A stretch of 64,000 nt of DNA, from positions 64,488 to 128,487 of the forward strand of contig JAGNKX010000007.1 in the NCBI GenBank assembly GCA_017999915.1. The letters run 5' to 3'. This DNA comes from Spirochaetota bacterium (GTDB taxonomy: Bacteria; Spirochaetota; UBA4802; UBA5550). Shown one piece after another: positions 1-64,000 of this stretch. A program made the position numbers and the translations under genes. The first letter of the stretch is position 1; every line of letters begins with the position of its first letter. The notes beneath the pieces were generated by a model. That model did no database searches, was not told where the DNA came from, and was given only the letters and a program-made list of their open reading frames with translations.

Positions 1-235
1 GCATATTCTCCGGGCCTTGCAGCCATACGCCGAAAACAAACGCTTTGTCAGACGTTGCGGCTGGATATGAAACTGGGTTTTGGACGGCAGTCTTGTTCTT
101 TGCTAACAATAAAAACAGAAGATTTTTTTTAGAAAAATGGGAGTTTAACGATAAAAAGTCGATTTCATTGCAGCTGTAATTAAAAAAAATCAACAGCTGA
201 AACACAAGAAAAACCAATACATGTTTCTTTTTCAT
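1..235 (-). CDS. partial CDS: N-terminal 78 codons of a signal-peptide protein that continues past the left edge
   Basis: Absent from the ORF track because it is open at the window edge. Hand translation of the reverse strand from ATG at 235 gives MKKKHVLVFLVFQLLIFFNYSCNEIDF... with no stop before position 1. GGAGAG lies about 6 nt upstream and the N-terminus is hydrophobic. Confidence 0.35.
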   Translation of the reverse strand, partial: MKKKHVLVFLVFQLLIFFNYSCNEIDFLSLNSHFSKKNLLFLLLAKNKTAVQNPVSYPAATSDKAFVFGVWLQGPENM

Positions 236-637
236 GACAATCTCTCCATATCCTTTTTTAGGATTTTGTATATTTTTAAAATAAAGAATTACGTAAGCTT
301 TTTTTGAATTCCTTATTTTTTGCGCAACCATCTATTATACTCAATTTGCGGATAACCGGCAAATTTATTTGCTGATTTTTTTGAAAAAAATTTCTTTTTG
401 ATTTATTGAATTCCGTCGGCAGTAGTGTTTTTGAAGCACTGTTAAAGAAGAAGATCGTTTGTAAAACAGTTACAGAAATTGCTGAAGCAACAGTTCCGGG
501 CTTTATTTTTCCGCGTTCCCCGGAGGTAAAAAAGTATTGACTTGAGCCTGTTTTATTATTTTTCTCTCAAAATATACACAGATCCATTTCCCAATGAATA
601 GCGGTAAAATCATCAAAGCATCAAGAAAAAGGATACC

Positions 638-1384
638 ATGGAAAGATTGGACATATTCGGCATCGGTATAATCGATACGACTCTGCAAAACGCAAAGGAT
701 GCAATGGAGTCCATAATTGACTCCCGGCCAGATAAAACGTATTCTATAGTATTTGTCAATACCTCAACGATGAATCTCGCCATAGAGGATAGAAAGTACG
801 CGGATGTGCTTAATTCGGCGGATTACGTTTTTGGCGATGGAACGGGAGTGCGCTGGGCAGTGAGGATATTATACAAGAGAAAGCTGCTGGACAATGTAAA
901 CGGAACAGACCTGATCCCGAAATTTTTACGTGAAACAACCGGCAAAAATTACCGCTACTTCCTTCTGGGCGCCGAGCCGGAAGCGATAGAGAAGGCCGCT
1001 GAAAACGCTCCGGCTTTGTTCCCGGATTGCGCGTTGGCGGGATATCACCATGGTTTCTGGAAAAAAGAAGAGAACGATGAAATCATCAGGATAATAAACG
1101 AGTCGGGAGCCCATCTGCTGCTTGTGGGGATGGGGAATCCCATACAGGAAAACTGGATTGCCGGGAATATCGGGAAACTCAAAGTGCCGCTTGTCGCCGC
1201 CGTTGGGGGCCTTTTCACCTACTGGTCAGGTGATCTTGACCGCGCTCCTCTCTGGATAAGAAAAATCGGTATGGAGTGGCTCCATATTTTGTTCCGGCAG
1301 CCCCACAAATGGCAGAGATATCTGGTCGGAAATACCAAATTTCTTGCCCGGATATTTCTTCAGGCCGCCCGGGGGAAGTCATGA
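638..1384 (+). CDS. WecG/TagA/CpsF-family (GT26) glycosyltransferase
   Basis: Family-typical blocks: GTDLIP, YFLLGAEPEAIEKAA, AGYHHGFW, LLLVGMGNPIQENW, VGGLFTYWSGDLDRAP.W...G.EWL.ILFRQP. Confidence 0.85.
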   Translation: MERLDIFGIGIIDTTLQNAKDAMESIIDSRPDKTYSIVFVNTSTMNLAIEDRKYADVLNSADYVFGDGTGVRWAVRILYKRKLLDNVNGTDLIPKFLRETTGKNYRYFLLGAEPEAIEKAAENAPALFPDCALAGYHHGFWKKEENDEIIRIINESGAHLLLVGMGNPIQENWIAGNIGKLKVPLVAAVGGLFTYWSGDLDRAPLWIRKIGMEWLHILFRQPHKWQRYLVGNTKFLARIFLQAARGKS

Positions 1385-2241
1385 TTGATCGAATTTCCAC
1401 TATCCGCTGGCATGTGAAAAAAAGCTCGAGAAAGATAATTGCCTACGGCACATCCCCGTTCATGCGCCTGTGCCGTTCAATTCCGGGCGTCAAACCATCG
1501 GTGCGTGTGCTGACATATCACCGGTTTGGCGATCGCGCCTATGACCCGTTTTGCGTTTCGATTCCCGTCTTTTCCATGCAAATGAAATGGCTGGCTGAAA
1601 CGGGGCGCGCCGTTACGCTCGAGCAGGTGGAGGCCCACGCGTCCGGCAATGCGGCCGTTCCCGACGGCTCTGTCCTGGTAACGATAGACGACGGGTTCAG
1701 AAGCGTATATACCGACGCGCTGCCTGTTCTTCAAAAATACCGCATCCCGGCTGTCGTGTTTGTTGCGTCGGGGGCAATCGGGAAAACAGAACAGGGATCG
1801 GAATATAGCGACCAGTATCTGCTCCCGGAAGATATCAGGAAGATTTCCAGGGACGGCATTGCCATCGGGTCCCATTCGGTCAGCCATGGTTCGATGGCCC
1901 GGTTGTCTCCGCCTGATATGGAGAGAGAGGCAAGGGACTCAAGACGAATTCTGGAGAAGCTTGCCGGCAAGCCGGTGACTTCTTTCGCATATCCTTACGG
2001 CACAAGGGCCGATTATAACGATGATACGGCGCGCATATTGCGGAATTGCGGATATACTTCAGTGTATACTTCGCAGCATGGACCGGTTCATGCGGGGATG
2101 GACCCCTGGGAATTGCCGCGTGTAAAGGTCGAGGGAGGGGAATCCCTGTCCATGTTCAAATGCATCTGCGATGGCGGCATGGACGCGTGGAGGCTGGTGG
2201 ACAGACTCCTGTCCGGCTTCCAGAATGTAAACCGCAAATGA
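1381..2241 (+). CDS. polysaccharide deacetylase (NodB/CE4 homology domain)
   Basis: Motifs VLTYHRF, TIDDGFRSVY, PAVVFV, GSHSVSH. Start placed at the internal ATG 1381, which overlaps the upstream TGA (ATGA), rather than the ORF-track ATG at 1276 lying inside the upstream gene. Confidence 0.8.
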   Translation: MIDRISTIRWHVKKSSRKIIAYGTSPFMRLCRSIPGVKPSVRVLTYHRFGDRAYDPFCVSIPVFSMQMKWLAETGRAVTLEQVEAHASGNAAVPDGSVLVTIDDGFRSVYTDALPVLQKYRIPAVVFVASGAIGKTEQGSEYSDQYLLPEDIRKISRDGIAIGSHSVSHGSMARLSPPDMEREARDSRRILEKLAGKPVTSFAYPYGTRADYNDDTARILRNCGYTSVYTSQHGPVHAGMDPWELPRVKVEGGESLSMFKCICDGGMDAWRLVDRLLSGFQNVNRK

Positions 2242-2287
2242 GCGCAAATCAGCGCTTGTTTTGATTTCATAACTGTCAGGAAAAGGC

Positions 2288-3175
2288 ATGGATAAACAGA
2301 TCTCTGTCGTAATACCGTCCTATAATTCCCAGAAAACAATATCGTACACCCTTGATTCATTGTTGAAGCAGAAAGGCGATTACATCAAAGAAATCATTGT
2401 CGCCGATTCTTCCGACAATCCGGGGATGAAGGATATAATCGCTAAATATTCTCCGGGAGTAAAATTTATCAATACCGGGACGAGGGTCATGCCGGCGTTG
2501 GGCCGGAACCTGGGCGCCGGCCAAGCCACGGGAAAGATACTAGCTTTCCTGGATTCGGACGCGATCGCGGTAGAGGATTGGTCTGAAAAGATTGCCCTGG
2601 CATATGGGAAAGGATATAAGGCCGGAGGAGGGGGTGTCGAGCTTCCCGGGTTTCAACGGAATAATTCAATAGCTGCGGCGCAGTATTATCTCCAGCTTAA
2701 TGAATTCATTCCGGCGGGCAGGGAGCGTGTGAAATCCATCCTTCCCGGGGTCAATATTTTCTGCGAGCGCGAACTGTTCAACAGGGTGGGGGGGTTCCCG
2801 GAAGTCAGGGCGTCCGAGGACACGCTATTCGGCCTGGCCGTATCCAGGCACACCCGGTACTGGTTTGTGCCGGGTATTACCGTGGCCCATATATTCAGGG
2901 AGGATCTGAAGGGGTTCCTCAATAACCAGGAATTGCTCGGAAAATATATCATCCTGTATAGACGGAAATATTATTCAAGCCCGATTTACAGGGGAATTAT
3001 ACCCGTGCTGCTGTTCCCGGCCATTATCACGTTCAAGACACTCCGGATGATTGTGCGAATAGCCCTTTCCCGGCGTGGGGAGATATTAAGGTTCTTCAAG
3101 GTGTCGCCGCTGTTCATGAAGGGCATGGTGTACTGGAGCAGGGGTTTTTTGAAGGGGTGTTTCGAAAAGACCTGA
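2288..3175 (+). CDS. family-2 glycosyltransferase
   Basis: N-terminal ISVVIPSYN, DSD (FLDSDA) and C-terminal membrane-associated helices. AGGAAAAGG lies upstream of the ATG. Confidence 0.8.
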   Translation: MDKQISVVIPSYNSQKTISYTLDSLLKQKGDYIKEIIVADSSDNPGMKDIIAKYSPGVKFINTGTRVMPALGRNLGAGQATGKILAFLDSDAIAVEDWSEKIALAYGKGYKAGGGGVELPGFQRNNSIAAAQYYLQLNEFIPAGRERVKSILPGVNIFCERELFNRVGGFPEVRASEDTLFGLAVSRHTRYWFVPGITVAHIFREDLKGFLNNQELLGKYIILYRRKYYSSPIYRGIIPVLLFPAIITFKTLRMIVRIALSRRGEILRFFKVSPLFMKGMVYWSRGFLKGCFEKT

Positions 3176-3180
3176 GCATA

Positions 3181-4425
3181 TCAGCCTATTAATACTTCTT
3201 GCGGCAGGGCGTGGCTCAGAAAGCCTGTTGGAGAGGCGGATAATCCGTAAGCGCCGGCATTGAAGAGCACCAGCAAATCCCCCTCTTCTAGTTTCGGCAT
3301 TTTAACATTGCGCCCGATGCAATCCAGCGGGGTACAGAGGGGGCCGCAAATTTCGTAGCTGATTTCTTCTGGCATGGAAATCTTATTGGCGCAGGCAAAG
3401 GGAAAGTTTCTTTTAATGATCTGCCCCAGGTTGCCGCTTGCAGCCAGGTTGTGGTTCATTCCCCCGTCGCAGATGGCGAAATGTTTGCCGCGGCTCTGCT
3501 TAACGGCCACAATGGATGTTATATACATGCCAGATTCAGCCGTGAGAAATCTTCCCGGCTCGAGGATGATTTTCAGGTTCGAAAAAGCTTTTTCCCGGTC
3601 GATTAACTTCTGGCGCTCCCGCTTCAATGCCTGCCCCAGGTCGGCCAGGTCCAGCGGTTTCTCGTCTTCATAATAGGGGATGCCGAAACCACCGCCAAGA
3701 TCGAGGGTCGATAAAAGCAGCCCGTGATTTATTAAAATACTCTCGCACAGTTCCAGCGCATGGGCATAAAGTTTTGCCAGTGAAACTGAATCAAGAATCT
3801 GTGTGCCTGCGTAAATATGAAGCCCGGACAATTTCAGGTTGGCGCACTTCATGATAGCCTGTACGGCTTCGTTCAGCATCTCTTCGTCAAAACCAAAGGC
3901 GATCGGCTTGCCTCCCATCTGGATGGCGCCGGTTTGAAATTGATTGGACGGATTGATCCGAATGGAAACCGGTTGGTTCCTGTTTAGTTGTTTTGCCGCC
4001 TCGTTGCAGCGCGTAATTTCAGAAAAAGATTCGAGATGGATTTCCGCTATGCCTTTTTCTATCGTGGTGCGGAGGTCAATTGTCCTTTTACCGGGACCGG
4101 CGTATATGATCTTGGCGGGATCGCAGCCTGCCGCGATTGATTTTTCGAATTCACCCGGTGATGCGATCTCCGTCCCGCAGCCATTATTTACAAAAAAGGC
4201 GATGACATCATTGTGCGGGTTTGCTTTAACCGAATAAAATATATCGCAGAAAGGAAGATTCGTCCTTATCGTATCTAGTTTCTGCTTCAATACTCCCGCA
4301 TCATAGAGGTATAAAGGGGTCGAGCGTTTATTAGCTAGGTCGATAATTGATTCCCCGCCTGCAAACAGCGTGTTGTCCCTGACCTCGAAATAGGAGTCAA
4401 TAATGCTTTGCCCGACTTTGTTCAT
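3181..4425 (-). CDS. PLP-dependent decarboxylase, Orn/DAP/Arg decarboxylase (fold type III) family
   Basis: Motifs YSVKANPH (PLP lysine), GGGFGIPY, EPGRFL, CGPLCTPLD. The ATG overlaps the stop of the upstream ligase (ATGA at 4422-4425). Confidence 0.85.
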   Translation of the reverse strand: MNKVGQSIIDSYFEVRDNTLFAGGESIIDLANKRSTPLYLYDAGVLKQKLDTIRTNLPFCDIFYSVKANPHNDVIAFFVNNGCGTEIASPGEFEKSIAAGCDPAKIIYAGPGKRTIDLRTTIEKGIAEIHLESFSEITRCNEAAKQLNRNQPVSIRINPSNQFQTGAIQMGGKPIAFGFDEEMLNEAVQAIMKCANLKLSGLHIYAGTQILDSVSLAKLYAHALELCESILINHGLLLSTLDLGGGFGIPYYEDEKPLDLADLGQALKRERQKLIDREKAFSNLKIILEPGRFLTAESGMYITSIVAVKQSRGKHFAICDGGMNHNLAASGNLGQIIKRNFPFACANKISMPEEISYEICGPLCTPLDCIGRNVKMPKLEEGDLLVLFNAGAYGLSASPTGFLSHALPQEVLIG

Positions 4426-5960
4426 TGCTGATTTCTCGCCTTTAAAGCCGGATAGTCAATTTTACCGGACGCGGTTTTAGGAAGTTGGTCGACGAATTCA
4501 TACATTTTGGGGATCATGTAATAGGGCATATTTTTGGCGTTATATTCAATTAATAATTTTTGGGCCTCATCATTTTTGCCTGGTTCGAGCGGAACCAGGT
4601 ATAACTTTATTAAATGTCCCGCGTTGGGATCGCTGATCCCGATTGCTGCGACTTCTTTGATGAACCCGCTGGAAAAAACGATCTCCTCGATTTCCGAGGG
4701 GCTCATCCTGAATCCCAGTGATTTGATCATGTTATCTTTTCTGCCGACGATATACAGGAACCCGTCATTGTCCCTGTAGGCGATGTCGCCGGAGAAAACG
4801 GCCATTTCACTGCTTATCTGCCCGGCCCCGCCTCTGGGGCAATTATACTGCTTGAACCTGATATTATTTTCCTCTTCCCTGTTCCAGTATCCGAGTGAAA
4901 CGGTCGGTCCGCGGTGCACAAGTTCGCCGTGTTCCAGGGGATCGCACATTGAGCCGTCTTCCCGCACCACGAAGAGTTCATTATTTGGTATTGCCTTGCC
5001 GATGGAAGTCATGTGGCTGTCAAAGTCTTTGAACTCCAGGTAGGAGGAACGGAAGGCCTCCGTAAGGCCGTACATGAGTATTATTTCAGTATTGGGTATA
5101 AGTTCTCTCAGCTTTTGCAGGACATACGTGGGCACGGCTCCGCCGGAATTGGTGATATACCTCAAACGGGGAAGGGAGGTTTTCCCGATCGAAGAGCGTA
5201 TCAGGAGCGCCCAAATTGGGGGGATCCCGGCGAGACCGGTAATGTCATATTTTGCCAGAGCGGCGACAATTTCATTCGGCAGTCTGAATGAAAAAAAGCA
5301 ATATGTGCCGCCGGTCATGATCATGGTTACCAGTTGATTTAATCCATAATCAAAAGACAGGGGCAAAATTCCCAGCAGGACATCCTTCTCCGTTAAAGAT
5401 AAATACTGGGATACGATACGGCCACCTACCACGAGGTTTTTATGGGAAATCATGACCCCTTTTGGCCTGCCTGACGAACCGGATGTATAGAGAATGGCTG
5501 CGCAGTCGTTCTCTATCACCGGTATGTTTCTGGGGAAAACGGTCGTTGCGTCGCCAATTGTATCGAGAATGAGTATATGCTTGAGATGAGGACAATCCGG
5601 GATGATATCTTTGAGTCCATCTTTCCTGTCTCTTGATGTCAGCAGCACTGTTACCTCGACGTCGGCCAGTATATGCTGGACCTGGGCGGGTTTCAGGAGA
5701 GCGTGTATCGGGATAAAAGTAGCTCCCGTGGCGCAAATTCCCAGTATGGAAACCGCCTGCCTGTGGTCGTGGTCAAAATAAAACGCGACCCTGTCTAACG
5801 GTTTAACGCCTATTTTAAGCAATTCATCATAAACAAATGACGCTTTATGGGCCAGCTCGTCGAATGAAAGTGACCCTGAATTGTCATGTATGGCTGTCTT
5901 GGCTGGATATTTGGATAAGGATGACAAAAAACAATGATGGAGAATGTAATCGTAGATCAT
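4422..5960 (-). CDS. adenylate-forming (AMP-dependent) synthetase/ligase, probably loads the adjacent carrier protein
   Basis: AMP-binding signature ILYTSGSSGRPKGV, YGLTE, a GD..YRD.DGFLYIVGR block and a C-terminal PKT.SGKI lysine. It starts 12 nt downstream of the ACP gene. Confidence 0.85.
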   Translation of the reverse strand: MIYDYILHHCFLSSLSKYPAKTAIHDNSGSLSFDELAHKASFVYDELLKIGVKPLDRVAFYFDHDHRQAVSILGICATGATFIPIHALLKPAQVQHILADVEVTVLLTSRDRKDGLKDIIPDCPHLKHILILDTIGDATTVFPRNIPVIENDCAAILYTSGSSGRPKGVMISHKNLVVGGRIVSQYLSLTEKDVLLGILPLSFDYGLNQLVTMIMTGGTYCFFSFRLPNEIVAALAKYDITGLAGIPPIWALLIRSSIGKTSLPRLRYITNSGGAVPTYVLQKLRELIPNTEIILMYGLTEAFRSSYLEFKDFDSHMTSIGKAIPNNELFVVREDGSMCDPLEHGELVHRGPTVSLGYWNREEENNIRFKQYNCPRGGAGQISSEMAVFSGDIAYRDNDGFLYIVGRKDNMIKSLGFRMSPSEIEEIVFSSGFIKEVAAIGISDPNAGHLIKLYLVPLEPGKNDEAQKLLIEYNAKNMPYYMIPKMYEFVDQLPKTASGKIDYPALKARNQQ

Positions 5961-5972
5961 AGAAACCCGTCA

Positions 5973-6227
5973 TCAAGCCTTTATTTTGGAATTAATAAAA
6001 CTAGTAATGGATTTTATCGAATTGAAATTACTTTCATCAACCTCTTCATCCTTGATGATAACGCCGAATTCTTCTTCAAGAAACTGAATAATGGTGAGGA
6101 TGCCCAGCGAGTCTATAATCTTGTCTTTCAAAAGACTCGATTCTTCATTAATGTTATAGGCTTTGGCATTGGGGAAATTTTCCAAAATAAAATTTAAAAT
6201 ATTTTTTTGGATGGCCTTCGATTCCAT
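5973..6227 (-). CDS. acyl/peptidyl carrier protein (DltC-like)
   Basis: 84 aa, acidic, with the phosphopantetheine-site motif IIDSLGILTIIQFLEEEFG. Confidence 0.75.
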   Translation of the reverse strand: MESKAIQKNILNFILENFPNAKAYNINEESSLLKDKIIDSLGILTIIQFLEEEFGVIIKDEEVDESNFNSIKSITSFINSKIKA

Positions 6228-6435
6228 TGTTAAAAATCCTTTTAGTTATTTGCCGAAGAGTAAATATTATGTGTATCAGGAATAAAAAAAATGCTGCTGC
6301 GAAAAGCCGCCCGCAGACCGCGCTCCAGGTTGTTTTTTTTAATAAACTGAAATGAGGCAAATCTTGTGTCAATCCATTTTTTAGGTTTTAACGAATCGGG
6401 CGAAGAGTCTTGCCGATGTTTTATATCGAATCAAT

Positions 6436-7113
6436 CTATACAATTGTATCAGACCCGTCAAATGGCTTTTGAAACTCCTTAATATTTTTTGACAATTCGC
6501 GAATGGATTTATCCCACCAGGATGATTCCTTGATTTTCTTTATGGTGTCCGGGTCAAATCTGTAACGCAATATCCGGGCCGGAAAACCGGAAACTACTGC
6601 AAAATCCGGCACGTCCTGGGACACGACCGAGTTTGCGCCGATCACGGCGCCGTCGCCGATCCTGGAAACGGACGGCATTATTACGGCGTTGTGCCCGATC
6701 CAAACATCGTTCCCGATGGTAAGCTGTGTCCTCGCAAGTATGTCTTCTTTTACTAATCCGAACCAGGGATTGAAAAAGAACGCGTGAGTGGAGAGCAGGT
6801 TCATCGGATGATTTGCGTTAAAGACTTTTATTGAATTGGCAAAGGAGCAGTATCTTCCGATTTTTGTTGCGGGAGGCGTGTGTGTAAAATTAAATAAAAC
6901 AAAGCACCCGCCTTCCGAATACATGCCAATATCCAGATGGAAGTAATTATTAAAAATTTTCCTCAATGTAATGGTGTATAATTCGCCCTTTTCCAGTTTC
7001 AATATGAGCGACATTAATATTTTCCTGATTCTTAATGATTTAATAATTCCAAATGCAGGATATAAAAGATATTTTGCCAGGAAATGCTCGCATCCTTCTT
7101 TTTCCGTTTTCAT
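6436..7113 (-). CDS. hexapeptide-repeat (LbH) O-acetyltransferase, xenobiotic/CatB-Vat-like
   Basis: IGNDVWIGHNAVIMPSVSRIGDGAVIGANSVVSQDVPDFAVVSGFPARILRYRF. Confidence 0.75.
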   Translation of the reverse strand: MKTEKEGCEHFLAKYLLYPAFGIIKSLRIRKILMSLILKLEKGELYTITLRKIFNNYFHLDIGMYSEGGCFVLFNFTHTPPATKIGRYCSFANSIKVFNANHPMNLLSTHAFFFNPWFGLVKEDILARTQLTIGNDVWIGHNAVIMPSVSRIGDGAVIGANSVVSQDVPDFAVVSGFPARILRYRFDPDTIKKIKESSWWDKSIRELSKNIKEFQKPFDGSDTIV

Positions 7114-7178
7114 AGCTGCCCCATTTATTCAAATGTTGATGATAGATGATAAGACAATTACGGCTTACGCGTTGCGCA

Positions 7179-8168
7179 TTAGTCGTCGCTGCTTCTCATG
7201 ACATTCGAGTCATTCCTTGCCAATTTGCGGTACGATGATCTCAGGGCGTTGTTCACTTTGTACGGCAGTATGAGCAGCGCGCCTTTTACGAGTGATTTCA
7301 TCGAAAAATCGTGCCGTAGGCTTTTTTTCCAGACCCCGATCGCGTTTATGGCATTTCCATTTTCTTTTTCAATCACGGCTTTATCGTATAATAAAGCGGC
7401 TAACCTTTTCCCTAGGAATCGTTTCTCTTCCCCGTTGATCTGGCTGTTGTCGAGTAATGAATACGCATTCATTATCTGATTCGAGATGGTTATGGATTTA
7501 TTTTTCTTGTTGACCGCCGACAGGTTCGCCACCGCATCATCATCCCGCCTGTACGCTATCAATAGCGGTTCGAAGCTGACGCCCCATTCGCCGCAGAGGG
7601 ATACACGCGTGAAAAAATCACCGTCTTCAAATATGGCCATTTTTTCATTGAACAGTCCGGCCTGGTCCAGTACGCTTTTTTTCACCATGCATGTCGGTAC
7701 CAGGAACCAGTTGGTAAAACATGCGATGAGGGGCCTCTTGATGATGGAATCCTCAAGGTTTTTTTCCAGGAACCGCCTTTCATCGAAATAGTTGAAGGAA
7801 TAGTTTTTTCCGATGAAAATGGCGTTTGTAACATGCGCCACGATATGAGGGTGCGAATCAATGAAAGCCATCTGTATCTCAAGCTTGTTCGGATTCCATT
7901 CATCATCGGAATCCAAAAAGGCGATCCATTCGCCGGACGCGTTATTTATGCCGGTGTTTCTTGCTGCGGATACTCCCTTGTTTTCCTGGTATATGTATTT
8001 TACCTGGCTGCGATAGGCCTCCAACACCGCTTTCGTGTCATCCGTTGATCCGTCATCTATGACCAGTATCTCCTTGTGCACATAGGTTTGATTCAGCGCG
8101 CTTTTTATGGCCAGTTCTATTGAGTTTGAACGGTTATATGTCGGGATCACTATTGATACCAGTTTCAT
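7179..8168 (-). CDS. family-2 glycosyltransferase
   Basis: VSIVIPTYNRS, VIDDGSTDDT, FLDSDDEW. Confidence 0.85.
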   Translation of the reverse strand: MKLVSIVIPTYNRSNSIELAIKSALNQTYVHKEILVIDDGSTDDTKAVLEAYRSQVKYIYQENKGVSAARNTGINNASGEWIAFLDSDDEWNPNKLEIQMAFIDSHPHIVAHVTNAIFIGKNYSFNYFDERRFLEKNLEDSIIKRPLIACFTNWFLVPTCMVKKSVLDQAGLFNEKMAIFEDGDFFTRVSLCGEWGVSFEPLLIAYRRDDDAVANLSAVNKKNKSITISNQIMNAYSLLDNSQINGEEKRFLGKRLAALLYDKAVIEKENGNAINAIGVWKKSLRHDFSMKSLVKGALLILPYKVNNALRSSYRKLARNDSNVMRSSDD

Positions 8169-8239
8169 TCTTGGCCCTCATTATATCATGTGAACGGCGA
8201 ATTGAATGTTGCGAAAACGATTGCCGCCGATCTGCTTTA

Positions 8240-9406
8240 TTAAATGCCGAATTTTATTAATGCGAACTGTTTTATAAGGCCGAATATTTTTATCACGTCG
8301 TTCATGGAACGGTCAAACCCGACCGTTTCTTCCGGAAGCTTTTCAAACAATATTTGATTGGCCAGTCTGCACAAGTACCTGTTTCTCTTTTTCAGGAGCA
8401 GGCTCTTTTGCGATTCGATTACCGTCTCCGGACCGACATTTTCAAGATGGATATCGCCATTGCGTGTGGCGAGTTCCAAGAGGGCTTCGGCTCTCTCGTT
8501 CCTCGCAATTACCACGGAATGGCCCGGGCTTGTGCCGGTATACTTGTCAAGCCACGCGTCGCCGAATGATAAATCCGCGGATTCGCCGGTGCAGTCATGG
8601 CACAGAAGGCAGCGCTTGTTTCTGTTTTTGCTTTTGCACAATACCGTGCTCCATATTTTGATATACTCTTCACGGTACAGAATTGTATTGTCTTTTGACA
8701 ATAGCGTGAAATATCCAGGCCATCCATCACCCCGGTACCGGAGCCTTGAAATATCCCCGAACTTGATCCCGCTGTTATCTATGATTTCCTTCGTGGCCGA
8801 CATCTTTGGAGTATGGGCGCAAAAAAGCGCAATTTTTAAAAAGTCGTATTTCTTAATTGTCTTCTGGTATTTGGTCAGGGCTTGTATGTCGCACGGTTTT
8901 CCCACAAATACATAGGAGCCGCCGTCTTTCAGCTTAAGGTCTTTCAATCCCCTGCAGACAAAGGCGGGGGCATATCGTGACCCGCGGGCCGATAGTATGT
9001 CATGCCTGGTTTTTGCCAGAATAACTTCGTTGTCAAGAATATCGGAGCCATGTTGCCTGGTGCAGATGACGCCGTCAAATTTTTTGTCATTAAGGAGAGA
9101 TGTGCAGAGTGAAGTTATAAGGCCGCCCGAAGAAGAAGTCGATCGGATTATTTCGTCGGTTGAATAGCCTACAAAATATGACTTGGCGAATCCGAGCAAA
9201 TTATAATTATCCTGGTCGGCAATGGGAGTGAGTCCCGGACAAGCCTTGACGCAAAGACCGCAATTGTTGCATGATTCGTTTACGACGGGCTTTTTATCGA
9301 TGTAGCCCGTTATGCTTATTGCGCCCGCAGGACAAATGCTGTAGCATATTCCACATTTTGCGCACAGGTTTTTAGCGACAACTGTAGAAATGTTTTTAAT
9401 TACCAA
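8240..9406 (-). CDS. FrhB-family (coenzyme F420 hydrogenase/dehydrogenase beta-like) protein with N-terminal 2x[4Fe-4S] ferredoxin motifs
   Basis: CAKCGICYSICPAG and CNNCGLCVKACPG clusters, then an SSSGGLITSL flavin-site-like block and a Cys-rich C-terminal domain. Confidence 0.7.
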   Translation of the reverse strand: MVIKNISTVVAKNLCAKCGICYSICPAGAISITGYIDKKPVVNESCNNCGLCVKACPGLTPIADQDNYNLLGFAKSYFVGYSTDEIIRSTSSSGGLITSLCTSLLNDKKFDGVICTRQHGSDILDNEVILAKTRHDILSARGSRYAPAFVCRGLKDLKLKDGGSYVFVGKPCDIQALTKYQKTIKKYDFLKIALFCAHTPKMSATKEIIDNSGIKFGDISRLRYRGDGWPGYFTLLSKDNTILYREEYIKIWSTVLCKSKNRNKRCLLCHDCTGESADLSFGDAWLDKYTGTSPGHSVVIARNERAEALLELATRNGDIHLENVGPETVIESQKSLLLKKRNRYLCRLANQILFEKLPEETVGFDRSMNDVIKIFGLIKQFALIKFGI

Positions 9407-9832
9407 TTAAATAACCGTTATGTAGATGATTATTTAATTTAAATCAAAACACAACAGAAGATGTCAAGAATTTATATGCGCAATTTCATGAAAAACGAAT
9501 AAACCATGGATACTGGTTGAGTATATGCCTGACGGAAATTCATTAAAGGCCGCGGACCAATCACTGGGAATTATATTTTTCAGCAATGAAAAAAATTGTA
9601 AATAAAATAAAACTGTCTTGACGATGTGGGCGATGTTAAATTGATGTTATAATGATTTTTTCAAGAAAGCTGTTTTTTATTTTTTCCCTACATCGACCTT
9701 GAGTGAATATATATTAATAAGATCTGTCAATCAATTTATTCGTCTAAATGCGAATCGTTGGCAAAATAAAAAAGGATCCATGTATGCTTTCAGAGTTTTT
9801 AGGGGAAATATAACAAAAAGGTCTTCGTAAAA

Positions 9833-10786
9833 ATGGATGTGTCTGTAGTAATAGTAAATTGGAATACAGAGGAATTGCTCGGGAATTGTCTTGAGAGTAT
9901 ATATAGAAACACGAAAATGCCCCGTTTCGAAGTAATTGTAGTAGATAACAACTCATCGGATAATTCGGTAAAAATGGTGCGGGAGCGTTTTCCCCGGACG
10001 ATAGTTATCGCGAATGAAAAGAACGAGGGTTACGCCGCCGCGAATAATATCGGAATAAACCGGGCGAGGGGAAGATATGTCCTGGTCCTGAATTCAGACA
10101 CTATTTTTACCGATGATTCCCTCTCGAGGATCTGCTCTTTCGCGGATAAACACGAGGATGCCGCTGTTTTCGGATGTAAAATCGTAAACAAAGACATGAC
10201 CTTGCAGCAGAATACGTATCTGTTCCCCTCCCTGCTTAATCTCGCCCTTGCCGTTTCTTATCTATATAAAATATTCCCGAGAAGCAGGTTTTTCGCCAGG
10301 GAACGGATGGGATGGTGGGACTGGACCGATACCAGGGAAGTTGAGGTCATCGTGGGCTGTTATATGCTGGTGCGGATGGAAGCCATCCGTGAAGTGGGGC
10401 TCATGGACAACGATTATTTCATGTATTTCGAGGAAACCGACTGGTGCTACCGGTTCAAGAAGGCCGGCTGGAAGAATTTATACGCCCCTGTTTCCGAAGT
10501 GATCCATCTTGGCGGGGAAAGCACGAAAAAAAACCGCGATAAAATGTTCCTCCAGTTCAACAGCAGCCGGCTCCTTTATTTTAGAAAGCACCATGGCGTA
10601 TTTTCCTATGTGATCGCCTGCGCCCTCCTGTTCCTGTTCTTCGCGTTGAGGATTCCCTATTGGCTGATCCATGCGCTGCTTTCCGGAGAAACGGCGGGGC
10701 CTGATTTAAACACCGCCTATTTATATTTCACGGGGATGTTTAGATCCTTACGGGGTTGGCGCGGCTTATCAATAAGAATGAAATAA
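9833..10786 (+). CDS. family-2 glycosyltransferase (rhamnosyltransferase-like) with C-terminal TM helices
   Basis: VSVVIVNWNT, VVDNNSSDNS, LNSDT, FMYFEETDWC. Confidence 0.85.
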   Translation: MDVSVVIVNWNTEELLGNCLESIYRNTKMPRFEVIVVDNNSSDNSVKMVRERFPRTIVIANEKNEGYAAANNIGINRARGRYVLVLNSDTIFTDDSLSRICSFADKHEDAAVFGCKIVNKDMTLQQNTYLFPSLLNLALAVSYLYKIFPRSRFFARERMGWWDWTDTREVEVIVGCYMLVRMEAIREVGLMDNDYFMYFEETDWCYRFKKAGWKNLYAPVSEVIHLGGESTKKNRDKMFLQFNSSRLLYFRKHHGVFSYVIACALLFLFFALRIPYWLIHALLSGETAGPDLNTAYLYFTGMFRSLRGWRGLSIRMK

Positions 10787-10845
10787 TAAATACATCATTA
10801 TAAGGATATAAGGAGAGGATTTTCCCAGACATGGTGATGGATACT

Positions 10846-12315
10846 TTAATCGGTATCAATGGTCCAGCCTTTCGATATGAGACTGTCACGTGCCGGTTGG
10901 CTTGCCGCGGTAGGCGGGTTATTATTGGTTAAATCAATCGTATAATACTTGGATGTATCACCAGCCGGTCTTTCTCTTCCAAAAGCATCCAATGTTATGA
11001 AAATTGAATCAACTGCATCCGAATCGAAATTGTTATTAGATGCGATAAGTCTTACCAGCTCGACGCAGCCATCGATATTCAGGCTTGTCAGTTCATTGTT
11101 CTGAACTTCTATATTCCCTAATCCGGTATTTTTTAGAAAGGCTCCTGAGAAATCTGCCGATGTATAGTGATTGCCCCATGCCTGTATGTCCGCGCTGGAC
11201 GACGTCCCAGTGGAGGATACCCTTAATTCACCACTTTGATTATCATTCCAGATATATAATTCTACGATATATGGAAACTGGCTCATGTTCGTAAAGAGAC
11301 TGGTATTTGTAATTTGGGTATTGCTCCTCGTGCAAATATGCCGCATCTTGGAGCCGATGATCCCGAAATTGATCGTCGTATAGGCATTGAACGCCCCCCT
11401 GAGGTCTTCCAGGTTGGGGCTCTGGGACAGGTCAAGGGCTTGTAAATCGCAATCCTCGAAGCACGCCCGCTTCAGGGCCGGTGTGTTTGTCAGTGTTACA
11501 TTTTGAAGTGTTGTTGACAAATAGCATTCAATGGTATCAAGCATGATAAAATTACTGAAATCCAGCGAAGTAATATTGTTATAGGACGAGCACCATTGCT
11601 GCAGATAGGGGGCCACCAGGTAAAGTCCGGTTACCGAAGTTACATACTGGTTGTCTACTTTTTCAATGGTTTCAACCCCTCCATCGCCCCAGTCGTATCC
11701 TATATTGATTCTCGTCACGGCGCTCCACGGCGTAACGTGAAGATAATTTTTTCTCACGGCCGCGTTGCCATAATTTATGGTCGGCGTCGCCGAGCTACTG
11801 GTCGTTCCATCCGCCCAGATCCATTCGATCACGGGAGAGCCGGTAACCTTTATGACCGGTGAAAAGGAGGACCCCGATGTCTCAAAGGTGATCATTGTGT
11901 AGGTGGTCGCGCTGGCGTTATTGGAGTAATCCGAGTTGCCGGCATCGTTATATGCCCGTATCCGGTAATAGTACGTTGAATCGGGAACAAGCCCTGTATT
12001 ATTATAAGATGTCGTGTTTGCCGAAGACGTGTCAATTTGTACATATGTGCTGTTATCCGTGCTTCGTTCAATTTTGAAGCCGGTTTCATTGTCGGAGTTA
12101 TCCTTCCAGGAGAGATTAACCTGGCTACTTGTTGTGGTAGTGGCCTTAAGAGTGTTTGGTGTCCCGGGACTTTTATTGCCGCTGTTGATAAGAGCAAATA
12201 ACATTACATTTATTTTCTTATCAATAATGCCGCTGATTTGTTTGTTGACGCACCCGGTAAAGCCGGTGACAAACAATATAAGCGCCAGAGGCAAGATGAG
12301 ATTATTTTTTTTCAA
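10846..12315 (-). CDS. lipoprotein with one fibronectin type III module and a leucine-rich-repeat-like C-terminal region
   Basis: Signal peptide plus lipobox (FTGC). FN3 module SQVNLSWKDNSDNETGFKIERS...YYYRIRAYNDAGNS at about 11902-12165. Downstream are repeated L..L.L/N patterns. Confidence 0.6.
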   Translation of the reverse strand: MKKNNLILPLALILFVTGFTGCVNKQISGIIDKKINVMLFALINSGNKSPGTPNTLKATTTTSSQVNLSWKDNSDNETGFKIERSTDNSTYVQIDTSSANTTSYNNTGLVPDSTYYYRIRAYNDAGNSDYSNNASATTYTMITFETSGSSFSPVIKVTGSPVIEWIWADGTTSSSATPTINYGNAAVRKNYLHVTPWSAVTRINIGYDWGDGGVETIEKVDNQYVTSVTGLYLVAPYLQQWCSSYNNITSLDFSNFIMLDTIECYLSTTLQNVTLTNTPALKRACFEDCDLQALDLSQSPNLEDLRGAFNAYTTINFGIIGSKMRHICTRSNTQITNTSLFTNMSQFPYIVELYIWNDNQSGELRVSSTGTSSSADIQAWGNHYTSADFSGAFLKNTGLGNIEVQNNELTSLNIDGCVELVRLIASNNNFDSDAVDSIFITLDAFGRERPAGDTSKYYTIDLTNNNPPTAASQPARDSLISKGWTIDTD

Positions 12316-12626
12316 AATTTTTTATTAATAATAACAGCGATTATTTGGACGATTATATTTGAAAGTATTTTACAAATAAAGAAACGGTATTATATCAAGG
12401 TTCCCCGGCTGATGATAACCCGGTTCAAATTCTTGATAGAAATAATAAGAAATATATTGATCAGAGCAAAATTTATGTATTTGAATGTGTTTGCAATTAT
12501 AATATGGAATGGAGTGAAAAAAATCAATATATTTTTCAACGATAGATGAATGCATACAAAGAACCGGTAAAATAAAAATGCCCTTCTTAAATGCCGGCTC
12601 CGCCTGATTAGGTTGATTTATATAAT

Positions 12627-13316
12627 TTAGTTTATCCCGGCGATTTTAAACGCCATAATATCGCTGTTATCGTAATTTTGCATTATAATTCTCCCCGGAT
12701 TGCCGGATACGAGGCTTCTTTCCGGAATGTCTTTTGAAACCACTGAATTTGCGGATATGGTACTGCCGTCGCCTATGGTAATTTTACCTGTTAAGACCGC
12801 ACCCGGGCCGATCCAGACGTTATTTCCAATAACGGGCGTCTCAAAATCCTGGTATCCCAGGCCCACCCCGATTATGACATTATTCGATACACTGCAATTT
12901 TCACCCACGGTAGTTGGTCCGACCAATATATTGGTGGAATGCCCCAGGTGAAAACCGGGCCCTATCTGGGCGTTCCTGTGTATCATCACATGGTGAATCA
13001 AACGCATCTGCAGGTCAAAGAACAGGTAAATCAATACCGGGAACAGGCCTATTAGTTTGCTCTTTTTGTATATTCGAAGCGCCCATTGGCCGAAACGGTA
13101 GACCGCGATACAATGCAATTCAAAATGCCATATTAAAGTTGTTATTTTCTGAGCAAGAGAGGGATGGGGCGTTTTCCAGGCAATTGTGTATATTTTTTCT
13201 TTATCAATTTTAAAATTGCTTATTTTTTTTGTCATATATGCCTTCTGGTGCGAAGAAAATCGATATGTAGATAAAAATTTACATATCAATAGATACATTG
13301 TTTTTAAAAGTGTCAA
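12627..13316 (-). CDS. serine-O-acetyltransferase-like hexapeptide acyltransferase (EPS acetyltransferase type)
   Basis: IHRNAQIGPGFHLGHSTNILVG...IGNNVWIGPGAVLTGKITIGDGSTISANSVVSKDIPERSLVSGNPGRII. The start is uncertain; an internal ATG (MTKKIS) is also possible. Confidence 0.7.
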   Translation of the reverse strand: MTLLKTMYLLICKFLSTYRFSSHQKAYMTKKISNFKIDKEKIYTIAWKTPHPSLAQKITTLIWHFELHCIAVYRFGQWALRIYKKSKLIGLFPVLIYLFFDLQMRLIHHVMIHRNAQIGPGFHLGHSTNILVGPTTVGENCSVSNNVIIGVGLGYQDFETPVIGNNVWIGPGAVLTGKITIGDGSTISANSVVSKDIPERSLVSGNPGRIIMQNYDNSDIMAFKIAGIN

Positions 13317-13585
13317 TAATTATTCGGTGTGGACTGCTCCGCTATTACATAATGAGTGCGTCCCAAGTTTTGGGATGCGCTCTGATTAAAGCGGGTAAAA
13401 TATAAGGCAGTGAACGGCGATAAGGTTTCGTGGAGTACAGAATCCGGATGGTTTGAGGATTTCCCGAAACCATTAAAACCCGCTGAAAACAGGTTTTCCT
13501 GGGTCTTTATCCATGCGCTCAGCATTTCCCGCACTTTTTCGGCGCCTGACACAGATGCGTGCGTAAAATGGTGATTAAATATCGA

Positions 13586-13628
13586 CAGCCTGGTACATGT
13601 TAACTATTGTCCAACATGTACCAGGCTG
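13586..13628 (-). terminator. 16-bp perfect hairpin downstream of the FN3 lipoprotein gene
   Basis: cagcctggtacatgtt (13586-13601) pairs with aacatgtaccaggctg (13613-13628) around an 11-nt loop. It lies about 115 nt downstream of the stop at 13744. The T-tract is only weak. Confidence 0.4.
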
Positions 13629-13743
13629 AGGATGCTTTGATTGATCCATTATAGAAACAGCCGGGGCCCGGTGCGTACCAAGTCCTGGCTGAATAGGGCA
13701 CATTTTCGATAATAAAGCGGATACGGTCAGTGTAATGACAGCT

Positions 13744-15690
13744 TCAATTGCCGTCCCATCCCGCTATTCTGGCCAGCATCCACCACATGGCCTTGGCCAA
13801 ACGTTTTGCCCCATTTGTTCCGAAATGATAATCAATGGTATCCGTTCCCTCATTGTCGGGATGGATAAACGGATGCGTATGGCCGTTCCAGGTCACAGTA
13901 TTCAATGAGCCCGCGTCATTATACGTCAATATATCGGCAAAATCAAACAGGACGGCGCCTTCTATACTTGCCACCTTTTCTCTTATGTATTGGTGTTTGA
14001 TATAATTCTGGTATCCCGATTCTCCCTCGCAGGGCGATGAATCTATTGGCCCGGTAGTAAAGAAGACTATTGTTCCTGAATTAACCTGCATCAGGGATTG
14101 AATAACGGCGATGTAGGTGTCCATGCATATCGCTGAATCTCCTGAATCAAGTCCCCACCAGACTCCGGGCGTTGTTCCCAACTCACCGTCGGTTGCTCCG
14201 AACCAGTGCACGCCGTATACAGCATCCACCGATGGACTGTAATAGGTGTTGAACGCCATATCCCAGCACCATCCGAAGCCTATCGCTGAAATCGGATTAC
14301 TTTGCGTATTGAGCTGGTATAAAATACTCTGCCGTATCATATTTGAGGCGGTGGAGATATTTGTCGAGCCGCTCCAGAAGTCATGCTCGGAGCAATTTCC
14401 CTTGTATTTTCCGCCTTCGTAATCGGCATTGTAGTAGTAATTTGAAGCCCTGAGGTAGGTAGTAACCGACGGGCCCATCCCTGCTCCGGCGGGCGAATCG
14501 CTGATAAGGCAGTTATACCGGCTGTTCTCCTGGGCCAGGAGCTGTAATCCCCTGGTATATGACCGCGAGTGCGATTCTCCCGGAATGATAAGCAGCATTT
14601 TTTTTACCAGGGCGATGTATTGATCAGGGATGCTGGTGTACCGGGAGACTATCGTATGGTCCGCGATTATTGCCGTGCCGGTTGGATTGCTTGCCAGGGT
14701 CGTGGCCGTGGCTTCGCCGTAACCGGTGGAATCACCGATACCGTTATGTGCCCAGACGCGATAATAATACTGGGTTGAGGCAGATAAACTGTTGCTATCG
14801 CTATACGCGGTCGTATTGGCGGCAACGGACGCAATATTAACGAAATCTACGTTGTTCGCGCTTCGCTGGATTATAAAGCTTGTCTCATTCGTTGAATTGT
14901 CGGCCCAGCCCAGGTTGATGCTATAACTTGACATCGCCGTCGCGGTTAATCCGCTCGGCGACGCCGGTACGACATTGCCTGTGGTTGCAGAGGATGTGTT
15001 TGAATATCCTGAATTTCCCGAGCCATTGTACGCCCTTACGCGATAATAATACGTTGTATTGGGAGCAAGTCCTGTATTATTATAAGATGTCGCGTTTGCC
15101 GAAGCAGTGGTTATTTGTCCATAATTGCTGTTGTCTGTGCTTCGCTCAATGCTGAAGCCGGTTTCATTGTCGGAGTTGTCATTCCATGATAGATTGATCT
15201 GACTGCTTGAAACGGATGTGGCCTGCAAGATGCTTGGGGAGTATGGAGTAAGAGGTTCAGTTGTGTAGGTAGTCGCGCTTGCATTATTAGAATAAGCCGA
15301 ATTTCCTGCATTGTTATAGGCACGTATCCGGTAATAGTAGGTGGTGCCGGGATTTAATCCAGTCGTGTCATTATACGACGACGCGCTCCCCTTTATTGCT
15401 CCGGCAATCTCGTTGAAATTAGAGTTAGTACCGGCGCTCCTGTCGATTCTGAAGCCCGTGACGTTATTGTAATCGTTCTCCCATACAAGATCGATTTTAT
15501 CGGTGCCTATGGTGGTTGCCTGCAGGTTGGCCGGAGCGTTTGGCGTTATGGCGCTGTTATTTCTAACCAACAGGTTTAAGCCTGCCAGCGTAGACACGTT
15601 AAAACCTGAGCCGGCTGTAAAATCAACATTTCCGCACGCGATGAGGAAAATTTGAACTGTCAGGAGTAAGAGGTTGTATTTGTTTTTCAT
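13744..15690 (-). CDS. lipoprotein: three tandem FN3 modules plus a ~310-aa C-terminal hydrolase-like domain
   Basis: Lipobox LIAC. Three modules each end YYYR[IV][RW]A[YH]N. The C-terminal domain contains IPGESHS, GFGWCWD and IDYHFG blocks. Confidence 0.6.
   Translation of the reverse strand: MKNKYNLLLLTVQIFLIACGNVDFTAGSGFNVSTLAGLNLLVRNNSAITPNAPANLQATTIGTDKIDLVWENDYNNVTGFRIDRSAGTNSNFNEIAGAIKGSASSYNDTTGLNPGTTYYYRIRAYNNAGNSAYSNNASATTYTTEPLTPYSPSILQATSVSSSQINLSWNDNSDNETGFSIERSTDNSNYGQITTASANATSYNNTGLAPNTTYYYRVRAYNGSGNSGYSNTSSATTGNVVPASPSGLTATAMSSYSINLGWADNSTNETSFIIQRSANNVDFVNIASVAANTTAYSDSNSLSASTQYYYRVWAHNGIGDSTGYGEATATTLASNPTGTAIIADHTIVSRYTSIPDQYIALVKKMLLIIPGESHSRSYTRGLQLLAQENSRYNCLISDSPAGAGMGPSVTTYLRASNYYYNADYEGGKYKGNCSEHDFWSGSTNISTASNMIRQSILYQLNTQSNPISAIGFGWCWDMAFNTYYSPSVDAVYGVHWFGATDGELGTTPGVWWGLDSGDSAICMDTYIAVIQSLMQVNSGTIVFFTTGPIDSSPCEGESGYQNYIKHQYIREKVASIEGAVLFDFADILTYNDAGSLNTVTWNGHTHPFIHPDNEGTDTIDYHFGTNGAKRLAKAMWWMLARIAGWDGN
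14698..15543 (-). repeat. three tandem FN3-coding modules; the middle one is highly similar at DNA level to the FN3 module of the gene at 10846..12315
   Basis: Aligned by eye: 15068-15210 versus 11991-12130 share long identical runs, for example cctgtattattataagatgtcg and gaagccggtttcattgtcggagtt. Confidence 0.7.
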
Positions 15691-16167
15691 AATTAATACT
15701 CCATATCCCCGCAGATAATATTGTCTATATTCTTTCGTAAATTGATCCGCTTATCCATCGGTTAATGGAATGATAAGCGATCATTGTAAATATAGACGAG
15801 ATGAAAATCTATGTATTTGTTTTTTATATGGATTAACAGATCATGGATGAATAAAGTATAATTCTATTTGTTGCTGTTGCAATGTCCATGATTTTTAAGT
15901 TAAACCTTATCAATTTATTTAATTTTTTTTAAAATGTCAAGTTATGCAGGCAATTTTTAAAAAATAACTTGAATACAATATACAATAATTGTTGAAGTTT
16001 ATACCCATATCTCGTATCTATTTTTCAAGGATTCTTTTCAGTAAAATTTTGTATTAATTTATAAGTATTAAAATTACTTTGACAGGAAAATCTAGGTAAT
16101 TATGTATTTCTAAGATAAATGATTCATCCTGTTCTTATTATTTTATGATTAACATTTTCATGAAGCC

Positions 16168-18108
16168 ATGTGCGGCATAGCCGGAATATACAGTGTAAAA
16201 ACAAATCGCCCCGTTGATCAATCCCTGCTGATCAAGATGGCAGACTCCATGAATCACCGGGGTCCCGATGAAAATGGATTTCACGTCAAGGGGAGCGTCG
16301 GCCTGGCCCATACACGCCTCAGCATTATTGACCTGAGCGGCGGGTCGCAGCCCATCTACAATGAAGACCGGAGTCTCTGCGTTATCTTCAACGGGGAAAT
16401 ATATAATTATGTAGAATTGCGGGCTGTGCTGGAAAAAAAAGGTCATGTCTTTTATACCCACAGCGACACTGAAGTTATTGTGCACATGTACGAGGAGTAC
16501 GGTAAGGAGTGCTTCAATCAGTTCAATGGCCAGTTCGCCATAGCCCTCTGGAATGAAAAGAAAAGGGAGCTTCTCCTTGTGCGGGACCGTGTGGGTGTGC
16601 GGCCATTATATTACTCCATACTTCCCGACGGGACCCTGGTGTTTGCCTCGGAAATGAAGACGATATTCTGCTTTCCCGGCTTTGACCCTGAAATAGATCC
16701 GGAAGGCATCAACCAGATATTTACCCTGTGGGTTAATATCCCTCCGCGGACCATTTTTAAAAATGTCAACGAGCTTGCTCCGGGCCGCTGCATGGTTGTC
16801 TCCCAGCATGGGATCACGGTGCATGCCTTCTGGCGCATGCAATTCCCCGATGAGCGCGATTATGAAGACAGGCCCCTCTCATATTATACGGAACGAACAC
16901 GGGAGCTTCTCTATGATGCGGTGTCCCTGCGACTCAGGGCCGATGTTCCCGTTGCCGCCTATTTAAGCGGGGGCCTCGATTCATCGATCATCACGTCCCT
17001 GGTGAAAAAGCATCATATCAATGACCTGGTCACCTTTTCTGTGGCCTTCGGCGACAGGAATTTCGACGAGCGGCGCTATCAGAATGAAATGGTCGACCTG
17101 TTAAAGACCGACCATCGAGTTATTGAGGCGAACTACGACACCATCGGCGAAGCCTTTTCCGACGTGGTCTGGTTCTCTGAAAAGCCTATGATACGCACCG
17201 CCCCGGCGCCGTTGTTCCTCCTGTCCGGGTTGGTCAGGAGCAACGGCATCAAGGTTGTGCTGACGGGGGAGGGGGCCGATGAGTTCTTCGGCGGTTATGA
17301 TATTTTCAAAGAGGACAAGATCCGGCGCTTCTGGGCGAGGGACCCCGGATCGAAGTTGCGGCCCAGGCTTTTTTCCGCTCTTTATCCATTCATCTCCAGG
17401 GACCCGCGCTTTGAACGGTTCTGGCAGATGTTCTTCAAGAAGGATTTGACCGATACCGGGAACAACTATTATTCGCAGCTGGTACGGTGGCACAACACCT
17501 CGCAGATCAAGCGCTTATTTACCAATGAATACCAGGAGCGCTTCACCGAGGAGAGTATCTATCATGACCTCGATGATTATATCGATCCGGATATAAAAAG
17601 ATGGCACCCCCTCTGCCGGGCACAGTACCTGGAGGCCACGCTCTTCATGTCCGGCTACCTGTTGTCGTCCCAGGGAGACCGGATGATGATGGGTAACTCT
17701 ATCGAGGGAAGGTTTCCTTTCCTTGACCACAATGTGATAGAGTTTGCCGCCACAATTCCTCCTGTGTATAAGATCTATGGATTGAACGAAAAGTTTGCCC
17801 TGAAAAAATCCTTCGAAGACTCGCTGCCCGATTCGGTCCTCCACCGGGTGAAGCAGCCATACCGGGCGCCTATCAGCCAGTGTTTCGCCGGGGACAATTT
17901 CGCGGCTTCGATGCTCAACGGGGACCTTGTTCGAAAATACGGATATTTCGACCCGGACAGCGTTGAGCTTCTCCTTAATAAGTTCAGTACCCAGAGGTGG
18001 AAGAACATCAGCGAGCGCGATGACATGACCATGGTGGGCCTGATTTCCATGCAGCTGCTGCACCACCATTTCATCGATAAGGGGATGGATGATCATCAAC
18101 CGGCTTAA
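16168..18108 (+). CDS. asparagine synthase (glutamine-hydrolysing) family amidotransferase
   Basis: N-terminal MCGIAG nucleophile, SGGLDSS PP-loop, and a length of 646 aa typical for AsnB-type enzymes in EPS loci. Confidence 0.9.
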   Translation: MCGIAGIYSVKTNRPVDQSLLIKMADSMNHRGPDENGFHVKGSVGLAHTRLSIIDLSGGSQPIYNEDRSLCVIFNGEIYNYVELRAVLEKKGHVFYTHSDTEVIVHMYEEYGKECFNQFNGQFAIALWNEKKRELLLVRDRVGVRPLYYSILPDGTLVFASEMKTIFCFPGFDPEIDPEGINQIFTLWVNIPPRTIFKNVNELAPGRCMVVSQHGITVHAFWRMQFPDERDYEDRPLSYYTERTRELLYDAVSLRLRADVPVAAYLSGGLDSSIITSLVKKHHINDLVTFSVAFGDRNFDERRYQNEMVDLLKTDHRVIEANYDTIGEAFSDVVWFSEKPMIRTAPAPLFLLSGLVRSNGIKVVLTGEGADEFFGGYDIFKEDKIRRFWARDPGSKLRPRLFSALYPFISRDPRFERFWQMFFKKDLTDTGNNYYSQLVRWHNTSQIKRLFTNEYQERFTEESIYHDLDDYIDPDIKRWHPLCRAQYLEATLFMSGYLLSSQGDRMMMGNSIEGRFPFLDHNVIEFAATIPPVYKIYGLNEKFALKKSFEDSLPDSVLHRVKQPYRAPISQCFAGDNFAASMLNGDLVRKYGYFDPDSVELLLNKFSTQRWKNISERDDMTMVGLISMQLLHHHFIDKGMDDHQPA

Positions 18109-18239
18109 AATTGACTTGACGGGATACTGGGAAGCAATAGTATATTTACAATAATCAGCCCATCCGCATGGTTTTCTAGATATAATGCTGGCACAAATAA
18201 CCCGGTAAGGGCACAATTTTATTATTTGCGAGAAATAGC

Positions 18240-18503
18240 ATGCAAAGCACCCAGGAACTGATCACGAATTATATTAAGGAAAATTTTATCACGGGGAGGA
18301 GCTCAAAGGTAGAATTGACTCCGGATATATCGCTCCTGGAAAGCGGCATAATGGACTCCACAGGCATCCTCGAGCTGGTGTTGTTCCTTGAAGAACAGTT
18401 CTCCATCAAAATAGACGATGAGGAAATCGTTCCGGAGAACCTTGATTCGGTGAGCAATATCATTCTCTTCTTAAAGAAAAAACAACCGGTCATTCAAAAG
18501 TAA
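18240..18503 (+). CDS. acyl/peptidyl carrier protein
   Basis: 87 aa with the motif GIMDSTGILELVLFLEEQF (Ser attachment site). Confidence 0.7.
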   Translation: MQSTQELITNYIKENFITGRSSKVELTPDISLLESGIMDSTGILELVLFLEEQFSIKIDDEEIVPENLDSVSNIILFLKKKQPVIQK

Positions 18504-18554
18504 AGCCTCATCAATAATTATTGAATGATCGTTTTGCCCGCTTGACGCGCCCCG

Positions 18555-19403
18555 TTACATCCTCGCCAGGGTTGCAAGAAATTTATCCGCCACTAGGATC
18601 CTGCCGGTTTCACTTAAATGGCCCCCATCATGGGTGTACTCGGGAACAAGGGAAAAATGGTCTTTCCCGGCGTTATGGGAGATGCGGCGCGTACCGTCGG
18701 GATTGGTCGATTCGTAAAGTTCAATATCAAGAATAGATTTTGGACCATATTTTTTCCTGAGAAGGGAATTGAATTCATTTCTTTTAATATTGACCAGGGA
18801 ATTGTCCGCCCTGCCGAGGATTTTTTTGATGATATGCTTCAGGTAGTATTTGACATTAATGAACTCTCCTTCAGCCGTCAAGGGCGCGGTGACATGGATG
18901 AACGTGGTCCCCGGGTACTTTTTTATCAGGCCGTCCATTGATGACGAGTAATATGCGAACAGATCGTTTATATCGGTATTTTCATCGAAATCAACATAGC
19001 AAAACTTGAAAAACGCTATGTCGGTTTTTTTCGCGACGCCGGACCCCATTGTTTTCACAAAGGCGTCCACCTTTGTCTTCGGCTTGCAGTTTTCCCCGTT
19101 TATGGAATGGGCGAATATGCCCGCATTGAATTTTTCTGGATCGATTGTCTCCTGCAGGTTTAACGTGACGGCGGGGTTGCTTTTCATAAGATTTTGAATG
19201 CCGCCGATAATATCATAACCTACCGATTGGTGGCCGAAATATACCTTTTTAGCCGACAGTTTTTTCCATTCAGCCGCGGAAACGGTCTTGGTATGCAGCT
19301 GCTGCACTGATGCTTCCATGGTTTTTCCTCCGCATGCGGATATAAGTATCAATATCGCAGTAACGCATATGGTGGAATATAAAAATGACTTAACACTGGT
19401 CAT
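18555..19403 (-). CDS. lipoprotein of unknown function, possibly SGNH/esterase-like
   Basis: Signal peptide plus lipobox (ISAC). Blocks YFGHQSVG, FKFCYVDF and THDGGHLSETG (DxxH-like) parallel the C-terminal domain of 13744..15690. Confidence 0.5.
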   Translation of the reverse strand: MTSVKSFLYSTICVTAILILISACGGKTMEASVQQLHTKTVSAAEWKKLSAKKVYFGHQSVGYDIIGGIQNLMKSNPAVTLNLQETIDPEKFNAGIFAHSINGENCKPKTKVDAFVKTMGSGVAKKTDIAFFKFCYVDFDENTDINDLFAYYSSSMDGLIKKYPGTTFIHVTAPLTAEGEFINVKYYLKHIIKKILGRADNSLVNIKRNEFNSLLRKKYGPKSILDIELYESTNPDGTRRISHNAGKDHFSLVPEYTHDGGHLSETGRILVADKFLATLARM

Positions 19404-19713
19404 ATGGTTCCCCTATGCAAGAAGTGAATTTATTTGATTATTGATTTGTATCGATACTTGTCAATACTTTTTGCAGCGGCAGCTGCCCCGTATGCAGGCC
19501 GTAGTTAAACGGCCGGTCCCGGGCCGTTATCCAATAATCTTCATTAATGCCAAAAAAGATTGACAAAACTCTCGCGGGCTCTTTATTAAGAGCGACATTC
19601 ATCACATTCCATAAGGTAAAGTCGTGCTCTGAGGTTACGCCAGGGGAACGCCAATCGTCGTCAGCCCCGCTGCGCCGAAGGGTACTGTATATTTTTATTG
19701 GACGGTTAATCCT

Positions 19714-20709
19714 ATGAAATTCTGCTCGCGCTGTGTCCTGCCGGAAACGTTCCCCGGCATTCAATTCGATGAAAAAAGCGTTTGCAACTATTGCCTGAAC
19801 GCCAATCTCCCCGATGAGGAAAAGAAAGAAGAATACACAAAGAAGTTTGAAGACCTCCTCGACAGCGTCAGGGGGAAGCAGGACTATGACGTGATAATGG
19901 CCTACAGCGGCGGTAAGGATTCCACCTACACGTTATACATGCTGGCCATAAAGTATAAAATGAGGATTCTTGCCCTGTCCTTCGACAACGGCTTCATCTC
20001 GCCGCGCGCGATGGAGAATATTGCCCACATGACGGACATCTGTGGCGCCACCAGCATGGTGGTGCGGCCATCCTTCGAGATCATGAAGAAGGTCTTTGCC
20101 GTGGCGGCGAAAGAGGACTTCTACAGCCCCAAGACCCTGGACCGCGCCAGCTCCATCTGCACCACCTGCATCGGCCATGTGAAGTCGCTGGTGCTGAAGA
20201 CAGCGCTCCAGATGGACATACCACTGGCGGCCTATGGATGGTCCCCCGGGCAGGCGCCCATAACCTCCGCCATCATGCAGACAAGCCCCCGCATGCAGGC
20301 CATGACCAACAAGACCGTTCGGGACCTGCTCTTCAGGCGCTTTCCCGAAGAGATCAGGCAGTACTTCATCTCAGACGAGGACCTGAAATACCCGGCGGAA
20401 CGCTGGCCCATCAATATCCATCCCCTGGCTTTCATGAAGTATAATGAAAATGATATTCTCAAGCTGATCCAGTCCCTGGGCTGGGTCATGCCGCAGGATA
20501 CGGATCCCAACTCGTCGAACTGCACCCTCAACGCCCTGGCGAACCATATCCACCGGGAGAAGTTCGGTTTTCACCCCTATGCCTGGGAGATCGCCGGCAT
20601 TGTCCGTTCCGGCTCCATGGACCGGGAGGAGGGGATCGAAAAGACCAATAAGCCCGAGGATATGAAAATGGTAAGGTACGGCGCTGATAAGATCGGCATA
20701 AAAATATAA
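19714..20709 (+). CDS. N-acetyl-sugar amidotransferase (PP-loop ATP pyrophosphatase, WbpG/WbuX-like)
   Basis: N-terminal Zn-ribbon CSRC...CNYC followed by the PP-loop AYSGGKDST. The length of about 330 aa is typical. Confidence 0.75.
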   Translation: MKFCSRCVLPETFPGIQFDEKSVCNYCLNANLPDEEKKEEYTKKFEDLLDSVRGKQDYDVIMAYSGGKDSTYTLYMLAIKYKMRILALSFDNGFISPRAMENIAHMTDICGATSMVVRPSFEIMKKVFAVAAKEDFYSPKTLDRASSICTTCIGHVKSLVLKTALQMDIPLAAYGWSPGQAPITSAIMQTSPRMQAMTNKTVRDLLFRRFPEEIRQYFISDEDLKYPAERWPINIHPLAFMKYNENDILKLIQSLGWVMPQDTDPNSSNCTLNALANHIHREKFGFHPYAWEIAGIVRSGSMDREEGIEKTNKPEDMKMVRYGADKIGIKI

Positions 20710-20726
20710 AAGTTAGAAAGCAGCAT

Positions 20727-22280
20727 ATGACCGCATCTCCGACCCTGATACATCATTTCCTAGAGTCCAGCGCCGGCCGTTTCCCCGACAAGACGGCCCT
20801 CATCCATGAACAGGTCCGCGCCACCTACGCGGAGATCAACATGAAAGCCAACAGGCTTGCCCGCGCCCTTGTCTCCATGGGTGTGGGGCAGGGCAACCGT
20901 GTCGCGGTCATACTCCATAACAGCCTCGAATATGTGGTGGCCTATTACGGCGTTCTCAAGACAGGCGCCGCCTTTGTGTCCCTTGGCACGGACACCAGGG
21001 CCGAAAAGCTGGCTGCCCTCCTTAACGAGATCGAGCCTGCCGCGGTCATATCTTCGACGAGGTTCGAACAGCTGCTGGAGGAAGTCCCGATCTCCGCGAT
21101 TCCCCTTAAGGCCCTGCTGCTTTCGCAGCCGAAGATGCCCTGGGGCGGCGCTCCCTTTCCTGTAATTAGCCTTGAAGACGTTTTCGCCGGCGGTGACGGT
21201 TCCAATCCGGGCCTTGCTCTCGATCCGTCGAGCCTGGCCTGTCTCATCTATACATCGGGTTCCACCGGGGTGCCCAAGGGCGCCATGCTCACGCACTTCA
21301 ATATCGTCAATAACACGAATTCAATCTGCACTTATCTGCATTTAACTTCAGAGGATCGCCAGATGGCGGTGCTCCCGTTTTTTTACGTTATGGGGAAGTC
21401 CCTTCTCAATACCCACGTCGCAGTGGGCGGATCGATTGTGATCAACAACAAGTTTGCTTACACCGGCGCGGTGGTGAAGCAGATGATCGACGAGAAGGTG
21501 ACCGGTTTCTCCGGCGTGCCCTCGACCTATGCCTACCTCCTGCACCGGTCGCCACTGGCGGCGTCCAGGGATAAGCTTGCCACGCTTCGGTACTGCTCCC
21601 AGGCGGGAGGGCACATGGCGAAGCAGATCAAGCAGGATCTAAGAAAGGCCCTACCGGAGCATACGGATATCTTCATCATGTACGGCGCCACCGAGGCGTC
21701 GGCGCGCCTGAGCTACCTCGAGCCCTCCGAGTTCGATTCGAAGATCGATTCCATCGGCAAGGCGATCCCCGGCGTCACCCTCCGGGTCCTTGACGAGGCC
21801 GGGAATGAGGTGGCCCCGGGCCAGACGGGGGAGCTCACCGCGTCGGGCCCCAATATCATGCAGGGCTACTGGAAGGACCCTGAGACCACGGCGAAGGTGC
21901 TGGACGGGAACGGCTACCACACCGGAGATCTCGCCTCCATGGACGGGGACGGATACTTTTACCTGGTGGGCCGCAAGGACAATCTTCTCAAGGTGAGCGG
22001 ACACCGGATCAATCCCCAGGAGATAGAAGACGTTATGATGGGAAGCGGCCTCCTGGTCGAGGCGGCCGTTATCGGAAAGCCGGACGATCTCAAGGGCAAC
22101 AAGCTCATGGCCCTGGCGGTACCTATCGATAGCGCCTGCACGGCGGACCGGGTCATGGAATACTGTTCGTCGAAGCTCCCGAAATTCAAGCTTCCCGATG
22201 AGATCAAATTCACCCGGGCCCTGCCGAAGAAGGCGAGCGGTAAGATCGACCGGGGCAGGTGCGGGGAGATGCTGGATTGA
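20727..22280 (+). CDS. adenylate-forming (AMP-dependent) synthetase/ligase, second copy
   Basis: LIYTSGSTGVPKGAM, YGATE, GD...DGDGYFYLVGRKD, LPKKASGKI. Confidence 0.85.
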   Translation: MTASPTLIHHFLESSAGRFPDKTALIHEQVRATYAEINMKANRLARALVSMGVGQGNRVAVILHNSLEYVVAYYGVLKTGAAFVSLGTDTRAEKLAALLNEIEPAAVISSTRFEQLLEEVPISAIPLKALLLSQPKMPWGGAPFPVISLEDVFAGGDGSNPGLALDPSSLACLIYTSGSTGVPKGAMLTHFNIVNNTNSICTYLHLTSEDRQMAVLPFFYVMGKSLLNTHVAVGGSIVINNKFAYTGAVVKQMIDEKVTGFSGVPSTYAYLLHRSPLAASRDKLATLRYCSQAGGHMAKQIKQDLRKALPEHTDIFIMYGATEASARLSYLEPSEFDSKIDSIGKAIPGVTLRVLDEAGNEVAPGQTGELTASGPNIMQGYWKDPETTAKVLDGNGYHTGDLASMDGDGYFYLVGRKDNLLKVSGHRINPQEIEDVMMGSGLLVEAAVIGKPDDLKGNKLMALAVPIDSACTADRVMEYCSSKLPKFKLPDEIKFTRALPKKASGKIDRGRCGEMLD

Positions 22281-22556
22281 AATGATAAATCACGATAGTT
22301 ATGGTATACAATATACCGTAGAAATTATTAATACTTGACATAGATAAAGATATTCACTATATATAATCATCGGGTAACGGATTTCTTTTTCATCCATACA
22401 TAAAAATAGTGTAGACGTATTCGAAGCAATTCACCAACTGTACCGTTAAGGTGCGGTTAGTTGTTATTTCATTAACTATTAATTTCTATTTATATTCTTT
22501 TTTCACAAGATTATTCTAATAACTATTAGAAACGCGAAACCTTACTATTGTAATCA

Positions 22557-25500
22557 ATGAAACGAATATTACTTATAGCCGTTTTTTCCATTTCCCTCCT
22601 GCCCGTATCCTGCAAGGTCGACAGGGGCACCCTCATCAGCCTGCCGTTCTTCAGCGTCTTTAGCAATACGGCAGGCCCGAGCATCACCGCTTTCGCCATT
22701 AATGGCGTACAGGGCACCATTACTGGCACCGATATCACCCTGACCCTTCCCTGCGACGCCACCCTCAATGACCTGGTGGCCAGCTTTACCATTACCGGCG
22801 CCCGGGTCGCGGTGAACGGGGTTGATCAGGTAAACGGATCTACCCGCAATGATTTCACGAACCCCGTTGTGTATACTGTTTATACTTCCAGCAACACACC
22901 AAAAAGCTACACCGTATATGCCACGGTGGCTGATAATACCGGGAAAGCCATTACCCGTTTTTCAATTAATGGCGTTGAGGTAGTTCCATCAGGAACCAGC
23001 ATCACCATTACTTTGCCCTATGGCACCGTTACTACAGCCCTTGTTGCGACCTTCAATACCACCGGGAAAGAGGTAAGAATTGGAAGTGTGGTGCAGGAAA
23101 GCGGCGTAACCAGTAATGATTTTACCACCCCCCAGAACGTGAAAACCTATACGGTAGAAGCCTGTAACAGAAAGATGCAGGATTATACAGTCACTGTCAA
23201 CATAGCGAAGAATAGCGCTAAGGATATCACGGGTTTTAAGATACTCAGCGCTGCCGAGACCATAGGGGCCAATACGATAACCCTTACCGTTCCCTTTGGC
23301 ACTGATGTAACAACTCTTACACCGACAATTAATATCACTGGCGATAGCGTGAGCCCTGCTTCAGGGGTGACGCAAGATTTTACCAATCCCGTCACTTATA
23401 CGGTAACCGCCGCCGACAATACAACCAAGGAATACACGGTCACTGTGTCTGTAGCGCCCAGTGATGCCAAGGATATCACTGAAGTCGAGATACTGGGCAT
23501 ACACGCGACTCCCGTAGGCAATACGATCACTATGACAGTGCCTTATGGTAATGATGTTGAGCATCTAACGCCGTTGATCTCGATCACCGGCATGAGTGTG
23601 TACCCTCCTTCGGGATTGGAACAAAGTTTTAAAGATCCAGTCATTTATACAGTAACCGCCGCCGATGGCACGACCAAGGATTACACGGTAACGGTAAACG
23701 TTGCGGCGAATCCCGCGAAGGACATAACCAGCTTTACCATTCCGGGTATGAGCAACCTTGAAATTAAGACTGATACAATAACGTTGACCATGCCCTATGG
23801 TACTGATCTGACTGACCTGACCCCGACAATCGAAATCAATGGCGTGGATATAAGCCCAGACACGGGTGTATCACGTGATTTTTCTTCTACCGTATATTAT
23901 ACGGTAACAGCAGCCGACACTTCAACCAAACAGTACGCTGTTACAGTAAACGAAGGCCCCAGTAATGAATGCGCCATAGATAGTTTTACTATATTGGGCG
24001 AAAGTGGTATTATTGTCGATATGGGGACGTACAATACAATAACACTGACCGTGCCATATGGTTCCGGGTTAACTCTGACGCCTACAATAGTTGCATCAGC
24101 GGGTGCAACAGTTAGCCCCGCCTCAGGGGTACAGCAAAATTTTGATACTGATATTGATTATGTTGTAACGGCAGCCGATGGCATATCATCGAAGATGTAT
24201 ACTGTTCATGTTGAGGAAGGCCTTAATAGCGCCAACGATATATTGATATTCTCCATTGACGGTACTGGCGGTTCAATAGGAGCTAATACTGTAACACTGA
24301 ATATGCCCTATGGGACGAATGCAAAAAGTCTTACACCGTCCATAACCGTCTCTTCTAGAGCCACTGTAAGTCCCGAATCAGGGGAGACTCGAAATTTTGA
24401 AAGTCCTGTTCTATACACGGTCACCGCGGAGGACGGCTCTCAGAAGATATATACGGTGACCGTCATTCTTGATCCCGGCGACGACTGTGATATAACATCG
24501 TTCTCTATAGGTGGAGTAAATGGGACCATTGGAACGAGCACCATAAGCCTTAACCTGCCCTTCGGGACAAGTAAAACAAGCCTGACACCGTCAATAACTG
24601 TATCTGATGGCGCAAGTGTTAGCCCTGTTTCGGGAGTGGCCCGGGACTTTACAGGAACGGTTCATTATATCGTAACAGCGCTGAACGGCACCACTACAAA
24701 GGATTACGCGGTAACCGTTACAGCAAACCTGAGCGGAACCTACGCGGTGGGTTACTATTATAGCGGTAATGATATCGCCTGCCTGTGGGACATCGCCAAG
24801 GCCACTCCGGTGAAAACTGACCTTGAGACAAGCGCCCATAGCTCAAGGGCCATCAGCGCTTCGGTCCTGGGCGATACCGTCTATATTGTTGGTAAATACG
24901 ATGGCAATCCCTGCTATTGGAAGATAGTAGGTGAAAGCGTGACACCATATGTGTTAAGTACCGGGATCACAATACCCGTTGATGTTGTTGATTCCCTCAT
25001 TATCGACTCGGCGAGTTCCGATGATTATTTATATATTTCCGGTACAAACAATAATGTTTCCGGCTCCAGTCGGGCGTGCTACTGGAAAGTTAACCTTACT
25101 GATGATAGTTATAATATGGTACTCCTGACTGTGAGCGGTACTGACTCTTCATTGGGCAACGAGATTGCCGAATCCAGCGGCACTATTTATATAGCAGGAA
25201 CATCGATTAGCACCTATGAGACTCCCTGTTATTGGAGCATTGTATCCGGTGGAGGCACACCAAACTGCTTTTATAACGGTATCGCTTACGGCAGAATTAT
25301 GATGCTTAATGGGACCGAAAAAATTGTAGGTGGGTGGTATGATTATAATACTATAGTCCCTTATACGCAGGCCGAGTATTGGACCTGTATTGAGTCAACG
25401 GGTACATTGGTTAAATTACTCCCTGACATGCCAGGTACCAATTATTCCTCAATTGTAAACTCTTCATTGTATCAATCCGGGACCAATGATCGTTATTTTG

Positions 25501-25772
25501 TCGGACAGCTCATGGGCTATGCGTCCTATTGGCTTGCTGATAATGCTGGCGTTTCCCTTCCCGGCGATGGAATTTCCAATGCCTATGAAATAATGCAGAA
25601 TGATGATGATGATATTTATATATCTGGTTATTGTAAAGCCAGCGGCGACTCGGTATCCTCTTCAACCGCTCGCGTATGGAAGATGAGCGGAGGCACTGTA
25701 ACAGAAACTATTACCCTTACAGAGAGCACCGCCGGCGAATCCGCCGCCCGTGACGTCTTCATAAAGAATTAA
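22557..25772 (+). CDS. large lipoprotein: 8 tandem Ig-like repeats plus a YW-repeat (beta-propeller-like) C-terminal domain
   Basis: Lipobox LPVSC. Eight repeats of about 77-83 aa. The C-terminal ~350 aa carry 6 spaced [CSE]YW / VW motifs. Confidence 0.7.
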   Translation: MKRILLIAVFSISLLPVSCKVDRGTLISLPFFSVFSNTAGPSITAFAINGVQGTITGTDITLTLPCDATLNDLVASFTITGARVAVNGVDQVNGSTRNDFTNPVVYTVYTSSNTPKSYTVYATVADNTGKAITRFSINGVEVVPSGTSITITLPYGTVTTALVATFNTTGKEVRIGSVVQESGVTSNDFTTPQNVKTYTVEACNRKMQDYTVTVNIAKNSAKDITGFKILSAAETIGANTITLTVPFGTDVTTLTPTINITGDSVSPASGVTQDFTNPVTYTVTAADNTTKEYTVTVSVAPSDAKDITEVEILGIHATPVGNTITMTVPYGNDVEHLTPLISITGMSVYPPSGLEQSFKDPVIYTVTAADGTTKDYTVTVNVAANPAKDITSFTIPGMSNLEIKTDTITLTMPYGTDLTDLTPTIEINGVDISPDTGVSRDFSSTVYYTVTAADTSTKQYAVTVNEGPSNECAIDSFTILGESGIIVDMGTYNTITLTVPYGSGLTLTPTIVASAGATVSPASGVQQNFDTDIDYVVTAADGISSKMYTVHVEEGLNSANDILIFSIDGTGGSIGANTVTLNMPYGTNAKSLTPSITVSSRATVSPESGETRNFESPVLYTVTAEDGSQKIYTVTVILDPGDDCDITSFSIGGVNGTIGTSTISLNLPFGTSKTSLTPSITVSDGASVSPVSGVARDFTGTVHYIVTALNGTTTKDYAVTVTANLSGTYAVGYYYSGNDIACLWDIAKATPVKTDLETSAHSSRAISASVLGDTVYIVGKYDGNPCYWKIVGESVTPYVLSTGITIPVDVVDSLIIDSASSDDYLYISGTNNNVSGSSRACYWKVNLTDDSYNMVLLTVSGTDSSLGNEIAESSGTIYIAGTSISTYETPCYWSIVSGGGTPNCFYNGIAYGRIMMLNGTEKIVGGWYDYNTIVPYTQAEYWTCIESTGTLVKLLPDMPGTNYSSIVNSSLYQSGTNDRYFVGQLMGYASYWLADNAGVSLPGDGISNAYEIMQNDDDDIYISGYCKASGDSVSSSTARVWKMSGGTVTETITLTESTAGESAARDVFIKN
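22680..24725 (+). repeat. 8 tandem coding repeats (~230-250 nt each)
   Basis: Consensus: ITxFxI.G..G.I....ItLt[VM]P[YF]GT....LTP.I...G..vSP.SGv..dF..PV.YTVTAaDgttK.YtVTV. Confidence 0.8.
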
Positions 25773-25789
25773 TTTGTAAATACCATACG

Positions 25790-25975
25790 ATGATTAAAAC
25801 TCAAATAATCAAGGAAAATAAAAAACCGAAAGTTGTCATACTGGATTACAAGGAATATCTGCGTCTTAAAGAAAAGGCCGACGATTATGACGATTACATA
25901 AGCGCTGTAAAGGCCGTTAAAACGACAAAAAAATTGCATTCCCTTGATGATGTCGAGAAAAAACTCGGCTTATAG
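25790..25975 (+). CDS. small Phd/YefM-like antitoxin-type protein (orphan)
   Basis: 61 aa: KPKVVILDYKEYLRLKEKADDYDD, resembling antitoxin N-terminal domains. No toxin ORF is adjacent. Confidence 0.35.
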   Translation: MIKTQIIKENKKPKVVILDYKEYLRLKEKADDYDDYISAVKAVKTTKKLHSLDDVEKKLGL

Positions 25976-25977
25976 AT

Positions 25978-27690
25978 CTAATCCCCCGTCAGATACTTCT
26001 CCAAATACTCCGTAAGATCATTCAGGTTCTTCCGTATCATCGACTTGAACTCGGGCGGAATGTTCTGGGCCATGACCACCTTGTAGTAGTTGATGGCGTC
26101 CCGGACCTTGCGCTTCTTGATGTACTCGTTCGCCTTTTCCAGCATCGGCTTGTACTTGTAGAATGAGTATTCTATGATGTTCTTTTCCCGGGAGAGGCCG
26201 ATCTCGTCGGGGAGCTTGGTGAAATCGTAGCTCACCTTCAGGATCGGGAGCTCCTTGGTCTTGCGCTTCGTGGTGGAGAGGAGACGCCGGTAGAACGACT
26301 CGTCCTCCCGCTGCTTCATGTCGATCTCTTCGGTGGTGGTGACGTCCTCGTCACGGCGCTCCTTCTTTTCGCCGATGATCTCGAAATCGCCCTTGTCCCG
26401 CTCCTTTTTGTCTTCCCGGAGGATCTTCTCGAAAATTTCGTCGTCGGTAAGCTCCTCCCCGGACTTGTCCTTGCCGTACTCGCTCAGGAGCTCGAAATCG
26501 TCCTTTTCCTCCACGTCCTCGGCGGAGCGCTTCAGGTGCTCCGATTTCTCAATTCCCGGCTCGGTGACGGAGGAGGGCTCCGGCGCCGTCTTCTTCGGGA
26601 TCCGGTCGAGCATCTCCTTGAGGGCCCGGGCCTCGTCCATCTGCCGCCCCATGTCGAATTTCGCCTCGGCCAGGGAGGGCTCCGTCGCGGATTCGGGGAT
26701 GCTGGCCTCGGCCATGTCCTTCACGGCCTTGGTCAGGCTCTTGAATTCGTTTTTAAGGTCTGCCAGCTCGTCGGTCTTCGCCAGGCTTTCAACCGCGGCC
26801 CTGGCTTCGGCGGCCGCTTCGCTGACCGCGGCCGCGGCCTCGCCGGCGGCGGACGCTTCACGGGCCGATTCGAGGGAGTCCAGGCGCTCGGTCAGGCCGG
26901 ACAGGGCGTCGGCGAGCTTGCTCTGCGCGGCGGCTGCCTCGCCGTCCTCCTGGGGAGCGGCCTTCAGCCTGTCCAGCTCCTCGCGCACGTCGCTCAGCTC
27001 GCTCTTGAGCTTGTCCGTCACGTTCTTGACGATGGACTCCATGTCCACGTTCTTGGACGGATCGATGATGCCTATATGGATGGTTTCGGGCAGGGAGTCG
27101 ATCTTGATCGCGTTGGAGGGCAGGCCGCCCATCTTGATCTTGATCTCGCCGCCGCTGCCTTCTTCGCCGGTGGCGCCGCGCTTCGCCAGCTCGTCCTTGC
27201 GCCTGGCGTCCTCTTCCTTCTTCTTCTTGAACTGCTTGAGGTACTCAATGTCGGCGTCGATCTTGAACCTGGTGTCGATATCCTGAATGCGGGACCTCAC
27301 TCCCTCGAAAAGGGATATGGCCGTGGAATAATCCCCCTTGGTGGCGTAGATCTCGGAGTTGAGGAGGGTCCTCCGGTATATCCTGAAGCGGGAGGTTTCC
27401 GGTATGATCTCGTCGGCCATGTAGGGGAGCTTGAAGGGCCCCTGCTGCTCCTCTTCGGCGGACGCCGCCGCCTCATCGGCCTCCATGTCTGATTTTCTCC
27501 GCCGGTGCGGGACCGCGCTTTCGGGGAATTCCTTCTCGATCTCCTTGTCGCTGGCCCTTCTCCGGAAAGTCTTGTCCTCCTCTGAGACGCCGCCCTCCCG
27601 CCTGTCCGCAATATCGCTCTTGCCCCCCAGGAGGGCCCATATGAGGATGAGGATAATGACCAGGAGGATGATGATCAGGATAATATTCAT
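25978..27690 (-). CDS. N-terminally membrane-anchored, E/K/A-rich coiled-coil protein with a conserved-looking C-terminal helical domain
   Basis: TM helix MNIILIIILLVIILILIWALL, long charged low-complexity/coiled-coil stretches and a TPR-like ATKGDYSTAISLFEG. The strong antisense ORFs are shadows. Confidence 0.6.
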   Translation of the reverse strand: MNIILIIILLVIILILIWALLGGKSDIADRREGGVSEEDKTFRRRASDKEIEKEFPESAVPHRRRKSDMEADEAAASAEEEQQGPFKLPYMADEIIPETSRFRIYRRTLLNSEIYATKGDYSTAISLFEGVRSRIQDIDTRFKIDADIEYLKQFKKKKEEDARRKDELAKRGATGEEGSGGEIKIKMGGLPSNAIKIDSLPETIHIGIIDPSKNVDMESIVKNVTDKLKSELSDVREELDRLKAAPQEDGEAAAAQSKLADALSGLTERLDSLESAREASAAGEAAAAVSEAAAEARAAVESLAKTDELADLKNEFKSLTKAVKDMAEASIPESATEPSLAEAKFDMGRQMDEARALKEMLDRIPKKTAPEPSSVTEPGIEKSEHLKRSAEDVEEKDDFELLSEYGKDKSGEELTDDEIFEKILREDKKERDKGDFEIIGEKKERRDEDVTTTEEIDMKQREDESFYRRLLSTTKRKTKELPILKVSYDFTKLPDEIGLSREKNIIEYSFYKYKPMLEKANEYIKKRKVRDAINYYKVVMAQNIPPEFKSMIRKNLNDLTEYLEKYLTGD

Positions 27691-28068
27691 GGCGCCAATG
27701 TTCTATCGCTAACTATTATAGTATATAAAAAAACGCGTTTTGTAAAGGATAATACTTTTAAATCATGGGTATAAAATAGGTAGCAGTTTAATTTTAGAGG
27801 GGAGCATGGAGCCATCCCGGCGAGAAGGCGACATGGATGTCGCCGATTCCGCCGAGTCAACATGGATGTTATACGAGGCGGATGAGCGGGATGGCCCATG
27901 CCCCCCCCTAATTTACTACTTCTACCTATAAAATATGTCTGTTTATATTTTCGACATAATCCCTTTACTTTGCCCGACAAATTGATATATTTATTGAAAA
28001 AAAGATGGACATTCTGCGTGTAACTTTTGTAAGTTCACAACATCACATTTTTTAACGAGGATACTATT

Positions 28069-28284
28069 ATGGCACAGGATAAAATAAACAAGGACATGAC
28101 CTTCGGCGATCTGCTTCGCCAGTTTCCCAAGGCCGGTCCCATTCTCATGGGCTATGGCCTGCACTGCATAGGATGTCACATCGCCGTGACCGAGACCATC
28201 GAGCAGGGCGCCCGCGCCCATGGCATGGATGACAGCTCGATCCAGAAGATGATGCAGGACCTGAACCTTCAAGCTGCGAACTAG
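28069..28284 (+). CDS. DUF1858 / hybrid-cluster-protein-associated redox disulfide protein
   Basis: KDMTFGDLLRQFPKAGPILMGYGLHCIGCHIA..ETIEQGARAHG. Confidence 0.75.
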   Translation: MAQDKINKDMTFGDLLRQFPKAGPILMGYGLHCIGCHIAVTETIEQGARAHGMDDSSIQKMMQDLNLQAAN

Positions 28285-28295
28285 TAAAAAATATA

Positions 28296-28324
28296 ATCCC
28301 CCGAATTATCTCCGGGGGATTTTT
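28296..28324 (+). terminator. rho-independent terminator
   Basis: atcccccg (28296-28303) pairs with cgggggat (28313-28320), followed by TTTT. Confidence 0.7.
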
Positions 28325-28437
28325 ATGTCTTCGGATAGTTATCGATATCGCCGGTTATGTTACAGGATTATTATTGAGCGAATCACGCCCCGATGAATCG
28401 ACGTGGTGTTTTTGCTAGTATCTTACAGGAGTGTATC

Positions 28438-28752
28438 ATGTCAGAATTTAAAAACGTTTCCATAGTAAAAAAGGCGAATATCTATTTTAATGGCGGGGTC
28501 ACCAGCCGGACGGTGTTATTTCCGGACGGCTCGAAGAAGACCCTGGGCGTCATGCTTCCCGGCGAATATGAATTCAACACCTCCGATAAGGAGATCATGG
28601 AGATCTTTTCAGGCGATATGGATGTAATGCTGCCAGGCGCCGGGACCTGGAAAACAGTCAAAGGCGGTGAATCCTTCGATGTGCCGGCCAATTCCAAGTT
28701 TCAGCTCAAGGTCAAATCAATCTCGGATTATTGCTGCTCCTTCGTGAAATGA
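28438..28752 (+). CDS. ppnP: pyrimidine/purine nucleoside phosphorylase PpnP (DUF1255, YaiE family)
   Basis: [48 protein letters not shown]...EIMEI.SG...V.LPG...[15 protein letters not shown]...DYCCSF. Start at the internal ATG 28438 gives the family-typical length of about 104 aa. Confidence 0.8.
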
Positions 28753-28783
28753 AGCCTGCGCAGGGACTCGGTTTTAGGCGCCC

Positions 28784-30922
28784 CTACGCGTATCCGGATA
28801 CCAGCACCACGGTGGACATCTTCCTCACAAGGTAGCGGTTCCCATCAAGAAACGGCTCCTTTCCCGCGTCGAAAATGTCGAAGGGCGGATCATTGGCGGT
28901 GTCTATCGCCACCTTCCACCTGCCGCCCGATGGCGCCGGCGGGACCTCGAATTTCCGGTTGACCCTTCCGCTGTGGAATATCATGTAGATGTCGCTGTCG
29001 GCCCTCCCTTCAGTCGTTTCCGCGTATTCCCCGCAGATGAGCATGGCGATGGAGCGGCTGTCGACGCCCCAGTCCGGCTCATTGACGCGGAACCCGTGCC
29101 AGCTTATGTCCGGGTGGGACCTGCCGCCGGTGGCTTCGCCGGAGAAGAAGCTCCCTTTCCTGAGGAGTGGGTGCTCCTTCCTGAACCGAATCATTTCCCT
29201 CGTGAATCGAAGGAGGTCACGGTTGAGCTCCATCAGGTCCCAGTCGACCCAGGAGATATCGTTGTCCTGGCAGTAGGCGTTGTTGTTTCCCTTCTGGGTC
29301 CTCCTGAATTCGTCGCCCCCCAGCATCATCGGGATTCCCTGCGACAGAAAAAGGGTGGACAGGTAGTTCCGGATCATGCGGGAGCGCATCCTGGTTATGA
29401 GCTTTGTCGCGTCCGGTCCCTCCACGCCCAGGTTGCAGCTCAGGTTGTGGTTCTCTCCGTCGGCGTTCTCCTCGCCGTTTTCGGCGTTATGCTTCTTCCG
29501 GTAGCTCACCAGGTCGTTCAAGGAGAAACCGTCATGGCAGGTGACGAAGTTGATGCTCTGCAGGGGGCCCTTCACCGAGGAGCCGTACAGGTCCGAGCTG
29601 CCGGTGACGCGGGTGGCGAAATAGCCGACCACGTTCCTGTCGCCGCGCCAGAACCTCCGGATGTCGTCGCGGTACTTGCCGTTCCATTCGGCCCACCGCC
29701 CGGGGAATTCCCCCACCTGGTAGGCGCCGGCGGCGTCCCAGGCCTCCGCGATGATCTTGGTGTTCCGCAGTATGGGGTCTTCGCCGATGACCTCTATCAG
29801 GGGCGGATTGCTCATGATGCTGCCGCTCTGGTCCCTCCCCAGGATCGACGCCAGGTCGAAGCGGAAGCCGTCGACGTTCATGTCGATGACCCAGTAGCGG
29901 AGGACCTCGAGGATGAATTCCCGCACCAGGGGATTGTTGCAGTTGAAGGTGTTGCCGCACCCGGAGAAGTTGGTATAGAACCGGGGGTCCTTATCGAGTA
30001 TGTAATAGATCGAATTGTCTATGCCCCGGAACGAGATGGTCGGCCCGGTCTCGTCCCCCTCGGCTGTATGGTTGAAGACCACGTCGAGGATCACCTCTAT
30101 CCCCGCGCCGTGAAAGGCGTGGACCAGGTCCCTGAATTCGGCCACCTGTTCGCCCATGGCGCCGGAGGAGGAGTAGGAGCCCTTGGGCGCGAAAAAGGCC
30201 ATGGTGTTGTAGCCCCAGAAGTTCTTGAGCCTCTTCCCGGTGAAGGGATTGATGTTCGTGTTGTCGTCCTCGTCGAACTCCTGGACCGGCATCAGCTCCA
30301 CGGCGTTGATGCCCAGCTCTTTCAGGTAGGGGATCTTTTCCATGAGGCCCCGGTAGGTGCCGGGACTGCCCACACCGGAGGATCCGTGGCAGGTAAATCC
30401 CTTCACGTGGAGCTCGTAGATGATATAGTCGCGCTCCGGTATGCGCAGCGGCATGCCGTGGAGGATCCGGGGCCTGTCCAGGGCTATGCACCGGGGCATG
30501 AAGGGTTTGCTGTCGGCGGATGAGAATGAAAGGTCCAGGTCGGGAGAGCCGGCATTGTAGCCCTGGGCCATGGTGAGGTCCCACCGGCGCGTCCCGGTTA
30601 TGGCCCTGGCGCAGGGATCCAGGAGCAGCTTGTTCTTGTTGAAGCGGTGCCCCTTGTCCGGCTCGTAGGGGCCGTCGATGATGTAGCCGTAGATCTGCCG
30701 TTCCGGCAGGCCCTCTATCAGGATGTGCCATATGTCCCCGGTCCGGTGGAGATCCGGGTCAAGCGGCACCTCGATATAGGGAGAATCCGCTTTATCGGAT
30801 TCAAAGAGGAGAAGGGTCACCGTCGAGCAGTGCCTGCTGAAGATCGAAAACTGTATGCCGTCTTTCGTGACATGGGCCCCCAGGGGAAGGGGGGACCCGG
30901 GCATCGTTTTCAGGTTGCCCAT
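28784..30922 (-). CDS. glgX: glycogen debranching enzyme (isoamylase, GH13)
   Basis: GINAVELMPV, EVILDVVFNHT, GFRFDLAS, AEAWD, NFVTCHDGFSLNDLVSY. Confidence 0.9.
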   Translation of the reverse strand: MGNLKTMPGSPLPLGAHVTKDGIQFSIFSRHCSTVTLLLFESDKADSPYIEVPLDPDLHRTGDIWHILIEGLPERQIYGYIIDGPYEPDKGHRFNKNKLLLDPCARAITGTRRWDLTMAQGYNAGSPDLDLSFSSADSKPFMPRCIALDRPRILHGMPLRIPERDYIIYELHVKGFTCHGSSGVGSPGTYRGLMEKIPYLKELGINAVELMPVQEFDEDDNTNINPFTGKRLKNFWGYNTMAFFAPKGSYSSSGAMGEQVAEFRDLVHAFHGAGIEVILDVVFNHTAEGDETGPTISFRGIDNSIYYILDKDPRFYTNFSGCGNTFNCNNPLVREFILEVLRYWVIDMNVDGFRFDLASILGRDQSGSIMSNPPLIEVIGEDPILRNTKIIAEAWDAAGAYQVGEFPGRWAEWNGKYRDDIRRFWRGDRNVVGYFATRVTGSSDLYGSSVKGPLQSINFVTCHDGFSLNDLVSYRKKHNAENGEENADGENHNLSCNLGVEGPDATKLITRMRSRMIRNYLSTLFLSQGIPMMLGGDEFRRTQKGNNNAYCQDNDISWVDWDLMELNRDLLRFTREMIRFRKEHPLLRKGSFFSGEATGGRSHPDISWHGFRVNEPDWGVDSRSIAMLICGEYAETTEGRADSDIYMIFHSGRVNRKFEVPPAPSGGRWKVAIDTANDPPFDIFDAGKEPFLDGNRYLVRKMSTVVLVSGYA

Positions 30923-30935
30923 GGCGCCATCCTGT

Positions 30936-31301
30936 TTATTTCACCTCGGCCGTCAGCATCAGCTTGATCGTGTTCTGCTCCGGGTCGTTGGTGTATACCA
31001 TGACTGACTTGGTCAGTTTTCCGGAATGGTTTCCGGTTTTAAGCGTTATTTCTATTTCTCCGCTGCCTCCGGCAGGGATGTCCTTCTTGGAAAGAAGGAC
31101 GCCGGTGCAGCCTCATCCGGCCGAGATCTTGTCTATCACCAATGTGCCGTCACCGGCGTTCTTGAACGCGAAAACGTGTTTGACTTCGATGTTCTGCTCC
31201 TGCCTGCCGAAGTTGTGTTCGGTTTTCTCGAATTGGATCCTGGGCTTTCCGTTGCAGTACAGGACCGCCGGCAATAGCAGCAATATAAGGAATTTCTTCA
31301 T
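30936..31301 (-). CDS. DUF1573-family secreted protein with in-frame TGA at the conserved Cys position (candidate selenoprotein, 121 codons)
   Basis: Hand translation: MKKFLILLLLPAVLYCNGKPRIQFEKTEHNFGRQEQNIEVKHVFAFKNAGDGTLVIDKISAG-[TGA 31113-31115]-GCTGVLLSKKDIPAGGSGEIEITLKTGNHSGKLTKSVMVYTNDPEQNTIKLMLTAEVK-TAA. The frame continues for 58 codons with family-like sequence. AAGGAGG lies 8 nt upstream of the ATG. Confidence 0.6.
31062..31111 (-). promoter_or_regulatory. SECIS-like stem-loop immediately 3' of the in-frame UGA
   Basis: RNA: GCUGC-A-CCGGC-GUCCUUCUU-ucc-AAGAAGGAC-aucccu-GCCGG-a-GCAGC. The 9-bp apical stem starts 13 nt after UGA, and outer helices extend it to the codon. Confidence 0.4.
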
Positions 31302-31431
31302 TGAATAGGGCCTCCTTGATGTGCATAATTAGGATGGGCGATGATTTTAATATGGCAAGCATTTTTTTAGATGGTTCAGATATGCCCCTGGATCCCCCAG
31401 GGACCGCATCAGTGCTGTGGGATCTTTTATA

Positions 31432-31628
31432 CCCTCATCCCCCGGCCCCTTCTCCCATTAAGAATTGAAGAAAGGAGAAGGGGAGGCAGATGTAGGCCGT
31501 TATTACAGAAACCCTCTCCTTTTTTCCGAGCTTAATGGGAGAGGCTCCCGACAGGAGGTCGCAGTGCCGAGCGTGGCCAGGAAGGCCAAAAAGCGCTCGG
31601 CGTGCGCGGAGAGCGGGTGAGGGGCCGG
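31432..31628. repeat. GC-rich MITE/REP-like element, copy A
   Basis: Bounded by ccctcatcccccggcccc ... gggtgaggggccgg. The internal ctcccattaagaattgaagaaaggaga recurs inverted at 39898-39934. Confidence 0.7.
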
Positions 31629-31732
31629 ATTTTTTAATTTTTTTCGCAAAAACTATTAAGTATTTTCGCCTCCCTTCCGATCATAGTAATGATTATTATT
31701 GATACACTCCTATCATAAAATTTACCAGGTTG

Positions 31733-31776
31733 AAGGCTTTTGCAGCTCGCACTCCTGCAAAAGCCTTTTATTTTCT
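31733..31776 (+). terminator. orphan intrinsic-terminator-like hairpin with no upstream plus-strand gene
   Basis: aaggcttttgcag (31733-31745) pairs with ctgcaaaagcctt (31755-31767), followed by ttattttct. Confidence 0.45.
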
Positions 31777-31920
31777 CTACACCTTCCGGCCTATAATACA
31801 ATTTTGTTTAATAATATTTTATTACCTATATTACGATAATGTAAATGTGTGTTGATGTTTGAAACATTGATACAATTATGCGTTGATAGTAATCTTGGCC
31901 GCGTGAAGTTTACACTTGGT

Positions 31921-31995
31921 TCTCGCAGAGCCGCAGGGGCGCAGAGAAAAATGGGAAAACAATATTAATCTCTGCGTCTCAGCGCCTCTGCGAGA
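31921..31995. repeat. long imperfect palindrome about 80 nt upstream of tsaC
   Basis: tctcgcagag (31921-30) pairs with ctctgcgaga (31986-95). The inner gcgcagaga pairs with tctctgcg. Confidence 0.6.
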
Positions 31996-32075
31996 GATCA
32001 TTCAAGAATTGTTGTGGCCAATACCGGATAGAAAAAAAAGTAAATTTACAATAATATTAGGAAGGAGTTTCTCCC

Positions 32076-32717
32076 ATGTGCTCAACGGGAGTCCTTGAAA
32101 GAACAGGCAGCATGATATTCGTCATAAATGAACAAAACCCCCAGAAACGGCTCATAGACAAGGCCGTTGAGGTGTTGAGGGAGGGGGGCGTTATCGTGTA
32201 CCCGACCGACACCGTGTACGCCTACGGGTGCGACATCACCGACAAGCGCGCCATCGAGAAGATCTACTGGATCAAGCACATAGGCCGCAACAAGCCACTC
32301 AGCTTCATCTTCAGCGATATTTCCGAGATCAGCGCCTATGCCCGCAATATATCGGACCGGGCCTTCAAGATAATGAAAAAGGCCTTCCCGGGCCCCTATA
32401 CGCTCATATTCAACGCCACGAAGCTGGTGCCGAAGGTGGCCATTACCAACCAGAAGACCATCGGCGTGCGCATACCGGACAACAACATAGCCCTTGATCT
32501 GGTGCGCACCCTGGGGCGGCCCATAATGTCCGCCAGCGTCAGCACCTCCACCGGCGAGTATATCGTGGACCCGAAGGACCTTGAGAAGATATACCGGAAC
32601 GAGGTGGACCTGGTCATCGACGCCGGTCCCAAGGTCTCCGAGCTGTCGACCGTCATTGACCTGACCGATGGAAATCCGGTCGTGCTGCGTGAAGGGAAGG
32701 GGGAATTATTTTTTTAA
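32076..32717 (+). CDS. tsaC: L-threonylcarbamoyladenylate synthase (YrdC/TsaC family, no Sua5 C-domain)
   Basis: VIVYPTDTVYAYGCD, KPLSFIF, GPYTLIF, IGVRIPDN, SAS. GGAAGGAG SD lies before ATG 32076. Confidence 0.8.
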   Translation: MCSTGVLERTGSMIFVINEQNPQKRLIDKAVEVLREGGVIVYPTDTVYAYGCDITDKRAIEKIYWIKHIGRNKPLSFIFSDISEISAYARNISDRAFKIMKKAFPGPYTLIFNATKLVPKVAITNQKTIGVRIPDNNIALDLVRTLGRPIMSASVSTSTGEYIVDPKDLEKIYRNEVDLVIDAGPKVSELSTVIDLTDGNPVVLREGKGELFF

Positions 32718-32757
32718 GTGGACAACGGGGGGTTCTGGTTTACTAAAGGTAAATTAT

Positions 32758-32866
32758 TAGACTTGTTGCATAACTTGTTTTTATCGGGGTCAAGGGGCGA
32801 AGCCCCTTAAAAAGCCCCCGCAGGGGCCGCCTGCGAGTGCGAGACGCCAGTTTCGCAACAAGTCTA
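32758..32866. repeat. small element with 12-bp perfect terminal inverted repeats
   Basis: tagacttgttgc (32758-69) pairs with gcaacaagtcta (32855-66), with internal GC hairpins. The end motif tgcaacaagtct recurs at 38477-38488. Confidence 0.6.
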
Positions 32867-32888
32867 TTATTATTTTTGAGGTATTATT

Positions 32889-33212
32889 ATGGAAGGTTTA
32901 CGTGATTTTTTAAAGGTTGTGATTGCCATCGCCATATTCCTGGGCCTGGGCGCCATCGTATCATTCATATACTATAACATCAGGAAAAGGGACCTCTTCG
33001 GAGGATATATCGGAGGCCTGGTGGTCGGATTCATCGGCGCCATCATCGGCGGTTATATCCTTGATTACCTCTTTTACAACATCTCGGTGATGGTCCTCGA
33101 GTTCCTTTCGCGGGGCATCGGGGTCAATGTCATCGCCGGCTTCATCGGCGCCTACGCCGCATTGTATATCATGAACCGGCTGAACCACAACCGGGAGCGG
33201 AAGAAATTTTGA
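32889..33212 (+). CDS. small Gly-zipper membrane protein (GlsB/YeaQ/YmgE-like)
   Basis: Three TM segments with GGYIGGLVVGFIGAIIGGYILD. Confidence 0.5.
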   Translation: MEGLRDFLKVVIAIAIFLGLGAIVSFIYYNIRKRDLFGGYIGGLVVGFIGAIIGGYILDYLFYNISVMVLEFLSRGIGVNVIAGFIGAYAALYIMNRLNHNRERKKF

Positions 33213-33258
33213 CTCGGACAGGGGGCCGAAATGCCCATGGTGGTGGAATATAAAAAAA

Positions 33259-33292
33259 AGAGGGCTGTCCTTCAGGGCAGCCCTCTCGTTTT
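33259..33292. terminator. bidirectional terminator between convergent genes
   Basis: An A-run, then gagggctg...cagccctc stem, then cgtttta. It sits between 33212 (+ end) and 33314 (- end). Confidence 0.6.
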
Positions 33293-33313
33293 ATCGCTAT
33301 CGGTTCATCCTGG

Positions 33314-34771
33314 CTATTTCTGGCTCAGTTTCCTTCTCCGGATGTTGATGATAACCACGGCGGCTATCATGATCCCGATCAGGCTGCTGATGGCTGCGAT
33401 GCTGGTCACCTGCCTGTTCTTCAGGAGGTAGGCGGTCAGGGCCGAGCTTCCGGGAACCGGGAAGGTATAGGCGGTGTCGGGATTGCCATACCAGTTCTGG
33501 TATTCCTTTCCGCCTGACTGGTACCACTTCTCGAATTCCGGGTAGGCTTTGAAGATCGAGCCGCCCTCATAAGGCCACATCCACTCGTCCGGCACCAGGA
33601 CCGCCCAGGGGAACTTGTCGGTGTCGAGAACCTTGCCGGTCCACTTGGTGGTCACGAAGGGAAGGTGTACCTGGTTCTTCTTGTCGCTGTTCGCCATGAT
33701 GTACGGATCGTACGGCATCGGGGCGATGTCGGTCCGGGAGACCGGGGTTTCGAAGATTATGTCAAGGGAGTGAACCTTCGCGTTGACAAATGTTTCATTC
33801 TTCTTGCTGTTCCATTTCTAGCCCAGGTCTTTCTTCGGGTCTTCGATCAGGCAATAGTCCTTTCCCAGCACGGAGATGTAGAACTTGTTCTGGTAACCGG
33901 CGCCGGCCGCGAGGACCTTGCTCCTGATGTTGATCTTGCTGATCTTGTTCTGGGGATCGATATACTCCATGATCCCGAATTTCACGACCAGGTCGTTGAA
34001 GTCCGCGTCGCCCTTGTTCGGATACAGGTCTTCGAAGGCGATGGTGTACTCGCTGGACACGGCGGCGATGTATTTCGGATCATCGGGGAACTGGTCCTTG
34101 TCGTCGGCAACGCCGTCTTTATCGGCATCAGCCACAGTGTCGGCCGTTTTCTTCTTCTCGAGATAGATGACACGGGCTATCGTCGCGAGGTCCTGGACCT
34201 TGTCGACCGTGACGGTCTTGGTTTCATATTCCGGGTGCTCTATGACGATATCGATGGCGGCGCAGGTCTGGCTCACCGTGGATTTAAAGGCGGCCTTGCC
34301 GGCGGCGTCCGTGATCGAAGCTGAAACGGCTTCGCCGTTCGTCGAGACGTTGATATTGGCTTTGCCCACCGCCGTGGTCGCGTCAGCCATGATGGTAAGG
34401 TCGAAGTCGAGGTTCTTCACCGTGGAATACTCGAACTTTTCTTCTGAAGTCGTGTCCTTGTTTTCGTCTGCGACTTTTTCCGTCTCCGCTGCCGGCGTGG
34501 TTTCTTCCTTCGCGGTTTCAGTCTTGGTCTCAGTTTTCACTTCGGCCGTGGTTTCTGTTTTCACCTCGGTCCCGGTTTCCTGCGTCGTTTCCGCCGTCGT
34601 GACTTCGGCCGTCGTTTCATCCACGGTCGTTCCGCCTTTCTCTGTCACAGTGGTTGATTCAACATTGGCCGAATCAGTACTGAAAAGGGGAAAGGCCTTT
34701 TTCTTTGAAGTATCGCAGCCGATCATGGTCATTGCGAAAGCCACGATGGCCAGCACAAATAGTTTTTTCAT
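33314..34771 (-). pseudogene. LruC-domain (DUF4842) lipoprotein gene interrupted by one in-frame TAG (33818-33820)
   Basis: The two track ORFs (33818..34771 and 33314..33718) are in the same frame. The 33 codons between them (KWNSKKNETFVNAKVHSLDIIFETPVSRTDIAP) are open. Other features: lipobox MIGC, a T/E-rich linker, the thrombospondin-type-3 motif DADKDGVADDKDQFPDDP and the LruC signature AFEDLYPNKGDADFNDLVV. Confidence 0.6.
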
Positions 34772-35108
34772 TTAAGACCTCCATTGGGTGTTATTAGTTT
34801 TAACTCTTGTGTTCTCATTTATGAGTATATAGTAATTAATACCTTGAAAAATGTCAACTAAAAAACCCACCTATGCGGGCTTTTTTTGAGTATATTGTAT
34901 ACCAAGGCAAAAAAATTTTGATTTGAAATGCACAAAAATATATTAATGTATATATTATTGCATGATAATTGTGTACATAAATAATTATTCATTAAAATTT
35001 TTTTAATTAATTCAAGTCAGGTGTTTTTTTTAGGAAGCTTCCTGGTTCTAACCATAACCAGGACAATGCCCCTCGTGGTGAGAGGGGGTCAGAGCATAGA
35101 TCAACAGG

Positions 35109-36746
35109 CTACACAATCATGGATCTCTTTATATCAATAGAGACATTGTTCAGATACGCGGAAGCCTGTTCAAGGGAGGCAAAGGGTCTCCTTAGAATAA
35201 TATCGGTGGCACCCTTTTTACCGATGCCGGGAATCAGCTCCAGGGCTTTCTGCGGCAGGGTATTGATATTAATTGGAAACGGGAGGGCCATCAGCGATCT
35301 CTCGCGATGGGAAATGATCACGACGTCGTGAAAGCTCATCAGGGGAAGCTCCATCGGGATCTTCAATGTTATGGAATAGCTTGCGATCTGTTTTGCGTAG
35401 GAATATCCGGCCTGTGTTTCAAGGACCTGGCCCTGCCGCAGTATGGTGCCCGGCGGATAGATATTGACCAGCATGGGATGCTCTATTTCGGATCGGATCC
35501 TGTCGCGATAATAGGTGAAGCGGTTCTCGACGCTTTTGGAGGGTGCGTATTTTTTCGCATGGGCCGGCGTGCCGGGGAAGGGAATGACCTGGCGGATGTT
35601 GATCCTCTTCACCAGGAGCCCCCGCTCCAGGATCTCGGACAGAGAGCGGTAGTTTTTCTCAAAGGTTTCCACTGTCTCGCCGTCGAGGCCGTGGAGAAGG
35701 TTAACTCCCGGAAGAAGCGACGGGATGGAGTCAATCCTTGCGCCGCCGATGCCATTGATGATCTCGATGGCGCGAAGGGCCTCCCTGGGAAAGACCTTCA
35801 GGTTGTTCCTGCGAACAACCTCTTCATCGAAGGATTCGATCCCCAGCGCCATGGTGTCCCCCGGCGTGACCGTCGCCGCCAGGTCTTTCAGGATCGATGA
35901 CGATTCATCGGGAAAGGCGGCGATGGTCCCCGGATTGGCGTTGTCGATATTGAGGACTGATATGAGGCCCCTCTCTTTCCTGGCCCGCAGCTCCGACAGG
36001 AGCTCCCCGATCGGCCCGGGCACCGGCCTGGGGAAACCGCCGGTGAAGCCGGCGCAGTCGGACTTGTACTGCAAGATGTCCGCCTGGCGCCCGAGCCTGA
36101 AGCGGGACACGCCGGCCCTGATGAGGGCGTCGATCTCCGCGATGACATCTTCCGGTTCGCGGAATTCCACTCTTTCGAAGAGCCCCTCGGAGCAGAAGGA
36201 GCAGTGGCCCCGGCGGGGACAGCCCCGGGATGTCTCGATCTCGCAGATGATGTCCGGAAAGCGCGGGTGCGCGCGGACCGATCCGGCTCCCAGAACGGCC
36301 CATCGGGCGATCTCCGGGGCGGTGCGCCGCTCGTCCTCTTCTCCGCCGCCGGCGAAATGGCGGGCGTATTTCTCGATGTCATTGCGAACGAGCGTGACAT
36401 TGTCGCCGCCCGGCAGAACATAGCTTATGAGGCCGCCTATGGCGATCCGCTGTCCCGGGTTCCGCTCCGCTATGCGCCGGATCTCGGCGGCGGTGCCGAT
36501 CCTGCTACCCAGGTAGCGGCCGGGGACCACGGCGCCGCCGACGAGAAACACCATGTCGTAGGAGCGTTCGAACCGGTAATCGCCGTTCCGGAGGGAGTCG
36601 ATGGTGAGGCAGTGGATATGGCCCTCGTCGACCCCCGCCTCAGACAGGGCGCCGTAAATATAGCGCGGGTAGGGCGATACGAAGGGAGGGACGCCGAAGC
36701 ATGCCGGCTCGTCCACATAGCAGTCAAGGACGCAGCAGCTCAGCAT
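35109..36746 (-). CDS. radical SAM enzyme with C-terminal helix-hairpin-helix motif
   Basis: ETSRGCPRRGHCSFCSE cluster. The C-terminal LELIPGIGKKGATDIILRRPF is HhH-like. The ATG overlaps the end of the upstream HD gene. Confidence 0.75.
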   Translation of the reverse strand: MLSCCVLDCYVDEPACFGVPPFVSPYPRYIYGALSEAGVDEGHIHCLTIDSLRNGDYRFERSYDMVFLVGGAVVPGRYLGSRIGTAAEIRRIAERNPGQRIAIGGLISYVLPGGDNVTLVRNDIEKYARHFAGGGEEDERRTAPEIARWAVLGAGSVRAHPRFPDIICEIETSRGCPRRGHCSFCSEGLFERVEFREPEDVIAEIDALIRAGVSRFRLGRQADILQYKSDCAGFTGGFPRPVPGPIGELLSELRARKERGLISVLNIDNANPGTIAAFPDESSSILKDLAATVTPGDTMALGIESFDEEVVRRNNLKVFPREALRAIEIINGIGGARIDSIPSLLPGVNLLHGLDGETVETFEKNYRSLSEILERGLLVKRINIRQVIPFPGTPAHAKKYAPSKSVENRFTYYRDRIRSEIEHPMLVNIYPPGTILRQGQVLETQAGYSYAKQIASYSITLKIPMELPLMSFHDVVIISHRERSLMALPFPININTLPQKALELIPGIGKKGATDIILRRPFASLEQASAYLNNVSIDIKRSMIV

Positions 36747-37294
36747 AATGCCGCCACGATCTCCTCGATGTCGCGGGTGAGAAAGCCCTGTATCTTTTTT
36801 TCGACCGCAAGGACGAAGGACTTGTTCTCGGTGATCAGGGTGATGATGTGCTGGTTGATCCCGTAGCGCTTGACCAGGTCGTCGACGCGGTCGTCTATCG
36901 ACACGATGGTGTCATGCATGACACGCTTGTCCGCGTAGAAGACCAGCTCCCGCGCCTCCAGGTCTCCCTTGGGCTTGAAGCCCTCGAACACGACATGGGA
37001 ATCGACGATCTCCGCGATGGCGTCGTAGCCCAGCTCGCGCATGATCTCGCCGCCGATCAGGTCATGGCGCATCTCCTTGGTCTCGATGGTCCTGGTCTTG
37101 GCGATGTCGTGGAGGAGGGCGGCCGTCATTACCAGGCTGTCCTGTATGATGTCCGGGACCCTGAGGTGGGCCACCAGGGCCATGGCGACGTTCATCACCT
37201 GCTCGGAATGGCGCATGATGTTATCCCGCATGCCGTAGCGCCTCATGATCTCGTAGCATTCCTCCAGGGTGGGGACCGGTGCGTGGTTGTTCAT
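36740..37294 (-). CDS. HD-domain metal-dependent phosphohydrolase
   Basis: H...LLHDIAKT ... HD-type His/Asp spacing; 184 aa. Confidence 0.7.
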   Translation of the reverse strand: MNNHAPVPTLEECYEIMRRYGMRDNIMRHSEQVMNVAMALVAHLRVPDIIQDSLVMTAALLHDIAKTRTIETKEMRHDLIGGEIMRELGYDAIAEIVDSHVVFEGFKPKGDLEARELVFYADKRVMHDTIVSIDDRVDDLVKRYGINQHIITLITENKSFVLAVEKKIQGFLTRDIEEIVAALC

Positions 37295-37495
37295 TGGAAT
37301 AGCGACCCCCCCGTCCCCCTGAGGGGGCGTGAATTAAAAAAATTATTCATTATTACTATAATCTCAATGCTAAAATGAACTTATATTGTCGCACGTATAG
37401 TACATAAATCATTTGGTCAATACTATTATAAACACCTTCCCACATGCCCCCTACGGGGGACAGGGGGGGCATCAGGCCGGGGGGTGAGGCGGCGC

Positions 37496-38287
37496 TCATG
37501 GCGACGGAGCCTGCTCTGACCCCAGTGGCGCCAGGGTCAGCTCGTCCCCTATGGCCATCCCGTACTTCTCCGCGATGGATCTCTCGCGCAGGGTCAGCTC
37601 GATAAACCCGGAGCTCCCCCGTAACATGCCGCACTGCCCCTTGAAGAGGTCGCCGTAGGCGCGCACGCAGATCGATTTGATCCGGTATCGCTCTGAAGAG
37701 ACCGAATACAATGAGCAGGCCTCAAAGTCAATTGTATTTACCGGGAGAGACGTTATGGCATTGCCGAATTTATCGATATGGAGGATGAGGCAGGTCAGGG
37801 CGTTCCCCGATGCAGAGAACCGCGGGAAGTCACTCTGTATTACCGATACCGCCGGGGTCCCGAATTCTTCGGGCTTCGCTCCCCGGGCGAGACCGGCCGC
37901 GACCGGGGCGAAAACGTCCCTGCCGTGAAAGGTGCGGGAGGCCTTTTTGAACAGCGACATGTCGATGTGGTACACCGCGGTGATATCGGACATCACCGCG
38001 GAGATGACGCCGTTGTCGGCCATGACGAACCGGTACCGGCCGTCCGACGCAATGATCCCTTCGCGGCCGGTGCCCACGCCGGGATCGACGATGACGCAGA
38101 AGACTGTTCCCTCCGGGAAAAACCGGTACGACGAGTGCAGGATGAACTGGGCGTTCAGGATCGAATAAGATTGAACGGAGTGGCTTATGTCGATGATGTC
38201 GACGCCGGGGGACAGGCTTTTAATCACGCCCTTGACGACGCCGACAAAGTGGTCGGTGTATCCGAAATCCGTAATAAGAGCGACCAT
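37496..38287 (-). CDS. SAM hydroxide adenosyltransferase / SAM-dependent chlorinase-fluorinase family (DUF62)
   Basis: ALITDFGYTDHFVGVVKGVI, DISH, VDPGVGT, ADNGV, FHGRDVFAPVAA. Confidence 0.8.
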   Translation of the reverse strand: MVALITDFGYTDHFVGVVKGVIKSLSPGVDIIDISHSVQSYSILNAQFILHSSYRFFPEGTVFCVIVDPGVGTGREGIIASDGRYRFVMADNGVISAVMSDITAVYHIDMSLFKKASRTFHGRDVFAPVAAGLARGAKPEEFGTPAVSVIQSDFPRFSASGNALTCLILHIDKFGNAITSLPVNTIDFEACSLYSVSSERYRIKSICVRAYGDLFKGQCGMLRGSSGFIELTLRERSIAEKYGMAIGDELTLAPLGSEQAPSP

Positions 38288-38425
38288 GAAGACCTTCTTT
38301 TCAATTTATCATTACTCTGCACGCTAGTACAAGTCAATCCTTTTTGAAGTTTAATCCTGTCCAGTTTAACAAAAAAAAGTTGAAAAATATGAACGTTTTG
38401 ATTATGGTAATGGATAGATGTATTT

Positions 38426-38486
38426 GACTTGTTCTATGGCTGCTTATAATCAGTAATATGCTGATTGTTGGGTTATGCAACAAGTC
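38426..38486. repeat. second copy-like small inverted-repeat element
   Basis: gacttgtt (38426-33) pairs with aacaagtc (38479-86). It shares tatgcaacaagtct with the element at 32758..32866. Confidence 0.45.
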
Positions 38487-38550
38487 TGATAATGATAAAT
38501 CTTTATCCGGTAGGTCGGCCCTGATGCCCGATAAAAGATAAAATAAATCT

Positions 38551-39006
38551 ATGGAGAATGCAATGAAAAAACTAGCTCTTTTTTTTGTCGTTGTCTTTGC
38601 GGTATCGGCCTTCGCTCAGGATAAATCTGCTGCGAAATTCGTTAAGTCAGACAAGATCAAGATAAGCCTGTCCACTATCTCCCTGGAAAAGTACGGTCCC
38701 GCGAAAGAGGACAAGACCTTCAAGGCGGGTGAGAGCGTCTTCATCAACCTTGAGATGAAAGGGCTTGAGGCCAATGACCAGGGCCAGGTGGTAGTCCAGG
38801 CCGATCTCAGCGTTCCCCAGTTGAGCCTCGACAAAAAGAACCTCATTGACGGCTCCACGGGCGCCGAGGATGTGGTGCCGATGTATTTCGAGATCCCCAT
38901 CGGCTCGGTGCAGAAAGGCGGCACCTGCTTCGTGAAGATCACCGTGCGCGACATGGTGGCCAAGACCTTCGTCGAATTCAACACGACGTTCCTGCTGGCT
39001 AAATAG
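38551..39006 (+). CDS. small secreted protein, unknown function
   Basis: Signal peptide MKKLALFFVVVFAVSAFAQD, with a beta-rich remainder. Confidence 0.5.
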   Translation: MENAMKKLALFFVVVFAVSAFAQDKSAAKFVKSDKIKISLSTISLEKYGPAKEDKTFKAGESVFINLEMKGLEANDQGQVVVQADLSVPQLSLDKKNLIDGSTGAEDVVPMYFEIPIGSVQKGGTCFVKITVRDMVAKTFVEFNTTFLLAK

Positions 39007-39047
39007 CGACCCCTTGACATCCGGCGGGGCTATTCGAGACAACCCCG

Positions 39048-39752
39048 TCAGAGCACGAAAATCGTCCCCAGGTCAACGGCACGGGATGTGCCGAGGGGGA
39101 CGATTTTTTTTCCCCGGCTCTCGATAAAATCCGCAATGGCGCCGTAATCGGGATGATGGGCCAGGGCGCCGGAGCAGAGCACCATGGCGTCACAGGGCCC
39201 GGTGGCGCCCCCGATAAACCCGTACCCGTACCCGGGCAAGTCGATGTGCCCCGGTACGATCTGGAGCGATACGAGACCCCTGGACAAAGCCGCCCTGTGT
39301 ATCGACACGTCGGCTGTGATGATGGATAAATCGTCGACAATGAGGGTGGAGCACCTGGCGTAGCCCTGGTTCACGGCCGCGGCTGCGATGTTTTTTGATA
39401 GAAGATACTCTTCAACAAGGGGGTCAGAGCCTACCGGATGTTTAAAGGCCCAGGGGCCCGCGCAGGCGATGTTATAGGGAACGTCGCCCGGGTATGCCTT
39501 TAGGAGCTTCGTTGAACAGATGGTCACTTCCGCGTATTGTTCCAATGCCGATACGAATGACAGGGAAATATCGGGGTGGCAGAAGACACGCTCCCCGTGA
39601 ACGAAAACCTGTATGTCCGGATGGCCGGCCAGGGGCGCATCGACCCGATCGGTTTTCGGAATCGGGATCGGCTCGATATCCATTTTCTTTAGATTGCCGA
39701 TGATTTCCCCGGACGCGTCAGGATTGATAATGGCGATTCGTTTCATGGGCAC
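39048..39752 (-). CDS. conserved hypothetical protein
   Basis: 234-aa ORF with coding-like composition and motifs GHPDIQ and GG.TG. I do not recognise the family with confidence. Confidence 0.5.
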   Translation of the reverse strand: MPMKRIAIINPDASGEIIGNLKKMDIEPIPIPKTDRVDAPLAGHPDIQVFVHGERVFCHPDISLSFVSALEQYAEVTICSTKLLKAYPGDVPYNIACAGPWAFKHPVGSDPLVEEYLLSKNIAAAAVNQGYARCSTLIVDDLSIITADVSIHRAALSRGLVSLQIVPGHIDLPGYGYGFIGGATGPCDAMVLCSGALAHHPDYGAIADFIESRGKKIVPLGTSRAVDLGTIFVL

Positions 39753-39829
39753 TCAAAAAGTATTGACATGGATTTTCCCGTGCAATGATTATGGAATGCA
39801 AGAAGTTTTTTTATCCGTTTGCGGACGTT

Positions 39830-39952
39830 CCCTCACCCCGCCTCCGGCGCGCCCTCTCCCATGAAGCTTGGGAAAAAGGAGAGGGCTCCTCTACAAGCTC
39901 CCCCTCTCCTTTCTTCAATTCTTAATGGGAGAGGGGGCTGGGGGGTGAGGGG
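39830..39952. repeat. GC-rich MITE/REP-like element, copy B (inverted relative to copy A)
   Basis: ccctcaccccgcc ... ggggggtgagggg termini. The reverse complement aligns with 31432-31560 through ctcccattaagaattgaagaaaggaga and ccctctccttttt.c..agctt.atgggagag. Confidence 0.7.
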
Positions 39953-39982
39953 AAATATAAATGAATCAGAGCAGGTGCAGCC

Positions 39983-41680
39983 ATGAGATTATCCCGATAC
40001 ATACTCCCCACGTTGAAAGAAGACCCCTCCGACGCCGTGGTCCTGAGCCACCGCCTGATGATGCGGGCCGGCCTCATCCGCAAGGAATCGGCGGGCATGT
40101 ACGTGTACCTGCCCCTGGGCTGGCGGGTGCTCCGCAAGATCATCGGCATCGTGCGGGAGGAGATGGACCGGGCCGGCGCGCTGGAGTGCCTGATGCCGGA
40201 GCTCACCAACGCCGACCTCTGGAAGGAGTCGGGCCGGTGGGACACGATGGGCCCGGAGATGTTCCGCATCCGCGACCGCAACGCCATGGAATACGCCCTG
40301 GCCCCGACCCACGAGGAGGCCTTCACCGCCGCCGTGCGCAGCCTCATTTCGTCGTACCGCGACCTGCCGGTCAACGTGTACCAGATCAACACCAAGTTCC
40401 GCGACGAGATCCGCCCCCGCTTCGGCGTGATCCGCAGCAAGGAATTCATCATGAAGGACGCCTATTCCTTCGATATGGACGAGAAGGGCCTGGAGGAGTC
40501 GTACCAGGCGATGCGGGCCGCCTACCGCCGCGTGTTCGAGCGCTGCGGCCTCGAGACGATCCCGGTGGAGGCCGACACCGGCTCCATGGGCGGGAGCAAC
40601 TCCGAGGAATTCATGGTGGCTTCAGAAGTGGGAGAGGAGTCGCTCCTCCTCTGCGACGCCTGCGGGTACCGGGCCAACCGCGAGAAGGCCGAGTATGGCC
40701 GCCCCGCCGCGGCCGGTTCCGAAGCGCCGAAGGACCTGGTCGAGGTGGCCACGCCGGACGTGAAGACCATCGACGACCTGGTGAAGTTCTTCAACTGCTC
40801 CGGCGATCGCTTTTTAAAAAGCATCATCTACTTGGCAGACGGCAAGCCGGTTATGGCCGTTGTGCCGGGGAGCCGCGAGATTAATGAGTTGAAGCTGGCC
40901 CGGGCCGCCGGCGCGGCCAGCCTTGAGCTGGCCCCCGATACCGTTGTTACTGAAGTCACCGGCGCGCCCGTCGGGTTCGCCGGTCCCGTGACGAAGAAGA
41001 ACATCAGGATCATTTTCGACATATCCGTCAAAGGCGTCGTTAACGGCATCACCGGGGCAAACAAGAAGGATGTCCATTTCGACGGCGTCAACCCGGGCCG
41101 CGATTTTATTATAAAGGAAGAGGCCGATATCACCTGCGCGGAGGAGGGGGATTCCTGCCCCAAGTGCGGCGCGGCCATGTACGTGAAAAAGGGGATCGAG
41201 GTGGGTCATATCTTCAAGCTCGGTTATAAATATACTAAATCGATGAAGGTCAGCGTCCTCAACGAACAGGGAGCGGAGGTGACTCCCATCATGGGCTGTT
41301 ACGGCATCGGCGTGAACCGCACCATGGCCGCCGTGGTTGAGCAGCATAATGACGACAAGGGGATCATCTGGCCGGTTTCCCTGGCGCCCTTTGACATCCA
41401 CCTGGTGGGCCTGGGTAAGGCCGATGACTATATCAAAAAAACCGACGAAATATATGAGCTCCTCGCCGCCGGCGGGTTTGAAGTCCTCTATGACGACCGG
41501 AAGGCCAGTCCCGGCGTCAAGTTCGCCGACGCGGACCTGGTGGGCCTGCCGGTGCGCATCACAATCGGGAAAAACTACTTCCAGACCGGGGAGGCCGAAG
41601 TGAAGCTCCGCAGGGGCGGGGATGTGATGAAGGTTAAAAAAGAGGATCTGGCGGAGAAGGTAAAAGAAATTCTTCGTTAG
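39983..41680 (+). CDS. proS: proline--tRNA ligase (bacterial type with INS editing domain)
   Basis: MRLSRYILPTLKEDPSDAVVLSHRLMMRAGLIRK, FRDE.RPRFG..R..EF.MKDAYSF, class II motifs; 565 aa. Confidence 0.92.
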   Translation: MRLSRYILPTLKEDPSDAVVLSHRLMMRAGLIRKESAGMYVYLPLGWRVLRKIIGIVREEMDRAGALECLMPELTNADLWKESGRWDTMGPEMFRIRDRNAMEYALAPTHEEAFTAAVRSLISSYRDLPVNVYQINTKFRDEIRPRFGVIRSKEFIMKDAYSFDMDEKGLEESYQAMRAAYRRVFERCGLETIPVEADTGSMGGSNSEEFMVASEVGEESLLLCDACGYRANREKAEYGRPAAAGSEAPKDLVEVATPDVKTIDDLVKFFNCSGDRFLKSIIYLADGKPVMAVVPGSREINELKLARAAGAASLELAPDTVVTEVTGAPVGFAGPVTKKNIRIIFDISVKGVVNGITGANKKDVHFDGVNPGRDFIIKEEADITCAEEGDSCPKCGAAMYVKKGIEVGHIFKLGYKYTKSMKVSVLNEQGAEVTPIMGCYGIGVNRTMAAVVEQHNDDKGIIWPVSLAPFDIHLVGLGKADDYIKKTDEIYELLAAGGFEVLYDDRKASPGVKFADADLVGLPVRITIGKNYFQTGEAEVKLRRGGDVMKVKKEDLAEKVKEILR

Positions 41681-41720
41681 CGTCTGCTAGCCCCGGGTTT
41701 AAACCCGGGGCTAGCAGACG
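41681..41720 (+). terminator. perfect 40-bp palindrome directly after the proS stop (terminator or protein-binding site)
   Basis: cgtctgctagccccgggttt|aaacccggggctagcagacg. No U-tract follows. Confidence 0.45.
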
Positions 41721-41941
41721 AATGTATCCCCAAAATCCGTTAAAAATCAACCATTCGTTCCTATTAATATTGACAATTAAATATATGTTTTCAAGAATGT
41801 TCGACAATAGCTATACTCAGCTTTTTATCGGCAGCCAATCAAAATCCGGTATGCGCAGGCGCTAACGGGGAGCGAACTACACGCACAGGTGTTATATATA
41901 AATCAAAGGTTCGTAAAATTTTAAAAAAAGGGAGTAAGGAG

Positions 41942-42712
41942 ATGAAGATAGCTGTCTGTCTAAAACAGGTTCCTGACATGGAATCCAAGTTCAAAATCCT
42001 TGAAGACAAAAAAATCGATGAATCACAGATCGCTTTCAAAATCAATGATTTCGATAACTACGCCGTTGAAGCAGCTCTGCAACTGAAAGAGAAGTTCGGC
42101 GGGGAAGTCGTTATCGTTACCTGCGGTCCCGAGCGCGCGGCCAAGGACATCCGCCAGGCCTTCGCGATGGGCGCGGACTGGGGCATCCATGTGAATGACC
42201 CCGCGGTTGAAGCCGGCGACAATTTTGTCGTTGCCTCGACCCTGCAGAAAGCCATTGAAAGCATCGGCGGCGTTGAGCTCGTCCTCACCGGCGTACAGGC
42301 CGAAGACGACCAGGCTGCCGTTACCGGCGTTACTCTGGCCGACCTGATGGGCTGGCCGCACTGCACCAACGTCAAGAAGCTGGAAGTGAACGGCGCCGCC
42401 CTCACGGTGAACCGTGAGCTCGAAGGCGGGCTGAACGAAGTCCTCGAAATGAACGCCCCGGCGGTCCTCACGGTGCAATCAGGCATCAACGAGCCCCGGT
42501 ATCCGACCCTTCCGGGCATCATGAAAGCCAAGAAGAAACGGCTCGATGTCAAGAAAGCCGCCGACATCGGCGCTTCCGCGGCGTCAAAGACCGATTTCAT
42601 AAAGATGTTCTTCCCTGTATCCGAGCACAAGGCGGAAATCATTCAGGGCGATCCGGCGACCGCAGCGGCGAAGCTCGTTGAGAAATTAAAGAATGAAGCC
42701 AAGGTGATATAA
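41942..42712 (+). CDS. etfB: electron transfer flavoprotein beta subunit
   Basis: [12 protein letters not shown], typical length of 256 aa, followed by etfA. Confidence 0.9.
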
Positions 42713-42725
42713 GGAGGACGGAACA

Positions 42726-43676
42726 ATGGCAAAGATATTAGCTATAGCTGAACACAGAAATGGAAAACTGACTGACGCCACCCTTGAGCTCTGCAAGGCA
42801 GCGAAAGCGATCGCGTCCGCAATGGGCGCCGAGCCCGCGGCCGCCATCATGGCGAAAGACGACGCCCTGGCAAAGGAAGTCGCGAAATATATCCCCACCG
42901 TTTTTTGCGTGGCCAATGCCGCTGTCGAGGGCTACAACGCAGACGGTTACACCCAGGGGATCAAGGCCGTTGTGGAATCCCAGGATGTCAAAGGCGTCCT
43001 GATCGCCCACTCCTATGACGGCGTCGACTATGCCGCCAAGGTCGCCATGGCGATCGGCGCCGGCATCGTATCGAACTGCAACAAGGCCCGCGTGGACGGC
43101 GGCAAGGTCGTCTTCACCCGGAACACCTACAACGGAAAGATCCAGGAAGAAAAATCCGTCAATACCGACAAGTTCGTCGCCACCTTCGAAAAGGGCGCTT
43201 TTGACATGGAAGCGGCCGGCGGGGCCGGCGCGGTGACCGCGGTTTCCGCGAACATCGCCAATGTGCGCACCAAGTCCAAGGGCATCATCGAGACGATGGC
43301 GGGCGCCGTTGACATTTCCCAGGCCAAGATCATCGTATCCGGCGGCCGCGGATGCAAAGACGCCGACAAGTACAAGGAATTCATCGTCAGCCTCGCCCAG
43401 AAGATGGGCGGCGAATACGCCGCTTCCCGGCCGGTGGTCGACTCCGGTTGGACCGATGCGGCCCGTCAGGTCGGCCAGTCCGGCAAGACCGTTGCTCCGG
43501 ACCTCTACCTGGCATGCGGCATCTCCGGCGCCATCCAGCACGTTGCCGGCATGAAAGGCTCCAAGTGCATCGTCGCCATCAACAAGGACCCGGAAGCCCC
43601 GATCTTCAACATCGCGGCGTACGGCATCGTGGGCGACCTCTTCGAGGTCATTCCCCAGATCAAAGAGAAGCTCTAA
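42726..43676 (+). CDS. etfA: electron transfer flavoprotein alpha subunit
   Basis: [12 protein letters not shown], and the C-terminal FAD block SRPVVDSGW....[23 protein letters not shown]. Confidence 0.9.
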
Positions 43677-43700
43677 GACTCGATTGCATATCAATAAAAA

Positions 43701-43727
43701 AGCTGCCCCTTGGGGCAGCTTTTTTTA
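43701..43727 (+). terminator. rho-independent terminator of etfBA
   Basis: agctgccc-cttg-gggcagct followed by T7. Confidence 0.85.
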
Positions 43728-44217
43728 TTGCTCCTTTTCCACGGAGCAGAGGGGAATAGCGAGGATGAAGGCCTTCGCGGCCTCCCTCCTCGCGCTCCTC
43801 CCTCCCGGTCGCTCAGGCGCCGCGACGGGCTTGGCGCTTAACTCGCCCTCATTCACTCTGCTTCGCTTCGTTCGGTGAGGGCTCAGACAACAAGCGCCTA
43901 TCAGTATCCGCCCGTCGGGCGGATGTTTTTGGGGCCGGTATAGTGAATAATTATGTTTATCTGGCATCGCCGGCCAGGAGGGCCGGCGTCGCGAGGATGC
44001 CCCAGGACGGGGCTTCCGGAGCGAAAGGAGTAGTGTTGTTACCACACTCTTCAAAAACAAAAAGACAATCACTTGTTATCAAAAACAGATAAACCAAAAA
44101 GCAATAAATGACATTAACCCATAGCCCCTGTGGGAACGCGCATGGATGCGCGCCTGCATGCGCGTCCAGGATGGACAAAATGCGCATGCCATTGAGGCGG
44201 CGCGGGGGGAGGGATCG

Positions 44218-44255
44218 AAAGGGAGGGGGTGTCCGCGGTGACACCCCCTCCCTTT
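44218..44255 (-). terminator. 16-bp perfect GC-rich hairpin downstream of the OMP gene
   Basis: aaagggagggggtgtc-cgcggt-gacaccccctcccttt. On the minus strand it is followed by TTTCGATCC. Confidence 0.4.
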
Positions 44256-44377
44256 CATAAGTGCCGACCGACCCTCGGTCACCACCCTGCCTTGGTTAAA
44301 GGCAAGAAAAAACTTGATTCCTGCACCAGCAAGAAGAATAGAATCATTAAAGACGGACACCGATACTGGTGAAGTAT

Positions 44378-45124
44378 TTAAAGAGAAGCCTGCCCCGCAG
44401 TAGCGGGAATAGGAAAAATATTAGTCCTGAACATCATCCCGGCCTGGCCTGTCAGGCCGAAGAGATGGGCCAGGTTGCTGTTCGTTCTAAGCAGCTCCGT
44501 AACGTAAAGCTCCCCCTCGGCTCCGAAGAACAGGTCTACGAAGGGCGCCGTCCTGAATCTGAAAAACAGGCCCACGGTGATGCCGAACTGAGACTGGTTA
44601 ATCAGGCTCAGCATATCCATTTTTTTCTTGTATATTTTCAGCACCGGATTGTTGTGCGTCATTTCGGAGGTGACGATATGGGTGTACTTGATTCCGGTGT
44701 GTATCTGGAACGAGAAGATGGAGGCGTTCAGGGACGTCACCAGGGAAAGGGGAAGGCTTATGGTCCATCCCTTTATGTTCAGTTTTGTGTAATACAGGGA
44801 CATCAGGTCGATGTTGGCGGAGGTGATGGGCGTCTTCAGCCTGTAGATGAGCTCGATATTATTGAACCAGAGTCCGGAATGTATGCCCAGAGTGTTGTTG
44901 AACATCTTCTCGAACACAAGGCCGCCGCCGTATCCGGTGGTGAAATCATACTTCATGATCATGTCGCCCCCTTTGCGCTCCCAGTTGCGGTACCAGCCGT
45001 AGGACCCGGCGAACCCGAAAGACGCGTTGGGGGGCGACTCGGCCCCGTCGTCGCCTCGCACCGGCAGGGCCAGGCCCAGCAGCAGCAGGGAGACGACAAG
45101 AAGGCGGATGGATAATTCTTTCAT
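44378..45124 (-). CDS. outer-membrane beta-barrel protein (OmpA-like barrel/porin family)
   Basis: Signal peptide MKELSIRLLVVSLLLLGLALPVRG, with alternating hydrophobic beta-strand patterns and aromatic girdle residues. Confidence 0.6.
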   Translation of the reverse strand: MKELSIRLLVVSLLLLGLALPVRGDDGAESPPNASFGFAGSYGWYRNWERKGGDMIMKYDFTTGYGGGLVFEKMFNNTLGIHSGLWFNNIELIYRLKTPITSANIDLMSLYYTKLNIKGWTISLPLSLVTSLNASIFSFQIHTGIKYTHIVTSEMTHNNPVLKIYKKKMDMLSLINQSQFGITVGLFFRFRTAPFVDLFFGAEGELYVTELLRTNSNLAHLFGLTGQAGMMFRTNIFPIPATAGQASL

Positions 45125-45138
45125 GACGGTGCGGTGCG

Positions 45139-45495
45139 TCAGTTTTTTTCCTCCATGATGCAGGTGCCGTTGAAGATAGAGCCCGACTCTATGGTGAGCT
45201 CCGGGGCGACCAGGTCGCCGCTGGTCTTGCTTTTCTTGAACAGCTCGATCTTCCGCGACGCCTTTATCTTGCCGCTGAAAACGCCGCTCACGTTGACCTC
45301 GCTGGCCCTGACATCGGCGCTGACCTTGGCCTCGCGCCCCACGATGAGCTGGCCTTCGGTCTCGATCTTTCCCTCGAAGGTTCCCTTGATCTTCAACGAA
45401 TTCTTGAACTTGAGATTCCCCTTGAAGGCGATGTCGTCGGCGATGACCGTGTCTATTTTATTTTCGTCTTCCAGTATTTCCTTTGGTTCTGCCAT
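45139..45495 (-). CDS. bactofilin
   Basis: Repetitive beta-helix pattern: IAFKGNLKFKNSLKIKGTFEGKIETEGQLIVGREAKVSADVRASEVNVSGVFSGKIKA... Confidence 0.8.
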   Translation of the reverse strand: MAEPKEILEDENKIDTVIADDIAFKGNLKFKNSLKIKGTFEGKIETEGQLIVGREAKVSADVRASEVNVSGVFSGKIKASRKIELFKKSKTSGDLVAPELTIESGSIFNGTCIMEEKN

Positions 45496-45706
45496 TGATG
45501 TCTCCGTAACATGTAAATTGTTCTGATCGATGATCCCGGTTCAAGCCACCGGGATGATATGATAGTAAAAATAGAATACCGTGTATAAATTGTCAAACAG
45601 TATTATGGGGTATTCACCCATGGGTCCTCCGCGGTCATGGATGCAATTTAAATATTATCATTAAAATAATCTTGCAATATTTGCTGCCCGCCGGCAGTAG
45701 TAGAGC

Positions 45707-46054
45707 ATGGACGATTCGACGGAAACCATACTGAAACAGGCCGTGGAGCTGGGACGGCTCATTCGCGACACGGAGATATACCGCAATTACACCAGCCTGT
45801 CCGAGTCGCTCCTTGCCGATGCCGATTCAGCCAGGCTCTTCGATGAGTACGTGAATCTCGTCCGCACCATAAAGGAGCGCCAGGAGAGGGCGGATATCAT
45901 CGAAAAGTACGAGTTCGAAAACCTGGAGAGCCTGGGGCGCATTGTCTCCGGGAATGAGACCATCATGATGTTCCTGGAGGCGCAGAAAGAGTACCTGGAC
46001 CTGCTCACCAGGATCCAGGAGGAGCTGCAAAACAGCGATGATATTTCGGGCTGA
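45707..46054 (+). CDS. YlbF/YmcA-family protein
   Basis: 115-aa helical protein: A.ELGRLIRDTEIYRNY....SL..D..A..L.DEY. Confidence 0.6.
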   Translation: MDDSTETILKQAVELGRLIRDTEIYRNYTSLSESLLADADSARLFDEYVNLVRTIKERQERADIIEKYEFENLESLGRIVSGNETIMMFLEAQKEYLDLLTRIQEELQNSDDISG

Positions 46055-46336
46055 GTCCAATATGTCGCATTTCAAATATTTATCGACCCGGCCCCTTTAT
46101 TTCTTGACTCGCTGTTTTATATGCTTTTTATTATAAATAATATTGTAACTAATTCACTTGATTCTTGACTTAAGTAACCTGATTGATTATTTTTAAGAAC
46201 AAATCGGTCAAGGCTGTTGCCGGTCAAAATAGCGCGATGGGGATTCGCCCGGAACAATGGAGCCGGAACGGAGATTCCCCGGGGAATTATTTGCAAGCAA
46301 CACGCCATTATTTTAAAAAGGAAAAGAGTGAGGCAT

Positions 46337-46864
46337 ATGCAACCAAATCTTGATAATCTCAAGAAGAAGATCCAGGATAACCGTGATCTGATCGACAGGA
46401 TCACCGTGAAGCTGCCCGGATTCAAGGGATACGTCGAAAAGGCCGAAAGCTACGCCGCCGACAAGATCGTCAGGGAGCTGCTGGCCGACAGGATCCTCGG
46501 CTTCAAGAACGAGGTGAACGCCAAGATGGTCGAGATGGAGAAAAAGCAGGTGAGGGACTGCCTCGGCGATCTCGATTCACTGGCCATGAAGATGGAAACG
46601 GTCATCAGGAAGTGCCGGCACGCCGATTTCGGAAGGGCGGCCGCCCTGTCAAGCATGACCATATCAGAGGACGACAAGAACAGGCTCCTGGAATACGACT
46701 GGAGGCTTATCTCGGCCCTCGATGAACTGGATAAAAAGGTGAGCGAGCTGCGCGCCGCCGCGCCGGAAGCCGCTGGCGCCGCCATCGGCGGCATTGCCGA
46801 TACCCTGCGCGCCTTTGAAAAGAATTTCGACGAGCGAAAAAATGTACTACTGGAGGTAATCTAA
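46337..46864 (+). CDS. all-helical/coiled-coil protein, unknown family; first gene of the SPFH operon
   Basis: Start at internal ATG 46337 with AAAAGGAAAAGAGTGAGG upstream. Its TAA is directly abutted by the ATG of the next gene at 46865. Confidence 0.5.
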   Translation: MQPNLDNLKKKIQDNRDLIDRITVKLPGFKGYVEKAESYAADKIVRELLADRILGFKNEVNAKMVEMEKKQVRDCLGDLDSLAMKMETVIRKCRHADFGRAAALSSMTISEDDKNRLLEYDWRLISALDELDKKVSELRAAAPEAAGAAIGGIADTLRAFEKNFDERKNVLLEVI

Positions 46865-47992
46865 ATGGCATTATTGGATGTAGTCGAATGGAAAAATAAA
46901 CAGGGCGAGATAATCTACCGGTTCCCGGAGAACGCCATATCCATGGCCGCCCAGCTGATCGTCATGGAAAACCAGGAAGCGGTATTCTTCAGGGAAGGCC
47001 GCGCCCTTGACAGCCTCGGACCGGGCAGGCACACCCTGAAATCCGGAAACATTCCCATACTGGAAAAGCTCGTGAACCTTCCCTTCGGCGGCAAGTCGCC
47101 GTTCCCCGCCGAAGTCTATTTCGTAAACAAGACCGAGATCCCCAACCTGAAGTGGGGCACCAAGCAGCCCATCGACCTCCAGGACCCGGTCTACAACATC
47201 GCGGTGCCGATCCGCGCCTTCGGCAATTTTTCCATCAAGATCAAGGACACAAAGTCATTTCTCACCATGGCCATCGGCACCTGGCAGGCCTTCTCAACCG
47301 AAGCCGTTGAAACCACGCTCCGGGACCAGGTCATCCTGCCGAAGCTCTCCGACCTGATAGCGGAGTTCATGCTTAAGCAGAACGTCACCATCCTGAAGCT
47401 CGCGCAGTTCTACAACGAGATCGGCGTGTCCGGCAAGGCCAACATCCTCGACGATTTTGCGACCTACGGCCTGGAGCTGGTCCGCTTCGCAGTCGAATCG
47501 ATCAACGTGCCCCAGGAGGACGAGTCGGTCAAGCGCCTCAAGAAGGCGTTGGCGGACAAGGCGGAGATCGGCATCATGGGCCAGGACGACTACAAGATGA
47601 AGCGCACCTTCGACACCATGGAGAAGGCGGCGGGAAGCGACGGCATGTCGGGCGGCATGATGGGAGCCGGCATGGGCGTGGGCATGGGCCAGCAGATGGC
47701 CGGCATGATGGGCCAGGTGATGGGCGGATCGGCGCAGGGCGCCGGCGCTAAAATTGTCTGCCCGCACTGTAACGCCCAGAACGCGGCGGGAGCGAAATTC
47801 TGCTCCTCCTGCGGCAAGGAGATGGTCGTCGCGGCCATGACCTGTCCCAAGTGCAACGCCAAGATCCCGGCCAATTCCAAGTTCTGCCCCGAGTGCGGCG
47901 CTAACACGGCCGGCGGCGCCTGCACGAAGTGCGGCGCCAAGCTGCAGCCGGGGGCGAAGTTCTGTCCCGACTGCGGGGCGCAGCAGGGATAG
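46865..47992 (+). CDS. SPFH/Band-7 domain protein (YdjI/COG4260 type) with three C-terminal zinc ribbons
   Basis: N-terminal LDVVEW....EIIYRFPE......QLIV.E.Q.AVFFR.G. A Gly/Met-rich linker follows, then CPHC..11..CSSC, CPKC..11..CPEC and CTKC..11..CPDC. Confidence 0.8.
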   Translation: MALLDVVEWKNKQGEIIYRFPENAISMAAQLIVMENQEAVFFREGRALDSLGPGRHTLKSGNIPILEKLVNLPFGGKSPFPAEVYFVNKTEIPNLKWGTKQPIDLQDPVYNIAVPIRAFGNFSIKIKDTKSFLTMAIGTWQAFSTEAVETTLRDQVILPKLSDLIAEFMLKQNVTILKLAQFYNEIGVSGKANILDDFATYGLELVRFAVESINVPQEDESVKRLKKALADKAEIGIMGQDDYKMKRTFDTMEKAAGSDGMSGGMMGAGMGVGMGQQMAGMMGQVMGGSAQGAGAKIVCPHCNAQNAAGAKFCSSCGKEMVVAAMTCPKCNAKIPANSKFCPECGANTAGGACTKCGAKLQPGAKFCPDCGAQQG

Positions 47993-48003
47993 GCTGAAAC
48001 GCC

Positions 48004-48603
48004 ATGGCTTCAACGCAATGCCCCTCATGCGGGGCTCCGGTTGAGATAAAGAACAGGTTCAGCAAGGTCCTGGTCTGCGGCTACTGCGGTTCGCACCTCA
48101 AGGTTGCCGGCGACGGGTTCGACGCCACGGGAAAGCATCCCAGGCTGGCGGAGTTCCCGTCGATCTTCCAGGTCGGGACCAGGGGAACCATCCTCGGGAA
48201 GCCCTTCACGGCCCTGGGAAGGATGCGCTACAACTATCCCGGGGGGCACTTCGATGAGTGGTTCCTGGAATATGACGGCGGCACCGCCTGGTTCACCGAG
48301 GACGAGGGGACCTACGCCCTCTTCACTGAGAATGAGGACGCCATCGAATATCCCGATATTACAAGTGTGCGGGCCGGCCAGAACGTGATGATCGGCTCGA
48401 AAAAGGTCATGGTCAAGGAAAAGGGCACCGCCAAAGTGGCCGGCGCGGAGGGGGAGCTCTCCTTTTACGTCGAGCCGGGCACGAAGGTCACATACATGGA
48501 CGGCGTATCCGAGGGGAAGAAGATCTCCATTGAAGCGACGGAGGATGAGATAGAGCTCTTCACCGGGAGGCCTCTCCTGGCCAGGGACATTGTAAAATCT
48601 TGA
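48004..48603 (+). CDS. Zn-ribbon + DUF4178 domain protein
   Basis: CPSCGAP...CGYCGS, then GTILGKPFTALGRMRYNYPGGHFDEWFLEYDGGTAWFTEDEG. Confidence 0.7.
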   Translation: MASTQCPSCGAPVEIKNRFSKVLVCGYCGSHLKVAGDGFDATGKHPRLAEFPSIFQVGTRGTILGKPFTALGRMRYNYPGGHFDEWFLEYDGGTAWFTEDEGTYALFTENEDAIEYPDITSVRAGQNVMIGSKKVMVKEKGTAKVAGAEGELSFYVEPGTKVTYMDGVSEGKKISIEATEDEIELFTGRPLLARDIVKS

Positions 48604-48628
48604 ACGTTATAGGGGGAATGAGTATTCC

Positions 48629-50029
48629 ATGGGAACCGATAACCAGGAATTGAAAGCCCTGAAATGCTCCAAGTGCGGCGGCGCCCTTGTGAAAAGCCGC
48701 CGCTCGGAGTATGACGACGAGGAAGAAGAAAACGTCAGCATCCCCATTGGCAAGTGCTCTTCATGCGGCCAGGAATACGACCAGAAAACCGAAGAATACT
48801 ACGGTCTCTTCGCCGATGATCTTACCGCGGACAAGGATAATTCTGTATTCAAACTGGGCAAGAAGGGGACGCTGAAAGGGGTCGAATACGAGATAGTCGG
48901 CCGGATCCGTTACCAGGACGAGGATGAATGGGAAAAAGACACCTGGGACGAGTGGTTCGCCGTCGCTGCCGACGGCACCTACCATTATTTCGTCGAGGAG
49001 GAAGGGGAGGTTCATTCCTATGAGGATTACACTCCCCAGTCCATCGACCTGGAGTCCGACCCTTCAAGCATCGAGTTTGACGGCAAGAAGATATCGAAAG
49101 ACGAGGCCTACGTGGGGCGCATCGTCTACGCCGAGGGAGAGCTTCCCTGGAAGCCCGAGATCGGCGAGCCCGCCGTCATGTACGACTTCAAGAAGGACGG
49201 CGCGAAGTTCACCATCGAGCAGTCCGAGGGAGAAGTGTCCATCACGAAGGGCGAAAAGCTCTCCTACAATGATGTCGTTGCGGCCTTCGGCGGCGAAGAG
49301 CACAAGAAACTATTCGATGAAACGGTCACAAAGCGCAAGAACTACAAGCTGAAAGCGGCCCTCTATGCCGCTTGCTCGGCTGCGGCCTTTGCCCTGGCCA
49401 TCGTCAACTGCCTCTCCTCGGCGCCCGTGGACGGCGTCATGAAATCAAGGCTCGACCTGGCCGGCAACGTGCCGATTACCGAGAACGGCCAGACCATGTA
49501 CCAGAGCGAGGTGCTCTACGGCCCCTTCGAGCTTAAGAAGGGCGACAGCCTTTACAATGCCCGGGTCTACGTCGATCCGGCGGTGCAGAAGTTCAACCTG
49601 GAATGGCAGTCGTTCCGGTTCCTGCTGGTGCCGGAAAACCGGCTCCTGAAGGCGGTCAACCACCAGATGACCCCCGCCGCGCTGAAGGACCTCTTTGACG
49701 AGGTGGACGCCATCAGGGAGCCGGTGGAATGCTACACCTTCAGCGGGGATTTCTGGGACGAGGAGGGCTCCGACGACGAAGGGTACTGGCACGAGAGCGA
49801 CCTCTCCGTGGACGACGATTTCGTCCTGGAAAAGGCCGGAAGGTATTACGCGTTCCTTGAGCTAACCAGCCAGAAGCCACGGGCCACCGCTTCCATCGGG
49901 CTTTCCCTTGAGCGTGTGAAGAGTTACCGGTATTATATTATCATAATGGTCATTCTCGCGGGCCTTGCCTTTTTCAACCGGGCTAGGGCGAAGACCTATA
50001 ACGCGATGCCCTTCAGTGTGGCTGAGTAG
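48629..50029 (+). CDS. Zn-ribbon + DUF4178 domain protein with C-terminal extension and TM segments
   Basis: CSKCGG...CSSCG, then GTLKGVEYEIVGRIRYQDEDEWEKDTWDEWFAVAADGTYHYFVEEEG. TM segments are AALYAACSAAAFALAIV and YYIIIMVILAGLAFF. Confidence 0.7.
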   Translation: MGTDNQELKALKCSKCGGALVKSRRSEYDDEEEENVSIPIGKCSSCGQEYDQKTEEYYGLFADDLTADKDNSVFKLGKKGTLKGVEYEIVGRIRYQDEDEWEKDTWDEWFAVAADGTYHYFVEEEGEVHSYEDYTPQSIDLESDPSSIEFDGKKISKDEAYVGRIVYAEGELPWKPEIGEPAVMYDFKKDGAKFTIEQSEGEVSITKGEKLSYNDVVAAFGGEEHKKLFDETVTKRKNYKLKAALYAACSAAAFALAIVNCLSSAPVDGVMKSRLDLAGNVPITENGQTMYQSEVLYGPFELKKGDSLYNARVYVDPAVQKFNLEWQSFRFLLVPENRLLKAVNHQMTPAALKDLFDEVDAIREPVECYTFSGDFWDEEGSDDEGYWHESDLSVDDDFVLEKAGRYYAFLELTSQKPRATASIGLSLERVKSYRYYIIIMVILAGLAFFNRARAKTYNAMPFSVAE

Positions 50030-50047
50030 GCGGGAGGTTATAAGACG

Positions 50048-50233
50048 ATGATACGGAGCATACTGATCATGGCGCTGCTGATGGGGGGCGGCTTTGCCGT
50101 ATCCAACTTCAATATGGGATATTCGACGGCGGGCCAGAAATACATCTCCAAGCACCGCGAACAGCGGAAATCCCTTCGGCCGGGATACTATTACGGCCGG
50201 CCCGGCTACGGCGGGTTCAGGGGCGGCAAATAA
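50048..50233 (+). CDS. small membrane protein with a Gly/Tyr/Arg-rich tail
   Basis: GGGAGG SD, one TM (ILIMALLMGGGFAV) and the tail RPGYYYGRPGYGGFRGGK. It sits within the operon. Confidence 0.45.
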   Translation: MIRSILIMALLMGGGFAVSNFNMGYSTAGQKYISKHREQRKSLRPGYYYGRPGYGGFRGGK

Positions 50234-50281
50234 CAAAGTCTATCATTAATCTGCTATATCTATCAGGAGGTAAACGCTACT

Positions 50282-50572
50282 ATGGATTGGGGAAGCTTGC
50301 TGCACGGCATACTGGACACTGCCATTTACAGCCTTGTGGGCATTATCATGATGGGCATCGGGATAGGACTGGTCATCCTGATATCGCCCTTTTCCGTCAA
50401 GAAGGAGATCGAAGACGACCAGAATATGGCCCTGGGCCTTATCATGGGAGCGATTATCATCGGCATTTCCATCATTATTGCCGGCGTGCTCATGGCGCCC
50501 GGCGGCGATTACATGAAGAAGAAGATCGGCTCAACCCCTGATGTGAAAGTCGAAGAAAAAGCCGTCAAGTAG
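50282..50572 (+). CDS. DUF350 (YjfL-family) membrane protein
   Basis: AGGAGG SD. Two-to-three TM helices with E..DDQN.A.G...G..I. Confidence 0.7.
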   Translation: MDWGSLLHGILDTAIYSLVGIIMMGIGIGLVILISPFSVKKEIEDDQNMALGLIMGAIIIGISIIIAGVLMAPGGDYMKKKIGSTPDVKVEEKAVK

Positions 50573-50581
50573 AGCCGGCCT

Positions 50582-52111
50582 TTGAAAAACGAATTGAGAC
50601 GGTTCGAACAGAGAATACTGTTATTCTCTGTTTTTTTTCTGTCCCTGTGCGGGATAACCTATGAGCTCGTGCTGGGCTCCCTGGCGACCTATCTCCTGGG
50701 CAACCCGGTGCAGCAGTATTCCATCACCATAGGCTTTTTCCTCAGCTCCATGGGCCTCGGCTCATACCTGTCCCGGTACCTGACGAAAAATATATTAAAG
50801 AATTTCATCATGATTGAGGTGGCCCTCGGCTTCGTGGGCGGCCTTTCGGTCCTGGTCCTCAGCTATCTCTTTTCCTTTTCCGCATCCTATTACATGCTCC
50901 ATATCTTTTTCCTGGTCCTCATCGGAACCCTCGTGGGCCTGGAAATACCGATCGTGACGCGGATCCTCAGGAAATATGGGGCCTTGAAGGACATCCTGTC
51001 CAATGTCCTTTCCCTGGATTACATCGGCGGCCTGGCGGGTTCGCTCCTGTTCCCGCTCCTCCTGTTTCCCTTCCTGGGGAGGATGCTCACCAGCATCATC
51101 ATCGGCGCCCTCAACATAGGTGTCGCGATGATCATCATCGTCAAGATAGACTACGAGAACAAGCGGAAAAGCGACTTCGTCATCCCGATCATTATCATGA
51201 TCATCCTGGCGGCCCTGGCCGCTTCTTCGGACCAGATCAACACCATTCTGCAGAAACGGCTCTACTATGATGACATCGTTTTTTCGAAGCGGTCCCATTA
51301 CCAGGAGATCGTGCTGACGCGGAACGACGAGGATTTCCGCCTCTACCTGGACGGCTCCCTCCAGTTTTCATCCGTGGACGAGTACCGCTACCACGAGATG
51401 CTGGTGTTCCCGCCCCTGTCCCTCAACAGGGCCCCGGACAAGCGGGTCCTTGTCCTCGGCGGGGGCGACGGCCTGGCCGTCAGGGAGATCATAAAATGCG
51501 GAGACGTGGCCGCCGTTACCCTGGTGGAGCTCGATCCCGCCATGATCGACCTGGCGAAAAAGAATTCCTCGCTGAAGAGACTCAACGGGAATTCCCTGCT
51601 GGACCCCCGGGTGACCGTCGTGGTGGGGGACGCCTACGCCTATTTGATTGGAAATAAAAAAAAGTATGACGTGATCATCGCCGATTTTCCCGATCCCCAC
51701 GACGAGACGATCACCAAGCTCTACACGGTGGAATTCTACTCCCTCCTGCGTCGCTCCCTCGCCCGGGGCGGGGTGTTCGTGACGCAGTCGACGTCGCCGC
51801 TCTTCGCGCGGGATGCCTTCTGGTGCATCCACAATACAATGCAAAAGGTCTTTTCCTCGGTCGTCGCGTACCACGTGTACGTGCCGTCCTTCGGGGACTG
51901 GGGCTTCAACATGGCCTGCGACGGCGTCTGCGACGCCGCCATGGCGGCGGAGGTGACTCCCGGCCTCAAATATTATTCCCCCGAAACCTTCGGGCAGTCG
52001 CTTCATTTCCCCCGGGACGCCGCGGTTTCCCGGACGGAGATCAACACCTTCAACAGGCCGGTGCTCTACAGCTATTACCTGAAGGGGTGGAAATACTACA
52101 TGGAGATGTGA
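50582..52111 (+). CDS. polyamine aminopropyltransferase (spermidine/spermine synthase-like) fused to an N-terminal multi-TM domain
   Basis: About 7 TM helices, then VLVLGGGDGLAVREI, LVELDP, DVIIADFPDP, GG.FVTQS. The apparent TTG start is uncertain. Confidence 0.8.
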   Translation: MKNELRRFEQRILLFSVFFLSLCGITYELVLGSLATYLLGNPVQQYSITIGFFLSSMGLGSYLSRYLTKNILKNFIMIEVALGFVGGLSVLVLSYLFSFSASYYMLHIFFLVLIGTLVGLEIPIVTRILRKYGALKDILSNVLSLDYIGGLAGSLLFPLLLFPFLGRMLTSIIIGALNIGVAMIIIVKIDYENKRKSDFVIPIIIMIILAALAASSDQINTILQKRLYYDDIVFSKRSHYQEIVLTRNDEDFRLYLDGSLQFSSVDEYRYHEMLVFPPLSLNRAPDKRVLVLGGGDGLAVREIIKCGDVAAVTLVELDPAMIDLAKKNSSLKRLNGNSLLDPRVTVVVGDAYAYLIGNKKKYDVIIADFPDPHDETITKLYTVEFYSLLRRSLARGGVFVTQSTSPLFARDAFWCIHNTMQKVFSSVVAYHVYVPSFGDWGFNMACDGVCDAAMAAEVTPGLKYYSPETFGQSLHFPRDAAVSRTEINTFNRPVLYSYYLKGWKYYMEM

Positions 52112-52117
52112 CGGGAC

Positions 52118-53029
52118 ATGAAGAAAAGGGCCGAGATGAATTTTGACCTGAAGCAGCTGCGTTCCTTCCTGGAGGTCCTGGCCGAGAACAGCTTCACCAG
52201 GGCTTCGCGAAAGCTGAAAGTAGGACAGGCCACCATCAGCCACCATATCATCCAGCTTGAAAAGGAGCTGGGCGTGAAGCTCATCAACCGCACGGCCCGC
52301 GACGTTTCCGTGACCGAGGAAGGGAAGGTGTTCCAGGCCTTCTGCGAGAAGCTCTTCAAGAACATGGAAGCGGTCTTGTCGGACCTTGACCGCGGCGCCA
52401 CTGCCGTGATCACGCGTATCGCAGCGAGCACCATACCGTCCGCGTACATCCTGCCGAAAATACTGGCGGCCGTGAAAAAGGAGTTTCCCGGCGTCATCTA
52501 CCGACTCCAGGTCACGGACAGCAGGGAGGCTGTGGAGATGGTGAAGGATGGAACCGCCGATGTCGGCATTGTGGGGAAGGAGTACCGCCATCCGGGACTG
52601 TCCTATACCCCGATCTGCGCCGATGAGATCGTACTGGTGGGCCCGAAGGGCTCCCCCTCGGAAATCAGCGTCGAGGATATCGTCCGGATGCCCCTGATCA
52701 TCCGCGAGGCCGGGTCCGGCACCAGGAAGAGCTGCGAGGAGGCCCTGGGAAGGCGCGGCATAACGCCTTCGGCGCTCCAGGTCGTGCTGGAGACTTCGTC
52801 GACGGAAAGCATAAAGGAATCGATCGCCGCCGGGCTGGGGATGTCATTCCTGTCGCGCCTGGCCGTGGAGCAGGAAAAGAAGTCAAAATCGCTGGTTGTG
52901 GTCGGGGTGAAGGGACTCGTTATCCGGCGGTCCTTTTATTTCGTCCGTTCGGGAAGCAAACAGCTGCACCGTCCGGCGCAGCTGCTTTATGATTCACTTG
53001 TTGAATTCGGGAAAACCCTTGGTCGATAA
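52118..53029 (+). CDS. LysR-family transcriptional regulator
   Basis: LRSFLEVLAENSFTRASRKLKVGQATISHHIIQLEKELGVKLINR. It starts 6 nt after the preceding gene. Confidence 0.85.
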   Translation: MKKRAEMNFDLKQLRSFLEVLAENSFTRASRKLKVGQATISHHIIQLEKELGVKLINRTARDVSVTEEGKVFQAFCEKLFKNMEAVLSDLDRGATAVITRIAASTIPSAYILPKILAAVKKEFPGVIYRLQVTDSREAVEMVKDGTADVGIVGKEYRHPGLSYTPICADEIVLVGPKGSPSEISVEDIVRMPLIIREAGSGTRKSCEEALGRRGITPSALQVVLETSSTESIKESIAAGLGMSFLSRLAVEQEKKSKSLVVVGVKGLVIRRSFYFVRSGSKQLHRPAQLLYDSLVEFGKTLGR

Positions 53030-53037
53030 GGCGGGAT

Positions 53038-53056
53038 GGCCGGCCGAAGGCCGGCC
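53038..53056. terminator. GC hairpin between convergent LysR and rpmB genes
   Basis: ggccggcc-gaa-ggccggcc. Confidence 0.45.
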
Positions 53057-53066
53057 GCTGACGCGG

Positions 53067-53255
53067 TTAAACGGCCTTCATTACCTTTCCGGACCTGATG
53101 CACCGCGTGCACACGTATTTCCTCGTGGCGCGGTTGTCTTCCAGCACTTTTATCTTCTTGACGTTGGGGCGCCAGATCTTCTTGGTCTTCTTGTTGGAAT
53201 GGCTGACGTTGTTTCCGATCTGGATCGCCTTGCCGCACACTTCACATTTAGCCAT
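53067..53255 (-). CDS. rpmB: 50S ribosomal protein L28
   Basis: MAKCEVCGK....GNNVSHSN.KTKK.W.PN; 62 aa. Confidence 0.9.
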   Translation of the reverse strand: MAKCEVCGKAIQIGNNVSHSNKKTKKIWRPNVKKIKVLEDNRATRKYVCTRCIRSGKVMKAV

Positions 53256-53394
53256 GACTTTTTTTCCTTTGTCGCTTGGTGATCGGCCGCTCCGGCCGTC
53301 TCTGGGGCCTGCATGCCTCGTTAATGATATGGGATGACACTATTATTTGACCTGTCTATTTTTCAAGCACTTTTTTGTTATGGCAATCGGATGG

Positions 53395-54537
53395 TCAAAG
53401 GTCTTTCCTGAATTGCTGCGGTGACATGTTCGTGTTACGGGTGAATACACGGTAGAAAACCGATTTCGAATTGAAGCCGACCGCGTGCGCCACCGAGAGG
53501 ACCGGCCGCGCCGGGTCCTCTCGCAGCAGGCGCCGGGCCTCCTCGACGCGGTGGCGGTTGAGATAGGCGCTGAAGCTCTCTCCGAGCTCGCGGTTGAGAA
53601 ATTCTGAAAGCTGGTGGGACGTAAGATCGAGCAGCGCTGCGAGACGGGGGAGGGTCAGATCCTCGTCGCAGTAGATCTTTTCCTTTTCCATGAGCTCGTC
53701 AAGGCGGACGCGCAGGGAAGCGCGGTCGAGTCCCTTCGTGTGCGTCAGCTGGTAGCGTCCGAGGGCCACGTTCAGATTGGGGTACAGATCCGGGTAACGG
53801 TATGTGAAGATGTACCATACGATCACGAGGACGCTCACGAGGCCCAGGCCGGCGAGGGCCAGCAGGGACGAAAAGAGCAGCTGGGAGGCCAGTACGAGGC
53901 CCAGGGCGATGATCAGGTATATAATCGAGCATATGATCGGGAAGGCGTTGTGCATGCCGTTGCCCCGTGAGCGCCGCAGGAAAAACTGCGCCACCAGCGC
54001 CAGCTCGTATGAGAGTATTTGAACTAACCATGCGAGGAGCAGCGCGTACTGTACCAGGTCAATCTCCCGGGGGCCGCTCCAGGGGAGGGCCCGGCGCGCC
54101 TGGAGGATGCCAGCGGCATCGAGGGCCGAGAGTGCCGCGGCGGCAATGGCGGGGACGAAATGAACAGCGTGTCTTTTCCCCGGGGAGATATCCTCCATGA
54201 TGACCTTGTAGGCGATTATGTAATGGAACGGGCTTGTCGCGTAGAGCATGAGGAAAAGCAGTGGCGCGCCAAAGAATCTATAGTCGAAGGCGGGATCAGA
54301 AAAGTACGTGTAAAAATACAGGATAAAGAAGCCGGTCCCGAGGAACACCGCGCCGAAGTAACTGTTGGCGAACTTCCGGTTAGGGCGCGCCAGGTGGGCA
54401 ACGGACATCAGCACCGAGAGCGCTCCGCTGAAGAGAATGAAAAAATCGAGCAGATGAAAAGTTCCGATCCGCATCATGCCACCTGGAACTGTGGGTGGCA
54501 TGTGCCATTCTGCACGAACGAATGACCGGGCATGCAA
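53395..54537 (-). CDS. AraC-family transcriptional regulator with an N-terminal multi-TM (sensor-like) domain
   Basis: About 7 hydrophobic helices, then the C-terminal HTH LTLPRLAALLDLTSHQLSEFLN...VGFNSKSVFYRVF. The start codon is uncertain. Confidence 0.75.
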   Translation of the reverse strand: MHARSFVRAEWHMPPTVPGGMMRIGTFHLLDFFILFSGALSVLMSVAHLARPNRKFANSYFGAVFLGTGFFILYFYTYFSDPAFDYRFFGAPLLFLMLYATSPFHYIIAYKVIMEDISPGKRHAVHFVPAIAAAALSALDAAGILQARRALPWSGPREIDLVQYALLLAWLVQILSYELALVAQFFLRRSRGNGMHNAFPIICSIIYLIIALGLVLASQLLFSSLLALAGLGLVSVLVIVWYIFTYRYPDLYPNLNVALGRYQLTHTKGLDRASLRVRLDELMEKEKIYCDEDLTLPRLAALLDLTSHQLSEFLNRELGESFSAYLNRHRVEEARRLLREDPARPVLSVAHAVGFNSKSVFYRVFTRNTNMSPQQFRKDL

Positions 54538-54723
54538 TAATGCATGGAGAACCCCTGTATAAAATAATACCGCTTATATGCTAAATATTAATGCGGTTTT
54601 AATAGATTCAATACCATCAAATAGAGTCACTGTCAACCTGATTATAACTCTCGCCCCCAATAATTTCCGGTATGGTGCAATCAATGCAATCATCGGCGAT
54701 CCTCATGAGTAAAGGAATTCATG

Positions 54724-56355
54724 TCAATTGTCGAAATCGGATACGGTGCATATCTTGCCTTCTGCGAAAAGTTGCCTGAGCTCACGCTTGTTGAATTTGC
54801 CGGCACTGGTTTTAGGGATCTGGTCCATGGTGATATAATATTCAGGTATCCACCATGAGGTGATCTTGCCTTTGAGAAAATCCTTGATCTCGCTGCAGCT
54901 CATGGTTTCCCCGGGAGCAAGGGCGATACAGGCCATGGGACGCTCCTGCCACTTGACGTCGGGGATGCCGATGACGGCCGCTTCCATGATCTTGGGGCAG
55001 GTCATGAGGGTATTTTCGATATCAACGGACGAGATCCATTCCCCGCCGCTCTTGATGAGGTCTTTCTTTCGGTCCACCAGCCGTACATAGCCCTCCTCGT
55101 CGATGGTGCCGATGTCGCCGGTATGGAGCCAGCCGTTGATATACGTAGTCCCGGAATTTTCTGGGTCCTTGAAATATTCCTTGGTTATCCAGGGCCCCCT
55201 GAGGCGGATCTCACCCCATTCCTTCCCGTCCATCCTGACTTCCTTGCCTTGGTCATTGACGATCTTCATCTCCACGCCCAGCGCGGGCATGCCCGCGCTG
55301 CCCCTGATATCGTAGATCTTGTCCATGGGCCAATCGGCCATGTAGCTTTTCGTGAGGGAGACCAGGGCCATGGGCGATGTTTCGGTCATGCCGTAGGCCT
55401 GGCGGATGGGAAATCCGTATTTTTCGTTGAGCCCCTTCATGAGGGCCAGGGGACAGGCGGCTCCGCCGGAAAATATGGTCTTGAGGCTCGAGAAGTCGTG
55501 GAGGCCCCCTTTTTCGAGATAATCATAGAGCATCATCCAGATCGTGGGAACGCCTCCCGTAAAGGTTATCTTCTCCTCCGCAATGATATGGCACAGCTTC
55601 TGCATGTTGAGGATATCCCTGCCGGGGAGAACCTGCTTGCACCCCATGGCGAGGGCCCCGAAGGGGGCGCCCCAACCGTTGACATGGAACATGGGCACTA
55701 TGTGCAGGGCCGTGTCGGACTCGCTGACGCCCAGGGTGGCCACGATGCCATAGGTGTGCATGACGATCCCCCGGTGCGAGTAGACCACGCCTTTGGGCTG
55801 TCCGGTGGTCGCGGAAGTATAACAGATCACGGCCGGATCCCGTTCGCCGATGTCCTCGGGGAAATCGTAGCTTTCGGGATGTTCCCATATTAAATCATCG
55901 TAGAGGGAAACAGGGTAAAGGCTTGTCGGGGGCATTGTCCCGCTCTGTGAAAGCACCACAAAGTGCTTTACGGTTGTAAGCTTGTCCCTGATGGGCTCGA
56001 TCAGGAAGAGGAGATCCTCGTCGATAAAAAGGACCTGGTCCTCGGCGTGGTTTATTATATAGATCAGGTGTTCCTGGGGCAGGCGGATGTTCACGGTGTG
56101 GAGCACGGCGCCGTAACAGGGAACGCCGAAATAGAGCTCGAGGTGGCGGTGGTTGTTGAGCGCGAAACTCGCCACGCGGTCCCCGCGTTTGACGCCCAGC
56201 GCCTTGAGGGCGTGGGCCAGCTGGCAGGTGCGTTTGAAGTAGTCGGCGTAACAATAACGAAATACCTCGTTGGGATACACAGAGACGATCTCTTTTTTAG
56301 GATAGAACCTGGCCGCCCGCAAGAGAAAATTCCGAAGCAACAATTCATTGTCCAT
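54724..56355 (-). CDS. medium/long-chain acyl-CoA synthetase (AMP-forming)
   Basis: ICYTSATTGQPKGV, YGMTE, TGD....DEEGY..LVDR.KD.IKSGGE, PKTSAGK. Start placed at ATG 56355, which has GGAGA 8 nt upstream and avoids overlap with the upstream gene. Confidence 0.85.
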   Translation of the reverse strand: MDNELLLRNFLLRAARFYPKKEIVSVYPNEVFRYCYADYFKRTCQLAHALKALGVKRGDRVASFALNNHRHLELYFGVPCYGAVLHTVNIRLPQEHLIYIINHAEDQVLFIDEDLLFLIEPIRDKLTTVKHFVVLSQSGTMPPTSLYPVSLYDDLIWEHPESYDFPEDIGERDPAVICYTSATTGQPKGVVYSHRGIVMHTYGIVATLGVSESDTALHIVPMFHVNGWGAPFGALAMGCKQVLPGRDILNMQKLCHIIAEEKITFTGGVPTIWMMLYDYLEKGGLHDFSSLKTIFSGGAACPLALMKGLNEKYGFPIRQAYGMTETSPMALVSLTKSYMADWPMDKIYDIRGSAGMPALGVEMKIVNDQGKEVRMDGKEWGEIRLRGPWITKEYFKDPENSGTTYINGWLHTGDIGTIDEEGYVRLVDRKKDLIKSGGEWISSVDIENTLMTCPKIMEAAVIGIPDVKWQERPMACIALAPGETMSCSEIKDFLKGKITSWWIPEYYITMDQIPKTSAGKFNKRELRQLFAEGKICTVSDFDN

Positions 56356-56438
56356 TATTGGTATCTCCATTTTATCAGTTGTATAGAATTTATTTTTTAC
56401 ACGATAAACACGCCCCAGGTCTTGTCCCGGCATCAGCC

Positions 56439-57509
56439 CTATGGTATCCATTTTTTGTCGCGGTACCATTGCAATACTCCAGGTAATGAGGCGCTGATAT
56501 TCGGATGTTCATGAACAAAACCGAGATCGCACAGGGCCTTGCTGGTATACGCGTGATGACCGATGAAGTAACAATAAAAGTCGCGGGGAAATGCCGGCTG
56601 TAGATCAGGCACAAGATTGTGCCGGGCTACTATTTTATTCCATTCCATGGACATGATCTTTGAGATGGGCTTTGCCGAAATTGCCACGGGCATGTGCCAT
56701 CCCAGTTTCCCCGCTGCGGATGCGAGGGCCAGCGGAATGGTGACCCTGCCCTTGGTCTTTATTCTGAAGTTTTCTTTGAGGACTTCGAAAAAATCGCCGG
56801 CTTCGAGCATCTCCTTCTCTGCAAGATTGTATACATTGCCGATGGTCCTGTCATCGCCCAGGGCAAACTCCACCGCCTTTACAATATCTGTGACATGGAC
56901 CCAGTTGAACATGGGCCCGCGTTTTATCCGGGGAAGGGGAATTTTTCTCTCGGAAAGTATGCAGGCGAAGGAATAGAATGCTCCAGCTATGTACTTGCCA
57001 CCGGGCCCATACACCACCGTCGGTCTGAAAATCGTGGCATCAATGTCGCTGCCCGCTATTAACACTTCTTTTTCAGCGTCCAACTTGCTTTTTCCATAGG
57101 CGTCAATCGGCTTGGTGGGATAGGTCTCATCCACGGGCCATGTGCTAGTTGAACCGTACACTCCGCCGGTCGAAATGTGTATGAAACGGCGAATATTTGA
57201 TTCCTTGCAGGCATTAATTAAATTCCGTGTGCCGTTCACATTGACTTTCGCGAGCACCTCGTAGGACAATGACAGGTCAAAGGCCGCGGCGCAGTGGACC
57301 ACGGCCGTCGCGCCGGATAGTACCGGCGCAAGCGTTTCTGGCCTGGTAAGGTCAAAGGAAGCTGTTTCCACTCCTTTCCCGGCTAGATTTTCAAGATTTA
57401 TAGCGGGCAGATCCACCGCTCTTACCCGGTATCCCGCTTCCGCCAATCGTTTTACCACATGCTCGCCGACATAACCGCCGGCCCCGTCTACAATGATCAA
57501 ACCTTTCAT
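56439..57509 (-). CDS. NAD-dependent epimerase/dehydratase (extended SDR, 3-beta-HSD-like)
   Basis: VDGAGGYVGEHVV Rossmann motif and YGKSK catalytic YxxxK. Confidence 0.8.
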   Translation of the reverse strand: MKGLIIVDGAGGYVGEHVVKRLAEAGYRVRAVDLPAINLENLAGKGVETASFDLTRPETLAPVLSGATAVVHCAAAFDLSLSYEVLAKVNVNGTRNLINACKESNIRRFIHISTGGVYGSTSTWPVDETYPTKPIDAYGKSKLDAEKEVLIAGSDIDATIFRPTVVYGPGGKYIAGAFYSFACILSERKIPLPRIKRGPMFNWVHVTDIVKAVEFALGDDRTIGNVYNLAEKEMLEAGDFFEVLKENFRIKTKGRVTIPLALASAAGKLGWHMPVAISAKPISKIMSMEWNKIVARHNLVPDLQPAFPRDFYCYFIGHHAYTSKALCDLGFVHEHPNISASLPGVLQWYRDKKWIP

Positions 57510-57586
57510 GCCGTGTATCTCCAGATAATTATATTAACATTTTTCATTTCAATCAGTGAAAGCAGCAGTCCCGAGGCTTCCCCCTG

Positions 57587-58210
57587 TTATTTTGACAATT
57601 TGCGAAGATATAACAGCAGGGCAACTCCGCTTGATACCGCTATGCCCAGACCGATTGTAAGCTCGACCGCCAGGGGAGTTAGAGAAAATGGGCTGAAGCT
57701 GACCAGGGGTACTGTTTCGCCTTTTGCGAACTGTTCGAAGGAAGCGACCTTCCAGAGACGGGTGGTGAGATTGACAATAACAAAAATGACCTCGTAGGCA
57801 ACCAGTACCGTGAGGATCCGCCAGCCCCATCCGGCCTTTTCCAGGTATGGCGCCGCGAGGTATCCGAGTAAAAAGCTGCCGGGATAAATAATTGCGAAAA
57901 GAAATACAATGTGAGAAACGGGGATGCCGTTGGGATCGATCCAATACATCCACATCCATGCCGGCTCGATAAGGTACGCGCCAACGGCGACTCCGACCCC
58001 TGATATCAGCATATATAAAAAGCTGAGGTTGAAACTCTTTCTTTTGAAAAGAGGTTTCTGCTGATCATCTTTCGGGGACATCAGCGAAAAGAGAAGGCCC
58101 AACAGGCCTGTCAGGATTATATCCAGCTGCACCGTTCCTGATTGGTCGCTAAGAATTGCCTTCAGACGTGAGATTGCAATGCGCAATGTTTTTTTCATTT
58201 TTCCTCTCAT
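57587..58210 (-). CDS. integral membrane protein, unknown function
   Basis: 5-6 hydrophobic helices, in an operon position between the SDR and START genes. Confidence 0.5.
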   Translation of the reverse strand: MRGKMKKTLRIAISRLKAILSDQSGTVQLDIILTGLLGLLFSLMSPKDDQQKPLFKRKSFNLSFLYMLISGVGVAVGAYLIEPAWMWMYWIDPNGIPVSHIVFLFAIIYPGSFLLGYLAAPYLEKAGWGWRILTVLVAYEVIFVIVNLTTRLWKVASFEQFAKGETVPLVSFSPFSLTPLAVELTIGLGIAVSSGVALLLYLRKLSK

Positions 58211-58256
58211 TGTTGATTATTTTAAAATTAAAATTTGTTTTGCATTAATAAATATT

Positions 58257-58970
58257 CTACAGTCCCAGTTTCATTCGCTGGCGGTAGTTCTGTCCGTTCA
58301 TTCCCCGCGCCGCCTCGACATACCTTGGAAGCTTTACCATCTTGGTCAGGTTCACGAGCGATTTGAAGGGGAAGTCCGTAGTGGCCATGTTCGCGATGAA
58401 GGGGGTTATCAGGCCTCCTGGTTCGGACCAGCTCAGGAAGGTTACGTCGGTCTTCCCGTCGGGAAGCTCTTTCAGTATCCATTTCACGTACATGGCTTTC
58501 AGGCGCACGTACCCTTTGGGGACCGGCACCCTGCTGTCGTCGGGAATGGCTTCGCAGTTCACGCGGATGACGTTTTCGGCCGGGTACACTGTCGCATTGG
58601 CGCGCAGTATAACGTCACGGTTTGACACCGGCCAGGGGAGGTCCATGACGTAATAAAGGTCGCAGTTCAGGGCGTCCCTGCAGGTGAGGCTGCGAAGGTC
58701 CTTGCAGGAGGCCACCCATTCCGGATAGGTGGGGAAATCCAGCATGAGCATGCCCACCGTGTAAAGGCCGGCATCGACGACGCACCGCCCCATGAATTCC
58801 CGGATGGGCGAACCCTCCACGTCCCGGTTATAGACCTTGACGCCGTTCCGCTCGACCCGGAGTTTCCATGGGTGTTCCGCCGAAGAGCCGTTTTTCTCGG
58901 CGGCGAGGATCGGGTCAGAGAAGAAGATATTCAATGCTACCAATGCCAATAGTACCTTAAAACATCTCAT
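58257..58970 (-). CDS. secreted START/lipid-binding-domain protein
   Basis: Start at ATG 58970 (AGGAGG upstream) gives the signal peptide MRCFKVLLALVALNIFF. WKLRVERNGVKVYNR...PIREF and LPWPVSNRDV are START-like. Confidence 0.6.
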   Translation of the reverse strand: MRCFKVLLALVALNIFFSDPILAAEKNGSSAEHPWKLRVERNGVKVYNRDVEGSPIREFMGRCVVDAGLYTVGMLMLDFPTYPEWVASCKDLRSLTCRDALNCDLYYVMDLPWPVSNRDVILRANATVYPAENVIRVNCEAIPDDSRVPVPKGYVRLKAMYVKWILKELPDGKTDVTFLSWSEPGGLITPFIANMATTDFPFKSLVNLTKMVKLPRYVEAARGMNGQNYRQRMKLGL

Positions 58971-59199
58971 TTGATAAAAACCTCCTGATGTTGTTCTTGG
59001 AATTTGAGTAGAAGCGACATGTGAATAATATAAATAAACCTGCCTGTTGCGTTTTATTAGTATCACACCGTTTGTTGCCCTGTCGTCCGCCTTTATAATT
59101 GGTTATTCAATCTTTATAAAATGGGACTTTATTTGGTGGAGAGGTTACCGGAAGAAATCCTCTCCGATATAGCCTCCACCCGCTGCTTGAACATGACCG

Positions 59200-62100
59200 C
59201 TAATTGTTCTGGAACCCGAGATTCCTGATCATTACACCGATGTCGATATGCGGATCATTCATATCAGCTATTGCGTTCAACATAACCGAAAGGTCGTCCC
59301 AGAGCGGGGAGTTGGGATCGCTTACAATGGACCAGCTCATGAAACCGTCCAGATCCTGGATTACATTTTTCATGGAATACGGCGTCGTAATATTAGTAAC
59401 AATGTAATGTACGATGCTGTCCTCGTCGTTAAGAAGGATTTGAACGTTTCTGAGAAGACGCTCGTATTTCTCACCGGTCCCGCCCGTTGTTTTCATGACA
59501 TCATGGATCTGCGGTATATACGTAAGGAGCTTTACCAGTTGATCAAATGAATTGGTCTTTCCCGGGCCATAGTCATATCCATGGTAGTGCCAGCCTGAAG
59601 AATCATGCCTGGCGAGAAGCTTGCCGGTCGTGTACAGGAGCCCCTGGCATTCATCCTCCGTCAGCTGCTGCGCTAAAAAAGCATTTATGATATTCACCAG
59701 GTTTTGTCTGACATCCCGGGTCCCCCCCATGAAGCTCGCCAGTAGATCGTACGATTCTTCGAAGTTCGACCAATTATCGCAAGTCGGCCAGTTATTGACG
59801 GTGCGAAACGCGCCTTCGTAACCCATATAATCCTCCAGATTAACATCTTCCGCCCGTGGGTTGAACATCCAGGCGTGCCGTGCGAAATCCACCGTGGCGA
59901 AATATCCATTTGTTATGGCTTCGCTCCTGTTGAACTTTATGGCTGTCATGAGCTGTTCGAGTCCTAAGGCGATATTTTCACGCTCGGTCGTATAGGGTTC
60001 ACTCCCCAGGAGCTGCAGCAGGCCCAGCAGCCTCGTGGCCAGGCCGCTGTTGTCCGTCATCATGGGGAAAACACCGTCATAACCGTTGATGCTGTTCCCG
60101 GCGAGAACGCTCAGCAGGGTGCGCAGCGAGTCCCGCGGTATGTAATTGTTGATGGTGGGCGTATAGCCCTTGTCAGAGACATTGGGCCTGAAATAGATAT
60201 AGGTATCGCCGGTTTCATCTTTTACCCGCGGGACCCACCGATCATTGGGTGAATTAAAACGCCGGAGCATGGGTTTGCCCAGTGGTATCAGAACCCCTTC
60301 AAGGATGTCGGCGAGGGGATACTTGTGAGGCGATGGTGATGTATGGTTATAATTGTATCCCGATGTTGATGGCACATACTTGGTCCAGTCACGAAGGGTG
60401 CCGGCCAGGGCGGACAGGGCCGGGGCAAGCCTGTTCCTGTTCCCCCATGCGGTGTCCCATTTCGACGATCTGTCGTCTGATAGTATGGCGCTGGCGTTAT
60501 TGATCAAAAAAGCCAGACGCGCCGCAGGCTCGATATTTCTGCCGATAGCGTCAGGGAGGACATGCCCTGATCCAAGAACTTTTTCAAACAGGAATTCGGC
60601 ATCTATATATACTATGCCAAGATTCAATAAATTCACCCGGTGGCAGAAGACCATGATACGGCCGTCGCCCGGTACATTTGAATCGCCGTAATCGGGTGTA
60701 TTCGCGTAATTGGGGTTATTCGCGGCGGCGGGTATTCCCTCGGTCCCAAGCTTGACCCAGCGGCCGTTGGCGCTTCCTTTTTTCGCGTTGGCAAGGCCCA
60801 CGGCGCCGTTGGCCTCGATAAGGATAAATGCCCCGGCTGATTGAATATTCAACAAATTCACAAACATGGGAATAATGAAGGAGAATTTTTTCTCGAACAG
60901 GAACCAGTGTATGTTTCTGAAGATCGCTTCTTCCTGGGTGGTGCATTCACGGATGGAAACGCCCGATCCGGGAGACGTTTCCTGGTTCTGTCCGATCCTT
61001 TCGTGAAATTTAAAGGTAGTGGCGTTTGTGGAAGCACCCGAGATGTCTATCAAATTGTATTTATCAGCATCGGCGGCTCCATTGACATAGGGTAATCCCG
61101 CATCATTCATCGGTGGAAGATTATAATAAGGAGTTGATCCGTGCTTGATGATGTAATGATCCGATACGACTGTATCCTTGTATCGATTGGCCCTCTGGCC
61201 ATTGGCGTCATCGGGGTCAGCCATGTCATCGCCGATACCGGTCTGTGTTGAATTGGGGTACGCATATTCCCACGATGCCGGGCTAGTCGAAGGTTTATAG
61301 ACATAGGCATAGACCTCGCCGTTTGGCTTGTAATAGACATTGACAGTCTTCCTTCCGCTCACCGGCAGCGTATAGCTGGCAGTGGCCGGATGATCCGTGT
61401 CATTGACATGGGTTGTCGAATAATAGGGCCCCTGGCCGTCCCATGCGACCCGGGCGATCCAGCTCATGAGGAACTGCGCGGTGTTCAGCACTCCTTTCCC
61501 ATCCGCGACCCTGGGCCAATAGGTCCGGTAATCATTTCTGTAGTTATTCGCCGCAAGCGTTGCGGCATTGGTTTCTGTCTCATTGCTGTTAACGGTTACC
61601 GCGGTATCCCCGCCATTGGGAATGCCGGCATCACCGGCGCAATTGGAAGGCAGCAGCAGCAGGGGAGGTGAGTCGTAACCAATGTAAAATTTATGATATC
61701 CGCTGTCGGCATCACCGGTCGTGAATGAGGATGAGCTCCGTGAAATGTGATTTCCCTGCTCGGTCCTCTTTGCCAGGGCCAGAGCGTATGAATTCATTGT
61801 ACTCGGAAGCGGGATACCAAGCAAAGCCAGTGTGTTTTTGATTGTAGTGCACATGCCCGGAGTGATGCTGTCTATAAGGGCAAAGAGGGCATCATTCGTG
61901 GACACGGAAAACATGCAGTCATTTATGGTCATCACGCCTTTGGTGGCGATGCCATGGCCATAATTGAAATTGGTGTAGTCGCCTTCTCCGGAGGCGGACC
62001 CGACCCGGGTCAGGAAGCCGAAGTGATAGGCGGATCCGATCGTATAGACGAGATGGTCCAGGTAGGACATCTGCGACCAGGCGGCATCGCTCGTCCGGTC

Positions 62101-63591
62101 CAGCAGCCTGCCGTTGTACTGAATGGTCCTCTTGAGGGTCGGCTCTATTGCGTTGACGCTGTCGGAATAGTCTATGCCCGCGGTTTTCAATCTGGCCAAT
62201 GCAACCATCAGCCCCTCGATGAGCGACTGCCGGTGTGCATCGGTTATGGAATAATCGGCCCCGCCGGTCCCGTCATTGCGAATAAAGAGCTTCACCAGCG
62301 TCGGCAGCATATCCCTCAGCGTTTCCTTGAAGGAGGCGTTCACATACCCATTGCTTGTGGTGGGATTGTGATAATCCGCGCTGGTGTCATACCGGCTGGC
62401 GTTGCCTGTCTCGTCATGGGCGAAGTAATACGATATGTTGCTGACGGCGTTTTCAATCCTGGCCTTCGCCGAAGCGTCTCTGGTGAGAAGGGCCGGCAGG
62501 TCCGTAAGGATCATATTGTTGATGGCGGTCCTCACTGTTTCGTCCTTCGCGGCAATGGAATTGAGGCCGTACAGGAGCTTGACCAGGCCCTTCACCGAGT
62601 TGCCCAGATCCGTATTGGTGGAATAAGCGCCGTTGTTCGCGTTGTCGCGGTTCGCGGGAGGGATATTGCCGCTGTTCACCCACATAGGATAGTCACAGGC
62701 CATCGTGAGGTTTCCGAGCAGCGTCGTCAGCCTGGATATATCGTATTCCACCTTTGTCGATCTGGCCCTATCGTTCCAGTAATTTGTTGTTGCCCCCACC
62801 TGGTTGTCGGTAAGGCAGCGGTCGTCCGATGCAATTGCCAGTGAATTGCCGGTCTGGTTATCGGCGTCATATAAGGTTACTTTCAATCCAATTGGCACTT
62901 TTACTGATGAGATGGCGCCGCTATGGGCCCCCAGATCAGAAGAGGAGTAGGATCCCACCGGAAGGTCGATGTATTTTACAGTGGACGATTCGTCGTACAT
63001 GGCGTTATCATAAAGGCGGACCTTCATCATGTTGCATATATCTGTTTCCAGTCCAGCGCGATCGGTATGGGAGTCCAGCTTGGTGTTGACCAGGTAATTT
63101 ACCGCCTGTGCGGCAATGGCCAGGACATCGCCGCTGATCTCGGTATTTTCTGTTATCCCGTCCAGGGCGGCATAGAATTGGGCCAGCCGGTCAATGGATC
63201 TGTCAGTCGAGTCATAATAGCCGCAGTCGGCGCCGGTGGGGCTATCGGCATAATGATGCGGAGTTGTATCCAGTATGATTTTAATCATACTGTTTATGTC
63301 CTTAATCATGGGCACCAGGAACGGCGCTTCGACCAGATTGACGGTATCCCGAAGAAATAGCGGAATCTCAAAGCCCTCAAGAATCATTTCTCCCAGGCCA
63401 TCGTTGAGTCTCTGGGTGTCCAGGCTGTCAACCCCGCTCTGGAGGGAGGGGAAATTTTGGAAAAGATCGAAAAGACTATATGGCGGCTTTTGTTCATTTG
63501 TTTGAAATGATTCCATCTGGCTTTTTGAGCAGCCGGTATTTATCAGTGATAAAAAAAAGAGAGTGATCATCAGGGAAAGAAACTTGTTCAT
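59200..63591 (-). CDS. 1463-aa lipoprotein of unknown function with an N-proximal beta/gamma-crystallin-like module
   Basis: Lipobox INTGC. Uninterrupted 4.4-kb ORF with coding-like composition. Residues ~190-283 (62743-63024): KVRLYDNAMYDESS...AISSVKVPIGLKVTLYDADNQTGNS...WNDRARS.KV. Confidence 0.65.
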   Translation of the reverse strand: MNKFLSLMITLFFLSLINTGCSKSQMESFQTNEQKPPYSLFDLFQNFPSLQSGVDSLDTQRLNDGLGEMILEGFEIPLFLRDTVNLVEAPFLVPMIKDINSMIKIILDTTPHHYADSPTGADCGYYDSTDRSIDRLAQFYAALDGITENTEISGDVLAIAAQAVNYLVNTKLDSHTDRAGLETDICNMMKVRLYDNAMYDESSTVKYIDLPVGSYSSSDLGAHSGAISSVKVPIGLKVTLYDADNQTGNSLAIASDDRCLTDNQVGATTNYWNDRARSTKVEYDISRLTTLLGNLTMACDYPMWVNSGNIPPANRDNANNGAYSTNTDLGNSVKGLVKLLYGLNSIAAKDETVRTAINNMILTDLPALLTRDASAKARIENAVSNISYYFAHDETGNASRYDTSADYHNPTTSNGYVNASFKETLRDMLPTLVKLFIRNDGTGGADYSITDAHRQSLIEGLMVALARLKTAGIDYSDSVNAIEPTLKRTIQYNGRLLDRTSDAAWSQMSYLDHLVYTIGSAYHFGFLTRVGSASGEGDYTNFNYGHGIATKGVMTINDCMFSVSTNDALFALIDSITPGMCTTIKNTLALLGIPLPSTMNSYALALAKRTEQGNHISRSSSSFTTGDADSGYHKFYIGYDSPPLLLLPSNCAGDAGIPNGGDTAVTVNSNETETNAATLAANNYRNDYRTYWPRVADGKGVLNTAQFLMSWIARVAWDGQGPYYSTTHVNDTDHPATASYTLPVSGRKTVNVYYKPNGEVYAYVYKPSTSPASWEYAYPNSTQTGIGDDMADPDDANGQRANRYKDTVVSDHYIIKHGSTPYYNLPPMNDAGLPYVNGAADADKYNLIDISGASTNATTFKFHERIGQNQETSPGSGVSIRECTTQEEAIFRNIHWFLFEKKFSFIIPMFVNLLNIQSAGAFILIEANGAVGLANAKKGSANGRWVKLGTEGIPAAANNPNYANTPDYGDSNVPGDGRIMVFCHRVNLLNLGIVYIDAEFLFEKVLGSGHVLPDAIGRNIEPAARLAFLINNASAILSDDRSSKWDTAWGNRNRLAPALSALAGTLRDWTKYVPSTSGYNYNHTSPSPHKYPLADILEGVLIPLGKPMLRRFNSPNDRWVPRVKDETGDTYIYFRPNVSDKGYTPTINNYIPRDSLRTLLSVLAGNSINGYDGVFPMMTDNSGLATRLLGLLQLLGSEPYTTERENIALGLEQLMTAIKFNRSEAITNGYFATVDFARHAWMFNPRAEDVNLEDYMGYEGAFRTVNNWPTCDNWSNFEESYDLLASFMGGTRDVRQNLVNIINAFLAQQLTEDECQGLLYTTGKLLARHDSSGWHYHGYDYGPGKTNSFDQLVKLLTYIPQIHDVMKTTGGTGEKYERLLRNVQILLNDEDSIVHYIVTNITTPYSMKNVIQDLDGFMSWSIVSDPNSPLWDDLSVMLNAIADMNDPHIDIGVMIRNLGFQNN

Positions 63592-64000
63592 TTATTACCT
63601 CCCCAAACTCAATTAAGTGACTCAAGAACATATGGAAAACCGTCCGGCCCGACTTTTAATAAAATTTTACATAACACCATGTAAACGAGTATGATCACTT
63701 GTATAAAAAATGATCCTTGATGCACATTACCCATATCCATGAAAATATCACACCGGCCATGAATCCGTCGTCCCTGTTTATAATTGATGAATCTGTTTTT
63801 ATAAAATGGGACTATTCTTTGGGAAGGCCTATCCTAGGGCATCCTCGCAAGTTTACCCTGAGCCTGTCGAAGGGCCGCACTTCCTGTGCGGCGAGTCGAT
63901 TATTTTTGCCCTGAACCAGGGCAGGGGATTTGACCGTGAGACGGTCGGCAATTTTGCGAGGAGGAGAGGGTGGCTTCCCTCTCCTCCTCGCGCTCCTTCT

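Follow-up and report, generated by a model that had tools for sequence, protein, structure and literature searches.

Overall, we favour, with moderate confidence, the view that seven tightly spaced plus-strand genes, g1 to g7, at 46337-52111 of the window (the whole 64,000-nucleotide stretch of DNA analysed here, from an uncultured member of the Spirochaetota) are the spirochaete-lineage version of a PspA-free band-7/DUF4178/DUF350/membrane aminopropyltransferase envelope module, one that would work by combining a scaffold with aminopropylation. The module class has already been noted in comparative surveys and is poorly understood; the g1-g7 form is a lineage-specific version of it. A LysR gene follows at 52118-53029, completing the set of eight ORFs (Table 1), and every ORF, coordinate and intergenic gap (0, 11, 25, 18, 48, 9, then 6 nt to LysR) given by a first-pass annotation was reproduced. 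Its domain assignments (SPFH, Zn ribbon, DUF4178, DUF350, spermine synthase, LysR) also hold in Pfam and NCBIfam. The sole large gap of the cassette is the 282-nt intergenic stretch 5' of g1, and no Rfam element was found across the whole window. Transmembrane (TM) segments are predicted in g4 to g7, from sequence and, for g4, an AF2 model, and are absent from g1, g2 and g3.

Table 1. Features of the cassette and its flanks, in window coordinates
Feature	Position	Strand	Length	Description
Promoter-like site	46165..46193	+		TTGACT-17-TATTTT; ~145 nt 5' of g1; consensus match only
g1	46337..46864	+	175 aa	Cytosolic helical bundle; Spirochaetota-restricted family; translationally coupled to g2
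g2	46865..47992	+	375 aa	SPFH protein, YdjI/SamI type; Pfam Band_7_1 2e-49
g3	48004..48603	+	199 aa	Soluble Zn ribbon + DUF4178, single module; Pfam DUF4178 1.7e-13
g4	48629..50029	+	466 aa	Membrane-anchored Zn ribbon + DUF4178; Pfam DUF4178 7.5e-16
g5	50048..50233	+	61 aa	N-terminal hydrophobic helix; basic Gly/Tyr/Arg-rich tail ending Gly-Lys
g6	50282..50572	+	96 aa	Half-size DUF350 (YjfL family); Pfam DUF350 2.6e-13
g7	50582..52111	+	509 aa	TTG start; polytopic membrane domain + C-terminal SpeE-like aminopropyltransferase; Spermine_synth 6.6e-38
LysR	52118..53029	+	303 aa	LysR-type regulator; HTH_1 + LysR_substrate; 3' end of cassette

Of the distinct Spirochaetota loci, 41 are long enough to show the whole cassette, and each of them has g1 to g7 in the same order; g1 is 38-86% and g2 62-95% identical to the window copy. 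Because the same order recurs in every one of these related loci, the arrangement is beyond chance and the genes form one conserved unit; two loci (L035 and L038) keep it despite different flanks. At the same time, most flanking genes are likewise syntenic inside the spirochaete clade, and conservation there is thus partly plain vertical inheritance. Across the clade the cassette sits among stable housekeeping genes (ETF, ProRS, L28), not in a variable island. The LysR gene, which had been counted as part of the system, is a subclade-specific addition outside the conserved cassette: it is confined to the window and ten closely related loci (L003, L005-L013), and some 30 other loci lack it and have rpmB (L28) directly 3' of g7; it is therefore best regarded as an add-on. 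Its product scores 272.9 bits (cutoff 250) against NF040786, 'selenium metabolism-associated LysR', a family delimited by a genomic context that has nothing to do with this one.

Outside the phylum, eight clusters combine DUF4178 with a TM-SpeE gene, one from Burkholderia (L050), one from Ralstonia (L049) and six metagenomic (L051, L052, L053, L058, L060 and L062), within a small, non-random sample of 13 non-spirochaete contexts. A DUF350 gene is present in six or seven of the eight (L050-L053, L058, L060 and L062, with L049 left out of the count), Band_7_1 in five, AdoMet_dc in three and PspA in none. A g5-like tail is found in all eight SpeE clusters outside the clade, in seven as a gene of its own immediately 5' of DUF350 and SpeE and in L062 joined to the DUF4178 protein. 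Thus a core of Zn-ribbon/DUF4178 protein, tail protein, DUF350 protein and TM-aminopropyltransferase, often with Band_7_1, co-occurs across phyla. The absence of PspA from the operon was correctly called, as neither the scanned window ORFs nor related loci totalling 1.0 Mb yielded one. Contrary to what had been suggested, the union of SPFH and polyamine arms without PspA is not new: Ravi et al. 2024 described the same operon class, including variants that have a band-7 protein in place of the CesT/Tir-PspA dyad, and proposed aminopropylation of other substrates. The link drawn to yjf-type and YdjI-type systems is real. The accompanying statement that no component had been biochemically characterised stands only in part, being outdated with respect to YgiC and YjfC, which have peptide-spermidine ligase activity, and to cell work on YdjI/SamI, a cytosolic SPFH protein that the membrane proteins YdjG/H recruit and that still senses stress when PspA is absent.

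The SPFH protein g2 carries a Gly/Met-rich linker followed by three zinc ribbons (three Zn_Ribbon_1 stretches in Pfam), the number first proposed; their pattern is CxxC-x10-CxxC and not the eleven-residue spacing originally given. All 44 clade orthologs whose tail is complete carry three ribbons, no more and no fewer; relatives outside the clade have SHOCT in their place. No TM segment was found in g2, which is predicted to be cytosolic. Relatives of g3 form 1,705 clusters in the representative library, either as single modules of ~200 aa or as proteins of 450-1000 aa with two or three modules. From N to C terminus g4 comprises a Zn ribbon with invariant cysteines C13, C16, C43 and C46, DUF4178, a TM region (223-262), a beta-sandwich (274-429) and a second TM region (433-456); in its AF2 model (pLDDT 88.4) two TM helices surround the beta-rich domain, which is predicted to be extracytoplasmic and for which the Foldseek matches were all generic jelly rolls of low TM-score. 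In its architecture of Zn ribbon plus TM segments, g4 may be likened to B. subtilis YdjG.

The first gene was previously read as a possible PspA/ESCRT-III-like analogue, within a membrane-damage sensing and repair model in which g1 stands in for PspA and the membrane is supplied with a polyamine made on the spot by g7. The cassette does share a neighbourhood family with PspA/YjfJ operons, the g1 product consists of helices throughout and its gene is closely coupled to that of the SPFH protein, and the g7 motifs are intact. Our data nonetheless speak against this assignment of g1. Its AF2 model (pLDDT 80.5) shows helices of ~20-30 residues packed into a compact bundle, with no long hairpin, and a Foldseek search of the PDB gave no significant match (best E 0.18), with PspA, Vipp1 and ESCRT-III absent from the top 50 and phage PspA appearing only at E 1.1 and an rmsd of 28 Å. 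Neither PspA_IM30 nor Snf7 was detected by Pfam in any of 33 g1-family members, even at E<=10; hhalign of g1 against E. coli PspA, YjfJ, YjfI and YjfK gave probabilities <=0.2%; a PDB profile search showed no similarity to PspA, ESCRT-III, YjfI or YjfK; and g1 was not found in equivalent cassettes outside this spirochaete clade. Together with the evidence on g7 presented below, these results weaken the damage-repair model, which we now consider improbable. What g1 does show is lineage restriction: nearly all named members among its 137 homologs are Spirochaetota, it lies directly 5' of g2 in all loci, it has no Pfam domain, and its match to NF047596 (LIMLP_15305; E 2.8e-13) is under the family cutoff and indicates a distant relationship. 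A longer ORF is possible from a TTG at 46217; the homologs all begin MQP and are about 175 aa. Thus g1 and the triple Zn-ribbon tail of g2 are the clade-specific features of the cassette.

Judged by alignment, g7 retains its catalytic motifs. Across 42 orthologs Q241, YHE270-272, D318, D368 and D371-P372 never vary, D350 occurs in 41, and the GGGDG motif (293-297) is kept, with G294 in 41 of 42. The protein passes the polyamine aminopropyltransferase equivalog cutoff of NF002956 (592.6 bits, cutoff 472), also matches NF037959, 'fused MFS/spermidine synthase' (57.5 bits, cutoff 40), and has as its closest solved relative an active thermospermine synthase (6bq2, 5.8e-40). These scores, and the synteny of the housekeeping flanks within the clade, are what would be expected if g7 were an ordinary membrane-anchored spermidine or thermospermine synthase and its neighbours passengers held in place by clade synteny. 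TM-SpeE, however, keeps the same partners in Betaproteobacteria and in metagenomic contigs with different flanks, and no AdoMetDC gene was found in the window, nor up to 10 kb away from any spirochaete cassette. Moreover, the passage of PMC12803844 that cites Li et al. 2019 states that experiments had shown bacterial membrane-protein/APT-like fusions to play no part in spermidine/spermine synthesis, with the proviso that the fusions of Li et al. may be another subfamily than g7. The last two points also tell against the local polyamine synthesis originally proposed, and we regard ordinary polyamine biosynthesis as a doubtful explanation of the cassette. Hydropathy reveals six strong hydrophobic segments and one weak one in g7, hence 6-7 TM; together with the positive-inside rule it favours 7 TM and a catalytic domain outside the cytoplasm. 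Such a predicted extracytoplasmic domain sits badly with a cytoplasmic donor.

An anti-phage or abortive-infection system built on the SPFH protein and Zn-ribbon sensors seems very improbable. Some defence contexts do include SPFH and Zn-ribbon proteins, and PADLOC returns a weak match of g7 to mad2; this match, however, covers only the generic SAM-binding fold (g7 residues 280-429), the rest of the cassette has no PADLOC match, and the clade-wide housekeeping neighbourhood is not that of a variable defence island.

The two small proteins that precede g7 complete the conserved triad. In g6 the DUF350 match spans positions 2-67 of the 133-position model, which is half of it, and the protein has two hydrophobic/TM segments and weak BLASTP similarity to E. 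coli YjfL. Although g5 matches no family in Pfam or NCBIfam, its end is strikingly constant: 45 of 45 distinct positional equivalents, a set spanning Spirochaetota, Burkholderia and unrelated contigs, have a C-terminal Lys, and 44 of them end in Gly-Lys. The Ralstonia protein (…GGHK) and those of L058 and L060 fit the C-terminal Lys pattern, and among 111 long representatives 8 have a g5-like tail fused onto the DUF4178 protein. By position and architecture g5 corresponds to the 'signal + low-complexity tail' protein of published cassettes, where the slot before DUF350 holds 'LipoSIG+Ctha_1186+Low-comp' (Ravi et al. 2024, supplement); the invariant Lys and the occasional DUF4178 fusion are new observations here.

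One could imagine that g5, or the tail fused to DUF4178, is itself the acceptor of g7, its terminal Lys or Gly/Tyr/Arg tail being aminopropylated to yield a polycationic, membrane-anchored or exported peptide, with the SPFH and DUF4178 proteins serving as scaffold or chaperone. This is unlikely, if less so than the other alternatives. The constancy of the terminus and the tail's presence in all eight outside SpeE clusters are consistent with it, as are the statement in PMC12803844, in its citing passage, that fusion-type enzymes do not use putrescine, and the sister E. coli operon, in which the peptide-spermidine ligase YjfC is encoded beside YjfM, whose G/S/Y/R tail resembles that of g5. Against it, L054 and L063 encode tail-fused DUF4178 proteins with no SpeE gene within 8-9 kb, and the tail therefore tracks DUF4178 more closely than SpeE.

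The operation of the envelope module we favour can be outlined as follows. Cytosolic g2 and its clade-specific partner g1 would build a scaffold beneath the membrane, and the Zn-ribbon/DUF4178 proteins, g3 as a soluble component and g4 as a membrane-spanning one with its beta-sandwich outside, would tether it, much as YdjG/H recruit YdjI/SamI in B. subtilis. The scaffold would then organise or regulate the triad of g5 tail peptide, g6 DUF350 protein and g7 TM-aminopropyltransferase, the last of which may use decarboxylated SAM to aminopropylate an acceptor close to the membrane that is not putrescine, making no bulk polyamine. The output would be an altered envelope charge or stability, achieved independently of PspA. 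In this context, the near-universal Gly-Lys end of a small peptide provides a new, testable clue to the function of the module.

Overall, we believe that a PspA-independent envelope module is the best-supported reading of the seven-gene cassette g1-g7, one in which the scaffold part would operate by analogy with B. subtilis and in which the enzyme, judging from the literature on its relatives, would act on something other than a polyamine. The first-pass annotation had put forward, as a hypothesis, a membrane-damage sensing and repair operon, with g1 as a possible PspA/ESCRT-III-like analogue and g7 as the source of a locally made polyamine. Its eight reading frames and the gaps between them (0, 11, 25, 18, 48, 9 and 6 nt) recur in the ORF table, and every one of its domain calls is borne out by Pfam and NCBIfam; it also counted three Zn ribbons on g2 correctly, and only their spacing needs correction, to CxxC-x10-CxxC from x11. 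A longer, TTG-initiated ORF for g1 is present from 46217, and we place the start at the ATG at 46337 because every homolog starts with MQP and has a length of about 175 aa. No TM segments are found in g1-g3. Upstream of g1, at a distance of 145 nt, there is a promoter-like site, terminator-like sites within the cassette are as numerous as expected by chance, and Rfam detects no riboswitch or other RNA element in the whole window.

Genes of the cassette and the LysR gene behind it, with window coordinates from the ORF table and matches from Pfam and NCBIfam
Gene	Coordinates	Strand	Length	Matches and features
g1	46337-46864	+	175 aa	
g2	46865-47992	+	375 aa	Band_7_1 (2e-49), then three Zn-ribbon stretches
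g3	48004-48603	+	199 aa	DUF4178 (1.7e-13); N-terminal CxxC...CxxC ribbon
g4	48629-50029	+	466 aa	DUF4178 (7.5e-16); N-terminal CxxC...CxxC ribbon
g5	50048-50233	+	61 aa	no family match
g6	50282-50572	+	96 aa	DUF350 (2.6e-13), half of the model only; ends 9 nt upstream of g7
g7	50582-52111	+	509 aa	Spermine_synth (6.6e-38), residues 268-444; NF002956, 592.6 bits (cutoff 472); NF037959 'fused MFS/spermidine synthase', 57.5 bits (cutoff 40)
LysR	52118-53029	+	303 aa	LysR regulator

The proposal that g1 stands in for PspA did not survive comparison: PspA, ESCRT-III, YjfI and YjfK are all ruled out as identities by Pfam, PDB profile, AF2 plus Foldseek and hhalign results that are uniformly negative. 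An AF2 model built on 33 sequences (pLDDT 80.5, pTM 0.76) is a compact bundle with helices at 5-25, 38-69, 76-95, 111-140 and 143-174. Foldseek finds it no significant match in the PDB (best E 0.18), with PspA, Vipp1 and ESCRT-III absent from the top 50, and in the viral library BFVD a phage PspA/IM30 appears only at E 1.1 and an rmsd of 28 Å. Sequence and profile searches of the PDB came back empty, Pfam at E<=10 gives no PspA_IM30, Snf7, DUF2170 or DUF2491 for the 33-member family, and the g1 profile, aligned by hhalign with E. coli PspA, YjfJ, YjfI and YjfK, scores probabilities of at most 0.2% (0.2% for PspA and YjfJ). There are non-significant hints of a V-SNARE N-terminus (7 of 33 members, best E 0.0026) and of IncA-like four-helix bundles (TM ~0.45). 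A full-length match to the Leptospira family LIMLP_15305 in NCBIfam has an E of 2.8e-13, below the family cutoff, and the literature passage that mentions LIMLP_15305 locus tags carries no functional information.

The statement that the cassette has no recognisable PspA, by comparison, stands. By tblastn neither PspA nor YjfJ finds anything in the window or in 61 related loci, and Pfam detects no PspA among the 20 flanking ORFs scanned, which belong to the part of the window beyond its first 16 kb. The cassette lacks the PspA/IM30 or ESCRT-III-fold protein by which a PSP system is recognised. The CesT/Tir-PspA dyad is likewise absent, and the Band_7_1 protein g2 sits in its place, as in the published band-7 variant.

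A homolog search with g1 returned 137 proteins of about 175 aa that carry no Pfam domain, the named ones nearly all from Spirochaetota MAGs, and a profile scan of one genome per species gave 46 loci, all labelled Spirochaetota or 'Leptospirales' MAGs except for one contig binned as Christensenellaceae. When all window genes were compared with the loci by tblastn, the order g1-g7 was identical in every distinct locus long enough to show it, 41 of 41; six others, cut by contig ends, stand outside that count. Identity to the window is 38-86% for g1, 62-95% for g2 and 62-90% for g7; g1, which always abuts g2, is the fastest-evolving member of the cassette. The triple ribbon is present in all 44 clade orthologs of g2 with a complete tail and in none outside the clade. 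At L048, a locus with g1 and g3-g7 in place, the g2 ortholog (L048:159-1166, 335 aa) has no Zn ribbon at all, which may reflect a frameshift, an assembly artefact or natural variation. Most loci share their flanking genes (ETF, OMP, bactofilin and YlbF upstream, rpmB downstream), and the conservation of the cassette is therefore in part clade-level synteny; two loci, L035 and L038, hold it without these flanks. In the window, the bactofilin gene (minus strand) and the YlbF/YmcA-family gene (plus strand) occupy 45139-46054 directly upstream of the cassette, an arrangement syntenic in most of the clade, with the YlbF gene on the strand of g1 and 282 nt before it.

The LysR gene, which the first-pass annotation had listed as a trailing regulator, is better regarded as an accessory insertion than as a conserved member, since outside the window it occurs in just ten loci, all from the closest subclade (g1 identity 61% or more), and passes the NCBIfam model NF040786, 'selenium metabolism-associated LysR' (272.9 bits, cutoff 250). 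It is absent where g1 identity is 52% or lower, and in about 30 other loci rpmB directly follows g7. No selenium-related genes were found among the window ORFs scanned.

The surroundings of the cassette have features of their own. The 20 flanking ORFs include an isoamylase, a radical SAM enzyme, a SAM hydroxide adenosyltransferase, an AraC protein, acyl-CoA synthetases and an epimerase. Three adjacent minus-strand genes at 35109-38287, for a radical SAM protein (545 aa), an HD-domain protein (184 aa) and a DUF62-type SAM hydroxide adenosyltransferase (263 aa), look like a small SAM-metabolism cluster with no evident link to the cassette. A DUF6873 protein (39048-39752, minus strand; 9.3e-57) has a small secreted-looking ORF on one side and prolyl-tRNA synthetase on the other. 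Two further minus-strand ORFs have no Pfam match at E<=1e-6: one of 1463 aa with a lipoprotein-like N-terminus (59200-63591) and one of 570 aa with an N-terminal TM segment (25978-27690). Third-position GC of ORFs is about 0.5-0.6 in the first ~25 kb (1-25772) and 0.7-0.86 in the rest (25978-64000); the former part, which encodes an asparagine synthase, an AMP-binding enzyme and a 1071-aa surface-type protein (DUF5018/DUF6242), is compositionally distinct, which suggests a possibly acquired surface or polysaccharide region.

Outside the clade, membrane-fused aminopropyltransferases, DUF350 and DUF4178 are widespread. DUF4178 alone, searched through relatives of g3 in a 50%-clustered library, accounts for 1,705 representative clusters, either single modules of ~200 aa or proteins of 450-1000 aa with two or three modules, and tblastn with g3 against plasmids and chromids matched 143 records, 134 of them from Ralstonia (megaplasmids), 3 from Burkholderia and 6 from others. 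DUF4178 and the membrane-fused SpeE-like enzyme (TM-SpeE) occur together in eight clusters outside the clade (Band_7_1 in 5/8, AdoMetDC in 3/8, PspA in 0/8), and a lack of co-conservation across taxa, by which the first-pass annotation would have been refuted, does not apply. In the metagenomic locus L051 the order is an unknown 155-aa gene, Band_7_1-SHOCT, DUF4178, DUF4178, a 78-aa protein, DUF350 and SpeE; in L053 it is Band_7_1-SHOCT, DUF4178, a 364-aa protein, a 78-aa protein, DUF350, SpeE and AdoMet_dc; and in L060 Band_7_1-SHOCT, DUF4178, a 432-aa protein, a small peptide, DUF350 and SpeE. L052 and L058 have a multi-module DUF4178 protein, one of 68-69 aa, DUF350 and SpeE, and L062 only DUF4178, DUF350 and SpeE. 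The Burkholderia stagnalis locus L050, its ORFs called by hand and scanned with Pfam, has in this order DUF350, Band_7_1 with a SHOCT tail, a fused double Zn ribbon-DUF4178 protein with TM segments, a 47-aa peptide and AdoMet_dc, with TM-SpeE (40% identical to g7) and an amine oxidase both divergent alongside; it is the PspA-free band-7 variant of Ravi et al. 2024 (PMC11237479). The 155-aa gene upstream of Band_7_1 in L051 was considered as a g1-like first gene and is unrelated (hhalign 0.3%), and L053 and L060 have none. The spirochaete-specific features are g1, the triple Zn-ribbon tail of the SPFH protein and the lack of AdoMetDC.

By its gene content the cassette falls into the class of Ravi et al. 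2024 (mSystems, PMC11237479; for example Shewanella oneidensis SO_3765-3766), which takes in PspA-linked operons of a 7TM-spermine synthase, YjfL (DUF350), a Ctha_1186 lipoprotein and DUF4178 as well as their PspA-free band-7 variants. Common to both are the TM-fused SpeE-like enzyme, DUF350 and DUF4178, and g2 is a band-7 protein in place of the CesT/Tir-PspA dyad, as in the PspA-free variant; g5 is a candidate counterpart of the small protein, exported or anchored, that carries a low-complexity tail and immediately precedes DUF350. There are also differences: the spirochaete cassette has no PspA, CesT/Tir, AdoMetDC, polyamine oxidase or RHH regulator; its SPFH protein ends in three Zn ribbons rather than 2TM+SHOCT; its DUF4178 is split between a soluble g3 and a bitopic g4 with a predicted extracytoplasmic beta-sandwich; its tail protein is reduced to 61 aa without a lipobox; and it has the extra, clade-restricted g1. 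The class is already on record; what is new is the added g1, the Zn ribbons in place of SHOCT, the split DUF4178 and the missing AdoMetDC.

Two other operons each resemble one arm of the cassette. In B. subtilis pspA-ydjGHI (samGHI) (Scholz et al. 2021, PMC8581546; Baur et al. 2026, bioRxiv 10.64898/2026.02.06.704340), YdjG/H recruit the cytosolic SPFH protein YdjI/SamI, whose sensor function persists without PspA. In its type g2 resembles YdjI, as a Band_7_1 SPFH protein that is free of TM segments and has Zn ribbons at its C-terminus, and in both systems the SPFH gene adjoins Zn-ribbon membrane proteins that could recruit its product. The cassette differs in having no PspA and no TPM-domain YdjH (Pfam finds TPM_phosphatase in none of its proteins), and its Zn-ribbon partners carry DUF4178: the globular domain of g4 is DUF4178, whereas YdjG combines 2 Zn ribbons with a YpeB/NTF2-like domain and a TM segment. 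B. subtilis, for its part, lacks the arm of aminopropyltransferase, DUF350 protein and tail peptide. That arm has its counterpart in E. coli yjfIJKLMC (and tolC-ygiBC), where a DUF350 protein (YjfL), an exported protein with a Gly/Ser/Tyr/Arg tail (YjfM/YgiB, DUF1190) and, encoded at the 3' end, an enzyme of polyamine type recur, although the enzyme there, YjfC, is an ATP-grasp peptide-spermidine ligase rather than of the aminopropyltransferase type. The E. coli operon has PspA (YjfJ), YjfI and YjfK and lacks SPFH and DUF4178; the cassette is the reverse.

The enzyme itself appears intact. The closest solved relatives of g7, thermospermine synthase 6bq2 (5.8e-40) and T. thermophilus 1uir, are both active aminopropyltransferases, and its motifs align with theirs and with those of 7xif. 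The SpeE signature (GGG[DE]G, an acidic residue after beta-2, the D-x-x-D-P Asp pair, YHE and Q) is complete, and Q241, Y270-H-E272, G293-G-G-D-G297, D318, D350, D368 and D371-P372 are invariant or nearly so in 42 orthologs, distant ones included, so the worry that the aminopropyltransferase lacks catalytic residues does not apply. A locally synthesised polyamine is nonetheless doubtful, given that AdoMetDC is missing nearby (two AdoMet_dc proteins used as tblastn queries hit nothing in the window and nothing in the 10 kb around any spirochaete cassette) and given what is reported of the fusion proteins. Li and colleagues reportedly found the fusion genes clustered with DUF350 and, in many genomes, with AdoMetDC, and the full-length fusion protein and the isolated domain are both said to fail to complement an E. 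coli speE mutant. [quoted passage not shown] In the accounts of Li et al. 2019 (Li, Kurihara, Kim, Liang and Michael, Biochem J 476:2579) contained in PMC12803844 and PMC11237479, the fusion proteins carry a polytopic membrane domain at the N-terminus and an aminopropyltransferase-like one at the C-terminus, as g7 does, and the bacterial homologs play no role in spermidine/spermine synthesis (PMC12803844), with g7 only a candidate member of the subfamily tested. Ravi et al. 2024 (PMC11237479) speak of 'aminopropylation of other substrates'. The best-supported reading is that g7 would modify a membrane-proximal amine other than putrescine.

Where such a reaction would take place depends on topology. 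The membrane part of g7 has 6-7 hydrophobic segments before the Spermine_synth domain, and alignment-averaged hydropathy resolves six strong ones and a weaker one at ~48-64. If there are seven TM segments, the K/R-rich loops all share one side and the protein is N-in/C-out, with the catalytic domain outside the cytoplasm; if there are six, that domain is cytoplasmic and two K/R-rich loops break the positive-inside rule. The side matters because dcSAM (decarboxylated SAM) is made in the cytoplasm. The tail proteins point both ways: versions in other taxa that are lipoproteins or have a Cys pair suggest that the tail is exported, whereas in g5 the tail is so basic that the cytoplasm would be the likelier place for it. 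For g4, an AF2 model (pLDDT 88.4) runs from a Zn ribbon through the beta-rich DUF4178, a TM helix (223-262) and a beta-sandwich (274-429) to a second TM helix (433-456), and the two flanking helices lead to the prediction that the sandwich lies outside the cytoplasm. Foldseek matches of the DUF4178 domain and ectodomain are generic (jelly-roll or CBM-like) with low TM-scores, and we therefore draw no functional inference from the fold. Sequence searches found no solved relatives of g2 or g4.

One feature of the small protein g5 deserves attention in this context. Its position and architecture (a hydrophobic helix at the N-terminus, then a G-Y/W-G/S motif and a basic stretch, and last a tail rich in Gly, Tyr, Ser and Arg) are conserved throughout, and all 45 distinct g5-type sequences end in Lys, 44 of them in Gly-Lys. 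The Lys end is seen in Burkholderia (...GSHK), Ralstonia (...GGHK), L051-L053, L058 and L060. In L062 there is no separate small gene, and the 917-aa DUF4178 protein ends ...SSGSSGSRFGGGK; indeed, a Lys-type tail is fused to the end of 8 of 111 long DUF4178 representatives. Fusion of the Gly-Lys tail to long DUF350 proteins was considered and is not the case. The tail-fused DUF4178 proteins of loci L054 and L063 have no SpeE within 8-9 kb, and the tail therefore tracks DUF4178 more tightly than SpeE. A further 66 of the 111 long, multi-module DUF4178 representatives end in D or E, typically with a TM helix, a conserved 'FE..RRW' and a run of Asp (poly-Asp) or Asp/Glu (P0122-P0270, for example P0122, P0126, P0134 and P0144), an acidic counterpart of the basic Gly-Lys tail on the neighbouring small protein; in L052 and L058, the two acidic-tailed cases whose gene context was inspected, a separate K-ending peptide is present.

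The slot for a tail protein is already known, since the supplement of Ravi et al. 2024 (PMC11237479) places 'LipoSIG+Ctha_1186+Low-comp' before YjfL and Spermine_synth in Shewanella. To that Ctha_1186/DUF1190 slot g5 corresponds in position and architecture, with no lipobox and no sequence-family match. The invariant terminal Lys and the tail-DUF4178 fusions receive no mention in the available portion of the paper's main text. We regard the Gly-Lys tail as a candidate acceptor or partner of g7, although the loci L054 and L063, where it goes with DUF4178 and not with SpeE, speak against this. In E. coli, YjfM adjoins YjfC, now annotated as a peptide-spermidine ligase, an activity that has been shown, and has a comparable G/S/Y/R tail that ends Gly-Gly where g5 ends Gly-Lys. 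At that locus (L056, E. coli K-12 4410133-4414191), RefSeq names YjfC 'peptide--spermidine ligase', and YjfM has a lipobox and a Cys-rich middle before its tail. Whether YjfM might be the peptide substrate of YjfC is a question we raise here.

One exciting, if distinctly improbable, extension is that the cassette is a machine for aminopropylating a ribosomal peptide or protein tail, in which the membrane-fused SpeE-like enzyme would add aminopropyl units to g5, either at its Gly-Lys end or elsewhere in its Gly/Tyr/Arg tail, and so give rise to a polycationic factor of the envelope that is genetically encoded. The modification may occur on the outer face of the membrane, provided that g7 has the seven-TM, C-out topology and that its membrane domain supplies the donor. 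If true, this would identify a non-polyamine substrate, long sought, of the membrane-aminopropyltransferase fusion proteins that are widespread in bacteria and fungi.

We prefer the PspA-independent envelope module. In it, as B. subtilis suggests by analogy, the Zn ribbon-DUF4178 proteins would tether to the membrane the cytosolic SPFH protein g2 and, as its clade-specific partner, g1, a scaffold role we infer because YdjG/H recruit YdjI/SamI, and g2 would there organise the triad of tail peptide, DUF350 protein and membrane-fused aminopropyltransferase. A defence system was also considered and rejected: PADLOC is negative, the one similarity being that of the generic methyltransferase fold of g7 to mad2, with no meaningful match for the other six proteins.

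The cassette extends the SPFH-containing, PspA-free form of the module to one more phylum, and analysis of the window removes the idea that its first gene is a hidden PspA. The Gly-Lys tail, whether encoded by a gene of its own or as the end of a DUF4178 protein, is a clue to a candidate partner or substrate of the enzyme. Should that clue hold, it would tie an orphan enzyme family to a new protein modification at the bacterial envelope.
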